The notes beneath the pieces were generated by a model, which did no database searches, was not told the DNA's origin, and saw only the letters and a program-made list of their open reading frames with translations. Made by a program: the position numbers and the translations under genes. From positions 45,974 through 109,973 of IMG/VR virus record IMGVR_UViG_3300022552_000002: a DNA stretch of 64,000 bases. One strand, 5' to 3'. Each line of letters opens with the position of its first letter. Positions within the stretch are counted from its first letter, which is position 1. The DNA comes from a virus. Shown here one piece after another: positions 1 to 64,000 of this stretch.

Positions 1-69
1 GTGAAGAAAGCAACTAAGACTATTTCTGGTACTAGAAAAGTATCATCTGGTCAGGTAGATCAAGGTTAG
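1..69 (+). CDS. Possible 3' end of a plus-strand gene truncated by the window edge
   Basis: Frame 1 is open from base 1 (VKKATKTISGTRKVSSGQVDQG) to TAG at 67-69, and this stop overlaps the stop of the convergent 66..560 ORF. Confidence 0.3.
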   Translation: MKKATKTISGTRKVSSGQVDQG

Positions 70-560
70 TCTGTTCTCGGATATCTCTTCACGCCAAATT
101 CATCGACTACGCAGACTTGTTTTCCTAGTGCCAAATATCTATCAATGGTAGAAAGCCATTGATATCCATTACTATCTTTTCTAGCGAAAATGAGTAGCGA
201 ACGTGTTTTCTCTGCCATTGAATCAAATTTTGTAAACTTTATTTCTTTCTCAGTGTATTTCTCCATTATTTTTCGATACGGTGTGGTTCCGATCTCAGTA
301 GTTACTCTGAATTTCCAGTTGGTAGCTTTCAATTGTTTCATGATTGATTTGAATATTTTTTGACCTTTATTTTCAGCTTCTAATCCATCTTTCAAAAGAA
401 GTGGTATTTGGTCTCCTGGTTTTACAGAATTAGGTTGACCACGATAATCAGAATCAATAATTATCATCATAGTGCGATTTGCTTCAGCACCACGCAGAAA
501 GATATCGTTGACGGAAGATTGTGGACTAGGTCGCATAAAACGAATTTGTTTCTTCTTCAT
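66..560 (-). CDS. Hypothetical protein, possibly a divergent SLOG/YspA-like (DUF2493-type) fold
   Basis: 164-aa ORF overlapping the endolysin stop. The C-terminal DSMAEKTRSLLIFARKDSNG...TIDRYLALGKQVCVV resembles the SLOG pattern 'M....d.liaf.dg.S.GT...i..a...gk.v.v'. Confidence 0.45.
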   Translation of the reverse strand: MKKKQIRFMRPSPQSSVNDIFLRGAEANRTMMIIIDSDYRGQPNSVKPGDQIPLLLKDGLEAENKGQKIFKSIMKQLKATNWKFRVTTEIGTTPYRKIMEKYTEKEIKFTKFDSMAEKTRSLLIFARKDSNGYQWLSTIDRYLALGKQVCVVDEFGVKRYPRTD

Positions 561-1054
561 TGTGTGACAAGCCCCTTACGATATCTTTTTTCACCAGAGA
601 GCTTGGAGAGAACTTGTTCTCTTAGACCACTAAGTTTTATGCTTACATGTACCCAACCACTATTAGGGCGTCCAGCTGTGTGGTATTCAAGAATCAATTG
701 ATCAAAGAAGATGTTGTTATCAATCCATTGAGCAAGTTTAAGATTTGAGACACCGTAGATTTCGATATCACCTGCTTCACCTTTTCGATGTTGACTTCTT
801 CTGCTACTGCCAGGTGTTGCATTATTTAGTTTAGGACCACGATATCCACTGTTGACGTGAACCGGTTTTTTGAAGTGGTCTCTAATTGGTTGAAGTACAT
901 TTTGGCAGAGTAGAGTGAGAGCTTCGATGACTTTGAAGCTTGTTGGTGTATTGTCGATACCAAGTCTTTGAGCAATAGAAGATCTTATCATTTCTCTGAG
1001 AGTAAAGTTTTTACTGAGTCTCATATCAAGATCGACCACGAATTTCTTTGCCAT
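557..1054 (-). CDS. Peptidase M15A-family endolysin (Zn D-Ala-D-Ala carboxypeptidase fold)
   Basis: Motifs LSKNFTLREM, VNSGYR, SQHRKGEAGDI (His and Asp Zn ligands), FDQLILEY and WVHVS. Confidence 0.9.
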   Translation of the reverse strand: MAKKFVVDLDMRLSKNFTLREMIRSSIAQRLGIDNTPTSFKVIEALTLLCQNVLQPIRDHFKKPVHVNSGYRGPKLNNATPGSSRRSQHRKGEAGDIEIYGVSNLKLAQWIDNNIFFDQLILEYHTAGRPNSGWVHVSIKLSGLREQVLSKLSGEKRYRKGLVTQ

Positions 1055-1057
1055 CTT

Positions 1058-1279
1058 TTACTCCTGTTCTAGAATAAGAAAACGATAGATTGTTTGGCAT
1101 CCACCGCAAATCATTCTAGCTTCTGCAAACAGAGGTTCATTCTCTGCTTTGTGAAGGTTAGTCATACTGAGTGTGCGACCACATTTGCATGTACCTATAG
1201 CAGAGAATTCACTTCGATCTTGAATGAGCCGAAGTGGTATAATTTTTTCTTCATCTGATTTTGGTTTGCTTTTCATCAT
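1058..1279 (-). CDS. Small Cys-rich putative zinc-ribbon protein
   Basis: 73 aa with CKCG...CGGC, overlapping the exonuclease stop. Confidence 0.6.
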   Translation of the reverse strand: MMKSKPKSDEEKIIPLRLIQDRSEFSAIGTCKCGRTLSMTNLHKAENEPLFAEARMICGGCQTIYRFLILEQE

Positions 1280-2196
1280 TCTCCTAATTCACATAACGTA
1301 GTCATATTGTTTTTATGTTCATAGATACTTCTAAATTCTAACGCCATCAAAAGATCGAGCAACTTTTTAGGTTTTTGTCTTGGTGTTTCTAGAGGTATTA
1401 ATTCTAAGTCTAATTTCAGTGTAATAATACCAAGAAACATTCTTGCTATTTCCATACCTTCTTCTAGTTTCTTTTTTACGTTTTCAGTTAGAGCCATTGT
1501 ATGGATTTCACTTTCAATTTCTTTCAGTGTTGGAGAATCAACTTGACTGAAGATGTCTGCTGCTGTTTGCGGACCAATGCCTTTGATGCCTGGAATATGG
1601 TCTGTAGAATCTCCCACAATTGCCAAGAAGTGAGGGTAAAATTTTGGGTGGAAGCCAAAACGCACTTTCTTGTATTCGTATTCTCTGATGAATTTTTTCT
1701 TGGTCCACCATCTGCTCTCTCCAGATCTTCGTTGGAGCACTCTCACCTTTTTCATGCGGAGCATTTGCAGGAAGTCATGATCGTTGGAGTAGATGACGAA
1801 CTGCTCCCATTCATTCTTGTGTTGCGCAATGTAGCTCGAGATCAAATCGTCCGCTTCTTCACCCTTCACTCGGTATTGTTCTATTCCAATTAGCTTCATT
1901 AACTTTCTACATGTTTTTAAGGAATTTTTTATGTCTTTATACTTCATCTTTGTATTGAGTTTTCTATTGGCTTTGTAATCTGGAAATATTTTCTTTTTTC
2001 TATCAGAACCACCATCCCAAAAAACTACAATTTTATCAAAAGTTTTTTCTTCGGTAATACTTATAAGTCCTTTCAAGAACCCAAAAGCCATTCCAGTGAA
2101 GACCACTTTTCCATTGAGCTTGGTGGTCAGAGTCTCATGAGAAAAGAGACTCCTGAATGCTAGAGCATTCCCATCAACAAGTACAACTCTATGCAT
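1276..2196 (-). CDS. 5'-3' exonuclease / flap endonuclease (Pol I N-terminal or T4 RNase H-like)
   Basis: Motifs VLVDGNALAFRS, PDYKANR, EADDLI, SNDHDFLQ and the helix-hairpin-helix GDSTDHIPGIKGIGPQTA. Confidence 0.93.
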   Translation of the reverse strand: MHRVVLVDGNALAFRSLFSHETLTTKLNGKVVFTGMAFGFLKGLISITEEKTFDKIVVFWDGGSDRKKKIFPDYKANRKLNTKMKYKDIKNSLKTCRKLMKLIGIEQYRVKGEEADDLISSYIAQHKNEWEQFVIYSNDHDFLQMLRMKKVRVLQRRSGESRWWTKKKFIREYEYKKVRFGFHPKFYPHFLAIVGDSTDHIPGIKGIGPQTAADIFSQVDSPTLKEIESEIHTMALTENVKKKLEEGMEIARMFLGIITLKLDLELIPLETPRQKPKKLLDLLMALEFRSIYEHKNNMTTLCELGE

Positions 2197-2273
2197 AATC
2201 TTTGCCTCTTTTTGACTTCAGGAACGTTTTTGTATAGTATGTTGTTTCACTACATATATACTACAAACCTACC

Positions 2274-2302
2274 TTGCGATGAGTTCTTTTTTCATATAGA
2301 AT
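2274..2302 (+). promoter_or_regulatory. Sigma70-like promoter for the packaging/morphogenesis operon
   Basis: TTGCGA-17 nt-TAGAAT, then RBS AGGAG (2311-2315) and ATG at 2324. A second candidate TTGACT-17-TAGTAT lies at 2212-2240 in the same divergent gap. Confidence 0.5.
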
Positions 2303-2323
2303 TTATTCATAGGAGTATTCCAA

Positions 2324-2827
2324 ATGTTCAAGAAACGACGCAACGCATTTCGCAAAAGACGAGCCGTTTATCTTCTAGTTGCATGTCAACTTGATGAGAA
2401 GACCGTTGCACGAGAATTAAGCGTCAAAGAGAGCACTGTTCGTAAGTGGATGAAACAACCTGACTTTGCTGCCGAACTTGAGAAGGCTATGCAAAGGATA
2501 GAAGGCATTGATGCAAAGTGGCGTGCAAAACAGAATAAAATTCTATCTGGCAGGTTATATGAAGAGGCACACAATAGAATAGCGAACACTCGTGAATTAA
2601 GAGATATTCCATTGACTACATTAATCAGCAAGATAAGAGAAGTGAACAATGAAATCAGAGTTGATACTCCTGGTGATGCTACATCTCGAGGCGAAATGAC
2701 ACACAAGCATGAGCTACAAGATGCTCTGCTTGAACGATACAAGGAAGCACAGAAGCAACAACCGCGTCTCAGTTTGGTTGAAATGCCATCTGGAGATGAA
2801 CCAAAGAAAGAGGGTACAAATGAGTGA
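2324..2827 (+). CDS. Terminase small subunit (N-terminal HTH)
   Basis: HTH-like EKTVARELSVKESTVRKWMKQPDF, strong RBS, and position just upstream of TerL. Confidence 0.7.
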   Translation: MFKKRRNAFRKRRAVYLLVACQLDEKTVARELSVKESTVRKWMKQPDFAAELEKAMQRIEGIDAKWRAKQNKILSGRLYEEAHNRIANTRELRDIPLTTLISKIREVNNEIRVDTPGDATSRGEMTHKHELQDALLERYKEAQKQQPRLSLVEMPSGDEPKKEGTNE

Positions 2828-3089
2828 CGAAGAAAAAAAAGAAGGCATCTCAACAAGGATCTTTAGCAGAAAGAAGAAAGAATCTCCTGAAGAAGAAAAA
2901 GCCAAGGTGATGGAAGAGCCAGAGGCCATGAAGCTCGAGGAGACGGCTCCTGAGCCACCGCCACCAGCAGTTTCCAAGGCACCAGCAAAGAAGTCAAAGC
3001 TCGCTGGTCATCCGGTTGCGCGCAGAAAGCATCGAACTGTGCTTTCTCAGAAGCCAAAAGAAGCACATAAATATCTGCAAACGAAGTAA
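2820..3089 (+). CDS. Hypothetical low-complexity K/E/P-rich protein
   Basis: ATG at 2820 follows AGAGGG and overlaps the TerS end. Product starts MSDEEKKEG. Confidence 0.6.
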   Translation: MSDEEKKEGISTRIFSRKKKESPEEEKAKVMEEPEAMKLEETAPEPPPPAVSKAPAKKSKLAGHPVARRKHRTVLSQKPKEAHKYLQTK

Positions 3090-3105
3090 CGGTTTTTGGT
3101 GCTTC

Positions 3106-5121
3106 ATGTTATCAATTAGTTCCGACATAAAAAATAGTATAGGATCTCACTTTGATGAAGTTGTTGAATCAAAGAAAAAAGAACTGAAAAAATCGAAGAG
3201 TAAAAAACTTAAATTAGTTGAAGAAAAACCTAAGCGCTTTCCACGACCAGTAAAACGCTTTCCCAAACCAGAAGGATGGACTCCACCTAGTTATCGAATA
3301 ATCGTCAAGAAAGAACTTGATGAGGAAACGATGAATAGGTGGATGTCTACTCCTCCGGGATGGCTTGCTGCATTAACTGAAGATGCAGAAGGTGATCCGA
3401 CTGAGTTTTATGATTATCAAAATGAACATTTGCTCGACCAATCAATTTTCAAAGGTGTAGATAAAGCCAGACAAACTGGTTTCAGTTATGGCAAAGCTGG
3501 AGAAGCTTTAGCTAAAAGCCATTTGAAGTTGGTTCAGACAACGATTTTTATTTCAAAAGACAAAGAAGAAGCAAATGAAAAAATTTACTTTGCAAAATAT
3601 CTATATTATTCAATGCCAACAGAGTATCAAAGAAAAATTGTTGTTGAAAACAAGCAATCATTAGAGTTCGAATACAAGAATAGACGCACAAGAATTCTTA
3701 GTTTTGCTCAACGTCAACCTCGTGGTAAAGGCAATAACACAGATATTCTTCTTGACGAGTTCGCTCATATGATATGGGCGAATGAAATTTATACAGCTGC
3801 CGTTCCTGTTATTACCAGAGGTTCAGGAACAATTACTGTTGGTTCTACTCCACTTGGTAAGGGAACACTTCATTATGAAATCATGAATAATAAGGAAGGT
3901 TTTCCCTATTATTCACGTATACAAATTCCTTGGTGGTATTGTCCAATTCTTTGTACCAACGTTGAAGATGCCAGAAAACTCGCTCCTTTCATGGAAACAA
4001 AGGAGCGAGTTGATATATTTGGTACGCAAAAATTGAAAATGATTTATAAATCAATGATTGATGAAGAAGATTTTCAACAGGAATATGAACTTCATACAGC
4101 TGATGAAAGTTATTCTTATTATCCATTAGACCTGATTCGTTCTTGTGCATTCGAAGATGAGAAGAGTCAGATACTCGAAAACAATATCGATCCAGATGAG
4201 ATTCCTGTAGGCTTCGCTCCAGTCAAAGGTGAGAGTGGTTTAGTGATGCCTGATACCATCATGAACCACTACAAGGATGAACATATCAATTGGTATTGCG
4301 ATACAAATTCATTCCATGATGAAAATACTATTATGGATGGCATTGAAGAAATGACAGATAAACTTCTGTTAGCAATGCAGATTGAAGGCTTTGGAAGAAA
4401 TCTTCTTCTTGGAATGGATATTGGACGAAAGAGAGATAGTTCAGAGATTAGCATACTTGAAGAACATGATTTAGATTTATATAACCTTCATATCGAAAGA
4501 ATGATGATAGAGCTGATTCACATACCATATAGAATCCAAAAAGAAGCAATCAGGCTACTGATTAAAAAACTTCCAATTGTCAAGGCCACTATCGATGGGA
4601 CAGAAGGTTCGCATGGTGCGGACATAGCTGAGACATTGACTTACGAATTTCCACAAGTTATTGAATCGATGAATTTTACTCCTGAATCAAAAGCACGTAT
4701 GGCTAAGAATTTCCGCTTCAGATTGGAAGACAGAACAGTTGCTTTGTTGAATGATTCTAAGTCGATAAAGCAAATTCACAGCATTAAAAAGATTGTCACT
4801 GAAGCATCAAATGTAAAATTTGGTGCTGAAAAATCCAAGAAACATCATGGTGATAAATTCTGGTCTAAAGCATTAGCTAGTATTGGTGGTAATGAATATG
4901 ATAGAAACAACATTATACAATCAGGAAAAATAATTGGTATTGGCGATAGCAGAAACTTTGCATCAAATTTGCATAATGGCGACTCAATCATTAGAATAGC
5001 TGACAATTCAATGACACCCAATATGCAATTAGTGAAAAGTAGAATCCACAAAGACGATTTGCTCAGCGAAAGAGACGCTTATCAAGGCGAATTCTTTGAC
5101 GCTGTTCCACATAAGTTCTAG
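3106..5121 (+). CDS. terL: Terminase large subunit (Mu gp28/Terminase_6-like)
   Basis: Walker A KARQTGFS, Walker B ILLDEFAH, motif III STPLG, RNase H-fold GMDIGRKRD and HHGDKFWS. Start placed at ATG 3106, after the upstream stop at 3089. Confidence 0.93.
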   Translation: MLSISSDIKNSIGSHFDEVVESKKKELKKSKSKKLKLVEEKPKRFPRPVKRFPKPEGWTPPSYRIIVKKELDEETMNRWMSTPPGWLAALTEDAEGDPTEFYDYQNEHLLDQSIFKGVDKARQTGFSYGKAGEALAKSHLKLVQTTIFISKDKEEANEKIYFAKYLYYSMPTEYQRKIVVENKQSLEFEYKNRRTRILSFAQRQPRGKGNNTDILLDEFAHMIWANEIYTAAVPVITRGSGTITVGSTPLGKGTLHYEIMNNKEGFPYYSRIQIPWWYCPILCTNVEDARKLAPFMETKERVDIFGTQKLKMIYKSMIDEEDFQQEYELHTADESYSYYPLDLIRSCAFEDEKSQILENNIDPDEIPVGFAPVKGESGLVMPDTIMNHYKDEHINWYCDTNSFHDENTIMDGIEEMTDKLLLAMQIEGFGRNLLLGMDIGRKRDSSEISILEEHDLDLYNLHIERMMIELIHIPYRIQKEAIRLLIKKLPIVKATIDGTEGSHGADIAETLTYEFPQVIESMNFTPESKARMAKNFRFRLEDRTVALLNDSKSIKQIHSIKKIVTEASNVKFGAEKSKKHHGDKFWSKALASIGGNEYDRNNIIQSGKIIGIGDSRNFASNLHNGDSIIRIADNSMTPNMQLVKSRIHKDDLLSERDAYQGEFFDAVPHKF

Positions 5122-5127
5122 AGGTTA

Positions 5128-6750
5128 GTGATGCAGCAAGCTCACGTTTTGAGAACGCCGTTCCCTAGCGAAACTGAGATAGCATCGCTTCCTCCGATTG
5201 CGAAAAATATTCTTGGAATGTTCGAAGGTCAGGTAGAAATGTCTGACTACAAAGAATTAGCAAATGGATTGGTTGATGCAAACAATGGTAGAGAACCAAA
5301 TTTTGGTGAAGCAAAAGTTAAATATCGTAACCCTGATTTATTAAGGACTGCGAAAAAAGAAGCAGGAATTGGTGAATATAATCCTGATAGAATACCAGTT
5401 TCTACTTATGAAAAAATGAGGTTAGATCCTCAAATTGCTCTTGCTACTGCACTCATAGAACTTCCTATTCTGGCTCAAAATTACAGAATCGAATGTGCCA
5501 ATCCGAAGATAGCTGCTGTTGTAGATGCTTGTCTTCGTCCTATTTACAAGAAACTTCTCAAATCAATGCTTCGCGCAGTTCAGTTTGGTTTTGCAACTGG
5601 TGAGAAAGTTTGGGAAAAAGTCAAATTAAGAATCGATCAAGAAGGCGATGATGGTAAGAATGCTACTATTTATAATCGTTATACTGTTGTTCTTAAAAAG
5701 GTTAAGTTTATTCATCCAAAATCAGTTAGAATTATTAGAGATGAAAAGTCGGAAGATATTGAGTATGTTACGCAAACCCAAGACTATTATGATTTTAAAG
5801 GAAAAAGAGTTCCGAAAGTCCATATCAAAGATATGGTTTGGTTTGCGTTAGACGATGAATATGGAAATTTCTTTGGAAGTGCTCGTTATAAAAACGTATA
5901 TCAAGCGTGGTACTGGTATCAAATAGTTGTTCAATTTATGCTGCGCTATCTTGAGCGTCGTGGCGCTCCAGCAGCAGTTGGTAAAGCACCATTTGGTTCT
6001 ACAACAAAAGCAGATGGTGAAAAGGTTTCAAATATTGATGTGATTTTGGAGGCAGCATACGCTCTTGTTTCAAATTCTGCTGTTGCCATCCCATCACAAT
6101 ATGATAAAAATGGTAACGAATTATGGAAACTCGAGCTTGTTGAAGACGAACAACGTGGCGAACTCTTTCTTGAAGTTCTTCGTTATTTCAATATCTTAAA
6201 GCTTCGTGGTCTCTTTGTTCCAGACAAGGTTGGGACAGCTGAAGGTGCGTCAACGAATGCTACTACTGAAGGGCACACTGACGTTCATCTTTTAGAAGAA
6301 GAGGCTTTAACTCAGTTCCTTGAGAGTTGTTTAAACACACAAGTTATTCCTGATATTGTTCAAAACAATTTCCCTCCAAGTAAAATAGTTCCTTGTACTA
6401 TCAAGATTGAAAGACTCAATCATAGCAAGCGCGCACTTATGAAGGACGTGCTAACTAGAATGCTTATGGTCTATTCAGGAGCCATGCGTGATGGTAATTG
6501 GCCAAATTGGTTGCCATCAGTGAAAGAGATTGCAAAATTCCTTGAGGTTCCTGGTTCTGAATCAACAACACAATTCTTGCCATTGAATATCAATGATGGT
6601 AATAATGATAATCCAGATGCATCATCTGATGATGATTCTTCAGATGATACGCCTTCAGATAAAAAAGATAAGATAGATAAAAACAACAAAGATGCGACTC
6701 CCCGGAAGGATCGTACTCGTCGTGATAGGCGTTCAAAAGAGCGCGCCTGA
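5128..6750 (+). CDS. Portal protein (Mu gp29/DUF935-like)
   Basis: Follows TerL. Motifs YEKMRLDPQI, AVQFGFATGEKVW, YLERRGAPAAVGK and LNTQVIPDIVQNNF, with an acidic then basic tail. Confidence 0.88.
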   Translation: MMQQAHVLRTPFPSETEIASLPPIAKNILGMFEGQVEMSDYKELANGLVDANNGREPNFGEAKVKYRNPDLLRTAKKEAGIGEYNPDRIPVSTYEKMRLDPQIALATALIELPILAQNYRIECANPKIAAVVDACLRPIYKKLLKSMLRAVQFGFATGEKVWEKVKLRIDQEGDDGKNATIYNRYTVVLKKVKFIHPKSVRIIRDEKSEDIEYVTQTQDYYDFKGKRVPKVHIKDMVWFALDDEYGNFFGSARYKNVYQAWYWYQIVVQFMLRYLERRGAPAAVGKAPFGSTTKADGEKVSNIDVILEAAYALVSNSAVAIPSQYDKNGNELWKLELVEDEQRGELFLEVLRYFNILKLRGLFVPDKVGTAEGASTNATTEGHTDVHLLEEEALTQFLESCLNTQVIPDIVQNNFPPSKIVPCTIKIERLNHSKRALMKDVLTRMLMVYSGAMRDGNWPNWLPSVKEIAKFLEVPGSESTTQFLPLNINDGNNDNPDASSDDDSSDDTPSDKKDKIDKNNKDATPRKDRTRRDRRSKERA

Positions 6751-6765
6751 ACATAGGAGTCCAAG

Positions 6766-8793
6766 ATGCAAACTAAGCTTGAAAAACGTATTCAAGACCT
6801 TCTTAAAGACCCAAAGTTCAGGCCAAATCAAAAGAAGAAAACACGCGAGATGTCTGCTTTGGCTATTTGCCAAGCGTCTCAGAATAAAAAGAAAAACTCT
6901 GAAGCAGACATTTTCTCTACTTTATATGATCTACCAGAGAGCATTGCTATTTCCATCAACGAAGATGGAATGATTGAACTTTCTGAAATCGAAGATATTG
7001 AAGATCAGGTTTTTGAAGAAACTAATGATGAATCTGGATACGATTTATTCTTTGATGAAAATGGCATGGAAGACGAAAGCATGAATGGGTTTTTGATCCT
7101 TAGTGAAATCAGTCTAACTGAAAAGAAAAAGAAGAAGAGCGAAGATAGCGACGATGATGACGATGATGACGATGATGATGATGATAGCTACAAAGCTGCT
7201 ATTTCTCAATTAGAACTTCTTCGTTCTGGTACTTGGGCACATCCATGGTATGGAAAAATTGTTTTTGATAAGAAATATTTCGTAAGTTGTATTCAGAATT
7301 TTGCCAATAATATCCTTCATCGCGACATCTCCTTTGATGCTCAACATATGCCATGGTTTGGCGCAGTCGCTTGGGTGACTAAGCTGAGCATGAGTTTGAG
7401 AAAATTCTTCGATGGCAAACGTCGTTGGGTGCTGAAAGCTGAAGCTGAGTTCACAGAAGATGGAGAGAAAATGATCCGCCAAAAGCGGTTCAAATATTTC
7501 TCTTCTGAAGTTCACGATAATTATCGCGAACAAGAGATGGGTAAAGACGAAGACGAAAATAAACTCAAAGAATACGGTCCCACTTTGATGGGGGGTGGCG
7601 TCACCAATCGCCCTTACATCTCGGGAATGTTGGCAGTACAGCTCAGTGAGGATGGTTTGGGTTTCAGGAGTGTCAAGCCCGTCACGAATGGTCCCCCAAC
7701 CAAAACCTTTACTGAAGTAGCAGTTGGTGACGAGGAGGTAAGCGAAGAAGAAATTGAAAAAATTGTTACCAAACTGGACGAAATTATAAAAGAAAAGAAA
7801 ATAGATCTAGCAGAGACAACAGCTCGACCGCCTGAAAGTACGCTTCCTGATACATCATTTGCCCTGATAAAAGAAGACAAGACAGGGAATGTGGTGAAGC
7901 GTGCGTTGTCTCACCACAAACCTGATGTCAAGTCAAATGCAGAGGACAGCTCTGTGGACATTAGGGCTCTCAGGAAGGCTTTGGCGCAGTGGAATCATGT
8001 CAAGGGGTTTACCCCTGCTGAAATCGTCAAGGCAAAGGAACACCTTCTAGCTCATGCTAGTGAGGTGTTGAAGTCCCAAGAGGCTGCGCCAGCAGCAAAA
8101 CCAGCAACACAAGAAGGAGTCGATAGCATGGACTTCGAGCAGATGATCAAAGATGTCCAGACGAAGCTCGACGCCTTGGACGACAAGGACTCCGAAATCG
8201 CCAAGGCATACTCCGAGCAGATTACCACCATCAAGGCTACCCAGCAAAAGGCAGAGGAAACTGCGAAAGAGTTCGCAGATGACCAGGGAAAGAAATTTGC
8301 TGAGCAGCAGAAGAAGATCGAAGAGCAGAACGAAGCTCTCGAGAACCAGAAGAAGAAGTTCGATGAGATGGAATCTCGTTGGGCTGTCGCAGATGAGGAG
8401 CGTCGTCAGGCGCAAATCAGTCTCTTCTGTGAGTCTCTTGAGAAAGAAGATCACCTTCCAGCGACTATCGAAGTCGTGAAGAGGTACATGTTTGCGGACG
8501 TGGGCAGCTTCACGATGGAGTTCAGTGAAGGCGAAGGCGAAGAGAAGAAGGAAGTCAAGGTTAACCTTGAAAAGATGTTCAAGGAAATCCTGGATTCCAT
8601 TCCGAAAGAGCGTCGCGCCAAGCTGAGTGAGAATCTGAGAGGCGAAGGTGATGACACTCCTGTTGTCGCCGCCAAGACAGAAGTCAATCTCTCGGATGAA
8701 GAGAAGCCGGTCAACATCGACGATCCCAAACGTCGTGCCCGTGCTCTTTCCAGAGCTGGCTACAAGGTGAAAGAAGCAGGCGACATTCAGTAA
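6766..8793 (+). CDS. Prohead protease/scaffold (Mu gpI-like) with a DUF6582-like middle domain
   Basis: LLRSGTWAHP, FDAQH, AVAWV, FKYFSSE and LMGGGVTNRPYISGM match the Mu I protease pattern. The C-terminal half is coiled coil. Poly-Asp tract near 7144-7187. Confidence 0.85.
   Translation: MQTKLEKRIQDLLKDPKFRPNQKKKTREMSALAICQASQNKKKNSEADIFSTLYDLPESIAISINEDGMIELSEIEDIEDQVFEETNDESGYDLFFDENGMEDESMNGFLILSEISLTEKKKKKSEDSDDDDDDDDDDDDSYKAAISQLELLRSGTWAHPWYGKIVFDKKYFVSCIQNFANNILHRDISFDAQHMPWFGAVAWVTKLSMSLRKFFDGKRRWVLKAEAEFTEDGEKMIRQKRFKYFSSEVHDNYREQEMGKDEDENKLKEYGPTLMGGGVTNRPYISGMLAVQLSEDGLGFRSVKPVTNGPPTKTFTEVAVGDEEVSEEEIEKIVTKLDEIIKEKKIDLAETTARPPESTLPDTSFALIKEDKTGNVVKRALSHHKPDVKSNAEDSSVDIRALRKALAQWNHVKGFTPAEIVKAKEHLLAHASEVLKSQEAAPAAKPATQEGVDSMDFEQMIKDVQTKLDALDDKDSEIAKAYSEQITTIKATQQKAEETAKEFADDQGKKFAEQQKKIEEQNEALENQKKKFDEMESRWAVADEERRQAQISLFCESLEKEDHLPATIEVVKRYMFADVGSFTMEFSEGEGEEKKEVKVNLEKMFKEILDSIPKERRAKLSENLRGEGDDTPVVAAKTEVNLSDEEKPVNIDDPKRRARALSRAGYKVKEAGDIQ
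8128..8793 (+). CDS. Internally initiated scaffolding protein (in frame with the protease)
   Basis: AAGGAG lies 8 nt before an in-frame ATG at 8128 (MDFEQMIKD). Codon usage shifts to the GC-richer style of the capsid gene from about here. Confidence 0.7.
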   Translation: MDFEQMIKDVQTKLDALDDKDSEIAKAYSEQITTIKATQQKAEETAKEFADDQGKKFAEQQKKIEEQNEALENQKKKFDEMESRWAVADEERRQAQISLFCESLEKEDHLPATIEVVKRYMFADVGSFTMEFSEGEGEEKKEVKVNLEKMFKEILDSIPKERRAKLSENLRGEGDDTPVVAAKTEVNLSDEEKPVNIDDPKRRARALSRAGYKVKEAGDIQ

Positions 8794-8858
8794 GTAGGAG
8801 ACCTGGCTTATTGAGTGTTTTCTGTTGAAGAGAAGAAAAAGAAACTCGGAGGAACGAG

Positions 8859-9272
8859 ATGAGTGACCAGATTGGATACCACGGGTACGATGGCACGGGT
8901 CTCAGTGAGGAGATCCTTGCTTCGAAAGAAAACCTCGTCGAGCAGTCTGTGACTATCGACGCTTCCTGTCGTGACACTCAGCACGATGTTACGACAGATC
9001 TTCGTCGTGGTTTGGTTCTGTGGCCTGACCCGACAGTGGCAGATCGCTACACGCAGTTCGATGCTGCTGCCAAGACAGCCCTCGCTGGTGCTGAAGCTGT
9101 GGTTCTCGCTGTGCCGCTGGACATCAGTGGTAGTGTGGATCTTGTGGCAAAGGTCTACTACGGTGGTGTCTTCAAGCCAGACAAGCTGGTGGATGACAGC
9201 GGTTATGGCCTGACCCACTTCGATGCAACCGAGCGTGCTAAGGCACAGCGCATCATCATCAAGAATGAGTAG
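8859..9272 (+). CDS. Head decoration protein
   Basis: 137 aa between scaffold and MCP, with a GGAGG RBS. VTIDA...LRRGLVL...VVLA...YYGGVFKPDKL is a gpD-like pattern. Confidence 0.7.
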   Translation: MSDQIGYHGYDGTGLSEEILASKENLVEQSVTIDASCRDTQHDVTTDLRRGLVLWPDPTVADRYTQFDAAAKTALAGAEAVVLAVPLDISGSVDLVAKVYYGGVFKPDKLVDDSGYGLTHFDATERAKAQRIIIKNE

Positions 9273-9330
9273 TGTGGTTTGGAGGAGACACACTCTTTCT
9301 TGAAAGGAAAGTTCTGAAAAGGAGTAAGAA

Positions 9331-10584
9331 ATGGATGATCTGAGAAACCACGAACTCCTCCAGCCAGCGCATATCTCCAAGCTGCTGGATGAGATCATTC
9401 CTGACGACAGTCAGTATTACATGACGACTATCATTCCGTTAGTCACTCAGGATACTGACGAAGTGATCGTGGATGTGCGCGACAATATCGGTGGCATGAC
9501 TCAGGCAGTGGCCCAGGGTGCTGAGTCGCCGATGGTTGAGTTCCGGGGACAGAGCCAGTTCAAGTTCACCCCGGCGCATTTCCGTGAGAAGACAGTGTTG
9601 AGTGAGCGCGATCTCAAAGTGATCCGCAAGATCGGTACTGCTTCTGAGTTAGCCAAGGCTGAAGATCGTGTGGCCGAGGTCGTTGGTGGTCTGCGTATGC
9701 GCCTCGAGACAAGGATCGAGTGGTGCAAATGGCAGATGGTCTTCGGTACTCTCGACATCGATCAAACCGATGTGCAGTTCTCGGTGGATTACGGTATTCC
9801 AGCGGACTACACGCCAACACTCGCTGGTGTTGACAAATGGGATGCGCTGGCAACAGCTGATCCTGTTGATGACATCATTGAGTGGGCGTACCTGTTCAGG
9901 GATGAGGGAATCGATCCTGAGTACCTGCTCTTTACTCGTGCGGTCGAGAAGCTTCTGCTTCAGAACACAACACTGCGTGAGTTGGCCGAGGCACACTACA
10001 CCAATACCGGCAAAGCCGAGATGAACACGGCTCGCCTCAACGAGATGCTGAAAACCTTCGCGGGTTATGCATACAAGGTGTACGACAAGGGTTACTTCTT
10101 CAAGATGAAGTTAGAAACTCCTGTCACACCAGCGAGCACAAGCTTCATCGTCAGCGAGAACCCTGGTGTCAATACTGGTGATGAGGTGACGTTGATCCAC
10201 AAGAGTGGTTCGCGTCTTCCTGGTGGAAAAGTGAAAGTCACGGTCACGCCGACCGGTCTTTCCTTTGCGCACGCTGCTATCGGTGGAACCGTGACCTTCC
10301 CGGCCGGTTCTACCGTTCGCATCAAGAAACGCTTCATCCCTGACAACCTAGCGTTGCTCATGGGTGCGGTGCCTCCTGGGACCACAGGTGGTACGGACTT
10401 CGCAGAGTTCGTTTCAACTCCAAGTCCCTACAATGGTGGCATCATGAATGCGCAGCCTGGTCCGTTCGGGAAGGTTGTTGTGGATGATGATGGCGATCCT
10501 CCTAAGGTGTCGGTCATTGCCGGTATCTCGGGGCTTCCTGTTCTGTATCATCCGACCTGCAACCTGATCGCTACTGTCTACTAG
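9331..10584 (+). CDS. Major capsid protein (lambda gpE/Phage_cap_E-like) with a beta-rich insertion domain
   Basis: FTPAHFREKTVL, RLETRIEWCKWQMVFG, VDYGIP, KWD...ADPVDDI and FIPDN, with a strong AAGGAG RBS and biased codons. Confidence 0.9.
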   Translation: MDDLRNHELLQPAHISKLLDEIIPDDSQYYMTTIIPLVTQDTDEVIVDVRDNIGGMTQAVAQGAESPMVEFRGQSQFKFTPAHFREKTVLSERDLKVIRKIGTASELAKAEDRVAEVVGGLRMRLETRIEWCKWQMVFGTLDIDQTDVQFSVDYGIPADYTPTLAGVDKWDALATADPVDDIIEWAYLFRDEGIDPEYLLFTRAVEKLLLQNTTLRELAEAHYTNTGKAEMNTARLNEMLKTFAGYAYKVYDKGYFFKMKLETPVTPASTSFIVSENPGVNTGDEVTLIHKSGSRLPGGKVKVTVTPTGLSFAHAAIGGTVTFPAGSTVRIKKRFIPDNLALLMGAVPPGTTGGTDFAEFVSTPSPYNGGIMNAQPGPFGKVVVDDDGDPPKVSVIAGISGLPVLYHPTCNLIATVY

Positions 10585-10602
10585 CGTAGACGTGATGAAT
10601 GT

Positions 10603-10645
10603 TTTTCAAGGCTGGGGTATGGGAAACTGTACCCCACCTTGAAAA
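10603..10645 (+). terminator. Long RNA hairpin after the MCP gene (terminator/attenuator or 3' stabiliser)
   Basis: TTTTCAAGG-C-TGGGGTATGG-GAAA-CTGTACCCCA-CCTTGAAAA: 19 bp including two G-U pairs and a GNRA loop. No long U tail follows. Confidence 0.6.
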
Positions 10646-10690
10646 GCTTCTTCATAAAATAAAAAACAACAGAAACGATAGGAGAAAACG

Positions 10691-11098
10691 ATGGCAAAGA
10701 AAGTTCTTAGTGATTTCACTGTTGAGTGCCATCTCAATGGTTGGCATTGCAAAAACAAGTCAAGTGCTACCAAGATGGTTGGTGGCAATGTCAAGATTCT
10801 GCGAAGTGGTCAGAAGTTCAGGGGTGACGAAATCATAGAACGCATGGTTGTCGCCCTTGAGCCACCAGCTGATACTTTCAGAGATAAAGCTACTGGCAAA
10901 ATGACAGAAGTTCTGTCTCTTGTTGGTGGTTCTGCCAAAGATCTTCGCGTTGCTTTCGAAGATAGGCAGAAGGAACTTGAGTCTGTCAGTGAAGCATCGG
11001 TTGTCAAACCTGAGCCGACTCCTGATCCAGAAGATGATGAAGAAGAAAAGAAAGAGAAATCGAAAGAGCCCAAGCGTAATCCACGCCCCCCACAGTAA
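10691..11098 (+). CDS. Hypothetical protein
   Basis: AGGAG RBS, 135 aa, charged C-terminus. Confidence 0.75.
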   Translation: MAKKVLSDFTVECHLNGWHCKNKSSATKMVGGNVKILRSGQKFRGDEIIERMVVALEPPADTFRDKATGKMTEVLSLVGGSAKDLRVAFEDRQKELESVSEASVVKPEPTPDPEDDEEEKKEKSKEPKRNPRPPQ

Positions 11099-11133
11099 GA
11101 GATATCAACAATTTCAGTTGAGAGGGGCACAAG

Positions 11134-11487
11134 ATGAGTAGAGACATAAAAGAAGAAGTCGTCAAAGCTGAATATTGGCTTGACGGAATCGATCCTGAGC
11201 TTCACGACAAAGCTCAGAACGATCCAGATTATTTGTTTCGAACACAAGAAAAAAAGATTGCAATATTTCTCAAAGCCAGAGGATTTCCTGTTCGTGGCTT
11301 AGAGAAAAAGCAGTTGAGAATTGCCGGTGGTCAGAATAAGAAGATTCTTACATTCTGTTTTGACCATACCGTGCAAAGAGCTAGATTAGAATATTACAAT
11401 GACAATAATCCTGAGTCGTACAACGTGAATGCCAAATCCATTCTCGATGCGCAACAGGACATCACTTCAATGATTGTGAATTTTTAG
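11134..11487 (+). CDS. Hypothetical protein (DUF5659-like)
   Basis: Pattern FRTQEKKIAIFLKARGF...LTFCF...LEYYN...VNAK, preceded by a GAGGGG RBS. Confidence 0.6.
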   Translation: MSRDIKEEVVKAEYWLDGIDPELHDKAQNDPDYLFRTQEKKIAIFLKARGFPVRGLEKKQLRIAGGQNKKILTFCFDHTVQRARLEYYNDNNPESYNVNAKSILDAQQDITSMIVNF

Positions 11488-11496
11488 GAGGGAAAG

Positions 11497-11829
11497 ATGG
11501 AAGAAGCAACAAAACTCGTTTCACTTAATGACTTAATCACATTGAGTAATCTTGTGTTGATTATTGCGATCCAAGTTGTACTTGGTGCTGTTAAGGTCAC
11601 ACTCGAAAAACTGAAGCTTTTGAAAAAGCTTCCAGTGGAAATACTTCTTCCATATGCTCCAATGCTCATGGGCATGGCAGCGGCTTTTATTCCTGGTGTC
11701 ATTGATGCAGCTAACTTAGGCACCAAGATTGTTTTTGGTGTTGCGATTGGTGGCATTAGTGGTCAGATTTGGAAAGCTGTTTGGAAGAATAGTGGCGATC
11801 TTCTTGATGGTAAACTTGGAGAAAAATAA
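11497..11829 (+). CDS. Putative holin
   Basis: 110 aa, three hydrophobic segments, charged C-terminus, AGGAGG RBS. Confidence 0.65.
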   Translation: MEEATKLVSLNDLITLSNLVLIIAIQVVLGAVKVTLEKLKLLKKLPVEILLPYAPMLMGMAAAFIPGVIDAANLGTKIVFGVAIGGISGQIWKAVWKNSGDLLDGKLGEK

Positions 11830-12185
11830 TGAGTTTCAAATTAATCATAAGTTGGTTTAAAACTAACGCAGTAAAAATATTACTTCTATTACTGCTTTTT
11901 GTTGTGCTTATTTTGATAGCACTCACGTTTTGGTTCAAGCTGCGTGGGTTTAAGATAACGGACTTGCTTCTTCGTTTGCAGGTGGCCAATGCTAAGAATG
12001 AGGTAAACCACCTGCAAACGAAGAAGACACTATTAGAAGCTAAAGAAACAATTAAGATAAATGATATTAGAGAAATTGAAAAAGAAATCAAAGAAGAAAA
12101 GAAGAAAGTAGAAGCAGGAAAGATGAAGATTGAAGGGATGACAAACGATGAGATTATTGCTCGTTTTACTGAGCTTGGCTTTTAG
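11829..12185 (+). CDS. Putative inner-membrane spanin-like protein
   Basis: N-terminal TM (ILLLLLLFVVLILIALTFWF) followed by a long coiled coil, directly after the holin. Confidence 0.55.
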   Translation: MSFKLIISWFKTNAVKILLLLLLFVVLILIALTFWFKLRGFKITDLLLRLQVANAKNEVNHLQTKKTLLEAKETIKINDIREIEKEIKEEKKKVEAGKMKIEGMTNDEIIARFTELGF

Positions 12186-12570
12186 CGTAAACGCTATAGC
12201 AGTTCCAGAGAAGTGTGAAACTGCCGATGGCAGGGAGATGATTTGCTTTGATGTCGATAAAGCAAAAGAACTTTTGAAGATTGTTGACATTGAAGTTCCA
12301 TCTTTAAAAAGAACAGTTGCAAAACAACAAACACAAATTGATGCACAAAAAGAGTTAATGAAAATTAAAGATGAAAAGTTCAAAGTACAAGAAGATATAA
12401 CAAATAAATGGAAAGAAAATTTTGAAAATCTTTCTACTCAAATGGCCGCAATGAATGATGATGAACGAATAGAAGCGTATATTGATGTTGGAATCTTTTT
12501 ATTAGGTACGTTGGTTGGCGGTGGCATAATGTATACGTCTTCGTTGCTGGTGTCTAACACCATTAACTAG
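12148..12570 (+). CDS. Putative spanin partner (signal peptide, coiled coil, C-terminal TM)
   Basis: Overlaps the upstream gene by 38 nt. Signal peptide MRLLLVLLSLAFSVNA, two Cys, and C-terminal TM VGIFLLGTLVGGGIMY. Confidence 0.5.
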   Translation: MRLLLVLLSLAFSVNAIAVPEKCETADGREMICFDVDKAKELLKIVDIEVPSLKRTVAKQQTQIDAQKELMKIKDEKFKVQEDITNKWKENFENLSTQMAAMNDDERIEAYIDVGIFLLGTLVGGGIMYTSSLLVSNTIN

Positions 12571-12579
12571 GAGAAGAAG

Positions 12580-13245
12580 ATGGCACAACAAGACCTTGGC
12601 TCTCTCAGAGATAGAGCACAATTATATTCTGGTCAGATAAATAGTGAATCTCTTAGTGTTGAACGTAGCACTGGTTTGGTTCCAACTTCTGGCTTTAGAC
12701 GCGCAGATATATTTGTTGATTTTACAAGAAGTGTTGTTGATGAAATTAGAATTCAACACAAATCTACTGATTATATTGAACAAGTAAAAGACGAATCTGC
12801 TCTTCCTGTTTTTGAGTTGAAAGACTTACAATACAAAAAAACAATTACAGAAAATAAGAAATTCAAATTTTCTATTGATTTGAATTCTGAATACACAGAG
12901 CTTATCTTCAATGCATTAAGTGCTGCTGTTGAAAGTGTTGTTTTTTCTGGTAGTGGTCTTGATGATGCATCGTCAAGCGGAATATTTACTGGTTCTGATC
13001 CAGTGGAATATCTTGTTGAGATTGATGGAACAGGTACACCAGATACTTTCCGTTGGTCAAAAGATGGTGGTTCTACTTGGGCGGTAAGTACAGTCGCTAT
13101 CACAGGTGCGCCACAATTGCTTGATGATGGTGTGTCTATTGCATTCGCCGCAACCACAGGTCACACTAACGGAGACCAGTGGACCATCAGAGCAGGTTAC
13201 GGTAGCTCAGGCGATCTTATCACAGTGGATGTTTCACTGAGATAA
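12580..13245 (+). CDS. Virion accessory protein with a beta-sandwich (WSxDGGxTW) domain also found in the tail tube
   Basis: The C-terminal ~85 aa align by eye with the tail tube insertion. AGGAG RBS. Confidence 0.65.
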   Translation: MAQQDLGSLRDRAQLYSGQINSESLSVERSTGLVPTSGFRRADIFVDFTRSVVDEIRIQHKSTDYIEQVKDESALPVFELKDLQYKKTITENKKFKFSIDLNSEYTELIFNALSAAVESVVFSGSGLDDASSSGIFTGSDPVEYLVEIDGTGTPDTFRWSKDGGSTWAVSTVAITGAPQLLDDGVSIAFAATTGHTNGDQWTIRAGYGSSGDLITVDVSLR

Positions 13246-13272
13246 TTGAGCATCGTAAAATTGGAGGCTGTG

Positions 13273-13620
13273 ATGACCTGTGATGCACAACAAATTTTAG
13301 AATACAAGGTTAACGATACACAGCCTTCTATTGCGTGTACTTACAAAGAAATAGATTCAGTTACAGGAGAAAGAACTCCTATTGATATTACTGGATACAC
13401 TTTTAGATTAGATATTGGTTATGAAGTTCCAAATAGTGTTACAGGAAGTATTGTTGGTGCTCCAGTAAATGGAGAATTTATTTTTGAATTTACAATTGGA
13501 GCAAGCGAAGTTGATGAAGTTGGAAAACCACTCACAGAAATTGTTATTTGGGATAATCTTGGAAATCAAGTCACATATGACTTTGTGAAATTCAATGTGA
13601 AGTCAAGGATTGTTCCATGA
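13273..13620 (+). CDS. BppU-N-like Ig-fold virion protein
   Basis: KVNDTQPSI...PIDITGYTFRL...NGEFIFEF...EIVI...F.VK pattern. GGAGG precedes ATG 13273. Confidence 0.6.
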   Translation: MTCDAQQILEYKVNDTQPSIACTYKEIDSVTGERTPIDITGYTFRLDIGYEVPNSVTGSIVGAPVNGEFIFEFTIGASEVDEVGKPLTEIVIWDNLGNQVTYDFVKFNVKSRIVP

Positions 13621-14360
13621 CAGTTGAGCTGATCATAGGTGGCAATCAAGTTGAGGTCGTCAAAGGCAGTGTGGGTTCTGAACTCATTGCTGGTGATAAC
13701 GAAGTCGTTATCGAGAGATCTGTTGTTCACGTTGAGATAACCAAAGGTGAGCATGAAGTTCTTCTAGTAGAGCCAGAGATTGGTTCAGAACAATTAGACT
13801 TAAATATTGAACAAGTAACTCCACAAGTAAATATTGAACAAACAGAAGTAGATTTAGATATTGTTAGAGATGGAATTGAAGTTGAGATAGTAACATCAGA
13901 ACAACTTGTTGAAGTTCTTCAGGGTGATGTTGATATAGAGATTGTAGCTCAACCATCAATAATTCATGTCAACCCAGAAGCATTACCAGAAGAAGCTTTT
14001 TGTTCTGCGTTAGAAATTGTAGGAGATTGTGTTTATATATATGATGATAAAGTTACAGGAAAACCAGTTGTTAGAAAATGCGATATATTTGATTTAACAA
14101 AGATGCCTGCTATTGCAATTATAACTGAGAAAATTACAACTACAGAATGTAAGATAAAAAAGATTGGAGAAGTAGATGGGTTTGGCAGTTTCACTTCAGG
14201 AGGAATGGTGGTGGTTGGCTCGAGTGGACAGCCTGTGCATCCACCAGCGTTACCTGATCCAACGATTACACCGTACTACGTGCAGGTATTAGGTGTTGCA
14301 TCTAATCCTGACACGCTTTTGCTGCACATAGATATGACTATGTGTCAACGTATAAGATAA
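13617..14360 (+). CDS. Virion protein: acidic V/I/E-rich N-terminus plus a capsid-cement/DUF2190-like C-terminal domain
   Basis: C-terminal GDCVYI...PAIAII...GEV...YVQVLGVASNPDTLLLHI resembles the C-terminus of 14788..16368. Confidence 0.55.
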   Translation: MTVELIIGGNQVEVVKGSVGSELIAGDNEVVIERSVVHVEITKGEHEVLLVEPEIGSEQLDLNIEQVTPQVNIEQTEVDLDIVRDGIEVEIVTSEQLVEVLQGDVDIEIVAQPSIIHVNPEALPEEAFCSALEIVGDCVYIYDDKVTGKPVVRKCDIFDLTKMPAIAIITEKITTTECKIKKIGEVDGFGSFTSGGMVVVGSSGQPVHPPALPDPTITPYYVQVLGVASNPDTLLLHIDMTMCQRIR

Positions 14361-14372
14361 CAGGAGAAAAAG

Positions 14373-14768
14373 ATGAAGAAGGAAGAGAAGAAAGCGCAAC
14401 CTGACAATGTGGTCGAAATGAAGGATAATGGAGAGACAGATAAAAGAAAAGAAGAAGAAAAGGGAGCGGTTGATCTTCCGCATCTTAATGAAGAAGAGCT
14501 TCAACAGTTTAAGCTCTTTGATGCTGAGATGACGAAAAGAATGCTGCTTGTTGGCAATACTACTTTGGCTATGAAACTAGAAGAAGCGCAACATCAAAAT
14601 AAAGTAAGTCAATTAATGACAATGAGAAATCAACAACAAGAAGACTCAGAACAATATCAGAGAAAATATGAAGAATTTAACAAAGGTTTGACAGGAAAAT
14701 ATCGTATAAGGCCAGATGTGAAGATAAGCATTGATACAGAAACAGGGGTAATACGAGAGTTACCATAA
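14373..14768 (+). CDS. Hypothetical coiled-coil protein (possible fibre chaperone)
   Basis: AGGAG RBS, heptad-rich core, ends ISIDTETGVIRELP. Confidence 0.6.
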   Translation: MKKEEKKAQPDNVVEMKDNGETDKRKEEEKGAVDLPHLNEEELQQFKLFDAEMTKRMLLVGNTTLAMKLEEAQHQNKVSQLMTMRNQQQEDSEQYQRKYEEFNKGLTGKYRIRPDVKISIDTETGVIRELP

Positions 14769-14787
14769 GTTCTCAAGGAGATAGAAA

Positions 14788-16368
14788 ATGGCTGAAGTTG
14801 TTCCAGTTTATCACCTTCTCAGCGGCAACTACGCTGCTCTCCAAGGCGTAGATCCAGCAGTCGATACTGTCACGTTCAAGGGTCTCACCATGAACGGTGT
14901 TGTCGCTATGGACAGCACTGGTGGTGGCACACCAAATAAAATAACTGGTTTGGCTTCTGCTACAGCAGATGAAGATGCCTTAGCTTATGGTCAGACAGGT
15001 GCAGACCTTAATGGTTTGAATCTGACAGCTAACTTGACCATGAATTCCCAGAAGATTACTGGTCTTGATCCAGGTACAGCTGGTACTGATGGTGTCAATA
15101 AGAACCAGTTAGACAGCGTAGCAGCTGGTGTTGCCTGGAAACACGCAGTTCAAGTTCTCAGAATGGTCAATGATGCATTGGCTACTTCACCAACGCTTAC
15201 TGCTGGTGACGCAGGCAAAGCCTATGTCGTTGCTGGTACTGGTGGTGATTGGTCTACATTCACAATCGGTGACATCGTAGAGTGGGATGGTTCTGCTTGG
15301 AATCTCGTTCTAGCTGGTTCCGGTGCTGAGCCGCCAGACGGAACGTATGTTATCATCGTTGAAACCAGTGCAGCTGGTTCATTCGCTGGTCAAGAGAATG
15401 AAGTTGCTGTCTACAACGCCACCACCAACACATGGGCATTTACTCCAGCATCAGATGGTGATGGACGTACTGTTGCTGGCGAAAACAGTGTTTACGAAAA
15501 CCTCGGTTACGTCTGGGATGCGACTCCAGGCGAATGGGTCATGTTCAATGGCCCTGGTCAAATCGTAGCTGGCGCTGGTCTAACAAAGACCTTCAATCAG
15601 CTTGATGCAAATGTCAAAGATGGTATTCAGATTGATGCTGATGCTATCACACTTCTTCTTGCTGCAACTCCAGGTCTCCAACTTACTGGTACATCACCAG
15701 CGAAAGTTCTTTCGGTTCTTCCTGATGGAGCTAAGGGCGTTGAAGTTGGCGCAAGCGGTGTAGCGGTAATAGTTGAGTCAGATGGTGCTATTGAATTCGA
15801 TGGCACGAACGGTGGGTTGGAAATTAACCTCGAAGCATCCAATCCTACATTGGATATTGTTTCGAATGAACTTGGTGTTAAGTATAGCGCCACAGCAGGC
15901 GGTCTTACTCAAGACTCTACTGGTTTGAAAGTCAAGGTTGACGGTACAACCATCACAATCAATGGCTCTGGTCAATTGGTTGGAGCATCAGCAGATGGTG
16001 ATCGCATTGCTGATGATTATGTGGTCAGTGAAAACATTTCAGCTGGTGATCCGGTTTACTGGAGCACAACAGCAAATCAAGTTGCTCAAGGTGATGCAGC
16101 ACAAGCTTTGTGGCCGAGCCATGCACAAATCTTTGGTGTTGCAGAAGATGCAGCTACAACTGGCAATTCGTCAACTATCGTTAGTAGAGGACCGTGTCTC
16201 GGTGTTCTTTCAAGCGCGACTCCTGGCGATATTTATTGGATGGCAGTCGGAGGTGGAATCACCACTACCATTCCTTCAACGAACAATGCTCTCATCCGTG
16301 CAGGGTGGGCAAAGAACGCAGATGATCTCTTTGTGTCCATAGCCGACTACGGTCGTCGCGGATACTAA
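14788..16368 (+). CDS. Head spike/fibre-like protein
   Basis: YadA-stalk-like motifs (KITGLASATADEDA, KITGLDPGTAGTDGVNKNQLD), a DUF2793-like region (YVVAGTGGDW...AGSFAGQENEVAVY...WAFTP), beta-spiral-like shaft repeats and a cement-like C-terminal domain. Codon style suggests high expression. Confidence 0.65.
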   Translation: MAEVVPVYHLLSGNYAALQGVDPAVDTVTFKGLTMNGVVAMDSTGGGTPNKITGLASATADEDALAYGQTGADLNGLNLTANLTMNSQKITGLDPGTAGTDGVNKNQLDSVAAGVAWKHAVQVLRMVNDALATSPTLTAGDAGKAYVVAGTGGDWSTFTIGDIVEWDGSAWNLVLAGSGAEPPDGTYVIIVETSAAGSFAGQENEVAVYNATTNTWAFTPASDGDGRTVAGENSVYENLGYVWDATPGEWVMFNGPGQIVAGAGLTKTFNQLDANVKDGIQIDADAITLLLAATPGLQLTGTSPAKVLSVLPDGAKGVEVGASGVAVIVESDGAIEFDGTNGGLEINLEASNPTLDIVSNELGVKYSATAGGLTQDSTGLKVKVDGTTITINGSGQLVGASADGDRIADDYVVSENISAGDPVYWSTTANQVAQGDAAQALWPSHAQIFGVAEDAATTGNSSTIVSRGPCLGVLSSATPGDIYWMAVGGGITTTIPSTNNALIRAGWAKNADDLFVSIADYGRRGY

Positions 16369-16396
16369 GGTTTTGGTAGAGGGTAAGGGATAAGAA

Positions 16397-17179
16397 ATGC
16401 CATTAACACCCGACGACTACGATGTAGTTCAGGTCGTTAAACAAGAATGGCCTAATCTCGGCGGGAAACCTGGCCCACTTATCCCTTACTCTCTTCCTAT
16501 TGAACCTCTTGAAGATGGAATTGAAGCAGGAGCATTATTTGTAGTTGAAGTTGGAAGAAGAAATAAAAATGTAGCTATTTGGGCCAATCAAGGAAAGATG
16601 ATTTTTAAAGATATTGAGAACCCAGGTGTTGGTGGAATTGGATATACACTTACGCAGATTCTTACCGCAATTCTTGGACAAGTAAGAGTCAGCGCTAATG
16701 ACACTATTGCTGGTTATCTAAATGGCAAACTTATAGCTGGTACAGGAGTAAATCTCAATGAGCTGAATGACGGTGGTAATGAGGCGTTAGAGATTTCAGC
16801 TGAGTTTTCTGAGATCTTTTCGGTTGATTACGACACCGCTACTAACATACAAAGCACAAGCAGCACTACAGCGCAGGATGCTGGAGTGTCTGTTGAAATT
16901 CCTGTTGATGGTGATTATGTCGTATTCTTTGATTCTGAAACTCGTGTTTCTAATAGTAATGGTGATATGGCTATTAGTCTTAGCGCACCAAATACAATAA
17001 TTGAAAATTCTAGTACGGTGCGTATTATTGGTGGAAATAAACGTAGTTCGTCTATTATTATTTATCCATTTATTGGTTTGAGTACCGGTGATGTGATTAA
17101 AGGATTATTTCGCAAAGAAGGTGGTCCTGGCACGGCTTATGTTTATAACCGTTCCATGTTTTTGATGAGGATTGGCTGA
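16397..17179 (+). CDS. Fibre/spike-associated virion protein
   Basis: VRVSANDTIAGYLNGKLIAGTGV fibre motif and a C-terminal C1q/TNF-like beta-sandwich pattern. Confidence 0.55.
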   Translation: MPLTPDDYDVVQVVKQEWPNLGGKPGPLIPYSLPIEPLEDGIEAGALFVVEVGRRNKNVAIWANQGKMIFKDIENPGVGGIGYTLTQILTAILGQVRVSANDTIAGYLNGKLIAGTGVNLNELNDGGNEALEISAEFSEIFSVDYDTATNIQSTSSTTAQDAGVSVEIPVDGDYVVFFDSETRVSNSNGDMAISLSAPNTIIENSSTVRIIGGNKRSSSIIIYPFIGLSTGDVIKGLFRKEGGPGTAYVYNRSMFLMRIG

Positions 17180-18027
17180 TGACTGCTACTAAGTATCAGT
17201 ATTCCATCTCCAACGATTTTCCCAATCAGGCAGTAGATACTGACCGCTTGGAACAAGAAATTCGTGACAGTGTCATTATAATTGCTCTTGACTATGTTAA
17301 TACGTCAGGTGACGACTGCGATATTTGGTTTAAAGATGCATTGTCAGCTGGTGATAAAACAATACTTGATGGAATCGTTGCATCACACTCTGGTCTTCCA
17401 TTAACACCAGATCCAACTGAAGTTATTATTCAAGAAGAGTATGGTGTTAAAAGAACTGGTGGAAATTTTGGATCACGTAGTCATAATTTCGACATTTCAT
17501 CTGGTGTTCCTGGTGCATTAACTGAACACGATTTTAGTTTTCCAATTCCAATAGCTATTTTCAGCGCTCAACTTATTGGAAAAGAAATACTGGAAGGTGA
17601 TGAAATAGAATTTCAGATAGCACCAGATACTCCCATTGGAGCGTTAGTAGCAGATGTTGCTGTTGATGCTGAAGTAATAACTGTTACGCAAAGTGCGTAT
17701 GACAATTTGAAAGTTGGTTTTACTGTATGTTTAGATGACCAAACAAATCACAACAATCTGGGTATGGTGGTAGAAAAACAAGTAAACAATCAAATCAAAG
17801 TAGAGAAGAAAACTACAAATGCTTTTGCTGCATCTACACCAACGTATGTTCTTTTAACAGTGAAGATGATTCCTCATGGACATCTTCCATCTTGTTCTCG
17901 TCTTGTTCTTGGTGAAAGTAAAATTGGTGGTACATACATTAATGCAAATACAACACTTAGAATTATGTATAGAAATTCAGATGGACAAGCTAAGAAATTT
18001 GATTTCTGGTTAGAGTACATGTATTAA
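17179..18027 (+). CDS. Hypothetical virion protein
   Basis: 282-aa ORF coupled to the upstream gene. Contains LVADVAVDAEVITV, a beta domain like the MCP and tube insertions. Confidence 0.6.
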   Translation: MTATKYQYSISNDFPNQAVDTDRLEQEIRDSVIIIALDYVNTSGDDCDIWFKDALSAGDKTILDGIVASHSGLPLTPDPTEVIIQEEYGVKRTGGNFGSRSHNFDISSGVPGALTEHDFSFPIPIAIFSAQLIGKEILEGDEIEFQIAPDTPIGALVADVAVDAEVITVTQSAYDNLKVGFTVCLDDQTNHNNLGMVVEKQVNNQIKVEKKTTNAFAASTPTYVLLTVKMIPHGHLPSCSRLVLGESKIGGTYINANTTLRIMYRNSDGQAKKFDFWLEYMY

Positions 18028-18071
18028 AAATAAAAAGAGACGCCACCCATATAGCGAGATTGGGTTGAAAG

Positions 18072-18425
18072 ATGGGAAACATAATAAGCATATTAAAGGA
18101 ACTTGTTGGAATATTACGTGATGGTGGTCCATACGCAGGTTGGGCACTTTTTATTATACTTTGGTATTTTGAGCGCAGAGAAAATAAAATATTCAGAAAG
18201 GAAGGAATAAATTTAGCAATAGCACAAGTAGAAAATAATGTAAAAACAGAAATGACACTTCAGTCTTTAAAAGAGGCATTGAGTGGTGTTAAATATTCTC
18301 TTGGAGATATCACTGCTATATTAAATAAAATACAAACAATGAAAGAATCTTTACTCCAATTATCTTCTAAGCCTGACCTGAAACTTTTAGAAGACAAAAC
18401 GAAGGCAGACGACAAAGAAGAATAG
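18072..18425 (+). CDS. Small single-pass membrane protein with a coiled coil (holin-like)
   Basis: TM GGPYAGWALFIILWYF followed by ERRENK and a heptad region. Confidence 0.6.
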   Translation: MGNIISILKELVGILRDGGPYAGWALFIILWYFERRENKIFRKEGINLAIAQVENNVKTEMTLQSLKEALSGVKYSLGDITAILNKIQTMKESLLQLSSKPDLKLLEDKTKADDKEE

Positions 18426-18434
18426 GAGAAAAGC

Positions 18435-18800
18435 ATGTTTGGTTTTTTATTTTCAAAAAGAAAAATAAATAGAAATAGAGAAAAAGCAAAGGAAGATAAA
18501 ACATCATTAGGAAATCTTTTATTAAAAAGTGGTATTATTGAACCAGACGATCTGTGTGATGCATTGGAATTTCAAGATGAGAATACAGATTTTATGTTAG
18601 GAGAAGCTTTGATTCAATTAGGCAAAATAGATCGAGGAATTGTTGAAGCGCTTTTATGGACACAAAGAGTAGAACGAGGAGAAGAAGAACCAGCTAAAGT
18701 TATTCAATTTGCGACAAAACACACACAAAGAATTATGATAATAAAAGATGAAGTAAATGTAATGGCTCTGAGCCTCAATGGAAAGAAAGCTAAAGCATGA
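18435..18800 (+). CDS. Stand-alone MshEN-domain protein (c-di-GMP receptor fold of PilB/MshE/GspE)
   Basis: Two tandem 24-aa motifs, SLGNLLLKSGIIEPDDLCDALEFQ and MLGEALIQLGKIDRGIVEALLWTQ, joined by a 6-aa linker. They match RLGxxLLxxGIIxxxxLxxxLxxQ except at the Arg. Confidence 0.8.
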   Translation: MFGFLFSKRKINRNREKAKEDKTSLGNLLLKSGIIEPDDLCDALEFQDENTDFMLGEALIQLGKIDRGIVEALLWTQRVERGEEEPAKVIQFATKHTQRIMIIKDEVNVMALSLNGKKAKA

Positions 18801-19645
18801 TGGAACTTCCTATCGTTGGCGCTGGCGGTGGTGCAACACTCTATGCTCATTGGGGTGCACTTCAGTGTTTGATGGATCATGATATTTATCCATCAAGTCT
18901 CATTGGTGCATCTGCTGGTGCAGTTGCTTTCGCTCCAATTGCAAATGGAATGAAACCACATGATTGCTTAGGTATAGCACTTGAGCTTCTTCCAAAGAAA
19001 GTAATGTCATTTAATTGGAGATTTTGGCAAAGAGGTCATTGGGGTTTCTATACCTTAAAAGGATTGGAAAAAGCTTTAAGCAAATATGCTCCTAAGAAAT
19101 TCTGTCAATGTTTGATTCCACTTTATGTTGCTACAACAGATTTAACTACAATGAGATCAAGGATATTTAATCCCGATACAACGCCTACCATGAAAGTAGC
19201 TAAAGCAGTAAGGATATCAGCTAGTGTCCCATTTCTCTTTGATTTTGTTCCTTTTGATAACACTATTTTTTCTGATGGAGGTATTGTTGATAATTATCCA
19301 ATCGATTTAGTTGTTCCAGGTTCAATTGATTTAACAAAAGAACCAGCAATAGGTTTTAGACTTTTATCTTCTGGTGAAAGTACAACCAATAAAACACCAG
19401 ATACTTTCTTGGAAGCAGCTATTAATGTTTTAGGAGCAATGAGAGCAGAAGCAGAAAGAAAACATATCGAAAATGCAAATATTTGGTCACGCACCATCAA
19501 TATTCATGTGCCATGGAATTCGATGGACTTTTTGAATATTACCCAGGAGAAAATTGAGGAAATCTATCAAGTCGGTTATGATGCTGTTCAGAAGAAATTA
19601 GATTCTGGATGGAATCCAATGGAGGTTCCTGATGTCCTTAGTTAA
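18797..19645 (+). CDS. Patatin-like phospholipase
   Basis: Gly-rich GAGGGA..AHWG, nucleophile elbow GASAG, RISASVPFLF and catalytic DGGIVDNYP. Confidence 0.92.
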   Translation: MMELPIVGAGGGATLYAHWGALQCLMDHDIYPSSLIGASAGAVAFAPIANGMKPHDCLGIALELLPKKVMSFNWRFWQRGHWGFYTLKGLEKALSKYAPKKFCQCLIPLYVATTDLTTMRSRIFNPDTTPTMKVAKAVRISASVPFLFDFVPFDNTIFSDGGIVDNYPIDLVVPGSIDLTKEPAIGFRLLSSGESTTNKTPDTFLEAAINVLGAMRAEAERKHIENANIWSRTINIHVPWNSMDFLNITQEKIEEIYQVGYDAVQKKLDSGWNPMEVPDVLS

Positions 19646-20846
19646 TGTTCCTATTAATGTTGAAGACATAAGCGTTACTGCTTGTGATTTTGACTATATT
19701 GATGTCTACCGTGCGGAAACAAAATGGGGTTCGTATACTAAAATTACAGATAGCAATTCACGTTTAGAACTATGTGAAGAAGAATCGCATTATGAATATG
19801 GCGACGAAGATGGCTCAGAATACCATTGGTATAAATGGAAGTATGTTCAGACTGATGGAACAGAAAGTATTTTCTATGGTCCGATTCAAGCTCACACACC
19901 AAATGTTACATATTGTAAATTTGATGACGTAAAACGGTTACTTCGTTCAAGAAATTACGAAGGTTCAATACGTTTTTCTGACATCTATAAAAATCTAAGA
20001 AAAGGTGACGACGCACAAGATGTGTCTCTAGCTGCAATTTCACTTAGTCAAGATTATTCAGGTACAGAGCCTTTTAAATTAACGTTCTTGAATGTAACAG
20101 ATTTCAAACTTGAAGTTGGTGATGAATCTGAATTAACACTTAGGTATCTTGGACAAGGAAATATCAATACAGACTTCATTGCAAATGATTACTCTGTAAG
20201 AATCAATAGCGATGATTGGTCTGGTACTCCAGTTCAAGATGACGAGATGTTGTTTGATTCTGATAGCCACATGTCTATCAACGATGCTATTCAATTTATT
20301 AGAGATGCTGAAATTCTTGTTGATGTGATACTTGAAGAAAATCTTGGTTATACAGAAGCAAAAGATAATGAGTTGAGATTTACTAGATCTACTGCACCGA
20401 AAGCTATTGGCGCAGCAACAGCTCGTTTTGCTGCTTTCTTTATCTACACTACCATATACAAGGAACAACAAATTGCTGGTCTGCCAAGCAATATAAATGA
20501 CATCACTACTGCTTTGATTCATCGTAATGACGATCTCTCGAGCTGGGCCAAGCAAGCTATGAAATATCTCAGTGGATATATTAAGAAGTACAGCGAATAC
20601 TTTGATCCAGAATCAGGTAATGCACTTCAAACAGCTCCTCGTTGGATCACAGATGATAGTTTGTTTGATGGTAAGGGAGTCGTTGGAGTTGGTAAGGGCT
20701 TGAGAAGACCAGATATAGATTTGTTCTTTAGTAGATCTAACCAAAGCTACGATGGTTTACTCGATTGGGATTTATTGTTCCCTGGTTACGATGCAGTATA
20801 TGGAACAAGACTTGTCGGTTCAGAGGATGATACAGGTTACTATTGA
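19632..20846 (+). CDS. Putative head-tail adaptor with added Ig-like and beta domains
   Basis: TYCKFDDVKRLL ... IQFIRDAEILVDVIL ... PKAIGAATARFAAFFIY ... WAKQAMKYL follows the Mu gp36-type adaptor pattern. It is the first of three neck genes. Confidence 0.6.
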   Translation: MSLVNVPINVEDISVTACDFDYIDVYRAETKWGSYTKITDSNSRLELCEEESHYEYGDEDGSEYHWYKWKYVQTDGTESIFYGPIQAHTPNVTYCKFDDVKRLLRSRNYEGSIRFSDIYKNLRKGDDAQDVSLAAISLSQDYSGTEPFKLTFLNVTDFKLEVGDESELTLRYLGQGNINTDFIANDYSVRINSDDWSGTPVQDDEMLFDSDSHMSINDAIQFIRDAEILVDVILEENLGYTEAKDNELRFTRSTAPKAIGAATARFAAFFIYTTIYKEQQIAGLPSNINDITTALIHRNDDLSSWAKQAMKYLSGYIKKYSEYFDPESGNALQTAPRWITDDSLFDGKGVVGVGKGLRRPDIDLFFSRSNQSYDGLLDWDLLFPGYDAVYGTRLVGSEDDTGYY

Positions 20847-21457
20847 TGTTTACTCTTGACACAAATATAAATGAATTTCTGAAAGGAATTGAATCTCTAG
20901 AAAAAGATGTTCTTAATCTACAAAGAAGACTTACTGGTGTTGGAATTGCATTTTCTATTTGGCCAAAAGTAAGAGATAGAATTATAACTCTTTTGAAAGA
21001 GAATTTATTACATATTAATGAAGTTGATGTAACAAGTCCAAGGTGGCAGGGCGTAAAGAAACAAATGATTGGAATGCCTGTATCAGAATATCCAGGTTTT
21101 TTAAAATCAAAAGGTTATGGACAGTATACAACAATTAGAAATGTAGGCGGAAGTTGGTTGCCTGTTATTGACGATGATCATTGGAAAGCAACCGGTACTA
21201 TGGAAAGACATTTGATGGAAGAATTAGATCAAGGAATAGATAGTTTGAATGTATCAGAAGCAAATCTTAATGCTAATATAGATGTTGATGTTTCTCAATT
21301 AGATGATGCATATCCAATTATTGTTGATGAAAAACTTATGATAGCAACAGGTGGTAAATTCGGTTTGATTAGATTAACTGAAGAACAAGAATCAGAAATA
21401 TACAAAATGCTCATTCAGGCTACCGGAGACATAAGTAAAGAGTTAGGTGGAGGATAA
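20846..21457 (+). CDS. Putative neck/tail completion protein
   Basis: Lies between the adaptor and the tail terminator, with TGATG coupling. Confidence 0.5.
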   Translation: MFTLDTNINEFLKGIESLEKDVLNLQRRLTGVGIAFSIWPKVRDRIITLLKENLLHINEVDVTSPRWQGVKKQMIGMPVSEYPGFLKSKGYGQYTTIRNVGGSWLPVIDDDHWKATGTMERHLMEELDQGIDSLNVSEANLNANIDVDVSQLDDAYPIIVDEKLMIATGGKFGLIRLTEEQESEIYKMLIQATGDISKELGGG

Positions 21458-21983
21458 AGTGGCTATCGGATCACAAATTAGGCCGAACGAACATTATGTT
21501 GAAACCGATAATCCATTTGATGGTGCTATCGAAAATATTTGTGAAGTTTTGAGAAGAGAATTGAAGGAAGATACTGAACAAAAACTAAAATATATTAGGA
21601 GAAATACACAAGTCACTAGTGAAGATTTAGTTCTAGTTCCGAAACCACCTGTTATTTCTGTTTCGTTTAGTGATTGGGAAGAGAATGTAAGCACGATAGG
21701 ACAAAGATATCCACAAACGGTCGAGTACAGTATTTGGATTGAGATTTATTACTACTACCAAGAGATAAAAAATAAAAGAGCAGAAAAAGATGTGAGAAGG
21801 GCTCTCTGGGAGATCGGCAGATTGTTGAGACGCAATTCGGACTTTAACGGGCTTAGTTCGAAAGGTGCTCAGATACATGGTGGCCGACCAATTCTCAGGA
21901 GACGCAACGACAAGTTGTATGAGGGCGGGATAATACGGCTTCTAGTTCCTGTTCTTGACCAAACTAGGAGAGGCGTAACTTAA
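21447..21983 (+). CDS. Putative tail terminator
   Basis: 178 aa directly before the tail tube, with the pattern P.ISVSF..WEE...YSIWIEIYY...IGRLLRRN..FNG. Confidence 0.6.
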   Translation: MEDKVAIGSQIRPNEHYVETDNPFDGAIENICEVLRRELKEDTEQKLKYIRRNTQVTSEDLVLVPKPPVISVSFSDWEENVSTIGQRYPQTVEYSIWIEIYYYYQEIKNKRAEKDVRRALWEIGRLLRRNSDFNGLSSKGAQIHGGRPILRRRNDKLYEGGIIRLLVPVLDQTRRGVT

Positions 21984-21994
21984 AGGAGTAATCC

Positions 21995-23779
21995 ATGGGT
22001 ACTCTTGGTCGAATTGCAATTGGAGCCCGTGGCCAGACTTCCTACGGGGAAGAGGTCGCTTGGGGCGAACCAGTTGCGCCTACTCGAAGAGTGGGTTTTG
22101 TTTCTGAATCTTTCAACAACGAGATCGCAAGTCTCGTTTCAGAGGAAATCGATCCTAGTCGTGGTATCTCGAAGCGTGCTCAAGGTGTGAGTAACATCTC
22201 GGGTGATCTAGCTTTCGAGCAGAACACGCAGGGATACGAAACTCTGTACAAACATGCTCTTGGTGATCACGTCACCATGAACAAGGTTGATGGTGGTGTT
22301 CGAACACAGATTCTTTCTGATTACGTTTCAGGTACAACGTTGTCAGTTGAGAACAATGCTGTGTTCGAAGGCACACCTGGAGCGGATTGGGGTCTGTCAG
22401 TTGTCTACAAAGACAGCAATGGACTCTTGACCGTTCAGGCAGTGGTATATTCTGCGCTGGATTCTGGTGGTGAAGACATCACCATCGTCGATCCAAGTCA
22501 GGTGCTTCATAAGGGCGCGTGGGTTTTCCAGAGCTATATCGGCAGCGATGACTTCTGGGATGATGTTTACACGCACTACATCGAAGCAGCACGCGATCTT
22601 CCCATCGGTCTGACCTGGGAGATCGGTCGTGACGTGGCGTTCTTCACTTATGGTGGCTGCAAAGTCAACACAGCGGAGAATACCTTCACGGCACAGGAGA
22701 TTTGCACAGGCACATTCTCCTACATCGGTAAGGGCGAGTATGTTGGTGGTGAGTTGGTTTCTGATGTCACTGCTGGTGATACAACCTTTACTCTCACTGA
22801 CTACGTTCTGACAAACAGTGGTAGCATTAGTGCTGCTGTTCAGACTGTTGGTGCTGGTCTCAGTGACATCACTGTGAGTGGTGCGTTCACTGGTGATGAA
22901 ACAACCGCTTACCAAATCAAGATCTCGTTGGCAGGTGCCACAGACGAGTTTGACTGGTCGAGCGATGGTGGCGTGACCTGGACAACTGGTGTCGTTATGA
23001 CTGGTGCAGCTCAGCTGCTCGACCAAGGCGTCTCCATTACATGGGCAGCTATCACAGGCCATGTGCTTGATGACGAGTGGCGCATTCAGACTGGTGACAT
23101 CATCGGTTTCAACTTCTCCGGTGCCACGGTGCAGATGGAGTCCGAGAACGATATCACTTACACAAGCTATAACGCTTACAGTGGTGTCTTCTCTGGTGTT
23201 CCAGCTTCCGGTGTTGGTTCTGTCGAGTATGACCATAGTGCAACTCTTCCGGTTGCTCCGCAGTCTACTTGGGGAACCAGCGTCACAGAGCCGCCAGCTC
23301 TCAATCCCATTACTAGCTTCAAGGCTGGTATCTACATCAATGGGACGTTCCAAGAGGTGCTGTCTGCTAGCTGGACCCTCAACAACAACCTGTTCGCAGA
23401 CAAGTTCCAGCTTGGTGACAGATACCGAGCTGGTCTTCCTGAGCAGCAAAGAACGGTTGAGGGCACGTTCAACACCGAGTTCGATGATACGGTCCTCTAC
23501 AAAGCTTATCTCAAAGGTGCTCGTGCTTTCCTCGAGATTCGCTGCATTGAAGACCAGAACCGCATCGACAGCCAAGGTGTGCAGACTGCTCCGACAGGAC
23601 ACTGGATTTACTCCCAGAAGCACTGTCTGTTCCCGAAGGTCTACTACAGTGGCACCACACCGCAGATCGGTGGCCCTGAGCAGATCGTCCACGATTTCCC
23701 GTTCCAGGCATTCGTGGATAACGAGAACACCATGAATGAAATGGCGCTCATCTTCGTCAACGAAAGAGTGTCCATCTAG
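21995..23779 (+). CDS. Tail tube (major tail) protein with inserted accessory domains
   Basis: YGEEVAWGE, SESF, FFTYGGCKVNT, WTLNNNL, RTVEGTFNTEFDD, FPKVYY and PQIGGPE are siphovirus tube motifs. Strong RBS and codon bias. Confidence 0.85.
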   Translation: MGTLGRIAIGARGQTSYGEEVAWGEPVAPTRRVGFVSESFNNEIASLVSEEIDPSRGISKRAQGVSNISGDLAFEQNTQGYETLYKHALGDHVTMNKVDGGVRTQILSDYVSGTTLSVENNAVFEGTPGADWGLSVVYKDSNGLLTVQAVVYSALDSGGEDITIVDPSQVLHKGAWVFQSYIGSDDFWDDVYTHYIEAARDLPIGLTWEIGRDVAFFTYGGCKVNTAENTFTAQEICTGTFSYIGKGEYVGGELVSDVTAGDTTFTLTDYVLTNSGSISAAVQTVGAGLSDITVSGAFTGDETTAYQIKISLAGATDEFDWSSDGGVTWTTGVVMTGAAQLLDQGVSITWAAITGHVLDDEWRIQTGDIIGFNFSGATVQMESENDITYTSYNAYSGVFSGVPASGVGSVEYDHSATLPVAPQSTWGTSVTEPPALNPITSFKAGIYINGTFQEVLSASWTLNNNLFADKFQLGDRYRAGLPEQQRTVEGTFNTEFDDTVLYKAYLKGARAFLEIRCIEDQNRIDSQGVQTAPTGHWIYSQKHCLFPKVYYSGTTPQIGGPEQIVHDFPFQAFVDNENTMNEMALIFVNERVSI

Positions 23780-23791
23780 CCTAGAGTCTTT

Positions 23792-23872
23792 CCGCTGAAT
23801 TTCCCCCGAGGAGCAGCGGTCGTCATGGAGGTGGGTGAAGTAGTAGCGAGAGCGAACCTTCACTCACCTCCA
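23792..23872 (+). ncRNA. Structured RNA element after the tail tube gene (two hairpins, the second with a loop-E/SRL-like motif)
   Basis: Stem CCGCTG/CAGCGG, then a 15-bp stem TGGAGGTGGGTGAAG/CTTCACTCACCTCCA (one G-U) enclosing TAGTA-GC-GAGA-GC-GAAC. Confidence 0.6.
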
Positions 23873-24127
23873 CTCCCCATCCTTATGATTACAAAGATTT
23901 CATATTGGTTAGCTATTGCGTTTTATTCTCCAAGTATACTTATAGCCAAACTCTATAATTACATTGCATATAAACTTCTTAAATCATCATATGAATCTTA
24001 TGGAATGCCTGCTGGTTATCGTTCGAAGCTAGCCTTGAAGCTAAGGACAAGAGCGTATAAGATAGTGGACGAAGTTGCGGTAGATGCAATTGCATATGCT
24101 GCACAGATAAAAGAAAAGGAGACAATA

Positions 24128-24517
24128 ATGAAAGCGATTCGTGCAGACCACCCCTACGACCTCGTTCCCAAAGAAGACAAAAAGAAGCCAAAGAAAGAGC
24201 AGACCATCTTCAAGGTCAAGTTCATCGATCCCTACATGGCAGCCAAGCTGGGCGACCAGATGTTCGATGTGAAGGGTGCTGGCTCCAGTCGTAAGGAGAG
24301 GCTGCTCACAGGTACACAGGCTCTCGAGATCTTGAAGGATTGTTTGGTGGGTTGGGAAAATCTTGAGCATCCTGATTCTACCGAAGAGAACAAGAAACTC
24401 GTCGAATTCGATAAGAAGGATATCGACGGGATGATTGAGATGGTTCATCCGAAGACCCGCTCCGAGATTGTTGACTTTGCCCGTGGTGAGTCTGAACTCG
24501 ATGAGGGGGAAGAGTAA
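24128..24517 (+). CDS. Tail assembly chaperone (G-like)
   Basis: AAAGGAG RBS before ATG 24128, motif LKDCLVGWENL, located between tube and tape measure genes, ends at a slippery GGGGGAA. Confidence 0.8.
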   Translation: MKAIRADHPYDLVPKEDKKKPKKEQTIFKVKFIDPYMAAKLGDQMFDVKGAGSSRKERLLTGTQALEILKDCLVGWENLEHPDSTEENKKLVEFDKKDIDGMIEMVHPKTRSEIVDFARGESELDEGEE

Positions 24518-25125
24518 AGCTAAGAGATATTGTACGCTTCCGGTATTTCTTAGCGACCGGTGACAGTCCAAAGCAGCGTCAGAAAGAGTGGACTTGCGAC
24601 TTCTGTATGTCGCAAGAAGGCAAAAGTTTGCCTTTGGATAGAAATTGTCCTTTTGCTAATAAAAAAGAAAGGAATCTTCTTCAAAAGAAACATGAAGAAT
24701 CATCTCTTAGAAAATATGACTTTAGTCGCAAAAGAAAAGCACCAAAGAAAAAACAGAATGTTGTTGAAGAGGAAATAAAACAAAAAGAAGCAGAAGGAAC
24801 ACCAGCACTTGTGGTTGGTGAACATGAGATATATTCCTGTCCTGTTGCTATAATGTCAGACAACAGAGGATTGACAGGATTGATAGACCTGATAAACTGG
24901 TCTTCAGATATGCACACTCCATTGTTTGATGGAGGCTTAATTAATCACACTAACTATTACTTTGAATGCTATCGGACTGTTATCGGAGAGCAGAGAGCAA
25001 TTGAAGCTGAAGAGACAAAGAGACATCGCAAGGAAGCTGAAGCTGGTAGGAAGAAGGGTGGCAAAGGAAAAGGCAAGCTAGGTAAACCTCGAGCCGGTAA
25101 AGCTTCCAGAGCGCGAAGAAGATAA
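24505..25125 (+). CDS. Tail assembly chaperone extension (T-like), reached by a -1 frameshift
   Basis: The -1 frame is open from 24505 (GGRVKLRDIVRF...WTCDFCMSQEG...RNCPF...YSCPV), 34 codons before the first ATG at 24607. Confidence 0.75.
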   Translation, partial: GGRVKLRDIVRFRYFLATGDSPKQRQKEWTCDFCMSQEGKSLPLDRNCPFANKKERNLLQKKHEESSLRKYDFSRKRKAPKKKQNVVEEEIKQKEAEGTPALVVGEHEIYSCPVAIMSDNRGLTGLIDLINWSSDMHTPLFDGGLINHTNYYFECYRTVIGEQRAIEAEETKRHRKEAEAGRKKGGKGKGKLGKPRAGKASRARRR

Positions 25126-25167
25126 GTATAAGTATCTCGAAGTTATTAGGTATAAAAGGTTAATAAA

Positions 25168-28100
25168 ATGACAGGCGGTGGCCGAAGTATCACCTTCGGC
25201 GTTAATATATCTGTCAAAGAATTAGGTCTGATCAAGAAGCTTGCTACAGAGCTTCGTGAGTTCTCTACTGGTGCGATTGAAGCAGCAAAAGGTTTAGCTG
25301 CCATCAATAAAGTTGGTGGTCAGATTAATCCAGCGAATATCGATAAAGCAGCACAAGCTTTCGATAAACTAAATCAAGCTTTTCAAAGAATAAAAACAAC
25401 AAGTTCTACCGCAGGTCTTGGTTCTGTAGCTAAAGAAGTTAGTCAAGCTACTGGACAAATGGATGGTTTCACTCGAAAAACATCTACATTGCGTAGTCAA
25501 TTGGCTGAAGTAAATAAAGAAGCTTCAAAGATATCTACATCAATAAAATCAGACGAAGCATTAAGGGCAACTAAAACACAAATTGATAATACAAGATCTG
25601 CAACAAATAAATTACTTAGTAATTTTCAAAAGATATTATCTACAAGACAAAAACTTTCTCAATCAGAACGAGATGGCGTAACAGTAACTCAGTCAGTAGT
25701 AACTCAAGCCAATAGAGCTGTGGAGAGCTTTAGACAACTCCACAGAACCACACAATTCAATATTCAGGCATTCAGTGCTGCTTCTAAAAATGTAGAGAAG
25801 TTAGGTGTTGATGCAGATACAGTAAAGAATAGATATAAAAAAGTATCTGATGTTGTTAAACAATTAGTAGGAGAAATTCAAAAATTAGCAGCAACATCTC
25901 AACAAAGAATTAATCTAGAAAAACAAGCGAATGCTGTAATTAAAAGTTCTGGTCGTATTGCTGCATCGAAACAACTTCAACAAGCACAACAGAATCTCAA
26001 CAAAGAAAAAATCAAAGGCATTGAGCTGACTTCTCAGTTAGCTCAGATCGAAAGAGAAAGAGCGCGTGCTGCTCAACAACGTAGAGAGATAGTTGCTACA
26101 CCACGAGGTGCATTTGGTGCTGGTGCAGCTGGTGCCGATGCTCAATCTAAATCAATAGAAGCGGCAACAAAAGCTCTTGATGCATACGATAATAGACTTA
26201 AAGCATCTAAAGCTCTTATAGAACAACACAATCAAGTTCAACGTACAGCTGCACAAGTTACATTGAGAACTGCTGCCGTTAGAAATGCAGCAGCAATGGA
26301 AGTTCGTGCTGCTCAAAACATGATCGCACAAGGTTTTAGTCAAGTTTCACAGAAGGAATTACAAAGAGCACAACAATCGAGACTTTTTGCACAACAAGAA
26401 CTTGAAAATGCTAAGAAAGTTTTAGCAGCCAGACAACAAACTTTCCAACAATCGGCTGCTGCCTCTAAAGTATATGATAAGACTCAAAAAGACCAAATAA
26501 GAACAAGTCAAGCTCTTATAAATCAACAACAAAGACAGAGTGGTTTTCTTAATAAAATAAATGAAGGTTTTACTAGAGTTATTAGAACACAATTACTTTA
26601 CTTTGCTTCTACAATATTGATATTCGGAGCTATCGCAAAACTCAATGCATCATTCGAATCTCTTGTTGAACTTTCTGGACGTACAGCTAGAGCATTTGCT
26701 GTTTCTCGTTCTTCTGTACTTCTCTTTGAAGAACGTTTTGTTGCTCTACAAGAAGCAGTAGAAACAACCGCTGCTGTAACTGGTGAATCTATCAACGATG
26801 TAAGTGAAGCTATTTTCCAATTTGGTAGTGCTGGTCTTCAAGCAGAAGAATCTATTGCAGCTCTTGAATCTACAATGAATCTGATTCAGGCAACTGGTGC
26901 AGATGTAACAACTACTACAAAAACAATTGCAGCAACATATCGTTTGATGCGTGGTCAACTTGAAGATGTTGGCGATCAAACAGCAAAGTTCGCACGTATC
27001 AATGATATTATTGCTGCCACATATAGAGACAACCAAGTTGAAATTAACGACTTCACTCAAGCAATGAAGTTTGCTCTTCCTGTATCACGCCAGTTGAATC
27101 TTAATCTTGAACAGACTTCTGGAATCATCGCTCTCTTACATAACAACTTCATTCGTGGTGGTGAATCTGGTAGAGCACTACGTGTCATCTTCTCGCGTAT
27201 GTCGAGAGAGATGGATCAATTCTCTGAAGCATTTGGTATTGCAATCGATCCAGATAAACCATTAGATTTCTTAGATGTAATGGAACAGATTAGCAATCGA
27301 ATGAACACTGGTGCAATCACAGCTAATCAAGTTGCTACTGTTTTCGAGAGATTAGGTCTTCGTGGTGCAAATGCTTTCATTATTATGGCTCAACAATTTG
27401 AAGAATTAAATGGTGTTATCGGTAAATTAGAAGACACTTCTGCTGGTGCAGCGAAATCAATGGCACTTATCAAACGTGAAAGCGATCCAGGACAGCTTAA
27501 AGTATTTACAGAGAATATGCTGATACTTGGTCGTACAGCAATTGAACCTATTGGATTTATTATTTTGAAAGTTGTTCGAGCAATTAATACATTTGCAGAA
27601 GCAATTAGAGACACAGGAGTAGAAAAAGTTCTTGGTATTTTATTGAGACTAGTTTCTGTTCTTATCACAATAAAAGTTGCTGCTGCTCTTGCTTCACTTA
27701 TTTTTGGTCAACTTGGTATCAGCACTGGATTCATGGCTACTTCATCAATAGCCGCAGCATTAGCACAAGGTAAATTAATATTTGCAATGGAGTCTTCTTT
27801 AATAGTTGCTAAGAAAAATATCGCAACTATGCTTTCGCTTTCTGGTGCTTTGAATGTTTTGAAATTAGCAGCAATCAAAACTGGTGCAGTTCTTATTGCT
27901 GCTTTTCCATATGTAGCAATTGTAGCGTTAATTGGTGTTTTAGTTTATTGGATTTATCGACAAATTACAGCACAAGAAAGATTGATTGAGATAAATAATG
28001 AGAGACTCGAACAAATCAGAGAAGAAAAGAAGGAAAGAAATGAACAACTTGCTTCTTATGACAATACAATAGCAAAACTTGAAGATCTTAATCGAGCTTA

Positions 28101-31100
28101 TGAAGAGAATCGCACCACTATATTAGAAACGCGCAAAGCAATATCTGAAGCTGTTAAATCTCATGGAGAACTTGGTATTGCGGCAGCTGTTGCTGGTGAT
28201 GATCTTGGTTTATTTATCAATAAAACTAAAGAACAAAGAGCACAAATTCAAAGTTTATTAGATGAATTAAAGAAAGAAGATAAAGAAATATTCAAACAAA
28301 ATATAGAAATATTCACACAAAATATCGACAATGCTGCTGCCGCATATGCTAATCTTCAAGATCAATTAGATAGAGGCGTTATACAAAAAGCTAGTCCTCG
28401 TGGATTGATTCAAGAGTTTAAAATAACTGAAGGTGAAATCGAAAATCAAAGAGAAAAATTAGCTCAATATCAAAAGAACGCGAGAGATGCTGCGCTTGAA
28501 ATGATAAAACTTGCTAATAGTAATGGCGAATTAGCAAGATCGTTTGGTGTAGTAATTAACGAAGCATTTTCTGTTGCAGCATCTATGAATGCTTCAGCAG
28601 AAAATGCAAAAAGTTTTGGAAATGTATTAGAATATTTAGAAAGAACAGCTATAAATCTTTCAGAACTTCCTCTTAGAGAAAAGATTGATGAACTTAGAAA
28701 AACAGTTGAAGGTTTAGAAGGACTAAGACTAAAGTTTTTGTTCAAATATGATTTCATTATTCCACAAGAAAGCATTAATGAAGCAAAAAAGAAAACACAA
28801 GATGCTATCAATAAAATTAAATTACTAACTAAATCTGATAGAGAAATAAAAATTACTTTATTGTATGAAGAAGAAGATTTCTCTATTAATATGGAACATG
28901 TAAAAAAGAATGCAGATCAATTAGCAGAAATTACTAATTCTGCTATGAGAGATGCAACAAAAGGTTTAGATTTAGCACAATATATTACAGTAGATGACCA
29001 ACAAATTGTTAATTTATTCGAAGCTGTTGCAGAAAATACAAAACTTATAAAAAGTGGTTTTCAAGAAGGATCTAAAGAAGCTGTAAAATTTGCAAATAAT
29101 GCTAAGAAAATAGACGATGTTCGGCGTAGTATTCTTTCTCAAGCACAATTTTACGCTAAAAATCGAAACGAAATTGAAATTATCGAAAGAACTATCAATA
29201 CGCTCCTTGAAGATAGAGTCGCATTAGCAGAATATTTAGTGGTATTACAACAAAGACAAATAGCTGTCACTTCTGCATATAATTTGCAATTGAATGCAGA
29301 AATAGATCTACTTCAGAAGACAAGAAATCTTAGTCTCAACACAACAAAAAATACACAAGATCGAGTTGATGCAACAAGAGAACAAGTTGTTGCTACAGGT
29401 ATATTATATAGAGGTGCTGTTGCTAATGAAAAAATAGCAAGAAATAATTTGAAGACAATTGAAGATACGAAAAAAGGTATTCTAGGTACTATACGTCATT
29501 ATTTAACATTAAAAGAAGCTTCTAGTGAAGTAGAAAATGCCACAAAAGAAAGAGGCGAAATATACGAAAATCATAGAAAGTCATTAGAAGGACATACTAA
29601 ATCGCTTTTGGCTCAAGTCAATTGGACACATCAAATGAAGTCAGAAATTGAAAAATCATTTGATGCTCATAGAAAAATAAATCTTTACGGAGAAGATAGA
29701 GTTAGTCAATTAAGAGCAGAACTTGTTCATCAACGAAATATCATTAAAGAAGAAAAAAGATATTTAAAAGATTTAATAAGTGAAGGAATTATTCTTGAAG
29801 ATAAAGAAATTTTGAAAGCAAAAGATAGAGAATTAAGGGCCAAAACTGCTGAGTTACAAAGAAAAGAAACTCAAGAAATTTTCAAACAAAATATTGGATT
29901 GTTAAAAAATGCACAAGCTTTAGAATTAGCTTTAGCATCTGGTTCAGAGATGTTAAAAGTTAGCCAAAATATTGCTTTAATAGATGCTCGACTTGTAAAT
30001 GAAATGGAATTGTATAATAAATTGGTAAAAAGAATTAAAAAAGAAGAAAATAGTGTATATAGATTAGATAGACAAAGACTTGTGGTAATGGGTAGAATTA
30101 GAGCAGAAGCCGAAAAACGAGTTAAACAAGTTATTAAAGCTTTCGAAAAAGAAGTAGATATACGCAATCAATTTATCGAACAAGTCAACACAATAAGAGA
30201 AATGAATATAGCATTAGAAGAATCAAAAGACATTAAGGAACAAATACTCATTAGCACTATGGAAGAGCAAATTGCTTCTAAAGAATTAGAAACCATACAA
30301 AATAGAATCAATGTAATTGAAAAAGAAAGAGAGCTACAAGGATTTAGTGAGATTACAAGAAGATTAGAATTAAATAATCTGTACAACCAACAAGCAGATA
30401 TAATCAAGAATCGGATTGTTAAAGAACAACAAAAATTAAATAGTATTAGAGAAAAAGAAAGAAACTTAATAGATTCTGTTAACAATCTATATGGCAAACA
30501 ACTTGATAATATCGGACAAGTGAGAGACGCATTAGAAGAAGCATTCAAACCATTAGTTGAATTTGATTTCGATCAACGTCCATTTACTGCTGCTATCTTT
30601 GCTTCCCAAGCGCTTGGGAAGAATCTCTTAGAGATAGCTCAATTAAGTCCACAACAAGTTATTGATGAACTCAATACAGGTCTCCGTGAAGGAACTGTTG
30701 ATTTCAAGATATTCAGCGGTCATGCTCGAGAACTAGCTGAACATATTGCGCGCATTGGTGCAGAGGAAAGAGAGCTTCGTCAAATACAAGAAGATATAAG
30801 AGCACAAGAATTTGCAACAGATTTGCTTAGAGTTAAACGTGCATTATCTGTAGAAGACATAGAAGCAGCAAAAAAAGCTTTTGATAAACTTGGTGAGAGC
30901 GCTCAGGTTTTAGATCCCATTACTGGTAAAGTAGATTATGATGCTACTCGAAAAAATATGAATATGTTGAAAGATTTAGCAAATGAAATAGCAACAGCAT
31001 ATGAAGAAGCTGGAAATACAACTGAACAAAATCTAAAAAATCTTCAAACTAGATTGAATGAAATTCTTGGAGATATTGCTGAAGTAACAACAAAGATAGC

Positions 31101-34100
31101 AGATGAGTTAAAGAATACGAAGTTTGCAGATGCATTCTTCGATCAGATGACATCTATCATTCGTCAATTAAGAGATCTCAATGGGACGACCATTGAATTC
31201 AAAATCGATGATGTAACAGCACAGCTTGCTCGAATGAATGTGCTTGTTCCACAACCAACAGGATATCAAGAAGGTGGTCCTATTGGTGGGACAGGCAGAG
31301 GAGATATAGTTCCTGCTCTCCTCGAGCCAGGTGAATTCATAATACCAAGAAATGTAGTTGAATCTCTTGGTGTTGGATTCTTTGAAAACTTTAGAAATCC
31401 AAAGTTTGTTAAAAAGATTGCAGCTTTGAATGGCGTTAATGAGATTCCAAAATTTAAAGATGGCGGTCTTGTAGGATATCAAAATGGTGGTGCAGTTGAA
31501 TTTACTTCTGCCGAAGTATCAAATGCGTTCAATGCAATAGAATTTAGCGCAAAAGAAGTATCAGATGCATTAAATACTGTAGAGTTTTCTGCCAAAGAAG
31601 TAAATGAAGCGCTTTATGGAATTCAATTTTCTGCCAAAGAAGTAGCAGATGCATTAAATTCAATAGAATTTACTGAAGAAGAAATAATAAATGCAATGGA
31701 TTTGGAAAAAGCTATAGCGGCTTTACCAATGGGTGATGTTGATATTGATTTGGAAAAAGCTATAGCGGCTTTACCAATGGGTGATGTTGATATTGATTTG
31801 GAAAAAGCTATAGCGGCTTTACCAATGGGTGATGTTGATATTATAGAAAAAGAAAGAGCAGAATTGATTTCTAAATTGAGAGAAATGAATGCTGCTGGTG
31901 TTGATACAGCTGAAGAAATCAATCTAAGTGTCAGATTATTAAGAGGATGGGTTGAAAGATTAGAAGCAGAACCAATAGAAATGACAAAAGCAGTTGAAGA
32001 AGGATTTACTAATGTAGCTATGTCTACGGATTTAGCTTCTATTGTTGAAGAAGGATTTGCTAATATTGTAATAGACGAACCAAATAATGATAGGCAACAA
32101 TTGTTAGCAACATTAGCTGAATTAAGTCCTTCACAAGCTAAAACAGCTGAAGAATTAAATATAAGCAATAATCTTCTTGAAGCAGCAATTAAAGGACTCG
32201 AAAAAATAGCAGAAAAAGAAAGAATTATAGCAGAAGCAGGTTTAGGAAAAGAAGCCGATATTGGTCCTGAGAGAACAGAACAACTTCTTGATCTTCCTAT
32301 TGAAGAACTTAAAACAGCAATGAAAGAATATGTGGAATTTCGAAAATCCATATTAGAAAAAGAAAAACTTTTAGCAGAAGCAGGTTTTAAAGAATTTGGT
32401 CCTGGTAAAAAAGAAGAGTTAATCGACTTACCTATTGATGAGCTTGAAACTTTATTAAAAGAATACAAAAAAATACCATTATATGTAGAAGAAGGAGTAG
32501 AAATAGGAATAGGAGCACAACAAGATATAAAAATTAATTTTATTTATGAAGAAGAATTAGAAAAACTTAGATTAGAGTTAATGTCTCTTGATCAAACAAG
32601 AATCGAATTGTCATTTAATGCTACTGGATTAGATCAAATCAAAATCGATGTCAGAGGTATAGCTGAAGAAGTTCCTGGTAGCAAAAGAGCTGGCTTCCAA
32701 ACAGGTGGTCCTGTTCCTGGTATTGGTTCTGGAGATATAGTTCCAGCACTCCTAGAGCCAGGTGAGTTTGTTATACGCAAAGATATAGTAGATAAGCTTG
32801 GAATATCTTTCTTCAAAGATTTGAATAGATTTAAAGCTGGTGGCGTTGTTGGAATGCAGGCAGGAAGTCCTGGTAGTCCAATAACAACAGGTAATGTTCG
32901 CGGTTCTTTTGAATTACCAGCAATGGAACCATTTGTTGAACAAGTAAAAGTTGTTCGTGAAGAATTTGATAAAATTGCAGAAGATACAAAAGAAATTGCA
33001 AAAAATGTTGATAATGCGGAATTTGAAAAGATAACAAAAGAATTAGAAAATATAAAATCTCTTAATGTAGGTTTTGTTGAAAAATTGAGAGAAGCAGCAA
33101 AGTTATCTGGTAAAAAAATTGATGTTTCTAAATGGGGCGAACTCACCCAATATGCTAAAGAACTTGGTATTGATCCAATTATCATTACTCAAATGGGACA
33201 ACTTGGTACTGAAACTGATTCTACTGGTCAAATAATTAATAAGCTGCAACAAGAATCTGGTGGATATTTCTCTCAAATAAAAGAAATTATAAAAGGTGTT
33301 GGAAGTGGTGCAATTCCTGTTGGTAGAGCAATAACAGGTGTTCGTGCAGTTATTGGTAAATTCCAATCTGAAGTTTCAAATGCAAATAAAGAAGTTGTTG
33401 AATTTACTGAAGCATTACTCAATGCATTCGGTCCAAAGATTAGAAAAGCAATTCAATCTATTGTTAAAACATTCCAAGATGTTTTCGGAAGAATACTTCC
33501 TGGTTTATTTGGTGGTTTCTTAGATTCATTTATCGATACTCAAGTTGGTATAGTTGCAGCTGCCAATGAAGCAGCTGAACAAACAGCTGATGCTTATTAC
33601 GATGCTCGTGCAGATTTAGTTGAATCTTTGAAACGTAATGAAATTTCTTATTTCGACTACTTCAATAGTCTTGAAGATCTAAATAAAGATACTGCTGATA
33701 ATATGGCAGATGCAGCTATTCAAGCTGAACAAGATAGAGTAGAAGCTGTTGGTGATGCAATCGTTGGATTGACTAGCACAATACTAGATGAAGTAGGCAA
33801 ATGGGTAGATGGTTTTAGCGATTTCTTTGGAAACATAATTGATGGTTTCGTTGATATAGGCGTGGGCGTAGCCGATTCACTAGATGAAGTTGGAGCATTA
33901 ATAGGCAATATTATAGAAATGGGAATTGGCGCTCTTGGTGCAGCTGGTGGTGGAGGCATAGCAGCTGCCATTGGTGGTGTAGCCGGTACTGCATTGGCTC
34001 CTGGTGTTGGTACAGCTATTGGTGCTGGTGCTGGTGTTGCTATTGGATCTATTGTTGGTGGAGCTGTTGGATCTATATTTAAAACAGCTATTCCAATTGT

Positions 34101-36426
34101 AGGCGATATACTCAAAGCGTTTGAGCAAATGGCTTCGGCTGCGATCAAAGGTGTTCTTGATATTATTCCTTATATTGTTGAACTTGGTGCAATGACAGAA
34201 GATGAATTCAATGCATTAGTTGGATATACAAACAAAGCTAATGAACACATTAAGGGTGTTCTCGAGCTTCTTCCTGGTGATATTGAAACATTCACAAATC
34301 AATTCGCTGAAAGACTTCCTATTATAGTAAAGAAGTTTGAAGAGCTTCTTCCAGATATTATTACTGCTCTTGTTGGTGGTGTGAATAGTGCAGAGAAAAT
34401 GCTTGAAGGAGCAATACCAACTGTATTCAGAATAATCACAGATCAACTTGATAATATTATTGCTTTGGCAATTCCACAAATGCTTCGTTTCTTTAATTCT
34501 ATTCTTGATTCACTTCCAAGTTTATTCACTAGTATTTTCACTTCAATAATAAACAGTGCTAAGAATTTATTTAGTGGAAATAAACTTACTGTTTTGTTCC
34601 AAAATATAGTCGATACAATTACAGAAGTTTTTACTTCTTTTGCTAAAGATTTTGTGCGTCCATTGGCAGATTCATTAAAAGAAAATATGCCATCATTGAT
34701 TTTAGTTATGACAGAAACATTAGTTGAAGCAATACCGATTCTTACTGATGCAATGGTTATCGTTATCAATGCTATGGCAGATGTAATAGGAGATCCTGCA
34801 ATTCAAGATGCTCTAAAACGCGCAATGTTTGCTTTGTTTGGAGCGATGTTTGAAGCAATTAGAGAATTGGTTCCTGGCTTTGATGCATTCTTAGCAATTC
34901 TAGCAGCAGTAGTGTTAGTTGTTGGTACATTAGTTGGCGCAATAGCCGTTGGATTGTTAGGAACGTTATCTTTACTTCTTTTAGTTCTTTCTCCATTAAT
35001 TGTAACGCTTGGATTAGCCAATGCAATAATCATAGTTCTTGCTGGATTGATAGTAACCGTTCTGTTGCCACCACTCACTGCACTTATTGGATTCTTCGGA
35101 ATATTAGCATCTGTTATAATTGGAATCACATTGAAACCACTGATAGATTTGTTTGGATTCTTTGGAGACGTAATAGATGCTGTTGGTAAAAAACTCAAAG
35201 ACAATGAAAAAGTACAAGAAGCTATTCTTAAATTACAAGAGGCATTTGATAAACTTGGTGAAGCAGCTGGTAAATTGTTTGAAGCTCTTGGACCAGATAA
35301 AGCTGATCCAGATTTAATTGATGCTGTTGCAAATGCAATTGTATTTTTCATAGAAATACTATTACTGTTAGTTGTTCCACTTGAAATTTCAATAACAATT
35401 ATGACTCAGATGATAGATGTAATGACAAATGTTATAGATAGCTTAGGAAAACTTTTCCATATATTTAAACTGATAGATCAAATATTAGTTGGAGAAAGTG
35501 TTGTTCCGTCTTTGAATTTACTATATGACATCCTTGCGCTTGTTGATCGAGCAATCAATGAAACTGTTACATATTTAAGAAGCCTTGTGGCTGTGTTCTC
35601 GGCTCTCTTTAATCCTGTTCAGCAGATTGAAGACATTACTAATACTGTTGCTATATACTTTAATACACTTTCAGCAGCAATGTTGAATGCTATTGATCCT
35701 GTACAACAATTAGCTGATTTAATCGATGGTACTTTCACAACTGCAATGGATAATTTTAAAACGATTATTAATGGCATAATTGCTTTGATTCCAGAGCCAG
35801 GAGAAGTGCTCGAAGAAATAGATAATACAACAGGAAGTAATCTTTCAACAGCTGAACAACAACTTTCTGAAGGCGATCTTGTTGGCGCTTTTGGTTCTGC
35901 AACTGGTTTGTATCATCAAGGTGGTATATTTACTGTTCCTTCTGATCCACAAAGTCAGACTTTCTATAGTTCGCTTGGTTTGGCGTCTAACGAAGGTTTG
36001 GCTCTTCTCATGGACAAGGAAGGTATACTCACAGAAAGAGGCGTAGAAGCAATAGGTGGAGCTTCTGTGCTTGCTCAATTGAACCAGGGACAGAATCCAT
36101 TCACTCAAGAAGCAGCTGTTCAAGCTAGTGTAGCGTCTGCTTACGATACTGAAGAAGAAGCTGTTTCATTTAATGTTGGTACAATAGATGCTGGAACAGA
36201 ACCAATTGGAAGCGTTGGCAAAGCATCAAGTAGTGATTCTGTTAGTCAAGAAACCAATATAGAAGTAAACATTGATATGTCTAATTCAAACTATCAAAGT
36301 GAAACTGTAGCCCAGGACGTTGAAGAACAAATCGTTGGTTCTATGCAGAATCAAGAAGGAGCGATGTTCGAAGAAATAGACACTAAGTTTGGGAATGATA
36401 CAATGTCTGGAGTGAAACGTAGATAA
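25168..36426 (+). CDS. Tape measure protein (3752 aa)
   Basis: TP901-type TMP core (AIFQFGSAGL...NNFIRGGESGRALR), extensive coiled coil, hydrophobic segments and GDIVPALLEPGEF motifs. Follows the chaperones. Confidence 0.92.
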   Translation: MTGGGRSITFGVNISVKELGLIKKLATELREFSTGAIEAAKGLAAINKVGGQINPANIDKAAQAFDKLNQAFQRIKTTSSTAGLGSVAKEVSQATGQMDGFTRKTSTLRSQLAEVNKEASKISTSIKSDEALRATKTQIDNTRSATNKLLSNFQKILSTRQKLSQSERDGVTVTQSVVTQANRAVESFRQLHRTTQFNIQAFSAASKNVEKLGVDADTVKNRYKKVSDVVKQLVGEIQKLAATSQQRINLEKQANAVIKSSGRIAASKQLQQAQQNLNKEKIKGIELTSQLAQIERERARAAQQRREIVATPRGAFGAGAAGADAQSKSIEAATKALDAYDNRLKASKALIEQHNQVQRTAAQVTLRTAAVRNAAAMEVRAAQNMIAQGFSQVSQKELQRAQQSRLFAQQELENAKKVLAARQQTFQQSAAASKVYDKTQKDQIRTSQALINQQQRQSGFLNKINEGFTRVIRTQLLYFASTILIFGAIAKLNASFESLVELSGRTARAFAVSRSSVLLFEERFVALQEAVETTAAVTGESINDVSEAIFQFGSAGLQAEESIAALESTMNLIQATGADVTTTTKTIAATYRLMRGQLEDVGDQTAKFARINDIIAATYRDNQVEINDFTQAMKFALPVSRQLNLNLEQTSGIIALLHNNFIRGGESGRALRVIFSRMSREMDQFSEAFGIAIDPDKPLDFLDVMEQISNRMNTGAITANQVATVFERLGLRGANAFIIMAQQFEELNGVIGKLEDTSAGAAKSMALIKRESDPGQLKVFTENMLILGRTAIEPIGFIILKVVRAINTFAEAIRDTGVEKVLGILLRLVSVLITIKVAAALASLIFGQLGISTGFMATSSIAAALAQGKLIFAMESSLIVAKKNIATMLSLSGALNVLKLAAIKTGAVLIAAFPYVAIVALIGVLVYWIYRQITAQERLIEINNERLEQIREEKKERNEQLASYDNTIAKLEDLNRAYEENRTTILETRKAISEAVKSHGELGIAAAVAGDDLGLFINKTKEQRAQIQSLLDELKKEDKEIFKQNIEIFTQNIDNAAAAYANLQDQLDRGVIQKASPRGLIQEFKITEGEIENQREKLAQYQKNARDAALEMIKLANSNGELARSFGVVINEAFSVAASMNASAENAKSFGNVLEYLERTAINLSELPLREKIDELRKTVEGLEGLRLKFLFKYDFIIPQESINEAKKKTQDAINKIKLLTKSDREIKITLLYEEEDFSINMEHVKKNADQLAEITNSAMRDATKGLDLAQYITVDDQQIVNLFEAVAENTKLIKSGFQEGSKEAVKFANNAKKIDDVRRSILSQAQFYAKNRNEIEIIERTINTLLEDRVALAEYLVVLQQRQIAVTSAYNLQLNAEIDLLQKTRNLSLNTTKNTQDRVDATREQVVATGILYRGAVANEKIARNNLKTIEDTKKGILGTIRHYLTLKEASSEVENATKERGEIYENHRKSLEGHTKSLLAQVNWTHQMKSEIEKSFDAHRKINLYGEDRVSQLRAELVHQRNIIKEEKRYLKDLISEGIILEDKEILKAKDRELRAKTAELQRKETQEIFKQNIGLLKNAQALELALASGSEMLKVSQNIALIDARLVNEMELYNKLVKRIKKEENSVYRLDRQRLVVMGRIRAEAEKRVKQVIKAFEKEVDIRNQFIEQVNTIREMNIALEESKDIKEQILISTMEEQIASKELETIQNRINVIEKERELQGFSEITRRLELNNLYNQQADIIKNRIVKEQQKLNSIREKERNLIDSVNNLYGKQLDNIGQVRDALEEAFKPLVEFDFDQRPFTAAIFASQALGKNLLEIAQLSPQQVIDELNTGLREGTVDFKIFSGHARELAEHIARIGAEERELRQIQEDIRAQEFATDLLRVKRALSVEDIEAAKKAFDKLGESAQVLDPITGKVDYDATRKNMNMLKDLANEIATAYEEAGNTTEQNLKNLQTRLNEILGDIAEVTTKIADELKNTKFADAFFDQMTSIIRQLRDLNGTTIEFKIDDVTAQLARMNVLVPQPTGYQEGGPIGGTGRGDIVPALLEPGEFIIPRNVVESLGVGFFENFRNPKFVKKIAALNGVNEIPKFKDGGLVGYQNGGAVEFTSAEVSNAFNAIEFSAKEVSDALNTVEFSAKEVNEALYGIQFSAKEVADALNSIEFTEEEIINAMDLEKAIAALPMGDVDIDLEKAIAALPMGDVDIDLEKAIAALPMGDVDIIEKERAELISKLREMNAAGVDTAEEINLSVRLLRGWVERLEAEPIEMTKAVEEGFTNVAMSTDLASIVEEGFANIVIDEPNNDRQQLLATLAELSPSQAKTAEELNISNNLLEAAIKGLEKIAEKERIIAEAGLGKEADIGPERTEQLLDLPIEELKTAMKEYVEFRKSILEKEKLLAEAGFKEFGPGKKEELIDLPIDELETLLKEYKKIPLYVEEGVEIGIGAQQDIKINFIYEEELEKLRLELMSLDQTRIELSFNATGLDQIKIDVRGIAEEVPGSKRAGFQTGGPVPGIGSGDIVPALLEPGEFVIRKDIVDKLGISFFKDLNRFKAGGVVGMQAGSPGSPITTGNVRGSFELPAMEPFVEQVKVVREEFDKIAEDTKEIAKNVDNAEFEKITKELENIKSLNVGFVEKLREAAKLSGKKIDVSKWGELTQYAKELGIDPIIITQMGQLGTETDSTGQIINKLQQESGGYFSQIKEIIKGVGSGAIPVGRAITGVRAVIGKFQSEVSNANKEVVEFTEALLNAFGPKIRKAIQSIVKTFQDVFGRILPGLFGGFLDSFIDTQVGIVAAANEAAEQTADAYYDARADLVESLKRNEISYFDYFNSLEDLNKDTADNMADAAIQAEQDRVEAVGDAIVGLTSTILDEVGKWVDGFSDFFGNIIDGFVDIGVGVADSLDEVGALIGNIIEMGIGALGAAGGGGIAAAIGGVAGTALAPGVGTAIGAGAGVAIGSIVGGAVGSIFKTAIPIVGDILKAFEQMASAAIKGVLDIIPYIVELGAMTEDEFNALVGYTNKANEHIKGVLELLPGDIETFTNQFAERLPIIVKKFEELLPDIITALVGGVNSAEKMLEGAIPTVFRIITDQLDNIIALAIPQMLRFFNSILDSLPSLFTSIFTSIINSAKNLFSGNKLTVLFQNIVDTITEVFTSFAKDFVRPLADSLKENMPSLILVMTETLVEAIPILTDAMVIVINAMADVIGDPAIQDALKRAMFALFGAMFEAIRELVPGFDAFLAILAAVVLVVGTLVGAIAVGLLGTLSLLLLVLSPLIVTLGLANAIIIVLAGLIVTVLLPPLTALIGFFGILASVIIGITLKPLIDLFGFFGDVIDAVGKKLKDNEKVQEAILKLQEAFDKLGEAAGKLFEALGPDKADPDLIDAVANAIVFFIEILLLLVVPLEISITIMTQMIDVMTNVIDSLGKLFHIFKLIDQILVGESVVPSLNLLYDILALVDRAINETVTYLRSLVAVFSALFNPVQQIEDITNTVAIYFNTLSAAMLNAIDPVQQLADLIDGTFTTAMDNFKTIINGIIALIPEPGEVLEEIDNTTGSNLSTAEQQLSEGDLVGAFGSATGLYHQGGIFTVPSDPQSQTFYSSLGLASNEGLALLMDKEGILTERGVEAIGGASVLAQLNQGQNPFTQEAAVQASVASAYDTEEEAVSFNVGTIDAGTEPIGSVGKASSSDSVSQETNIEVNIDMSNSNYQSETVAQDVEEQIVGSMQNQEGAMFEEIDTKFGNDTMSGVKRR
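31699..31842 (+). repeat. Perfect 48-bp tandem repeat x3 within the tape measure gene
   Basis: GATTTGGAAAAAGCTATAGCGGCTTTACCAATGGGTGATGTTGATATT three times, encoding DLEKAIAALPMGDVDI. Confidence 0.97.
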
Positions 36427-37661
36427 TGGCACCAATTACCCCCATAAGCCCCGTGGCCGATCAAACAATTGGCGCTACCAATATGTCTATCATTATTGAT
36501 TTTGACAATAACCCAGCGCTAGTTCGTGTGAACAGTATTTTAGCATGGGACGACATTTCAGGTTTTCAAAATTTCTTTACTGGTGGAGTGATTTCTTACG
36601 ATAGCAAAAAACGTATTTACTTGGATACGCCTTCTAATTTTACTAGAGATGCAGTTGTTCCTGTTCACGCAGAAGATGATAGTGTAAACGAATTAGACTA
36701 TAGTTTTATTGCAGCAATAGATCAAATGACTACAACAGATGATGCTTCTCATCCTGATATTATTGATATTGATGGAACCAACGTCTTTGTCGGTTATGAG
36801 AAAAGAGATCCAACGAGTTCTGCGTTTGGTGCTATCACTATCAACATGCGAAAACATGACCCGAATACATCTGAGGTTGAAGTTATATCTGGTCGTCTTG
36901 TTGGATATGGAACAAATCCTGTTAGCGGAAAATTAATTATGTTCATCAATATCAATGATATTATTTATGCCACAGAGGCGTTAGCTTCTGACTTACCTGT
37001 AACATTGACAGATGTTTCTGGTTTGAATGACTATGCTCCTGTTACACCTGGCGTTGGTCTAAAAGGTCCGGTAGAAATAACACAGTTTTATTCTGTGAAA
37101 TCTACAGAGACAGATATAATACGAACTACACCTGGCGTTGGTAGGAAGTATGAGTTCGATAAAACTCCATATAAATCTGCTAATCCGGTTCCAGAGATCA
37201 TTAGCGTTGATCCAATTATATTGAGGATACCACCTCCGATATCAGAACCAGAGTTATCGGCCATCAAAGGATATTATGTAGCTAGAGTATATCTTCCTAC
37301 AAATACAATAAGTGGCGGTTTCCATTATATAGCTTTTCCAGAAGGTGCTTCATTTGTAGATTGGGAAGATGAAGGCAAACCTTTTGGTGTTGGATACATT
37401 ATCATAGGCGTATATCAATTTGATGAGGAACACCAAGAAATAGAAGGCCCGCGTTCTGATGTGCTTGTAGTTCCACCATTTCTTGGTGCAGATTTGATAC
37501 GTACAACGCCTGGTACTGGATTGCATTATTCTATATCTATAACGCAGTATCATGTTGAGGTTTTAGAAGATGGCACTGATATAATAAGAACAACTCCAGG
37601 TGTTGGTAGATGGTCATCTGTATCTGTTGACGGTTTCGGTTCGAAAGGAATAGGCTCATAA
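36426..37661 (+). CDS. Tail-tip protein with an N-terminal Ig-like domain and TPG(V/T)G repeats
   Basis: TAATG-coupled to the TMP. Four D...TPGxG motifs. Confidence 0.65.
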   Translation: MAPITPISPVADQTIGATNMSIIIDFDNNPALVRVNSILAWDDISGFQNFFTGGVISYDSKKRIYLDTPSNFTRDAVVPVHAEDDSVNELDYSFIAAIDQMTTTDDASHPDIIDIDGTNVFVGYEKRDPTSSAFGAITINMRKHDPNTSEVEVISGRLVGYGTNPVSGKLIMFININDIIYATEALASDLPVTLTDVSGLNDYAPVTPGVGLKGPVEITQFYSVKSTETDIIRTTPGVGRKYEFDKTPYKSANPVPEIISVDPIILRIPPPISEPELSAIKGYYVARVYLPTNTISGGFHYIAFPEGASFVDWEDEGKPFGVGYIIIGVYQFDEEHQEIEGPRSDVLVVPPFLGADLIRTTPGTGLHYSISITQYHVEVLEDGTDIIRTTPGVGRWSSVSVDGFGSKGIGS

Positions 37662-38236
37662 ATGTCACAGCTAATCAGAATCAATGATCCAAAAAGACTG
37701 TCATTAGCCGAAGTGTACGCTCTTAGCGGGAAAGAGGCTGGTTTCTCTTTCAAGTTTAAGGGTGAGATATTTATGGATTTCATTGATGAACGAACCGGCG
37801 TATTAAAGAAGCATAAGCATATCAAGAATACTAGAACATGGTGGTTTCGTAATCTTTTAATTAGAAATAACCAGAAAATAACTGCTTATGGAAAAGTATT
37901 TATAGCTAATGATGATGGAGATTGGCACATTCGTAAGAATGTGGTTAGAGCACGTATGCAGATAATGGTGGTAATTATTTTGTAGACGATAATCCTATAA
38001 GAACATCATCTCCATCCACATATGTGTTTCAACTCGTTGCTCAATTCAATGCTGCTCCTGTTGGTACTGTAAAGACTATAAATGCAGTTGGAATTACTGG
38101 TGCTGCTGCCCGAATTCAAGGTAATGGTCTTTATTCTCATCATGTTATAGCAGCAACAAGATTGCCAGGAGCGGGTGAAACTCAAGATGAATACACAATC
38201 TTGAACATCACATATAAACTCACCGCAACGGTGTGA
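37662..38236 (+). CDS. Tail-tip protein split by an apparent frameshift near 37949
   Basis: ORF 37662..37985 and the -1 frame (open 37949-38236) join into one plausible ~190-aa protein: ...KNVVR/STYADNGGNYFVDD...YTILNITYKLTATV. Confidence 0.6.
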
Positions 38237-38243
38237 GGTAGAA

Positions 38244-41200
38244 ATGTCTTCCAGAGTTTCAAGTGGTTATGGTTTTGCTGTTGATAGAAATGGCAATGAA
38301 CATGTTAAAAGCAACTTTAGTTTTCCTGCTAAAGTGAAAGAGTTCTTGCTAAATGTGTATATGAATCATGAAACATCTATTGTTCAAAGCACTGGAAATA
38401 CTTACGGTAAAGCTTTCGCGTCTCCCATGTTCAATAGATACAATAGAAAAAGATATGAGAGTTCTGCTCTCAAGATGCATAACGCAAGTCCAATAGGAGT
38501 TTTTGATGCCGGGTGGCAAGGCGACTATGGCGACCAGAATTTTCCATCTATAGATTATCAGAGAAATAGATTCTACATATTAAAAAGTCTTCTTGAAGCA
38601 GACAATTGTGCAGCTATAAGTAGCGTTGGAGATAATCTTTCAGGTGGTAGTTTTTGGTCACTCAATGTTGAACCATTTTTACCAGATTCATGTTATTTGA
38701 AATTCCTGTTCACAAACATCGATATTCCAGGTACAGAGATAGGACCACCATATAAGCACGAAATAGGTTCCGTGCAACTATTCGATGATGCTGGTGACAC
38801 GCCTTCTAGTCAAGGTGCGATAGAGTTCAGTGGCGTGTTTGATCCACCAGAGGGATTAGAAGGCAGTCGTACACTACAAGTTTACTTTGCCACTAGCGGA
38901 GGTACTGGAACTTCTACTGGTACATCTGGAACCAATGGCGCTGTCACTACTGGAGACCCTGATAGATTCACAGATTCAACTGCTGCTGCGTTTGTTGTTG
39001 GAGATGAAGGTAAATATATCAAGATTAACTCAGGACCAAATAGAGGAATCTATAAGATTCCAGTTGGCGGATATATAGACGCAAGTAATGTTGATACTGA
39101 TTCTGTTGATATTAATCAAGGATTCACAACAGAGTCTTCAATTGATTGGGAAATAGTCACAGGACCAATAGGAGAATACTTCCTTCGCACAAGACCGTAT
39201 ACACATGGTTCTATTTGGAGTAGTGGTTTTGTTGGAACAAATTCTTCATATTTGCCATTAGGAACAATGGGGCATGAGCTTGGATATAGAACACTGAATG
39301 GATTACAACAAGTTCGTAGATATATTTACGATAGAGGTGGCAGTTGGTGGTGGATTGTTAAACACCCGACTGATGATGGTTTATATGGACTTATGCGTTG
39401 GTGCCATATGTCACCAAGTGGTATGGATCCAGTTTATCGTAACGCTGATATTACTGGCGGGATGCCAACAGATCTATTCAATTGGTCGGACATCGCCATA
39501 GATGATGATGACAAGATTTGGGTCGGCGTTGAAGATGCAGCAACATCAACTGATAGATTATTCGAAATAGATCCATACCCAGGTGCCACACCTGACGCTT
39601 CTGCACCAGCATTGTTATCTTCATATGGAAAACAGTCTAATATTTACACCGCAGATGGATTAACTGCTGAAACAGTTCTTGGAATTTGTTGCGATGATAG
39701 CCAAGCTATTGCTGCTGGCACAAGAATATGGGTGTTTGGTGGCGATGATGGCTCGACAGAAGGTGAAGGTGGAATTTCCTACACCGATGACTATGGAACA
39801 ACTTGGAAAAGAATTCATGTGTTACATTCTGTGGCTGGCGAAACTCTCACTGTAGCCAATGGTAGTCCAAACGTAACAGCAGGCACAAGTCTTGATACAA
39901 AGTTCGCTGTTGGCGATTGGATCAGATTTGGCGCTGATATACGTAGTTACGAAGTTTCTGCGCGTACTGCTACAACTATGACTCTAGCTGAGAACTATCA
40001 AGGTACTGGTGGCAGCTATAGCGTTCAGAAGGGAGCGCTTACTGCCAGTGAGTCCGTGTTATTGAATATAGGAACTTATGTAGCAGGCAGCGCCAGTTCA
40101 GATTTTACTCATCAACCTCCATGCGACTATGACAGCGAAGGCCGTGTGTATTGGATTCCTTCAGGTCGTGACAGAGTTTGTAAGTGGGATGAATCAACTG
40201 GACAAGTAACAACTGCTATGGCTTCTGATCTTGGTCAGACAGTTACAGTGACAGATCCTTCTACATTAAAAGTGTCAAGAGTTCCAGATATCGCTGGTTC
40301 TGGCGATAGCATTTGGCATGACAATATCTGGATTGGTTGTTTTAATACGACCAATGGAGGATGGGTTCGTATTCAGAAGAAAAATTTTGAGTACGTTAAT
40401 AATACCGCTGCTATCACTGTGTTTGCAGATGCAGGTAGTGGACAAGTTACTGTTACAAGCAATGGTCATGGTCTTCAAAATGGATGTGAGATACAGATCT
40501 CAAGTACAACAAATTACAATGGGTTCTTTGTTATAAGTAATGTAACAACTAATACATTTGAGATAACTGCTACGTGGGTTAGTAACGATGCTACAGGAAC
40601 ATGGTTGGTAGTTGTCACGCGCTATCATTGGTCTACAACTACAAACTTTCCTAAATCTGTTGATCTTACGTATACCGCACAAGGTTATAAATCTGATTGG
40701 AATATTGCGGTAGAGCCCAAAACTGGACAGATTTATTTGTTGCATGATTATGGTGCGGACGGTGTAGATACCCGTATGATTGTTGTCGCAATAAATATGG
40801 ATGATGGTTCTACAATTACAGAAAGCGTTCATGTTGTTCATTCACCTGCTGCCAACAGTGGCGATCGTGCTGTGAATACAGCAAGAGCGTTTGGGGTAAT
40901 AGATTTTGATGATTTTGGACTTGGTTCTATAGCGTACCTACCTTTCGGAGTTTCAGATTATATATTAAATCGTGCTTCATCTGGAATTTTCTCTCCAATT
41001 TGGGTGTGTCAACGATGGGATGGAGATTCGTGGGAGCTTGGGCCACTCAATCAAATAAATGCTGACATCGATTTCGATGGAACTCCGAAGGTTGAAAATC
41101 TTCCTACGGTTGGTAACGGTTTACGTCGCGTCCATGATTGGGAAGAAGAACTTTGGGCTGGAGTATATGTAAAGTTTGAACAAAAAGGCGCTGCTACTCC

Positions 41201-43457
41201 ACAAGCTAGCGAATACATCGAAGATGAATCGTTCACTAGCACATGCTACATTGGAACCGGCAAAGACAATTTAGCTAAAGCAGAATGGGGCGTAGACGTA
41301 TATGCAACGCCAACAGTTTACAGACTTGATGAACCAGTTAAAGATCTAGAAAATCAATGGACTAGCAATGGCGGCATTGATGGTGGTTGGAAAGGTGGCG
41401 GAACTGCTGCTGATGTTTTGACATTCTCAAGAGGTCCAGCTGAAAATACATATAGATATGGTGAAGGGAATTCACCATATTGGCTCACATCTGGATTCAA
41501 TTGGAATACATACAATCCATTGCAACTTATGGCTGCTTTAAGAATAGCAGATGAACACGAACTAGATAACGATGGTATTATAGCTCCTGGTAGCAACCTT
41601 GATAGATTCCAGAGTACAGGATATTCATTCACAGCAGATGATGTTGGTAAAAGCATTATCACAGAAGGATATACTGGCTCCAACAATGGGCAGTTTATTG
41701 TTACTGATTCTGTTCCATCGTCTACATGGCCAGCAAGCACTGTGACTGTAACTCCAAACTTCAATGCGAATGAAGTTGCCGCAGTAGGTAAGAGATGGAA
41801 ACTTAGAGACATACCTGCTGTTGGATATGTTGTATTCCAAGTATATAGATCAATAGATTATAACCCAAATTCAGGTCTTCTAAGAACAAACTTCAAACTA
41901 TATAATAGTGACACTTATGGGGAAACATGGTCATTGCAAAAGGAAATTGAAAGAGGAGAAATAGCGACTGTTAATGGTAGTCTCGACCAAGACAATTGTT
42001 TTTTCAACGTCAATGAGTATGGTCAGCTACAAGGTATTGACTGGAATAATAATAATTCAGGACCAGAAACAACTGTAGTCTTTAGACTTACAGATATTAC
42101 TGCTAATTCAAGACGCAAACAATATTGGAAAATACTTCAATCATTAGGTACTAGCGACGATATGTATGTTGCTGGTATCATGTTGTTGGACGATAACTTC
42201 AACATACTTGGTAGGTCAAGTAGTCATAAAGTTGAGGACGCCGAAGATTCATTATTCTCAGCATGTCTTGTTGGTAGACCAATGCTTGTCCCGTATGAAA
42301 GCACCACGGTTGGTCAGCCAAGTGGAAGCGGCACATACACTGACCTTATCAGTGCAGCTAGCGAAAGCTTCTATGAGCATGATGGTACTAACACAGGAAC
42401 TATATCTGGTGGCAATACTCTTACCGTCACAGGACATTATTTCTCGCATAAGGACAGAGGTAAATATATCCGCATCAATGAAAGCGGATATGCTGATAAC
42501 GGATTCCACGTTATCACGGCTATAAATTCAACCACACAAGTTGTTCTTGGTTCTACCGGTCTAACAAATCAGTCAAACCTTGATTGGCAACTTCTCACGT
42601 TTGGACCTGGCGATTTCGTGCGCTTCACAAGTGATATATTGTATGTGCATCGTGAAGGTACTGAGCTTGAGGATACCTACTATGAAATCCTTGATGTTCC
42701 TTCTAACACAACTATTCAACTTGCTAATGCAGAGCTTCCTGTACAGATAGCAGGTTCCGCATGGACTTCGAATTTCGACATCAATCGAGATCCAGACAAG
42801 ACAGATACAGATTGCCAAGCCAGTGATTTTGAAACTGGCGGATATATGGTTCATGACGCAAGGTTTGGCACTCTATTCTATAGCACGAACACAGAATTCG
42901 TAGAAATAGAAAGTGGTACGTCAACTACATCTACAAAAGAATGGGGCGGTGGTGCAACTGATAATGATGGCGATGGGAGAGTTGATGCTGTTAATATAGG
43001 AACTGTGTTGGCTGGTAAAGATGGAGCGTTCACAGCTGTAGCCAACAACGGTTCAGGTAAGGCTCGTTTCACAACATCTGCTGCTCACGGAATGTCTGTA
43101 GGAGAATTTGTCACAATTTATGGTGGTTCAGCATACGATGAACAATACAAAATAACTACAGTGTCAGACACAACACACTTTGATGTTGACGTTGCCTACG
43201 TTGCAACAGATACAGGCAGTTTTAGTTCTGTCATTGGCCCTGGCGATTATATCCTTCTGACTGGTAGTTCAAACTATGGACGTAGAGTGTTAAAAATCAG
43301 AGACATCACCAGAGGCGGTGCTGCCACAGATGTTCGCTTCACATACGACGAGTTGTATCCTAGCGATACATTCACCGGTTGGTATGTCTACACGAAGCGT
43401 GAATGGCTACGTGCCGCACAGCGTAGAACAATAACAATTCTCAACGAGACACCATAG
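38244..43457 (+). CDS. Large tail-tip/receptor-binding protein (1737 aa)
   Basis: Asp-box-like motifs (SYTDDYGTTW, SDTYGETW), a beta-propeller-like region and repeated small beta-barrel modules (HGLQNG, HGMSVG, F...D.GKYI.I). Confidence 0.7.
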   Translation: MSSRVSSGYGFAVDRNGNEHVKSNFSFPAKVKEFLLNVYMNHETSIVQSTGNTYGKAFASPMFNRYNRKRYESSALKMHNASPIGVFDAGWQGDYGDQNFPSIDYQRNRFYILKSLLEADNCAAISSVGDNLSGGSFWSLNVEPFLPDSCYLKFLFTNIDIPGTEIGPPYKHEIGSVQLFDDAGDTPSSQGAIEFSGVFDPPEGLEGSRTLQVYFATSGGTGTSTGTSGTNGAVTTGDPDRFTDSTAAAFVVGDEGKYIKINSGPNRGIYKIPVGGYIDASNVDTDSVDINQGFTTESSIDWEIVTGPIGEYFLRTRPYTHGSIWSSGFVGTNSSYLPLGTMGHELGYRTLNGLQQVRRYIYDRGGSWWWIVKHPTDDGLYGLMRWCHMSPSGMDPVYRNADITGGMPTDLFNWSDIAIDDDDKIWVGVEDAATSTDRLFEIDPYPGATPDASAPALLSSYGKQSNIYTADGLTAETVLGICCDDSQAIAAGTRIWVFGGDDGSTEGEGGISYTDDYGTTWKRIHVLHSVAGETLTVANGSPNVTAGTSLDTKFAVGDWIRFGADIRSYEVSARTATTMTLAENYQGTGGSYSVQKGALTASESVLLNIGTYVAGSASSDFTHQPPCDYDSEGRVYWIPSGRDRVCKWDESTGQVTTAMASDLGQTVTVTDPSTLKVSRVPDIAGSGDSIWHDNIWIGCFNTTNGGWVRIQKKNFEYVNNTAAITVFADAGSGQVTVTSNGHGLQNGCEIQISSTTNYNGFFVISNVTTNTFEITATWVSNDATGTWLVVVTRYHWSTTTNFPKSVDLTYTAQGYKSDWNIAVEPKTGQIYLLHDYGADGVDTRMIVVAINMDDGSTITESVHVVHSPAANSGDRAVNTARAFGVIDFDDFGLGSIAYLPFGVSDYILNRASSGIFSPIWVCQRWDGDSWELGPLNQINADIDFDGTPKVENLPTVGNGLRRVHDWEEELWAGVYVKFEQKGAATPQASEYIEDESFTSTCYIGTGKDNLAKAEWGVDVYATPTVYRLDEPVKDLENQWTSNGGIDGGWKGGGTAADVLTFSRGPAENTYRYGEGNSPYWLTSGFNWNTYNPLQLMAALRIADEHELDNDGIIAPGSNLDRFQSTGYSFTADDVGKSIITEGYTGSNNGQFIVTDSVPSSTWPASTVTVTPNFNANEVAAVGKRWKLRDIPAVGYVVFQVYRSIDYNPNSGLLRTNFKLYNSDTYGETWSLQKEIERGEIATVNGSLDQDNCFFNVNEYGQLQGIDWNNNNSGPETTVVFRLTDITANSRRKQYWKILQSLGTSDDMYVAGIMLLDDNFNILGRSSSHKVEDAEDSLFSACLVGRPMLVPYESTTVGQPSGSGTYTDLISAASESFYEHDGTNTGTISGGNTLTVTGHYFSHKDRGKYIRINESGYADNGFHVITAINSTTQVVLGSTGLTNQSNLDWQLLTFGPGDFVRFTSDILYVHREGTELEDTYYEILDVPSNTTIQLANAELPVQIAGSAWTSNFDINRDPDKTDTDCQASDFETGGYMVHDARFGTLFYSTNTEFVEIESGTSTTSTKEWGGGATDNDGDGRVDAVNIGTVLAGKDGAFTAVANNGSGKARFTTSAAHGMSVGEFVTIYGGSAYDEQYKITTVSDTTHFDVDVAYVATDTGSFSSVIGPGDYILLTGSSNYGRRVLKIRDITRGGAATDVRFTYDELYPSDTFTGWYVYTKREWLRAAQRRTITILNETP

Positions 43458-43465
43458 GTGACAAG

Positions 43466-43726
43466 ATGTATCAATGCGAATACGAAGTCTTCAATAACAC
43501 TGAAAACATGATTAAAACTTTCGACATGTCTGAAATAGCGACAGTCAACCCACCTATGGTGACGCCAATAGAATCAGGTTCAAGTCATAAGTTCTTTGGT
43601 CATGACATGAACTTCGAACGTATCCGTAACAACTTTGCCGCCAAGTGCTTTGAACTTGGTGTGCCAAATAATAAACAAGGTTTGTATTTGGCTATTTCAA
43701 CTATTGACGTTGCTGAAGAAGAATAA
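43466..43726 (+). CDS. Hypothetical protein
   Basis: 86 aa, TAATG-coupled to the next gene. Confidence 0.65.
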   Translation: MYQCEYEVFNNTENMIKTFDMSEIATVNPPMVTPIESGSSHKFFGHDMNFERIRNNFAAKCFELGVPNNKQGLYLAISTIDVAEEE

Positions 43727-45546
43727 TGACTTGGGATAACCCACCAGTTAAGATTTCCGAACGTGGTGCAGCAATACAACCACGTTACGTGTACGTTACT
43801 TCTCTCAGTAAAGGCTTTCTTGTTTACAATGGTGTGCGTTCAGCTCAACACACACTCTTCGTAAAAGAATATCCTGGGTCAACAGATACATGGGTTATCT
43901 CTGCTGATATTGGTATTGTTGAAAGTTTCGATATTGGAGAATCTGAAACAAATGATAATGTGATTATTGTTTATAGCAATGGACATAGCATGTATAAATT
44001 AGAAGTAAATTTTGCAACACAAGAAGTTGTGTCTGGTCCTGAATTTATATTTGTTGGTAGTCATCCGGCATTTGATAAACAAAAACCACCAAAAGTTGAT
44101 TACATAAAAGACGACGATTTAAAACATAGAGCTAGTGTGTCTGCGTTGTCTACTGAATACGATGTAGGAGATGCTCCTGATAAATTGTTTTTGCAAATTG
44201 CAGCAGATAAATTCTTTGGACAAGACAAAATTAGATTTGCTACTCAAACGGTTCCGTCATTAAATATTGTATTACCGTTCAGTAATATCACAGAAACAAT
44301 ATTAAGATATGACGGTCAAACTACGCTTTCATCACCTAGAAGATTAGAAGATTTATCAGGTAATGGATATCATCTTGCGATAGGTACTTTACCGATACAT
44401 ACAGGATATGGCCTAAGAAGCGATGGAATATATGAATCTGAATTTACATGGGGATTACCATCTACAGCCATAACTATTGAAGCTAAGATTTATAGGAATG
44501 GTAATGGATACGAATCATATGTTGTTAATTCAAATTCTATAACATTTGGATATATGAATGATGGTACTCTTATATTTTCATTCTATGGTGGTGGCGAAAC
44601 ACATACATTCAAACAAACATATAACGAAGATCAAATCAAATACAATGACAAATTAGCATATATATCTGTATCACATACATGGGGATCTCCTGGTTCCACA
44701 TTCATGACAATAAATGGAACTGTTGTTCTAGCTGAATGGGTTGAAGGTGATGGGACGCCATTTCCTTCAACTCCACATTGGAAAATGAATGACAATGCTG
44801 GCTTACCGACAGTAATAGATTCGTCTGGAATGCATGACGGATCGGTGTCTGGTGGAGTAACATCGGTATCTGGAAAAATAAATACAGCTCTATCGTTCAA
44901 TGGTTCTAATGGTTGGATTGATATCGCTCATCATACAGGTCTTCAACCACATTTGTTTACAGTTTCTTTCTGGTTAAACGCTGCCTCTTCTCAATCTGGT
45001 TCTCATTCTTTGGCAATTGATAAATCTCATGGTTGGTTAGGTTATACTGGATGGGTTTTTCAAATAAAGAATTCTACTCAAAAAATGGGTTTTGCTATAG
45101 GCAATAATATTAATGGTTTTCCACAAGCAGATAGCACGACATCTATATTAGATGATGTTACCAGACATTATTTTGGAACATATGATGGATCAAATCTCAG
45201 ACTATATGTTAACAATGTGTTAGAAGCTACTATTCCATTTTCATCTACTTCTGCTGTTTGGGCAAATACAAGAAATGTAAATATGGGTAGCAATTGGGGT
45301 GGTGGCTCTAGGCAAAGATATTTAAATGGTTGGATAGATGATGTACGTTTATATCCACGAGTGTTGAGTAGTTCAGAAAGAGCTATTATATATAACTCTG
45401 GCAATGGTACAGAGAATGAATTGCCTAATAATGTAACTACAAAAATGATTCTTGGTATAAAAGATTATTTGTATAGTATGAGAATATTAAATGTAGCACG
45501 TTCTTCTTCGCAAATACGAAACTACATAGAAGGTAAATTACTGTAG
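43726..45546 (+). CDS. LamG/ConA-like domain tail protein
   Basis: HWKMND...DSSG...GKINTALSFNG...FTVSFW...GTYDGSNLRLYVN...LNGWIDDVRLYPRVLS. Confidence 0.85.
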   Translation: MTWDNPPVKISERGAAIQPRYVYVTSLSKGFLVYNGVRSAQHTLFVKEYPGSTDTWVISADIGIVESFDIGESETNDNVIIVYSNGHSMYKLEVNFATQEVVSGPEFIFVGSHPAFDKQKPPKVDYIKDDDLKHRASVSALSTEYDVGDAPDKLFLQIAADKFFGQDKIRFATQTVPSLNIVLPFSNITETILRYDGQTTLSSPRRLEDLSGNGYHLAIGTLPIHTGYGLRSDGIYESEFTWGLPSTAITIEAKIYRNGNGYESYVVNSNSITFGYMNDGTLIFSFYGGGETHTFKQTYNEDQIKYNDKLAYISVSHTWGSPGSTFMTINGTVVLAEWVEGDGTPFPSTPHWKMNDNAGLPTVIDSSGMHDGSVSGGVTSVSGKINTALSFNGSNGWIDIAHHTGLQPHLFTVSFWLNAASSQSGSHSLAIDKSHGWLGYTGWVFQIKNSTQKMGFAIGNNINGFPQADSTTSILDDVTRHYFGTYDGSNLRLYVNNVLEATIPFSSTSAVWANTRNVNMGSNWGGGSRQRYLNGWIDDVRLYPRVLSSSERAIIYNSGNGTENELPNNVTTKMILGIKDYLYSMRILNVARSSSQIRNYIEGKLL

Positions 45547-45556
45547 AGGACGAACT

Positions 45557-48500
45557 ATGCCAGATATCTATGCAGGTTCTCATGAATATTTAGATCTATT
45601 GCCACCATATGTGGTTAATGAATTTCCTACGCCAAATAGCTCTGGAGTTTCTGTAGAAACAGCAATTGGTTTCGATTGGCTTGACTACGAACCAGCAACA
45701 CTTCCTAACCCAACTACATTGAATATAAAATTGTATATCAATAGCGAACCAGTTATTGATGTGGTTATTGATGGTGTAGTTCAAAGTGGTTTTGATTTAG
45801 CATTAATACCTCTTACAAGTGGTTATCATGTTATTATCGATCCAGATAATTATTTAGATGAAGCTTCATCGTATATAATTACAATTGATGGAGCCGATTA
45901 CTATGGCAATGTAATGGATACTTATCAATGGGGGTGGTTTACAAGTAGATTATTCCTTACAAATTCAAAATGTTTTTTGGTCAATAGCAAACTGAATAGT
46001 ATTCAGGCTCAAAGTTCACTTTTTCAACCAAAGATCAGAGAGACATTGGCCGGCAGCTATGGAAACATCTCCCTCAATGTAGAACAAACTATTGATTTAG
46101 TTGCATCAGAATCGTTTGAAATTAGAACTGTGCGCTCTGGTAGACTCGATACCAAACTCAACACACAACTGCTTAATGAAGTTGAGCTTGGTAGTGGTCA
46201 GATTACCTACAATGAAGAACGAGCCGTGAGAGGCAGCTTCAGACCACCGCACTATGTTATTCAAGACGCAGACGATGTGTATGGTCTCGACCTCACAATG
46301 AGCAAACACATATTTGCAACGAACTATTCTGGTAATAGTATTTATAGCTTTGCATTGTGCGATAGAAACGATGAAAGCTTCTTTGTGATTACACATAGAA
46401 ATCCATATCCATTGCCAAACTATCAACCGTTTATTTCTTCTGTTGCAAAAGTTGGTAAAACAGACAGCACTCCAGTTAGTAGCCTCGTTAGCGTGAAGTC
46501 AGCTAATGATGTTGTGAAGGTTTCAGAGAACAGATTCATTCTTGTTACTACTGAAAAGTACGAACCAGTAGTTTATCCAAATGATCCTGCTGTTTTCTTT
46601 ACTTTGTTAGATGAAAATTTGAATATTATTAATCAATCAGATGGATATCATTTCCTTGAGTATCTTGAATACAATAATACATTATCCCCAGATAAGGGTT
46701 ATCTAGATGCAACATTGTATTCGGATGGAAATGGTAGCGTGTATTGTGTTGTTTCTTATTCATACAATTTCTCTGTAGCTGACAGTCAAAGACTTTATTT
46801 CATGAAATCTGTTGATGGGGGTTACAATTGGGAAATGGTAAATGCGCCAGGCACCAATGAACCGTTGACTGTGGCTAATCCAGTACAAGATGAGATTTCA
46901 AATCTTGAACCACAGACTACTACATATCAAGAACAGTATGAGCCAAAGCTTTCATATGACGATGTGAATGAATATTTCATCTTAACTTACACAACTGAAG
47001 ATGCGTCTGATACTACAAAGAGAAGAACAGTTACTATGTATTCCAAAGATTTTGTGAATTGGAGTAGATTAAATTTCCCAATTTACACATCAAATGTTGG
47101 TACTCTTTCAACAGCTGAATCTCTTCAAGAGTCTTCTGGGCTCTTCAGATTTAAAGACATGTATTGGTCTATTGGTAGAGTTAACACAGCTAGTGCATAC
47201 AAGAATAGTGTGTGTATTTTTGATTATGATAATCAAGTGTATGGATATAGGAGAGGTTCTTTTTGGAATGGAGACGATGCAACAAATGACAAAGGTGCAT
47301 TGATCACATCGTATGAATCAAAAGTATTTGATGACATTATGTATGTTGCAGCGAATTGCCATGATGATGGTGGTTTTACCATTCATGCTATAGGTGTTCC
47401 CACAAACATTCCAGATAGAACACCGTATTGTCATGCTTATTTTGGAAATCATGATGCACCAAATAATGGTTATGGGTACTCAGCTACTACAACTGGTACA
47501 CCAACTACTCTTCAAAACGATTATGGTTTTGAAATTGGATTAACAACTGGTGATACAGCATACTATTCTTATGGTAATCTTAATGGACTTTTCTTACGCA
47601 ATAATGGTTTCAAGTTTAAGTTCATCGTAGCTCGTTTAGCGAACGCTGGAACATATGATTCTGATATAGCTCAACGAGCTTATGTGAAGATACCTACTCC
47701 GGACAACTTGAATCATTTTGATTTTACTGTGCGTATTGGTACTGATGGAGTGAAAGTTGTAAACGAAACAACACCAACACAAAGTTTAGTCCACAATCAA
47801 GCTCTTTCTAATTTGGAATTTGTGGAAGTGTTAGTTGTTGCTGTTCCTCAAGCTAACAATACTCATATGTATATTAAGATGTACGTGAAAGACTATGATG
47901 ACACAACATATGAAGATATTTGGGTTGAATCGTCTGGTTCAAATGCATTTGGTATTACAGCTGGTGTATCAGCGCCGGAATTTTCTTTTGGTTTGAAGTC
48001 AGCTCCATCTGCTGCATCTCAGTATAATTGGAAAGCCATCTATATGATCAACACAGATTTGCTTGATGATATAGAGTTTACATTCAATGATGAGATAATT
48101 GAATACGTAGCTGGCGACAATGACGAATCAATGGTAGCTATACCAATGCAAATAGAAGGAGCAACACAGCGTTCTATCAGGGGTATGCTTTTCAAATGGT
48201 ATGGCACAGACGCTATCACCGAAGACAAATGGAACTTCGGTGTAGAGAGTGACTTTGAAGCAGAGAATATATTGAACAAAGCTCCAAGTATTATCTATAG
48301 ATCCGCTAACACATCTGTTGCACAGACTATTACATTTAGAGCTTCAGATGATGATTTAGGAATGTACATCTTTGATACAATTATGTTCATGAATTCAAAC
48401 TTCAGATATATAACAATACAGGCGAATGAGGATGGTACTACTTGGTCTCCAGCACCATACGAAAAAACAATTGATATGGCATTGGAGACAGGAGTTATAG

Positions 48501-49300
48501 AAGGAACATCTGAAAGAGAAGATGAAGATTTATTAGTTGTTCGTTGTACAGATAAAGATTGGGTTCCTGGTGAATTAAAAGATAGATATTTAATGCTTGA
48601 GAGAATCTATGAACCACACAATACAACTCCATCGTTAGACAATAATTACAAAAATGTAGCATTCAAAATATTAGACAATGGTACTGATTTCATTCTTATT
48701 AGTACGAAAGGATTATTGAAAGACGAACTCAATAGCGATCCTCCCACTCATAACTATGGCAATATGCGCGCTTTAATGTATGGAAATTTTTTGATTTACG
48801 ATACAAGGATTGCTGTAATTACCAATGATCCAGAGTTACATAAGTATTTAAGAATTAGCATAGTACAATCTGTTGGGTACGCTACTGCATGGGGGAATAA
48901 TCAACCTAGTCTGCCAAATGAAAGAAGCTGGCAAATAGGTGACTTTGATATTGGTACAAGAATACATCTCACTCAAGATGTTAACTATCCTTACAATGAA
49001 GAAATAGATAGACGAGTCAAAATACAGGAAGAAAAAGATGGAAGAATTGAAGTTACTAATACAGGAAAAGAACAAAGAAAATTCTTTTTGAATTATAGAA
49101 TTCTACATGATGACGATAGAGATGAATTGAGAGCATTCTATAAGGCAGCCAGTGAAAGTGGAGAACCTTTTTGGTATGTTCCTAATCTGGTAAATGATCC
49201 AGAAAAAGTTTATTTAGTTGTGTTCAATAAAGAATATAGTGAGTCGAGAATGCTACCAGAACATCAAGATGTTAAAATGATATTAGACGAGGTTGTTTGA
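45557..49300 (+). CDS. Large tail-tip protein with an N-terminal Ig-like domain, Asp-box and Dit-like C-terminus
   Basis: PPYVVNEFP Ig-like start, SVDGGYNW, and C-terminal RKFFLNY...PFWYVP...MILDEV. Confidence 0.7.
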   Translation: MPDIYAGSHEYLDLLPPYVVNEFPTPNSSGVSVETAIGFDWLDYEPATLPNPTTLNIKLYINSEPVIDVVIDGVVQSGFDLALIPLTSGYHVIIDPDNYLDEASSYIITIDGADYYGNVMDTYQWGWFTSRLFLTNSKCFLVNSKLNSIQAQSSLFQPKIRETLAGSYGNISLNVEQTIDLVASESFEIRTVRSGRLDTKLNTQLLNEVELGSGQITYNEERAVRGSFRPPHYVIQDADDVYGLDLTMSKHIFATNYSGNSIYSFALCDRNDESFFVITHRNPYPLPNYQPFISSVAKVGKTDSTPVSSLVSVKSANDVVKVSENRFILVTTEKYEPVVYPNDPAVFFTLLDENLNIINQSDGYHFLEYLEYNNTLSPDKGYLDATLYSDGNGSVYCVVSYSYNFSVADSQRLYFMKSVDGGYNWEMVNAPGTNEPLTVANPVQDEISNLEPQTTTYQEQYEPKLSYDDVNEYFILTYTTEDASDTTKRRTVTMYSKDFVNWSRLNFPIYTSNVGTLSTAESLQESSGLFRFKDMYWSIGRVNTASAYKNSVCIFDYDNQVYGYRRGSFWNGDDATNDKGALITSYESKVFDDIMYVAANCHDDGGFTIHAIGVPTNIPDRTPYCHAYFGNHDAPNNGYGYSATTTGTPTTLQNDYGFEIGLTTGDTAYYSYGNLNGLFLRNNGFKFKFIVARLANAGTYDSDIAQRAYVKIPTPDNLNHFDFTVRIGTDGVKVVNETTPTQSLVHNQALSNLEFVEVLVVAVPQANNTHMYIKMYVKDYDDTTYEDIWVESSGSNAFGITAGVSAPEFSFGLKSAPSAASQYNWKAIYMINTDLLDDIEFTFNDEIIEYVAGDNDESMVAIPMQIEGATQRSIRGMLFKWYGTDAITEDKWNFGVESDFEAENILNKAPSIIYRSANTSVAQTITFRASDDDLGMYIFDTIMFMNSNFRYITIQANEDGTTWSPAPYEKTIDMALETGVIEGTSEREDEDLLVVRCTDKDWVPGELKDRYLMLERIYEPHNTTPSLDNNYKNVAFKILDNGTDFILISTKGLLKDELNSDPPTHNYGNMRALMYGNFLIYDTRIAVITNDPELHKYLRISIVQSVGYATAWGNNQPSLPNERSWQIGDFDIGTRIHLTQDVNYPYNEEIDRRVKIQEEKDGRIEVTNTGKEQRKFFLNYRILHDDDRDELRAFYKAASESGEPFWYVPNLVNDPEKVYLVVFNKEYSESRMLPEHQDVKMILDEVV

Positions 49301-52300
49301 TGAACACTATACCTAGAATCGGTTTCATGAGTGACAGAATGCTTCGTTATGGAGCGTTTGTTTCTGAAACAGATTCATCTTCTAAATATGGTGTGGAATT
49401 CAACAGAGTCAATGAGAGTTTTGGTCAAGACAATATAGCTGAATTTTCAATCATCGATCAAGATCCAACAATAGATCTACACATTGATGGAATGTCTGTT
49501 AAGTGTCTTAGAACTGGTCCGCTTATTGATAAGCACGACAACTATCGTTCACCTCTTATTGGTACTGATTTTTCTTTGGGTGTTTCTAGAATTGGAATAA
49601 AAGATAATGAAGAAACTACTGACTATAAAAGCAAAGATGAGTATTGGGCTCAAAGAGAATATGTAGAAATAGCAGATGAAATTGATGAACTTCTTTATCA
49701 TACGTGTCATTCAGATGGCACCGTGATGATGATGGCTTATGTAACAGCTGGCGCAGCAGATGAAACAGCTAAGATTTATGTGAAGATAAGAAATGAAACT
49801 ACTAGAGCATGGGGCTCAGCAATACTAGTTGACGAGGTTTACAGAAAATACAGTACATCGCTTGGCTTCTTTGAAAACATCACACCTCGAGTTGCTTTCG
49901 TTACTGTACCAAATCTTGGTACTCTTCTTTATTACTTTGGCTTGAATGATGACGCGCGTACAGAGACAGCAGAGACCACAAGACAAGAACAACTTGTTTA
50001 TTCTGCTCTTACTAAAGATAATGGTACTACTTGGAATAGATACGATTCATTCATCATTGAGCCTCACTATGGAAATCTTGTGAATGTTGGTGACGAAACA
50101 GATACAACTTACAAGCCGTTGGCTTACTATACAACAGCACAGTTGAAGGCTATCTATCACAACAATAAAATAGTTCTTGGTCTGTTGATGAAAAACAGTC
50201 CAGGTTCGATTACAAAAGAACAGACTATTGGAGTCGGTACAGCTGGATTAGATACATTTGAAGACACATTGTATGTGGCCAATGAAAACAATCGAATCAA
50301 ACCATACACTGTTGTCGTCAAGAAAGGCGTTGCATCTGTTTGTTGGGACGATGGTAATGGTGGATTCATAATCAACACTACTCTTTTCCCTGGCAGTATT
50401 GATCTTGTAAACTCATATGTAAACTATGATACAAAAGAAATTAAGATAGTTGAACTATTAGACACATGGACTACTAGCGATGATTGTGATGTTGACTACG
50501 AATTAGATGGTCTATATTTCGAAAGATTCCTGAACATTGTTTACTCTAAAGATTTAGGTAAAAGTTGGAGTGTTGTACCAAATGAATTCTTTTCAGAAAC
50601 ATATGAAGGTCCTGTTCTTTCTGAGAATAAAAAGATTGGCGGTACTGGTGCTGGGGAGTATGAGTTTGCTCTTCCTGGTAATTTTGGTTTGGGTGTTGAT
50701 CCGATTAGCGATAAAGTCGTTCTTGTTGTTCGTAGTAGTGGTATATATACTTATGGCTCTCCAGTAGATACAAATAAAGTTAAGAATATTTCTAATCTGT
50801 ATTTTTTCTATAATGTAGATGACGATCTTTTTTATTGGGAATCCAGCAGAGTAGAAGGATGGTCATATGACTTGATAGACGGATATAGTGTCGATGAAGT
50901 AGAAAAAAAATATGATGAGAACCACATTACTTTATGGGGCACGCCTAATTGGTTCGTAGAAGGTGGGGTTCTTAATCAAACTGGTTATGTAAGACCAATC
51001 AATGTATGGGTGCCTACTTCAACAATAACAATAGCAGGAGGAACATATCTCTATTATACGGGACACGACGATCCAACATTGAATCGAACAAATGGCATTC
51101 ATGCTGAATTGTATACAGCGAGTAATGCTAATTTTGGATTGCTGTTCTGTGGAGGGACATACGCTGTAGCAATCAACACATTCAATGATGTAGCAAAACT
51201 TGGTTTGTACAAGAACTCAGGTGGTTGGGCCAATGTACCAGCCACAACAGATGTACAAATCAACTTCATGAAAAAATCGTGGGGCTCTGTAGATGTTGTT
51301 TTTGATGAGAACGATCAGATAAACATTTATTTCAATAATGTATTAGTCATATCTGGTGCAGACAATGAATTTAGAACAGGAAAAATAGGATTCTTTTGTA
51401 CTGGAAACAATGATGCTAAATTTAACAATCTAGCCATCAGAACACACAAGAATCATCTCTCTATTATTGGTGGTACAGAATATTATGATGACTATTATAA
51501 TTTAGGAACAAACATTGATGTTACGTTAGATAATTTCAATCAACCTTGGATTGCAGCTGACGTTCAATGCCTTAACTTGGGCGATCCTCTCTTTGAAAAT
51601 TACGGTATTGCTTTTCAGAGATTCAGATTAGAAAAAGATATCGAAAGAGTAGAAGGTAAGTTCTTAGCTAAGGATAAGTACGTCGTTAAATTTGCAGATG
51701 AAACACAGCCATATTTCCAAGAAGATGTTGGTGGTTTCTTCTCTCTTAGAAGCTACGGCATGATGCCTGCGTGTTACGCTGACAACACCAACCCAACAGA
51801 TAGACCACTACTCGAGAAATTTACGTGGCACAAGGGAGATCCAGTATTCATGGTGAGGAGAGGTTCTGCTACATCTCCTCAAAAATTCGTGGTTCAAAGA
51901 CCAGACTATTCCAACGTGAGCATGTATACGAATTTCAGCTCTTGTTGGCATTCACTTGGTAGCTCTGTTGATCCGGCAGAATGTGGTTGGAATGCTGTAG
52001 GTACATATGGAAATATAGATGGTCACATTCTTGTAGTAAATGAGAACAGTCACTTCTACCATTACTACGATTTCGATGCAGCTTCTCTCAATTCAAATGC
52101 TCTTGAATCATGTCCAATAAAGTATTTTGATCTGAATACAAGAGGTATATCTGTTGATTGTATTACTAGAAGCAATTCCGCAAATGGAAACAATGTTGGC
52201 AAAACAGTTATGGAAGCTTTACTACCATATTTAGATGACTCTTCTGGCACTGATATGGAATTGAAAATTAGAGTCACTGTTTACGACGAAAGCGCGCCTG

Positions 52301-53736
52301 GCTCTAATGATGGACAAATACTTTGTAATTATTGGAATGGTTCTACTTGGTTTCCAATAGCAACTAGTCCTGCTACATTGAATACAAAAGAATGGATGGA
52401 AATTGTTATGCATATTGTACCAGTAGATTTAAGCACACATGCCACTAATCCAGAGATATCTGTCTATTACCGTATGATGGAAGACGAACCTTCTAATTGG
52501 CAAACAATAACTGAAGGCAATACTTCTGCTACTCCAATAGCCGCAGCTGGTTCTAGCGTTGCATACATGTACTTCGGTTGTAAAGACAGTGATGTTGCTG
52601 ATTGCAAACAAGATTACAAATTCGTTGGGTATTCTGATACTTGTTTTATCAAACACGCAGATCATTCTTTAAGAGGAGAAACAATTTCATCTGGTGAAGG
52701 AATTTACGCACCAAAAGAAATCATATTTACATTGAGTGGTGGCTTAACAATAGAAGATGATGAATGGCTCATCACAGATCTTTCTTATCGTAGAGATGGT
52801 AAAGAAAATCTACTTGATCGTCCATCTGCGTATTGGAAATCAGATGATGACAGTGTTGATAAGAGTGTTGTAATTGATGCTCAGCACTTAATGGAATACG
52901 ACACTATAATATTGTTAGGAACTAACACAGAGTTCATTCAATTCGAAGCCAATGATACTGATTCATGGGGCGCACCAGCTATAAGTTTTGAAATAGATAT
53001 GTCAGAACAAGATTTGTATGTACAAAAATATGCAGATAGAGACAACATATTGAAGATATTTGTTAATGAAGATTTTCCAAAAGATGAATTGATTGACAAA
53101 CTTATTGTTGGAGAAAGCGCTGCTCACGGTACATATAGAATAGTGTCTAATCTCAATCGTCATTTGAGATATCAATCATATGTGACTTCACCACCAACAT
53201 TCCCAACTGGTAAATGGACAACACAGTTATTGGCTACAAAGATAGCTATCAAGCTGAAGAATAGAAGAAGAAATAGATTCTTCAGAATCACATGTAAGAA
53301 GTCTGGATTAATTTACCCAACACCTGATGGTTATTTCAGGATAGGTAAGTTAGGTATTGGTGTATTCAATCAAATGGAATGGAATCCAGAGTACAATGAA
53401 GAAACTGCCTTCATCGGTCATACTGTTGTAAAGAAAAGCAGCGGTGGTTCTACTAAGATGAAGAAGCTAGGGCCAACAACTATAAGAAAATCTCTTTCAT
53501 TCAATGCAATCAATGCTAGAGATGGTGAGTTCTTAGACGAATTGAAGAATGTATTCTTGAATGCTGGTTCCGTCCACCCACTTTTCTATGTTCCAAATAT
53601 TGAAGAAAACATTCTCGTTGGATATGGAACATATTCTTTTGATTTGAATCTTGTTGTTCCTGATTCAAAATTCAAACATCCTCTTAAATGGGGAACATTA
53701 TCAGATGTTAAACTCACATTGAAGGAGACTGATTAA
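49300..53736 (+). CDS. Large tail-tip protein, paralogous to the preceding gene at the C-terminus
   Basis: Asp-boxes TKDNGTTW and SKDLGKSW, a ConA/DUF1080-like segment (RTGKIGFF...FNNL) and C-terminal HPLFYVP...LTLKE. Confidence 0.7.
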   Translation: MNTIPRIGFMSDRMLRYGAFVSETDSSSKYGVEFNRVNESFGQDNIAEFSIIDQDPTIDLHIDGMSVKCLRTGPLIDKHDNYRSPLIGTDFSLGVSRIGIKDNEETTDYKSKDEYWAQREYVEIADEIDELLYHTCHSDGTVMMMAYVTAGAADETAKIYVKIRNETTRAWGSAILVDEVYRKYSTSLGFFENITPRVAFVTVPNLGTLLYYFGLNDDARTETAETTRQEQLVYSALTKDNGTTWNRYDSFIIEPHYGNLVNVGDETDTTYKPLAYYTTAQLKAIYHNNKIVLGLLMKNSPGSITKEQTIGVGTAGLDTFEDTLYVANENNRIKPYTVVVKKGVASVCWDDGNGGFIINTTLFPGSIDLVNSYVNYDTKEIKIVELLDTWTTSDDCDVDYELDGLYFERFLNIVYSKDLGKSWSVVPNEFFSETYEGPVLSENKKIGGTGAGEYEFALPGNFGLGVDPISDKVVLVVRSSGIYTYGSPVDTNKVKNISNLYFFYNVDDDLFYWESSRVEGWSYDLIDGYSVDEVEKKYDENHITLWGTPNWFVEGGVLNQTGYVRPINVWVPTSTITIAGGTYLYYTGHDDPTLNRTNGIHAELYTASNANFGLLFCGGTYAVAINTFNDVAKLGLYKNSGGWANVPATTDVQINFMKKSWGSVDVVFDENDQINIYFNNVLVISGADNEFRTGKIGFFCTGNNDAKFNNLAIRTHKNHLSIIGGTEYYDDYYNLGTNIDVTLDNFNQPWIAADVQCLNLGDPLFENYGIAFQRFRLEKDIERVEGKFLAKDKYVVKFADETQPYFQEDVGGFFSLRSYGMMPACYADNTNPTDRPLLEKFTWHKGDPVFMVRRGSATSPQKFVVQRPDYSNVSMYTNFSSCWHSLGSSVDPAECGWNAVGTYGNIDGHILVVNENSHFYHYYDFDAASLNSNALESCPIKYFDLNTRGISVDCITRSNSANGNNVGKTVMEALLPYLDDSSGTDMELKIRVTVYDESAPGSNDGQILCNYWNGSTWFPIATSPATLNTKEWMEIVMHIVPVDLSTHATNPEISVYYRMMEDEPSNWQTITEGNTSATPIAAAGSSVAYMYFGCKDSDVADCKQDYKFVGYSDTCFIKHADHSLRGETISSGEGIYAPKEIIFTLSGGLTIEDDEWLITDLSYRRDGKENLLDRPSAYWKSDDDSVDKSVVIDAQHLMEYDTIILLGTNTEFIQFEANDTDSWGAPAISFEIDMSEQDLYVQKYADRDNILKIFVNEDFPKDELIDKLIVGESAAHGTYRIVSNLNRHLRYQSYVTSPPTFPTGKWTTQLLATKIAIKLKNRRRNRFFRITCKKSGLIYPTPDGYFRIGKLGIGVFNQMEWNPEYNEETAFIGHTVVKKSSGGSTKMKKLGPTTIRKSLSFNAINARDGEFLDELKNVFLNAGSVHPLFYVPNIEENILVGYGTYSFDLNLVVPDSKFKHPLKWGTLSDVKLTLKETD

Positions 53737-56702
53737 TGTCTTCTGATTATAGCGATGTTCGAGTTCTGTTGGATATTGTTTTAAGAGATCGCTCTTATCA
53801 CTATTCAGATAGAGACGGTGTTGCTCATTCGTTTACGTCTTCTACAGATGGTCGCGTAATAGTAGAAGATGATATGATAATGTATGAAGGATTGATTCTC
53901 AATCCAGGACAAATCAAAAAAGAAATAAAAGCATCTAGCGGTAAGGCCAGCATTGCTAATGTTTCTGTTTCTATTTTTAACAAAGATAGATTAGATCTTG
54001 GTAATACACCTGTTGCACTTGAGTCTGGTATTGCAACTATCACTCTTGTTCAAGGAGATATGTACGATCAAGTTATTGGTAGAATGACAGGTAGAGCAGA
54101 CAATGTATCTTACGATGATACAGATTTGAAGTTCACAATCAGAAGTGAAAGCGTTGTTCTTTTCAAACAGATTCCTGAGAATATTTTTGATGAAGAAACA
54201 TTTCAAACAACACTCATTATGCATGATGCTGATATCTTGTCTTCTGAAAATCTTTTAATGAGATTGCCTATTTCTGGATACGACAGTAGTGAAAGATTAG
54301 TTTCAAGATATGCAAAAACAATCAAGCATCCGGCTCTCTCTGGAAAAGGGGATGATTATTGGCTTGGTTCTCGAGTCGATGTAGTTGATGCTTTTGGTTC
54401 TTTGGCTGATCCTGAAAGTACAGACTTTGCAATAGGTGAGTTTGCAGTTGTTATTAATTCAGAGAATGATGAGATTACTTTACCTACAGTTTTAGATCGG
54501 TATTTTCTTTACAATTTTATTGAGAAAAATCTTAGAGATTCAGGTAATGAAGCATTTCCAGCCAGAGGCCAATTAACAGCTGTTGTAACAGGAAGTTTAA
54601 ATGATGGTGATTACTTTGTTTTCAATGATGGCATTAACGATGCAACTTATTTTTATTTTGACACAACAGGTGGATATGTACCACCTGTTGGTGGTGTAGA
54701 GATAGATATTTCTGCTGCTGGTAGCGCCATAGCAGTAGCCAATTTAATAGTCTCTGTATTCAACGGTGTTGGACTTGAAGCGGTAACGTCTAATGAGAGT
54801 GGCACCACAGCTATCGTTAGTATTCTTCATAGTCAAGATGGTGGTATTGGAAATATACCAATTCTTGAATTCGTAACTACCAGTCTTAATCCTATTGGAA
54901 TGTCCGGTGGTGGACCAACCAATACTTACCAGATGTATGATGTAATCAATAACACAATGAGAAATGTAACAAAAGGTTCAGCAGTAAAAATCATCAACGG
55001 AACCTTCGAACAAGACGCAGCTTGGACGTTAGGAATTGGATGGACTATTGGTAGTGGAGTTGCAACACACGCAGCTGGTATAGCTGGTGATTTAATTTAT
55101 AATGGTCATGTGCCAACTGTTTTCGTTGAAGGATACACGTATGAGATTGTCTTTGATTTGACTGTCACAGCTGGTCAAATAAGACCACATTTAAATGGTA
55201 CAGATGGTGATGATATTTTATCAACAGATCCAAATGGAACTTACAAAGTAGAAATGATAGCCGGTAGTGATAGCACTAATCTCAAGTTCCAAGCCTCTGC
55301 TGCATTCGCCGGTACAATCGACAATGTAGAAGTCAGACCTATTGGTAGACCAGTGTTGATGCTTATCAGGAAGCCTGTTCCTGAGAACGCAGACAGTGTT
55401 GGAAGGCCCTTCCCTATCGTATACGGTCGTATAGAGAAGATGTGGGCTGTCTGGGCTATCTCAGCTAAGAGTACACGCCAGAACTCGCTCTCCGCTGGAG
55501 ACGACGTGTACGTTATTGCTGGTCATAAAATCAAAGACAAGAGAGCCACCAATCTAAAAGTGTATTTCGGTCTCGATGAGAATGCACAGGGAATGAGTTA
55601 TAGACCAGGAACTATTGATTATGTTCCTAATCCATTGCCCAACAGTATTGCTGAAATAGATCATTGGAATGAAAATGGTTATAGTCTCAGAGATCCAAAC
55701 GATGGAAATAGAAACGTAGCTCCATTCCATAGACTAATTGAATTAACTACAAACGAAGGTGAAGTAGTTACAGCAGTTCAACTGCGTGGTGACGAATACA
55801 CCGGATGGACGGAGGATAACAGTGGCAATGCTCAAACTGATGGGAATATGCCTGGTGTTAATGGTCAGCCTCAGTTCCCTATTCGTTATGGTTTGGGAAA
55901 CAGTAAAATCTATGTTTCATTCCGAGGATACGAAGACGAAACAGGAATCATTTCTGGTGTTCCAGGAGGTTTGATTGAACATCCTGTAGATATAATGAAA
56001 CATTTTCTTTTGAACTACACAAATATTAATGGTGATTTTTCTAAACTTGATGAACAATCATTTGCAAACGCTAAAGCAAAGCTCGAGAACTGGCGTTTTG
56101 CTGTAGCAATTACCGATACAGCAGATGGTCAAAAAATAATGGATCGTTTTGCAATACAATGCAAAACTATTTGGCGCGAAGAGAATGGTGTTATTGTTCT
56201 TGAAACAATGGATCTCGAGAACAGAAATCCAACAGTTTTTCTTGATGAAAAGAAACATTTTTCTGGTAAGCAAACATGGAGCAGGCCAAAGCTTTCTGAA
56301 GTATTCAATGACTTTACATTCAAGTTTGGATTCAATGCAATCAAGAATACGTTTGATAGAGTAGTTCGAAGAAACAAAGCCAACGATCAGTTGTGTCGCA
56401 ACTGTTATGCACAATACGGTGTAGTTCGTTCGCATAAAGAGATTCAATGTCCTGATATTTTCGACAGCTATACTATCAATAAACTCGCAGACCATCATGT
56501 GCAGCTCAACGCTGTTCAACGTAAACGCTTCAAAACTAACCTATATTATAGAGAAGAGACTGCTGAATTAATACCGGGTACGATTGCTGAAATTCGTTTC
56601 TATGACGATGATGATAATTACTACGATGAAACTTATTTAATCTTGTCTGTGTCGATGAAAAAAGATCTCATTGCGATCTCCGCGCTCGAGTTACCCGCAT
56701 AG
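53736..56702 (+). CDS. Tail-tip hub (Tal-like) protein with a CBM-like insertion
   Basis: GRPFPIVYG, IEHPVDIMKHFL and EVFNDFTFKF are hub-type motifs. Insert INGTFEQDAAW...FAGTIDNVEV. Last gene of the tail operon. Confidence 0.7.
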   Translation: MSSDYSDVRVLLDIVLRDRSYHYSDRDGVAHSFTSSTDGRVIVEDDMIMYEGLILNPGQIKKEIKASSGKASIANVSVSIFNKDRLDLGNTPVALESGIATITLVQGDMYDQVIGRMTGRADNVSYDDTDLKFTIRSESVVLFKQIPENIFDEETFQTTLIMHDADILSSENLLMRLPISGYDSSERLVSRYAKTIKHPALSGKGDDYWLGSRVDVVDAFGSLADPESTDFAIGEFAVVINSENDEITLPTVLDRYFLYNFIEKNLRDSGNEAFPARGQLTAVVTGSLNDGDYFVFNDGINDATYFYFDTTGGYVPPVGGVEIDISAAGSAIAVANLIVSVFNGVGLEAVTSNESGTTAIVSILHSQDGGIGNIPILEFVTTSLNPIGMSGGGPTNTYQMYDVINNTMRNVTKGSAVKIINGTFEQDAAWTLGIGWTIGSGVATHAAGIAGDLIYNGHVPTVFVEGYTYEIVFDLTVTAGQIRPHLNGTDGDDILSTDPNGTYKVEMIAGSDSTNLKFQASAAFAGTIDNVEVRPIGRPVLMLIRKPVPENADSVGRPFPIVYGRIEKMWAVWAISAKSTRQNSLSAGDDVYVIAGHKIKDKRATNLKVYFGLDENAQGMSYRPGTIDYVPNPLPNSIAEIDHWNENGYSLRDPNDGNRNVAPFHRLIELTTNEGEVVTAVQLRGDEYTGWTEDNSGNAQTDGNMPGVNGQPQFPIRYGLGNSKIYVSFRGYEDETGIISGVPGGLIEHPVDIMKHFLLNYTNINGDFSKLDEQSFANAKAKLENWRFAVAITDTADGQKIMDRFAIQCKTIWREENGVIVLETMDLENRNPTVFLDEKKHFSGKQTWSRPKLSEVFNDFTFKFGFNAIKNTFDRVVRRNKANDQLCRNCYAQYGVVRSHKEIQCPDIFDSYTINKLADHHVQLNAVQRKRFKTNLYYREETAELIPGTIAEIRFYDDDDNYYDETYLILSVSMKKDLIAISALELPA

Positions 56703-56794
56703 AACATCCATGCAGTCAAGGTCGTCTCGGCGTCTTTCTACTCATGTGTAACCTCTGAGATCGACTTACGATCTACGATTTATGAAGAAAGCTA

Positions 56795-56824
56795 TTGACA
56801 GCTAAAAAGCTGAGCCGCTATAAG
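56795..56824 (+). promoter_or_regulatory. Sigma70-like promoter upstream of the replication module
   Basis: TTGACA-18 nt-TATAAG. The -10 box sits largely in the loop of the inverted repeat GCTGAGCC/GGCTTAGC. Confidence 0.55.
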
Positions 56825-57159
56825 GCTTAGCCGAGAGCTTGGCTATGCCAAGCGGTGGCCCTTGGCCACGAGGGTAAGCTGCACTTTAATATCCTTGGTT
56901 ACTTCTTAATTGATTTTGTTGACCTCTCTTTCTAGATCGACCTACCAACATTGTGTATGATCATCAACGTGGTTTAGCGTCGTAGACGCTTAGGCCCGAT
57001 GACGAGCGATGAGCGAAGCGAATCGTGAGGAATCGAGGCAGATAATGCTCATTATGCATAAAAGTTATCAAAGTTTTAACAGAAATAACCCTTACTACCC
57101 AGTATAAATGGAGTATTGTGTCTTAAATACGACTATATTATGCATAATGTTATGCATAA
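56809..57159. other. Hairpin and palindrome cluster, candidate replication origin or ssDNA signal
   Basis: Five inverted repeats, a tandem-GA hairpin and three TTATGCATAA palindromes in the largest non-coding gap. Confidence 0.55.
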
Positions 57160-57165
57160 GCAGTA

Positions 57166-57447
57166 TTGCAATTGTACTTTCTGTTACCAACTCTCTCTGT
57201 GGTTATTAAAGAAGAATTCCGCGCGCCAAAGAAAGAAAAGAAAATGTTTTCTGAAAAAGCAGGTTATGCAAAAAATTATACAAAAAATGAAAAATATGAA
57301 GAACCAATTTGTCGTCATTGTGGAAAACCAAAAGATGAAGTTTTATCCGAGGAAAATTTTAGCTATCATTATGTCTGCCTTCGGTGTGAGACTTCTACCA
57401 ATGCAAACTTGAGTATACGCAAAATCAAAGGGATTCCGCTCTATTAG
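57166..57447 (+). CDS. Small zinc-finger protein (start uncertain)
   Basis: CRHC...CLRC. Confidence 0.55.
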   Translation: MQLYFLLPTLSVVIKEEFRAPKKEKKMFSEKAGYAKNYTKNEKYEEPICRHCGKPKDEVLSEENFSYHYVCLRCETSTNANLSIRKIKGIPLY

Positions 57448-57480
57448 CACTAACTGACTGAGTGTAGTATATCTATAGAC

Positions 57481-57696
57481 ATGGATCGCGATCTCACTAC
57501 AGAAGAGCAGATGCTTCAGGCTACTCGAGAAGCAGCTCAGTTCGAGAAAGAACGTAGAGTAGCCTCTGAAGAAGAACTTCGTCTTTTATGTGAAGTATTA
57601 TCTGATTATATTTATGAAGAAAAAATTGTTAATGAAAATATTTATAGAGCAAAAATGAGAGCTAGAGTATATCTTAGAAAACTTGGCGTTAAGTAA
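57481..57696 (+). CDS. Hypothetical protein
   Basis: 71-aa helical ORF filling the gap before the helicase. Confidence 0.65.
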   Translation: MDRDLTTEEQMLQATREAAQFEKERRVASEEELRLLCEVLSDYIYEEKIVNENIYRAKMRARVYLRKLGVK

Positions 57697-57713
57697 CATA
57701 TCGAGAGTATGTA

Positions 57714-60209
57714 TTGACCAAACGGTTTACAATACATGTGTCTGCAAATGAAGCCCAGGTTGAACAGCCGCTACCCTTCCGTGTAATCCGAGAGATCAAC
57801 AAGCTCACTTCCTATGAGCTTCCTGGAGCGTGGGTAAGCGGTCACGGTCCCCAGAGAGCCTATCTCTTCCGTAAGCAGACTCAGAAGTTTCCTTCTGGCT
57901 TATTAAAGCGTGTTAAAAAAGCTATAAGAAGAATGGGATATAAAACTAGAACAAAAGATTATAGAGCAGAAGTAAAGATAGACGAAAAAAAAGTCTTATC
58001 TATTTTTGATAATCTTGAATACAATCCTCGTTATTATCAAGCTGATGGCATTATAGAAGGAATACGTTATCCTTATGGTTTATTTTGGTGGCCTACAGGT
58101 TGCCACGCTAAAGGAACTAAAATCATTATGTATGATGGTTCCTTGAAAGCCGTGGAAGATGTTAGACCAGGAGATAAGTTGCTTGGTCCTGATAGTAAAC
58201 CAAGAACTGTATTAAGTTTAGCAAGAGGATTTGATGATTTATATGAAATTAATCCATTAAAGGGTGAAAAATTTATTGTTAATAAAGATCATATGTTATC
58301 TTTGGTTAGAACAAATGAAGGAGGAAGATGGAGCAAATTTGCTGGTGATATAGAGAATATTTCTGTTGAAGATTATCTTGGTAAAAGCGATTGGTATAAA
58401 CATACAAGAAAACTTTATAGATCTGGATTAGTTAAATTTAGTGGTTCATCTAAATTACCTTTAGATCCTTATGTGCTTGGTATATTACTTGGTGATGGTT
58501 GTTTTAGACAAAGTACAATAGGAGTAAGTACAGCAGATAAAGAAATTGTTGATGAATTGAATAAAAAAATTAAGAAATTTGGTTTAGAACTTAAACAAAG
58601 AGGTAAATATGATTATGGTTTATCTTCAGGAATTAAGAAAAAGAAAAATTTAGTTAAAGAAATTATTAAAGAATTAGGTTTATTAGGGTGTGACAGTTCT
58701 AATAAATTTATTCCTGATATATATAAAAGAACTCATGTTAAATATCGTTATGAATTATTAGCTGGTTTGATCGATTCAGATGGTTCTACTGAAGAAGATA
58801 AACACCAAGCAGAAATAACATCAAAATCATTTACTTTAGCAAGTGATATACAATTTTTATGTCGCAGTCTTGGTTTGATGGCTCAAATAAATGAAAAAAC
58901 AATTAATACGGGGGAATATAAAGGTAATGTTTATTTTAGAGTAACAATATCTGGTGATTTAGAAAATATTAATTCTAGATTGAAAAGAAAAAAGATAACC
59001 AGAAAACGCATAGCAAAGAAAAATGTCAATAGAACATCTTTCTTAACAAAATATCTTGGTGAAGGTATTTATTATGGATTTCAATTGAGTGGCGATCATT
59101 TGTATATGACTGATGATTTTATTGTTCATCATAATAGCGGAAAGACATTCCTTTTTTCCATGCTGCTACTCTGTTACAACGTGCCATCGCTCATCTTGAC
59201 CCATCGGAAAGAGTTGTTGTATCAGATACGTGATGCTGTTGAAGATATGACAGGAAAGAGTTGTGGCATCATCGGAGATGGACAGTGGAGTCCGAAAAAG
59301 TGGACTGTTGGTATAGTTAATAGTTTTATGCAGAGAGATAACCTTATCAAAGAGGTGTCTTCGTATCTTGAATCTATAGAATACCTCATCATCGACGAAG
59401 CTCATCACCTTGGAGCGAAGTCGTGGTGGAAGATAGCAAAAAAATGTAAGAATACACATGCTCGACATGGTTTTTCTGGTACATGTTTTCGTACAGATAA
59501 TGCTGATCTTCTTTTACTTGCTCATACTGGTGATGTGATTAGTCATTATACAACGACTTATATGATTGAAGAAGGTTGGTTGTCACGTCCTCATATTTAT
59601 AGAGATGTGACAATTGAAAAGATTTCATCTCATAGTGATTGGCATACTGTTGAAAATGAATTGATTATGAATAATAAAATGCGTAATAGAGCAGGTAGTC
59701 AATTCATTTATGATCAAGCAGGTGAAGGTAAACAAGTTCTTGTTATGGTGAGGCGTGTTCCTCATGGAAGAATCCTCAAGCAGATGTTGATTGGAGAGTT
59801 TGGTGTTGAGCCTAGAGATATTAGATACATGACTGGTAGCGAAGGAACAGATACTAGGAAAAGAGCCCTACTCGACTATAAATACGGAACATTTCCAATT
59901 TTGATTGGAACGAGTATATATGATGAAGGGATTGATCTTCCTACTATTGGTGCTGCTGCTAATATGGGTGGTGGAAAGAGCGATATTAAGACAACACAGA
60001 AACTTGGAAGAGCTATCAGAAAAATAGTTCCAGATGGTGAAATGGATGTTGATCCTGAAATAGAACAAACAGTGAACTATTATGATCCATTTGATAAAGG
60101 TCATCGATTTGTAAAGAAACATAGCAACACGAGACAAGAAGTATATGAAGGCGAAGAAGCATTTGTGCTCAAGGGTGCATACAATGACAAAAAGATTTCC
60201 AAGACCTGA
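57714..60209 (+). CDS. SF2 DEAH helicase (UvsW/SSL2-like) containing an intein
   Basis: Q motif PRYYQ, Walker A PTG|SGKT split by the intein, IIDEAHH, GFSGT, DEGIDLP and QKLGRAIR. Confidence 0.92.
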   Translation: MTKRFTIHVSANEAQVEQPLPFRVIREINKLTSYELPGAWVSGHGPQRAYLFRKQTQKFPSGLLKRVKKAIRRMGYKTRTKDYRAEVKIDEKKVLSIFDNLEYNPRYYQADGIIEGIRYPYGLFWWPTGCHAKGTKIIMYDGSLKAVEDVRPGDKLLGPDSKPRTVLSLARGFDDLYEINPLKGEKFIVNKDHMLSLVRTNEGGRWSKFAGDIENISVEDYLGKSDWYKHTRKLYRSGLVKFSGSSKLPLDPYVLGILLGDGCFRQSTIGVSTADKEIVDELNKKIKKFGLELKQRGKYDYGLSSGIKKKKNLVKEIIKELGLLGCDSSNKFIPDIYKRTHVKYRYELLAGLIDSDGSTEEDKHQAEITSKSFTLASDIQFLCRSLGLMAQINEKTINTGEYKGNVYFRVTISGDLENINSRLKRKKITRKRIAKKNVNRTSFLTKYLGEGIYYGFQLSGDHLYMTDDFIVHHNSGKTFLFSMLLLCYNVPSLILTHRKELLYQIRDAVEDMTGKSCGIIGDGQWSPKKWTVGIVNSFMQRDNLIKEVSSYLESIEYLIIDEAHHLGAKSWWKIAKKCKNTHARHGFSGTCFRTDNADLLLLAHTGDVISHYTTTYMIEEGWLSRPHIYRDVTIEKISSHSDWHTVENELIMNNKMRNRAGSQFIYDQAGEGKQVLVMVRRVPHGRILKQMLIGEFGVEPRDIRYMTGSEGTDTRKRALLDYKYGTFPILIGTSIYDEGIDLPTIGAAANMGGGKSDIKTTQKLGRAIRKIVPDGEMDVDPEIEQTVNYYDPFDKGHRFVKKHSNTRQEVYEGEEAFVLKGAYNDKKISKT
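58101..59135 (+). mobile_element. Intein with LAGLIDADG homing endonuclease (345 aa)
   Basis: Starts CHAKGT, block B VNKDHML, LGILLGDG and LAGLIDSDG motifs, ends VHHN followed by Ser(+1). Confidence 0.95.
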
Positions 60210-60801
60210 ACCTGTTACAGTAAAAAGATTTCCAAGAAACACAATGTCTAAAAATTTTACTTCTGAAGAATTAGAAGAAGCTACCAAAAAAAACGGTAGC
60301 GTTGATTTAAGTAAGATTCGTCAAGTTGTTAGTCGTAGATCAAAAGAAAGAAAGGAGAGTGCTCAGAAAGCTTTAGAAACAAAGAAAGAACACAATGAAG
60401 TGTTCGCAAGATTTATGAATGCTTATAAGATGTATATGAATGCTGAATTTATTCCCAAGACTAAGGAAAGATTTGTAAGTTATAATCAAAATGGAAAACG
60501 AATAGCAAGAAGGTACAAAACAGATAGAGCCAGATTTGTTGATTTCTATATGAAAGTGAAGAAGAGATATGAAACAGAATATTGGGAAGATAGATGGGCT
60601 GGATATATAGATAGAGCTTTCGAATTAGCACTTGAAGAATATCAATTTTCTGAACAGACAAAAATATTTGGTGTGATTATTTCTGAGAAAGTTGCAGAGA
60701 AAGTATTTACTGATTTGCGCAGAACAGAGAGAAGAAAACAAAGAAGAACAAAACGCCAAGAACAAAGAAACAGACACGCTAGGTTGTTCAATAGAAAATG
60801 A
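60184..60801 (+). CDS. Hypothetical protein, positional candidate for a replication initiator
   Basis: Basic protein starting MTKRFPRP, directly upstream of and coupled to the DnaC-like gene. Confidence 0.6.
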   Translation: MTKRFPRPEPVTVKRFPRNTMSKNFTSEELEEATKKNGSVDLSKIRQVVSRRSKERKESAQKALETKKEHNEVFARFMNAYKMYMNAEFIPKTKERFVSYNQNGKRIARRYKTDRARFVDFYMKVKKRYETEYWEDRWAGYIDRAFELALEEYQFSEQTKIFGVIISEKVAEKVFTDLRRTERRKQRRTKRQEQRNRHARLFNRK

Positions 60802-61628
60802 GCGACTTTTTTAGAGCCTCTTTGTTAGAACAAGAGGCTATCAATTTAAGGTTTCGACTTATTAAGGGCTGCAAACGATGTGGCGGCAAAGGTAGACTTG
60901 CGACTAAAGACTATGATAGAGAAACCTTATCATACAAAACATTTCCTTGCTGGTGTACACGTCGATATATCTATCTACTCGATCTTTTGATAGCTGGTGT
61001 CAAAGAGCAACAAGCTATTGAGATTGTCACTAAAGCAGCAGAAGAATGCTGGGTTACTGAGATTGATTTAGCTAATGGAAAAGAAAAAGATAGCACTAAG
61101 TTATATAAAGAACATTTAGGCACGTATGTAAAGAATTTAGATAAAGTAATTGAGAATGGATATAGTTATCTTTTTGTTGGAATTAATAGCACTGGAAAAA
61201 CATTTGCAGCTTTGAAAGTTCTGCATCACTTTTTAAAAATGGGTAAGAGTGGTCATTATATTAAGTTTAGAAAATTGATGAAGCTGATTAACAGAGCTAT
61301 AGCTGGTGGCAAACAAGAACGTCAAATAGCAGATAGATTATTAGATGAAATATTAAAAGTAGATTTTCTGGTGATTGATGAACTTGGGAGAGAGACAGGT
61401 AATAGAGAACATATAGCTAGTGAAATAGATGAAATTCTCAAAGACAGAGATATGGCTTCTTCTCCTACTTTTGTTGTAACCAATAGAGACTTTGAAGATG
61501 TGGAAGACTTATACGAAGGTGGTAATAGCGCCATTGTTAGTGCTTTCATGCGTAGCTATAGATTGCTTATTTTTGATCCTGATAATGACTTCAGAAAAAC
61601 TTCGCGCGAACAAGAATGGTTTGATTGA
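60798..61628 (+). CDS. DnaC/IstB-like AAA+ helicase loader
   Basis: CKRC...CWC Zn site, Walker A GINSTGKT, Walker B LVIDELG and PTFVVTN. Confidence 0.85.
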   Translation: MSDFFRASLLEQEAINLRFRLIKGCKRCGGKGRLATKDYDRETLSYKTFPCWCTRRYIYLLDLLIAGVKEQQAIEIVTKAAEECWVTEIDLANGKEKDSTKLYKEHLGTYVKNLDKVIENGYSYLFVGINSTGKTFAALKVLHHFLKMGKSGHYIKFRKLMKLINRAIAGGKQERQIADRLLDEILKVDFLVIDELGRETGNREHIASEIDEILKDRDMASSPTFVVTNRDFEDVEDLYEGGNSAIVSAFMRSYRLLIFDPDNDFRKTSREQEWFD

Positions 61629-62944
61629 TGCCAAGTAAAGTTATCGAAAAAGATATCATTCGTGGTGTCTGTAAGATAGATGGTTTTTTACCATCATTAG
61701 TAGATGCGTCTGTCACTGGTGCTGATTTTGATAAGCCTTTATTTGGTTGGGTTGTTGATAAATCAATTGAGTATTATGCGAAGTACAATAAGCATCCAAC
61801 TAAGAAAGTATTGAAGAGATTAGTAGAGAGAGATTCTGAATTAGAAGAGCAAGAAGCTAAAAAATATTTAAGAGGTATTAGAAGTTTATACAATAGAGGC
61901 CCTGACAGTCCGCACTTCTCTCTTTGTGAATTACAGAAGTTTTCACGTAAGAAGAAGCTTATTAGTTATCTTGAAAATTCAGCTGAGAAAATTGAAGGTA
62001 ATGAAGATGTTGATGAAGTCATAAATTTTATGACTTCTAGTATGATGGGACTTGAAGCATTAAAACAAAAAGAATGGAAAGTAGTAGATTGGTTAGATGG
62101 ATTTGAAGACAGACAGGCGTTGCGTAAGTTCCGTAAGAAACATCCTGAATTATTTAGAACATTTCATTTTGGTATTAAAGAACTCGATGCAAAGATGCGT
62201 CGAGGTATGGTCATTGGTGATATGGGATCGATTGCTGCCAAGACAGGCAGAGGCAAATCGATTTTTACTATACAGGCAGGATTACAAGGTCTGTATCAAG
62301 GTTTCAATGTTACTCATATCACAACAGAGAATGAGTTAGGTCAAACAGAAGGTAGATACGATTCTCGCGCAACTGGAATTCCTTACGAACAAATTCAGAT
62401 GTACGATTTTGGCGGATCGAGAAAAGCTTCTCTCCGTCAGGCTCAGCAGACAGTTGATATGCTGAGAAACTTTGTTGATACTCGATTGAAGATTGTAAAA
62501 TGCATTCCGAATAAAACGAATATCATGACCATCATTGATATTCTCGAGCGATTAGAAAAAAGAGAAGGACATAAAACAGATTTACTCATTGTTGATTCAC
62601 CAGAACTGATGATTCCTTTGACTCAGTTCAAGTCTGACTATCGTATACAAAAAGCAACAGTGTATTGGGAGTTGAAGTCACTTCTTCTAGAGCGCGGCAT
62701 CATTGGCTTTGTGACTTCACAGTTGACTCGAGGTTCTGATGATTCGATGCCAACAGCAGAGGATATGGCTGAAGCATACGACAAAGCAAGACTGTTAGAT
62801 TTAATGATGGTGTTGATAAGAACTACCAAGCATTTTCTTAGTGATGAAGCAATGCTTTGGATTGTAAAGGCTCGTGACTTTGAGAATGATGGACAGCCAA
62901 TAACATTGCATACTGATTTTAGTTGTATGTTTATGGATGTGTAA
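61628..62944 (+). CDS. DnaB-like replicative helicase
   Basis: AAKTGRGKS, ITTEN, LLIVD, TSQLTR, AEAYDK and VKARD are SF4 helicase motifs. Confidence 0.88.
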   Translation: MPSKVIEKDIIRGVCKIDGFLPSLVDASVTGADFDKPLFGWVVDKSIEYYAKYNKHPTKKVLKRLVERDSELEEQEAKKYLRGIRSLYNRGPDSPHFSLCELQKFSRKKKLISYLENSAEKIEGNEDVDEVINFMTSSMMGLEALKQKEWKVVDWLDGFEDRQALRKFRKKHPELFRTFHFGIKELDAKMRRGMVIGDMGSIAAKTGRGKSIFTIQAGLQGLYQGFNVTHITTENELGQTEGRYDSRATGIPYEQIQMYDFGGSRKASLRQAQQTVDMLRNFVDTRLKIVKCIPNKTNIMTIIDILERLEKREGHKTDLLIVDSPELMIPLTQFKSDYRIQKATVYWELKSLLLERGIIGFVTSQLTRGSDDSMPTAEDMAEAYDKARLLDLMMVLIRTTKHFLSDEAMLWIVKARDFENDGQPITLHTDFSCMFMDV

Positions 62945-62945
62945 T

Positions 62946-64000
62946 ATGTATATTGAAAGTAAAGCATTTATTGATTGGATAGTTAAGGAATTAAAGGCAA
63001 AGAAATTGCCTAATAAAGATGATGAATATATCTGTAATTGTCCCTTTTGCGATGCAAAAGAAAATCATTGGGATTATACGATAAATACCAAGAAGATGAT
63101 AATGAATTGTTGGCGTGGATTCGATCCTAGATGCGAATCTGGTCACACAATACCCACTCTGATTACACTTTATTATGACATTCCTTTCAAGCAAGCTATT
63201 GATTTTATTAAGAAAAATTTTCGTGGAGAGGATTCGCTTCAACGTGTGAAAAAAAGACTCAAAAATATAGATGAACGTCGTATATTAGAGATAACAGAAG
63301 AAAAGGTAGTTTGGTCAATGCCTTATGAATCTGAGTCCATATTAGATGCTCAGAGCAAGAAGGCGCAGAAAGCACTCAGATGGCTTCTTGATGTTAGGAA
63401 GATTCCACTGGAAGTTGTGGAAGCACTTGAGCCGAGGTATTTAGGGAGTGATACTCATAAAAAATGGGAGAGATATCGTAACAGAATATTCTTTCCTGTT
63501 TCTTCAAATGGAAACAAAGCATGGTTAGCATACAGTACCAGGAAAAAATCAACAAAGAAAAATCCGAAGACAATGAATCCTCCTGGTCATATCTTAGCCT
63601 GTACATTTTATCTTTACGATTGGTATGTAACTAGTGATGAACCAATTCTTCTACATGAAGGTTTATTTGATGCAGTTAGATTCTTCATGTTTGGATTTAA
63701 TTCTCTTGCTGGGTGGGGGACCACAGTTAGTTCAGAACAAATAGAACTATTGAACGCACTTCCTGCGAAAGAAGTGGTGGTTTGTTATGATCCTGATGCA
63801 ACTAAGCTTAAACAAGATAAGAAAGGTAAATGGACTTGTAGAGCTTACAAAGTTGCAGAGAATCTTAGAAACTATTATTTTGGTGATGTAAGTGTTATGA
63901 AATTAACTCGTGATGATCCAGATAGAACAGCATTTAAAGAAGCTAAAACTGCATATGAAAATAGGATGAGGTTTGGAGATAGATTTTGGCGACTGAGAAG
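62946..64000 (+). CDS. DnaG-like DNA primase (3' end runs off the window)
   Basis: Absent from the ORF track because it has no stop. Manual translation from ATG 62946 gives MYIESKAF...NCPFC...H...NCWRG..C (Zn finger), RIFFPV, and TOPRIM HEGLFDA...CYDPDA. Confidence 0.9.
   Translation, partial: MYIESKAFIDWIVKELKAKKLPNKDDEYICNCPFCDAKENHWDYTINTKKMIMNCWRGFDPRCESGHTIPTLITLYYDIPFKQAIDFIKKNFRGEDSLQRVKKRLKNIDERRILEITEEKVVWSMPYESESILDAQSKKAQKALRWLLDVRKIPLEVVEALEPRYLGSDTHKKWERYRNRIFFPVSSNGNKAWLAYSTRKKSTKKNPKTMNPPGHILACTFYLYDWYVTSDEPILLHEGLFDAVRFFMFGFNSLAGWGTTVSSEQIELLNALPAKEVVVCYDPDATKLKQDKKGKWTCRAYKVAENLRNYYFGDVSVMKLTRDDPDRTAFKEAKTAYENRMRFGDRFWRLR

Follow-up and report, generated by a model that had tools for sequence, protein, structure and literature searches.

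The window analysed here comprised 64,000 nucleotides of IMG/VR virus record IMGVR_UViG_3300022552_000002 (positions 45,974 to 109,973 of that record), and all coordinates given below refer to it. The cassette under study originated from a marine-sediment phage and was located within the late structural operon. It was composed of three genes and was directly followed by a conserved neighbour:

18072..18425, plus strand: gene for the 117-aa holin-like protein (ORF, hydropathy and six-lineage alignment)
18435..18800, plus strand: gene for the 121-aa stand-alone MshEN-like protein (ORF, motifs, HMM and structure match)
18797..19645, plus strand: gene for the 282-aa patatin-like phospholipase (ORF and Pfam PF01734)
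19632..20846, plus strand: 404-aa neighbour gene, presumed to be structural or to belong to the neck (tblastn synteny and ORF maps)

ORF calls confirmed that the three co-oriented genes proposed at 18072-19645 are real and that all of them lie on the plus strand. The first two were separated by 9 nt, with an AGGAG sequence 7 nt 5' of the ATG of the MshEN-like gene. The TGA stop of the latter (18798-18800) overlapped the ATG of the patatin gene (18797-18799) in an ATGA junction, and the ATG of the 404-aa gene (19632) was found within the patatin gene, the two sharing 14 nt. Both overlaps had been described beforehand and were borne out. Upstream of the cassette lay a fibre-like gene at 14788 (matches to YadA_stalk and to tail-fibre PHROGs), while the downstream side displayed conserved genes of 404, 204 and 178 aa followed by the tail tube; with the fibre-like gene before it and the 404-aa gene after it, the cassette is indeed embedded in a virion operon, as originally predicted. 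Its GC3 (0.16-0.23) matched that of the adjacent phage genes, and it is therefore not a recent insertion. A scan of the region for sites resembling promoters or terminators gave counts that did not exceed those of shuffled sequence. Profile searches detected neither CD-NTase (SMODS) nor GGDEF genes in the phage record, so that the absence of a visible cyclase, first remarked for the window, extended to the whole record. The 404-aa protein had been labelled a head-tail adaptor; this label received no backing from Pfam, PHROG or PDB, none of which yielded a match, the predicted model reached a pLDDT of only 41.6 and a profile of the 404-aa family found nothing in the PDB.

The 282-aa protein matched Pfam PF01734 with 89.7 bits (cut-off 27.7; E 3.7e-25). 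Its nucleophile Ser39 was encountered in a GASAG motif (G37-A-S39-A-G41) and Asp160 in a DGG motif (residues 160-162); S39, D160, G161 and G162 were invariant in an alignment of 11 patatin sequences. Judging from these residues the catalytic Ser-Asp dyad is intact, in agreement with the initial description of an intact patatin phospholipase carrying GASAG and DGG. The glycine-rich loop read GAGGGATL as compared with GGGx[KR]G; G10 and G12 were invariant and the basic residue was absent. The protein displayed no signal peptide, and its relatives in the PDB were PlpD, VipD and ExoU. The phage collection, when searched, proved to lack any true relative of the patatin, of the MshEN-like protein and of the 404-aa protein; the patatin match annotated as 'Acinetobacter phage MD-2021a' was surrounded by bacterial housekeeping genes and was discarded as not being a true phage relative.

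Many patatins need an activator, CapV being dependent on cGAMP and ExoU on ubiquitin. With CapV, the cGAMP-activated effector of CBASS, the patatin of the window has in common the patatin fold, the Ser-Asp dyad, a cytoplasmic location and an expected need for control. It differs from CapV by having no CD-NTase neighbour, by its position in a phage late structural operon and by its score against the CBASS lipase model NF041079, which was 20.5 bits (E 2.3e-4) for a cut-off of 200. The phospholipase effector models of PADLOC likewise gave weak matches (E 2e-6). The suggested kinship with CapV-type patatins was abandoned in view of this score and of the record being devoid of CD-NTase genes.

Along the 117-aa protein, an amphipathic stretch at the N-terminus and a GG(P)Y turn are followed by a hydrophobic segment, a flank rich in K/R and a helical, charged tail. 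The hydrophobic segment was rich in aromatic residues, spanned approximately residues 20-34 and was 14-16 residues long; the 19-residue Kyte-Doolittle mean was about 1.2. The GG-YA and QV-NV positions were invariant in the six-lineage alignment, and the profile of the family found 24 relatives. The single TM segment originally ascribed to the protein is probable; 14-16 residues is short for a TM helix. No Pfam or PHROG family and no holin family was matched at the HMM level. The clusters nearest to it in the ESM Atlas were viral, and one of them included Holin_BhlA in 28% of its members, which is taken as a lead only. With regard to the features used to recognise holins, the protein is shorter than 150 aa, has a charged tail and is linked to a patatin, while its hydrophobic segment is short (14-16 aa). 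When the profile was run on 401 genomes of the phylum of one MAG, only one contig, a phage-like one from that MAG, carried a homologue. A second match in a bacterial genome fell over MinD/MinE genes and contained an internal stop codon, and was read as chance for these two reasons. Halanaerobiales were not claimed as host, since the support consisted only of the binning of one MAG contig.

The 121-aa protein was made of a basic N-terminal tail, two motifs of 24 residues each (24-47 and 54-77) and a long C-terminal helix (86-114), and displayed no signal peptide. In the predicted model the two MshEN-type motifs together form a four-helix bundle. The published MshEN motif, RLGxx(L/V/I)(L/V/I)xxG(L/V/I)(L/V/I)xxxxLxxxLxxQ, occurs twice with a spacer of five residues (Wang et al. 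2016, PMC5013675). Motif I of the phage protein fitted 10 of the 11 specified positions, motif II fitted eight of the 11 plus one conservative change, with Lys at position 11, and the spacer was six residues long compared with five in MshE. Position 1, an Arg in the published motif, was occupied by S24 and M54. This was a property of nearly the whole family: position 1 of motif I was Ser in 65 of 74 sequences and Arg in none of the 74, and that of motif II was Met or Leu in 58/74 and Arg in 7/74. Other positions were well kept family-wide, namely Q47 (65/74), Q77 (73/74), G26 (70/74) and G56 (74/74), and the N-terminal tail was basic in 74% of the members.

Pfam model PF05157 (MshEN) did not match the 121-aa protein, even at E 10, and NCBIfam model NF053729 matched it at E 9.4e-9 with 34.9 bits, below its cut-off of 38. 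A profile of the 74-sequence family retrieved PilF (6.6e-19) and MshE (2.2e-10) from the PDB. The AF2 model reached pLDDT values of 83-90 in blocks over residues 21-80, and its ten best Foldseek matches were all c-di-GMP-bound PilF GSPII-B or MshE. The closest of these superposed with an rmsd of 1.0-1.1 Å over 53-54 residues at 31-38% identity (probability 0.99), the E values of 0.27-0.5 being due to the small size of the domain. On the combined grounds of sequence and predicted structure, the protein is truly homologous to the four-helix bundle of MshEN, 53 residues long, that binds c-di-GMP, with a resemblance beyond chance. The call of a stand-alone tandem MshEN domain was thereby upheld as far as both motifs, the PilF match and the fit of about 1 Å are concerned, but the leading arginines are missing and the Pfam model missed the protein.

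Compared with the MshEN domains of MshE, PilF and PilB (PDB 5htl, 8pdk), the phage protein shares the tandem motifs, the four-helix bundle and the LG, hydrophobic and terminal Gln positions. It is distinguished from them by being stand-alone, with neither the MshEN C-subdomain nor the ATPase, by Ser and Met in place of Arg, by the six-residue spacer, by the extra long C-terminal helix and by being encoded in a phage beside a membrane protein. The family to which it belongs is undescribed; its members are stand-alone proteins of about 110-125 aa that fall into 70 or more clusters when grouped at 50% identity. No fusion to a TM segment or to a patatin was encountered in the sequences inspected among the best 150 profile matches.

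Gene order was then compared among relatives, with gene contexts covering a minority of the roughly 73 MshEN-like clusters. Scans of IMG/VR with single proteins and alignments gave one related contig only. The complete three-gene order with the patatin was present in the window, in two close relatives (L001 and L010, 75-82% identity) and in one distant relative (L006, patatin 31% identical). The synteny check proposed for the cassette was hence positive, as the order recurred in L001, L010 and L006, always with overlapping stop and start codons; the ATGA junction leading into the patatin was shared by the window and L006. In L007 and L008 the hydrophobic and MshEN-like genes formed a pair devoid of patatin, directly before the 404-aa gene, and in L005 the pair, again devoid of patatin, was followed by an unrelated gene. 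The two genes abutted or overlapped in L005 and L006. For four homologue pairs of hydrophobic and MshEN-like proteins the lengths of the longest contigs matched, and both families seem to occur jointly. The hydrophobic and MshEN-like genes are a conserved unit in which the patatin is optional. As the pair is found without the patatin, its function is independent of the latter, and the MshEN-like protein does not serve as a dedicated patatin gate.

In L004 and L005 the pair comes after a conserved small ORF with about three TM segments, into which the beginning of a 158-aa gene extends (in L005, 166 aa from the listed start and 158-159 aa from its Met). For the product of this gene, the ESM Atlas gave a permuted papain-like (C92) hydrolase as a lead and PHROG_1128 an enoyl-CoA-hydratase-like label. 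The L005 protein matched nothing in Pfam, and a PDB sequence search was only weakly positive (best E 0.05).

The reading tentatively favoured here, at somewhat less than even chances, is that the cassette serves, late in infection, to lyse the cell or disrupt its membrane, the module comprising a holin-like protein and its cytoplasmic regulator, to which a lipase may be added as effector. It draws on the pair being conserved whether or not a patatin accompanies it and on the tight coupling of its genes, on the holin-like features of the 117-aa protein together with the Holin_BhlA lead, on the lysis-like neighbours of the pair in L004 and L005, and on the invariant Ser and Asp of the patatin, the native GC3 and a precedent in phage WO. 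It is further suggested by the fact that no endolysin was found in the 110-kb record, in which the models Amidase_2, Amidase_3, Phage_lysozyme, SLT, GH25, NLPC_P60, M15_4 and C92 detected nothing; the record is, however, about 76% complete according to CheckV, and its missing part may include a canonical lysis cassette. Identical proteins are carried by a longer contig of roughly 149 kb. Against the lysis reading stand the short hydrophobic segment and the failure to match any holin HMM, the ambiguity of the enzyme beside the pair in L004 and L005 (PHROG_1128 versus C92), and the site between fibre-like and neck/tail genes, which is unusual and with which a virion-related role agrees equally well.

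For phage WO, a patatin and a holin-like protein located just upstream of the tail module were proposed to form a lytic cassette (Bordenstein & Bordenstein 2022, PMC9203015). The argument was that Wolbachia lacks peptidoglycan; in WO-like relatives, GH108 stands where WO has the patatin (PMC9203015). Both phages have a patatin beside a holin-like protein of less than 150 aa, both cassettes adjoin the tail/connector module, and the holin-like gene is retained in relatives of either phage, next to another enzyme or to none. In WO, the holin-like protein combines one hydrophobic domain at the N-terminus with a coiled coil and a charged tail at the C-terminus, and its counterpart here is similar. 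The third partner differs, being an ankyrin-repeat protein in WO and the MshEN-like bundle here. The WO-type layout of patatin and holin-like gene by the tail/connector module was present in the window, L001, L010 and L006, as an analogy of layout only. Searches of the phage collection, from which WO prophages may be missing, matched no WO record. The original statement that no phage system with this layout was known should accordingly be amended, the WO cassette being a partial precedent (PMC9203015).

In the lysis reading, the 117-aa protein would enter the cytoplasmic membrane by its short N-terminal hydrophobic segment and leave its charged helical tail in the cytoplasm. The 121-aa protein would be cytoplasmic and made in step with the membrane protein, its long C-terminal helix possibly docking on the tail of the latter, and it would regulate when the membrane protein permeabilises the membrane. 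A comparable division of labour exists in phage T4, in which the small, soluble, helical cytoplasmic antiholin RIII binds the cytoplasmic part of the single-span holin T and sets the timing of lysis. The likeness to T and RIII is one of concept only, there being no relation in sequence or fold, and topology and interaction are inferred for the present pair. Where present, the patatin would be translationally coupled and hydrolyse membrane phospholipids as a lytic effector, replacing or supplementing an endolysin or spanin. On a more speculative note, lysis timing may be tuned through binding of a nucleotide, c-di-GMP or another, to the MshEN-type bundle. It is considered rather unlikely that tailed phages from sediment have a widespread family of stand-alone, membrane-tethered MshEN-type sensors coupling the lysis clock, and in some lineages a patatin, to host c-di-GMP or a related dinucleotide, as a second-messenger-controlled antiholin.

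In MshE, the Arg leading each motif stacks on guanine and the terminal Gln forms hydrogen bonds to the ribose-phosphate; substitutions of charged residues, including Arg9, shift affinity less than 5-fold and those of hydrophobic residues more than 10-fold (PMC5013675). PilF GSPII-A, with Ser at the leading position, is a non-binder and did not regain binding when the consensus was restored, and motif conformity alone gives no guarantee of c-di-GMP binding (PMC12002112). According to this literature, binding neither follows from a matching motif nor strictly requires one.

Since its nearest homologues are N-domains of pilus ATPases, the bundle also invites an explanation by host takeover, in which a membrane-tethered bundle would mimic the N-domain of PilB, MshE or GspE, or soak up c-di-GMP. 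Type IV pili or type II secretion would thereby be stopped, resulting in superinfection exclusion or in progeny not adsorbing to dying cells, and the patatin would be an unrelated accessory. Phage proteins targeting PilB do exist (Tip, Aqs1) and the pair is independent of the patatin, as such a role would have it. Takeover genes are, on the other hand, usually early genes or morons and not part of a late structural operon, and the constant holin-like partner and the tight coupling of the patatin would be left unexplained. A decoy of this kind is regarded as rather unlikely.

In the original prediction, c-di-GMP or cGAMP of the host is the signal by which the MshEN-like protein directly switches the patatin, the membrane protein being an anchor, so that lysis or membrane breach would follow the biofilm or motile state of the host. 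Several observations agree with this: both ligand-contacting Gln and both LG pairs are conserved family-wide, the N-terminal tail is basic in most members, the model superposes closely on c-di-GMP-bound MshE and PilF, and substitution of charged residues including Arg9 in MshE had a limited effect. Moreover, the stop of the MshEN-like gene overlaps the patatin start in two distant lineages, and a need for an activator is common in patatins. The pair nonetheless lives without a patatin in L005, L007 and L008, both leading arginines are missing with Ser found there in the non-binder PilF GSPII-A, the spacer is longer by comparison with MshE, PF05157 and NF053729 gave no match and a match below cut-off, respectively, the inspected profile matches held no MshEN-patatin fusion, and the record is free of cyclases. 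The domain calls, the embedding in the operon and the recurring gene order have consequently been retained from that prediction, while direct gating of the phospholipase by a second messenger appears quite unlikely given the patatin-free pairs, the absent arginines and the missed Pfam model.

The position of the cassette between the fibre-like gene and the 404-, 204- and 178-aa genes preceding the tail tube, and the pair abutting the 404-aa gene in L007 and L008, could also point to a virion or entry function, with the patatin and perhaps both partners in the particle aiding passage of the genome across the host envelope. Such a role is judged very unlikely, for the proteins are not fused to a structural domain and carry neither a signal peptide nor a packaging signal, a free membrane-anchored protein would be an odd part of a tailed-phage virion, and the patatin is optional among relatives sharing the same structural genes. 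A phage-borne toxin or defence module, in which a CBASS-like patatin effector triggered by a competitor would cause abortive infection or serve inter-phage competition, is highly improbable, as the weak PADLOC and NF041079 matches in its favour are outweighed by the distance of the latter from its cut-off and the absence of CD-NTase, by the late-operon site with promoter-like sites no commoner than in shuffled sequence, by a composition native to the phage and by the occurrence of the membrane-protein profile in just one of 401 bacterial genomes, on a phage-like contig.

On the whole, the cassette has the appearance of a novel type of module for lysis or membrane attack; it is not a proven signal-gated lipase. 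If the pair is a holin with its cytoplasmic regulator, it would represent a new and apparently common type of regulator in phage lysis control, and the cassette would join phage WO as a second, independent instance in which a lipase is the lytic effector, which, if true, bears on how phages leave hosts whose envelopes are unusual. Should a nucleotide bind to the MshEN-like bundle, the latter would be the first receptor of the MshEN type to be encoded by a phage and a direct link from the second-messenger state of the host to lysis timing. Either way, the Arg-less variant with its SLG and MLG motif starts offers a natural test case for the requirements of c-di-GMP binding by an MshEN motif.

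The cassette, with its ATGA junction and its 14-nt overlap with the next gene, was found as originally predicted, and the same DNA is present in marine and sediment metagenomes. The window forms the final 64 kb of a linear IMG/VR virus record of 110 kb.

Genes of the window, in order
3016, + strand: terminase, first in the listed gene order
5128, + strand: portal, after the terminase
9331-10584, + strand: major head protein, after the portal
~11 kb, between the major head protein and the cassette, + strand: small and fibre-like genes
18072-19645, + strand: cassette, after the fibre-like stretch (117-aa membrane protein, 18072-18425; 121-aa MshEN-like protein, 18435-18800; 282-aa patatin, 18797-19645)
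between the cassette and the tail tube, + strand: conserved 404-, 204- and 178-aa genes
21995-23779, + strand: tail tube (Phage_tube_2, E 2e-28)
downstream of the tail tube, + strand: 3752-aa ORF, then large tail genes, then replication genes

Promoter- and terminator-like sites around the cassette were no commoner than in shuffled sequence and its GC3 (0.16-0.23) was that of adjoining phage genes, which marks it as native to the phage and probably late-expressed. Codon composition was strikingly split within this one operon: GC3 was 0.61 in the major head protein gene (9331-10584) and 0.54 in the tail tube gene (21995-23779) versus 0.16-0.26 in the late genes around them, the cassette and the 3752-aa ORF included. 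The latter, a single ORF (25168-36426) preceded by the tail tube gene and two genes for chaperone-like proteins, presumably encodes a very long tape measure protein. An 831-aa helicase (ResIII, Helicase_C; 57714-60209) was split by a Hint domain and a LAGLIDADG homing endonuclease, an insert that looks like an intein. From the fibre-like gene to the cassette (16397-18027), the intervening genes differed in two close relatives, IMG/VR contig L001 (1308-5091) and L010 (2699-5616), a contig of 42 kb assigned by binning to a Halanaerobiales MAG. Conservation of the protein at 16397 was confined to its first ~109 residues (67 % identity in L001); this variable stretch directly upstream of a conserved module resembles an exchangeable cassette for fibre or receptor-binding functions.

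Recurrence of the three genes was confirmed in part. Both close relatives kept them together with the 404-aa gene, and the distant contig L006 (GC 0.57) had counterparts of all three, its patatin 31 % identical and the start/stop overlap the same, followed by unrelated downstream genes. The first two genes occurred without patatin in L005 (GC 0.63), where an unrelated 200-aa gene followed, and in L008 (GC ~0.4). In L008 and L007 (GC ~0.4) the 404-aa gene began 8 nt after the MshEN-like gene, leaving no space for a patatin; L007 started too near its contig end to show the membrane-protein gene. L004 (GC 0.63) stopped just past the pair. A membrane-protein profile retrieved 24 relatives, none with an assigned name, four of which had a longest contig of the same size as that of an MshEN-like homologue. 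Occurrence with and without patatin, together with these four matched sizes, makes the two-gene pair the conserved functional unit and the patatin an optional third gene. In L006, ~700 nt downstream of the patatin, a 128-aa protein (2450-2833) that combines a TM segment at its N-terminus with a coiled coil and a Pro-rich tail may be i-spanin-like or a second holin-like protein. Another patatin match, L015 (CAKLQH020000002.1 144593-155069, labelled 'Acinetobacter phage MD-2021a'), was rejected as phage: it lay among transporters, threonine dehydratase and the like, in what looks like bacterial chromosome.

The predicted stand-alone tandem MshEN proved to be a real homologue of the ligand-binding subdomain of MshEN, but is not a standard MshEN domain. 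Residues 24-47 and 54-77 followed the 24-residue motif that Wang et al. had described (PMC5013675). The NCBIfam 53-residue c-di-GMP-motif model scored 34.9 bits (E 9.4e-9), below its cut-off of 38, and the Pfam MshEN model gave no match to the 121-aa protein. A profile of 74 family members matched PilF (6.6e-19), MshE (2.2e-10) and PilB (2.5e-9) in the PDB. The AF2 model (pLDDT 83-90 in 10-residue blocks spanning residues 21-80) had c-di-GMP-bound PilF GSPII-B or MshE as all ten best Foldseek matches, the closest at an rmsd of 1.0-1.1 Å over 53-54 residues. One long helix (86-114) replaced the C-subdomain, the spacer between motifs was six residues versus five in MshEN, and the Arg leading each motif was replaced (S24, M54).

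Among 1.84 billion cluster representatives, 1667 matched the MshEN-like profile at E ≤ 1e-3. Of the best 150, 73 were 95-150 aa long (mostly ~110-125), each matching in a single stretch that spans most of the profile; the remaining hits were long multi-repeat MshEN proteins, which we take to be cellular. Motif I started with Ser in 65 of the 74 family sequences and with Arg in none, motif II with Met or Leu in 58. The literature search yielded no paper in which MshEN was connected with lysis or with a protein encoded by a phage; these Arg-less, stand-alone proteins paired with a holin-like protein constitute an undescribed phage family.

Binding of c-di-GMP by this family would be consistent with the two LG glycines and two terminal Gln, ligand contacts in MshE that were almost invariant, with a basic N-terminal tail (74 % of members) and with a modelled backbone near-identical to the bound state. 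It would also fit the finding that MshE loses less than fivefold in affinity when charged residues, Arg9 among them, are substituted, but more than tenfold when hydrophobic ones are (PMC5013675). Against it stand the absence of both stacking Arg and the altered spacer, and the non-binder PilF GSPII-A, which has Ser at the motif-leading site and did not gain binding when its consensus was restored (PMC12002112). A nucleotide-sensing role of the family in the timing of lysis seems unlikely, and it is equally improbable that the family serves host takeover or exclusion, whether as a sponge for c-di-GMP or as a decoy that mimics the N-domains of pilus or secretion ATPases.

The patatin was secure (PF01734, 89.7 bits), and its structurally solved relatives were PlpD, VipD and ExoU; as predicted, it carried GASAG (Ser39) and Asp160-Gly-Gly, both invariant in 11 relatives with identities down to 31 %. 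Identity with CapV was rejected (CBASS_lipase, 20.5 bits versus a cut-off of 200). The predicted lack of a cyclase held across the 110-kb record, which contained no SMODS or GGDEF gene. In two separate lineages the patatin was translationally coupled at the same position, which points to a functional link with the MshEN-like protein, whereas pairs without patatin argue against a dedicated lipase switch. The proposed second-messenger-gated phospholipase was borne out in part, through patatin and MshEN homology, and a signal-gated patatin as such appears quite unlikely.

Several indirect lines pointed towards membrane permeabilisation or lysis as what the pair may bring about. The 117-aa protein, likely single-TM as proposed although its aromatic-rich hydrophobic stretch spans only 14-16 residues, comprised an amphipathic N-terminus, a GG(P)Y turn, this stretch, a K/R-rich flank and a charged helical tail. 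This is the generic profile of a holin. In the ESM Atlas the protein adjoined viral clusters, one with Holin_BhlA in 28 % of members, which is no more than a lead. Directly upstream of the pair in L004 (601-1451) and L005 (1-597), a small conserved ORF with ~3 hydrophobic segments overlapped (ATGA) a 158-aa gene, possibly in holin-then-endolysin order. ESM Atlas neighbours of the 158-aa gene were permuted papain-like C92 amidases (score 0.94), in disagreement with its HMM assignment to PHROG 1128, labelled enoyl-CoA-hydratase-like; Pfam gave no match and a PDB sequence search only weak ones. Eight endolysin or hydrolase models found no match in the linear 110-kb record, weak evidence at a CheckV completeness of ~76 %.

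Position among structural genes would suit a virion or entry role, which is nevertheless very unlikely, and a phage-borne toxin or defence module is hardly to be expected. A late lysis or membrane-attack module is tentatively favoured, since a signal-less cytoplasmic patatin would have the inner leaflet within reach of attack at all times and would need control, for which a membrane-tethered regulator would be reasonable. In that scheme the holin-like protein would have the MshEN-like protein as its partner or regulator in the cytoplasm, a concept akin to T4 RIII, and the patatin would be an interchangeable effector. A published parallel exists in phage WO, where the tail module is immediately preceded by a patatin and, beside it, a small holin-like protein (under 150 aa, one TM segment at the N-terminus, a coiled coil at the C-terminus); in WO-like relatives a GH108 lysozyme takes the place of the patatin (PMC9203015). 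The cassette is best classed as a variant among the lysis or membrane-attack cassettes of phages, for which phage WO offers a partial precedent.

What the first reader, a model, noticed from the sequence alone, without database searches (positions are those of the whole stretch)
23826..23872. Sarcin-ricin-loop-like RNA hairpin directly after the tail tube gene
Seen: a 15-bp stem with a G-U pair closes UAGUA-GC-GAGA-GC-GAAC. Known: the rRNA sarcin-ricin loop is AGUA-C-GAGA-G-GA(A)C, a loop-E/bulged-G motif capped by a GAGA tetraloop. The phage element has the same parts with one extra base pair. Inference: on what is probably one of the most abundant late transcripts, it could be a decoy for SRL-targeting ribotoxins, a binding site for a translation factor or phage protein, or only a very stable 3' protector. 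An upstream hairpin (23792-23819) suggests a larger structured RNA.
Basis: partly seen in the sequence, partly recalled or inferred. Interest (0 to 1): 0.7.

Follow-up and report, generated by a model that had tools for sequence, protein, structure and literature searches.

The report
Terminator-type hairpin after tail tube gene
The hairpin is real and its tip really does spell the ribosome's sarcin-ricin motif, but related phages carry an ordinary terminator hairpin with other tips at the same spot, so it is most likely a transcript-end hairpin and the resemblance is specific to this lineage.

Summary
Observation confirmed. Window 23826-23872 (+) folds into a 15-bp stem with one G-U pair (-28.4 kcal/mol, z -6.4). 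Its cap is UAGUA / GC-GAGA-GC / GAAC. The 5x4 internal loop is letter-for-letter the prototype sarcin-ricin (S/R) motif.

Every relative has a strong hairpin directly after the tail tube gene, and most have a U-tract. The nearest relative with readable DNA (L030, tube protein 80% identical) keeps the stem base but has a plain 6-nt loop and a U-tract. A contig about 90% identical in both flanking genes replaces the whole spacer. A scan of IMG/VR found no other hairpin with this cap. Rfam finds nothing.

A looser "SRL-like cap on a long stem" is expected about 1-10 times by chance in a scan of this size. The exact form is much rarer.

The same phage has a 19-bp, GAAA-capped hairpin after its major head gene.

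Best reading: a terminator-derived hairpin that marks or protects the 3' end of the tube mRNA, here without a U-tract.

Earlier notes of this scan describe SRL copies in phage tRNA-cluster RNAs on other DNA. This hairpin does not belong to that family.

The parts
21995..23779 (+). Tail tube protein gene (594 aa), ending in TAG. GC3 is 0.54, against 0.16-0.39 for most neighbouring genes.
   Evidence: Pfam PF18906 Phage_tube_2, E 2e-28. PHROG 290. GC3 values.
23792..23819 (+). Hairpin 1: CCGCUG...CAGCGG stem with an inner UCC/GGA helix. The loop core UCCCCCGAGGA is conserved in the two closest relatives.
   Evidence: Fold. Alignment A2: L001 keeps CCGCTG/CAGCGG, and L030 has CCGCTA/TAGCGG, a compensatory G-C to A-U change. 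It is absent from the relatives at 57-63% identity.
23826..23872 (+). Hairpin 2, the finding: a 15-bp stem, an S/R-type 5x4 internal loop, a 2-bp helix and a GAGA tetraloop. The 3' tail is CUCCCCAUCCUU, so there is no U-tract.
   Evidence: The sense strand folds better than the antisense strand (-28.4 against -23.6 kcal/mol).
23841..23857 (+). The cap: UAGUA (23841-45), G-C and C-G pairs (23846-47 with 23852-53), GAGA (23848-51), GAAC (23854-57).
   Evidence: It is identical to the prototype S/R loop U2A3G4U5A6/G9A10A11C12 of PMC8450098. It is not present in L030, L002, L019 or L005.
23885..24517 (+). Downstream ORF of 210 aa. It has a hydrophobic N-terminal extension of about 80 aa (GC3 0.27), in frame with a 129-aa tail-chaperone-position protein. 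That protein has its own AAGGAG ribosome-binding site and ATG at 24128 (GC3 0.62). The long form's ATG lies 12 nt after hairpin 2 and has no Shine-Dalgarno sequence.
   Evidence: The fused reading frame is kept in 12 of 14 lineages.
10603..10645 (+). Analogous hairpin 18 nt after the major head protein gene (9331-10584): 19 bp with one bulge and a GAAA tetraloop, -27.8 kcal/mol, no clean U-tract.
   Evidence: (PHROG 29, major head protein, E 5e-35).

Best explanation
Hairpin 2 is this phage's version of the transcript-end hairpin that the whole lineage keeps directly after the tail tube gene.

It forms in the sense-strand late mRNA. There it marks or protects the 3' end of the abundant tube message. 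It could do this by pausing or partly terminating RNA polymerase, or, since the U-tract is missing here, by blocking 3'-to-5' exonucleases after processing or downstream termination. Either way the tube mRNA would outlast or outnumber the message for the genes that follow.

The S/R-motif-plus-GAGA cap is a replacement of the hairpin tip specific to this lineage. Its most likely effect is to turn what would be a floppy 17-nt loop into a fully stacked, very stable tip. It is not an imitation of the ribosome.

Shown: the hairpin, its position, positional homology with U-tract terminators in relatives, and non-conservation of the cap.

Inferred: that it ends or stabilises the transcript, and that the cap only stabilises.
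For: 1. In every relative with readable DNA except two distant ones (L023, L024), the strongest local structure is a hairpin within about 10-40 nt of the tube stop codon.
2. L030, L002, L019, L005, L029 and L014/L015 have a U-run right after the stem, the classic form of an intrinsic terminator.
3. L030's stem is homologous to the window's: GGAGUGGGUGG... against GGAGGUGGGUG..., and ...CCACCCACUCC against ...CACUCACCUCC. Its tip is a plain 6-nt loop and its tail is CAUUUUUAUUAU.
4. G-U pairs sit on the sense strand. The sense fold is more stable than the antisense fold in 10 of 14 loci and in the window. This points to RNA, not a DNA palindrome.
5. The other top structural gene, the major head gene, is followed by a comparable 19-bp GNRA-capped hairpin.
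6. The head and tube genes share a raised GC3 of 0.54-0.61, against a background of 0.16-0.39. This fits heavily expressed genes.
7. The S/R prototype loop U-C/A-A/G/U-A/A-G is the most stable variant measured in PMC8450098. A role of the cap in stability is therefore physically reasonable.
Against: The window's hairpin has no U-tract (CUCCCCAUCCUU, 4 U in 12), so it fails a defining feature of an intrinsic terminator. Termination here is therefore doubtful, and the stabiliser or processing role is inference only.

The 129-aa gene downstream has GC3 0.62, which suggests it is also well expressed. That argues against a strong block at this site.

No RNA data exist.

The exact match of all 13 cap letters to the S/R prototype plus GAGA is rare, about 1e-8 per genome. 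A selected role for the cap cannot be excluded.

Only two close relatives were informative, and for one of them only the replacement of the spacer was seen, not its sequence.
Confidence: 0.78

Rival explanations
1. Functional sarcin-ricin-loop mimic. The cap folds like helix 95 of 23S rRNA on an abundant late mRNA. It would bind or titrate something that recognises the SRL, such as a ribotoxin-like defence nuclease or ADP-ribosyltransferase, a translational GTPase, or a phage protein.
For: The cap equals the prototype S/R loop plus a GAGA tetraloop, and the exact form is rare by chance. Bacterial effectors that modify the SRL exist: a Photorhabdus Rhs toxin ADP-ribosylates it, as cited in bioRxiv 10.1101/2024.02.24.581848. 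Earlier notes of this scan, which are unchecked, report SRL copies in other phage RNAs.
Against: The cap is not conserved in L030 (80%), in the X6 contig (about 90% identical flanks), or in any more distant relative.

No second example with this cap on a stem was found in IMG/VR.

There are two base pairs, not one, between the bulged-G module and the tetraloop, so the universal AGUACGAGAGGA 12-mer is broken.

The genome has no L11-site/GAC mimic and no LSU-like Rfam signal anywhere, and the hairpin is not in the tRNA cluster.

The phage record encodes no RIP or PIN protein.
Confidence: 0.05
2. Processing or translation-control element. The coaxially stacked helix, equivalent to about 21 pairs, would be an RNase III-type processing site. 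Alternatively it sets how often ribosomes start at the Shine-Dalgarno-less AUG (23885) 12 nt downstream, and so controls the ratio of the long membrane-anchored form to the short form of the next protein.
For: In all close relatives the long form's AUG lies 6-13 nt after the hairpin and has no SD sequence. The extension has low GC3 (0.27) and the internal-start part has high GC3 (0.62). The stem is long enough for a double-strand-specific nuclease.
Against: There is no direct evidence. Relatives with plain U-tract terminators have the same gene arrangement, so the special cap is not needed for it. This reading overlaps with the best explanation rather than excluding it.
Confidence: 0.12
3. DNA-level palindrome: a protein-binding or recombination site in the double-stranded genome.
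For: It is a 15-bp inverted repeat, among the strongest in the genome.
Against: The arms are not perfectly complementary. G-U on the sense strand becomes a C-A mismatch on the other strand, and the antisense fold is 4.8 kcal/mol weaker. The same asymmetry is seen in most relatives. The arm sequences differ completely between relatives while position and shape are kept. The site lies after a gene's stop codon, with a U-tract in relatives.
Confidence: 0.03

Closest known systems
Intrinsic (Rho-independent) terminators and 3' stabiliser hairpins placed after major structural genes of phages, for example T7 T-phi after the capsid gene 10 (from my own knowledge, not tested here)
   Same: A G+C-rich sense-strand hairpin lies a few tens of nt after the stop codon of a very abundant virion protein gene, followed by less abundant tail genes. 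Relatives carry the full stem-plus-U-tract form.
   Different: The window's copy lacks the U-tract. It also has a 17-nt structured cap in place of a 3-8 nt loop.
Sarcin-ricin loop, helix 95 of 23S/28S rRNA
   Same: The 5x4 S/R internal loop UAGUA/GAAC is identical to the H. marismortui H95 prototype of PMC8450098, and it is topped by a GAGA tetraloop.
   Different: Two Watson-Crick pairs (G-C, C-G) separate the motif from the tetraloop, where the SRL has one C-G pair. The element is not part of an rRNA, is not conserved in relatives, and gives no Rfam LSU signal.
Generic sarcin-ricin / loop E / bulged-G module, a recurrent RNA 3D motif
   Same: The sequence fits the motif fully. The motif recurs in many unrelated RNAs: five sites in LSU rRNA and three in SSU rRNA (PMC8450098), and many Rfam families (PMC13085918, listed). 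It stabilises helices.
   Different: The 3D fold is not shown here. It is only predicted from sequence identity to the prototype.
Phage non-coding RNAs copying the GTPase-associated centre and the SRL, in tRNA clusters
   Same: A phage-encoded hairpin with S/R-type geometry.
   Different: This one lies between tube and chaperone-position genes, about 26 kb from the two tRNA genes. It has no GAC-like flanks and no LSU-like signal, and its cap is not conserved.

Membership tests
Sarcin-ricin loop (23S rRNA helix 95) | Bulged-G / S-turn internal loop (AGUA opposite GA(A)) | tested here: met
   UAGUA/GAAC at 23841-45 and 23854-57. It is identical to the prototype loop in PMC8450098. This holds at sequence level only.
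Sarcin-ricin loop (23S rRNA helix 95) | GAGA tetraloop | tested here: met
   GAGA at 23848-23851, closed by C23847-G23852.
Sarcin-ricin loop (23S rRNA helix 95) | Universal 12-mer AGUACGAGAGGA, with a single C-G pair between the S-turn and the tetraloop | tested here: not met
   Here the sequence is AGUA-GC-GAGA-GC-GAA, with two pairs. No copy of the 12-mer within 2 mismatches lies at this site.
Sarcin-ricin loop (23S rRNA helix 95) | Conservation across homologues | tested here: not met
   The cap is absent from L030, L002, L019, L005 and all more distant relatives. The spacer is replaced in the X6 contig. No other instance on a stem was found in IMG/VR.
Sarcin-ricin loop (23S rRNA helix 95) | Recognition by translational GTPases, or cleavage or depurination by ribotoxins | not testable with these tools
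   Needs biochemistry.
Intrinsic (Rho-independent) terminator | Stable G+C-rich sense-strand stem-loop just after a gene | tested here: met
   -28.4 kcal/mol, z -6.4, 47 nt after the tube gene's stop codon.
Intrinsic (Rho-independent) terminator | U-tract directly 3' of the stem | tested here: not met
   The tail is CUCCCCAUCCUU, and the terminator scan did not list the site. The feature is met in the homologous hairpins of L030, L002, L019, L005 and L029 (7-8 U in 12) and by a U-run right after the core stem in L014 and L015.
Intrinsic (Rho-independent) terminator | Transcripts end there | not testable with these tools
   No RNA run holds the stretch.
Phage GAC+SRL mimic RNA of tRNA clusters (earlier scan notes) | Lies in a tRNA cluster and is flanked by a copy of the L11/GAC site | tested here: not met
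   The only Rfam hits in the 110-kb record are two tRNAs at genome 42114-43964, about 26 kb upstream. There is no LSU-like hit at E up to 0.1.

The most novel reading that the evidence does not exclude
The cap is a recently acquired, functional SRL imitation. Displayed on one of the most abundant late mRNAs, it would soak up a host defence enzyme that attacks the ribosome's sarcin-ricin loop (a PIN-type nuclease, a ribotoxin or an ADP-ribosyltransferase), or recruit a translational GTPase. In this lineage it would have replaced the plain terminator tip, and it would have made the U-tract dispensable.
Probability: 0.04. Interest if true: 0.8.

Novelty: new member of a known kind. Interest (0 to 1): 0.2.

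Why it matters
If the ordinary reading holds, this matters little. It is one more example of phages placing a strong hairpin after their most abundant structural genes. It also carries a caution: a textbook-perfect match to a famous RNA motif can sit on a fast-evolving hairpin tip without being conserved.

It would matter only if the cap proved to be recognised by SRL-binding proteins. That would make an mRNA-borne ribosome decoy testable. The present evidence speaks against it.

Tried and rejected
- Rfam, with permissive E-values, on the region, the whole window and the rest of the genome found nothing except two tRNAs.
- blastn against GenBank phages found no match. tblastn found only a 13% overlap with Cellulophaga phages.
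The contigs of the closest tube proteins, P0002 (86%, longer assembly), P0004 (79%), P0005 and P0006, could therefore not be fetched.
- The only 86% relative in IMG/VR and JGI (L001/L004/L016) ends at a contig edge just before hairpin 2.
- The downstream 210-aa protein as a query in IMG/VR gave no relatives.
- The exact loop 18-mer had 0 hits in IMG/VR.
- The conserved CACAGATAAAAGAARARGAG motif found only known loci plus one unrelated hit, L073.
- Sequencing runs: no RNA holder is listed. The DNA holders X2 and X4 are identical copies and give no variation.
- A formal covariation test (R-scape style) is not possible with three alignable sequences.
- A start of the downstream ORF at ATG 23825, inside the hairpin and with GAGGAG 10 nt upstream, is rejected. 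L030 has no in-frame start there and the conserved start is MITK/MIIR at 23885.
- Amber read-through of the tube stop codon into the next gene is rejected as a conserved feature. The frame is open in the window, but L030 and L002 have in-frame stops 5 and 8 codons later.
- RIP and PIN families were not found in the phage record.

Full report
**What is there**

The window is the right-hand 64 kb of a 110-kb uncultured virus record with 38% G+C.

ORF 21995-23779 is a tail tube protein (PF18906, E 2e-28; PHROG 290). After its TAG stop lie two sense-strand hairpins in a 105-nt spacer:
- Hairpin 1 is at 23792-23819.
- Hairpin 2 is at 23826-23872, and is the finding.

Hairpin 2 has 15 base pairs with one G-U pair. 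Its 17-nt top reads UAGUA-GC-GAGA-GC-GAAC. RNAfold returns exactly that structure at -28.4 kcal/mol, z -6.4, and 0 of 200 shuffles fold as well. It is among the three strongest hairpins of the whole record.

**How good is the resemblance**

The 5x4 internal loop UAGUA/GAAC is the same as the prototype sarcin-ricin (S/R) motif of helix 95 used in PMC8450098. The pairs are:
- U2-C12, lower trans sugar/Hoogsteen pair;
- A3-A11, trans Hoogsteen/Hoogsteen pair;
- G4, the bulged base;
- U5-A10;
- A6-G9.

That combination was the most stable of the variants measured there. A GAGA tetraloop sits on top.

The difference from the true SRL is that two Watson-Crick pairs, not one, separate the motif from the tetraloop. 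The universal AGUACGAGAGGA string is therefore interrupted.

**Is it more than chance**

- The linear pattern AGUA-(0-4 bp)-GNRA-(0-4 bp)-GA[AC] is expected 1.7 times in this genome and occurs twice.
- Using the real number of hairpins with 15-, 17- and 19-nt loops in this genome, a relaxed S/R+GNRA cap on a stem of 10 bp or more is expected about 7e-5 times per 110 kb.
- That comes to about ten times in a scan of 250,000 windows, or about once for stems of 12 bp or more.
- The exact prototype form is expected only about 1e-8 times per genome.

A reader looking for anything SRL-like would therefore meet a few chance cases. The exactness of this one is unusual but not decisive.

**Relatives**

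Protein searches found 62 tube homologues. Their DNA came from IMG/VR, JGI metagenomes and one GTDB MAG contig.

In every locus with readable downstream DNA except two distant ones (L023, L024), the dominant local structure is a strong hairpin a few tens of nt after the tube stop codon:
- L030, L002, L019, L005, L029, L014 and L015 have a U-run right after the stem, which is the classic intrinsic-terminator form.
- L007/L011/L018, L009/L017 and L013/L027 lack the U-tract, as the window does.

The closest relative with readable DNA is L030 (tube protein 80% identical).
- It keeps hairpin 1, with a compensatory CCGCUG/CAGCGG to CCGCUA/UAGCGG change.
- It keeps the base of hairpin 2 (GGAGUGGGUGG.../...CCACCCACUCC).
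- Its tip is a plain 6-nt loop and its tail is CAUUUUUAUUAU.

The 86% relative (L001/L004/L016) breaks off at a contig end just before hairpin 2.

Laying Logan contigs on the region showed a 6.4-kb contig from a sediment run. It is 92% and 89% identical in the two flanking genes. It replaces the whole 105-nt spacer with 86 letters less than 80% alike. That is the same length as I counted for L030's spacer. Two other runs hold identical copies.

A scan of IMG/VR for GTAGTANNGAGANNGAACC gave 37 hits. None sits on a stem longer than 5 bp, and the inner pairs occur at chance frequency.

The cap is therefore a singleton.

**What it most likely does**

The hairpin is the positional, and in its stem base the sequence, homologue of a terminator after the tube gene.

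- G-U pairs favour the sense strand: -28.4 against -23.6 kcal/mol in the window, and the sense strand is better in 10 of 14 loci. The structure is therefore an RNA feature of the mRNA.
- The major head gene (9331-10584, PHROG 29) is followed by a similar 19-bp hairpin with a GAAA tetraloop at 10603-10645.
- The head and tube genes stand out by GC3 of 0.61 and 0.54, against 0.16-0.39 for most genes. This fits heavy expression.

I therefore read hairpin 2 as a transcript-end hairpin for the tube message.

Because the U-tract is missing here, actual termination is doubtful. Protection of a 3' end against exonucleases, or a processing site, is the more likely mode. These steps are inferred, not shown.

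The S/R-GNRA cap would make the tip fully stacked and more stable than the nearest-neighbour energy suggests. Nothing requires more than that.

**Rivals**

- A functional SRL mimic (decoy or factor site) keeps about 5%.
  - For it: the exact cap, the existence of SRL-directed bacterial effectors (cited in bioRxiv 10.1101/2024.02.24.581848), and earlier unchecked notes of this scan on SRL copies in other phage RNAs.
  - Against it: non-conservation, the extra base pair, the absence of any GAC-like or LSU-like element, the 26-kb distance to the tRNA genes, and no RIP or PIN gene in the phage.
- A role in processing, or in setting translation of the SD-less AUG 12 nt downstream, is possible at about 12%. 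It overlaps with the main reading.
- A DNA-level palindrome is unlikely, at about 3%.

**Limits**

- No RNA run holds the stretch.
- Formal covariation statistics are impossible with three alignable sequences.

**Verdict**

This is a real, strong, sense-strand hairpin of an ordinary kind, with a striking but unconserved tip. Interest is low, at 0.2. The most novel reading not excluded is a functional SRL mimic, at about 4%.

Noticed in passing
window 23885-24517 (+); internal start at 24128: The gene after the hairpin is a 210-aa ORF. It has a hydrophobic, probably membrane-associated extension of about 80 aa (GC3 0.27), fused in frame and without a stop to a 129-aa protein in the tail-chaperone position. 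That protein has its own strong AAGGAG site and ATG (GC3 0.62) and an acidic GESELDEGEE tail. The fused frame, the internal ...QIKEKE.IM-KAI... start and the SD-less first AUG are kept in 12 of 14 lineages, down to 32% tube identity. This suggests a dual-start gene that makes an anchored and a free form. There is no Pfam or PHROG hit.
   Followed up: partly
window 23792-23819 (+); L001 4782-4814; L030 3303-3329: Hairpin 1 is better conserved than hairpin 2's tip. The loop core UCCCCCGAGGA is identical in the window, L001 and L030, and the stem shows one compensatory G-C to A-U change. It is absent from relatives at 63% tube identity or less. Its function is unknown. It contains an SD-like GAGGA.
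   Followed up: partly
window 23777-24517: The tube gene's TAG stop is in the same frame as the downstream ORF, with no further stop across the 105-nt spacer in this phage. In L030 and L002 an in-frame stop follows after 5 and 8 codons. Read-through is therefore not a conserved feature.
   Followed up: partly
window 10603-10645 (+): A 19-bp hairpin with one bulged C and a GAAA tetraloop lies 18 nt after the major head protein gene. It is flanked by UUUUCAAGG/CCUUGAAAA arms and folds at -27.8 kcal/mol.
   Followed up: partly
window 11967-12026: This is the strongest inverted repeat of the genome: a 20-bp stem with a 20-nt loop, -34.6 kcal/mol on the minus strand. It lies inside the coding ORF 11829-12185 (+), which has no family hit.
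   Followed up: no
window 8859-10584, 21995-23779, 24128-24517: Four genes have GC3 of 0.54-0.62 in a genome where most genes have 0.16-0.39. They are a 137-aa ORF before the head gene, the major head gene, the tube gene and the 129-aa chaperone-position protein. The likely cause is codon bias in highly expressed genes.
   Followed up: partly
window 25168-36426 (+): A single ORF of 3752 aa lies in the tape-measure position, which implies a very long tail.
   Followed up: no
L030 (DAOVRZ010000040.1, 42-kb contig): The closest relative with readable spacer DNA is a contig binned into a Halanaerobiales MAG. This could hint at the host or be a binning artefact.
   Followed up: no
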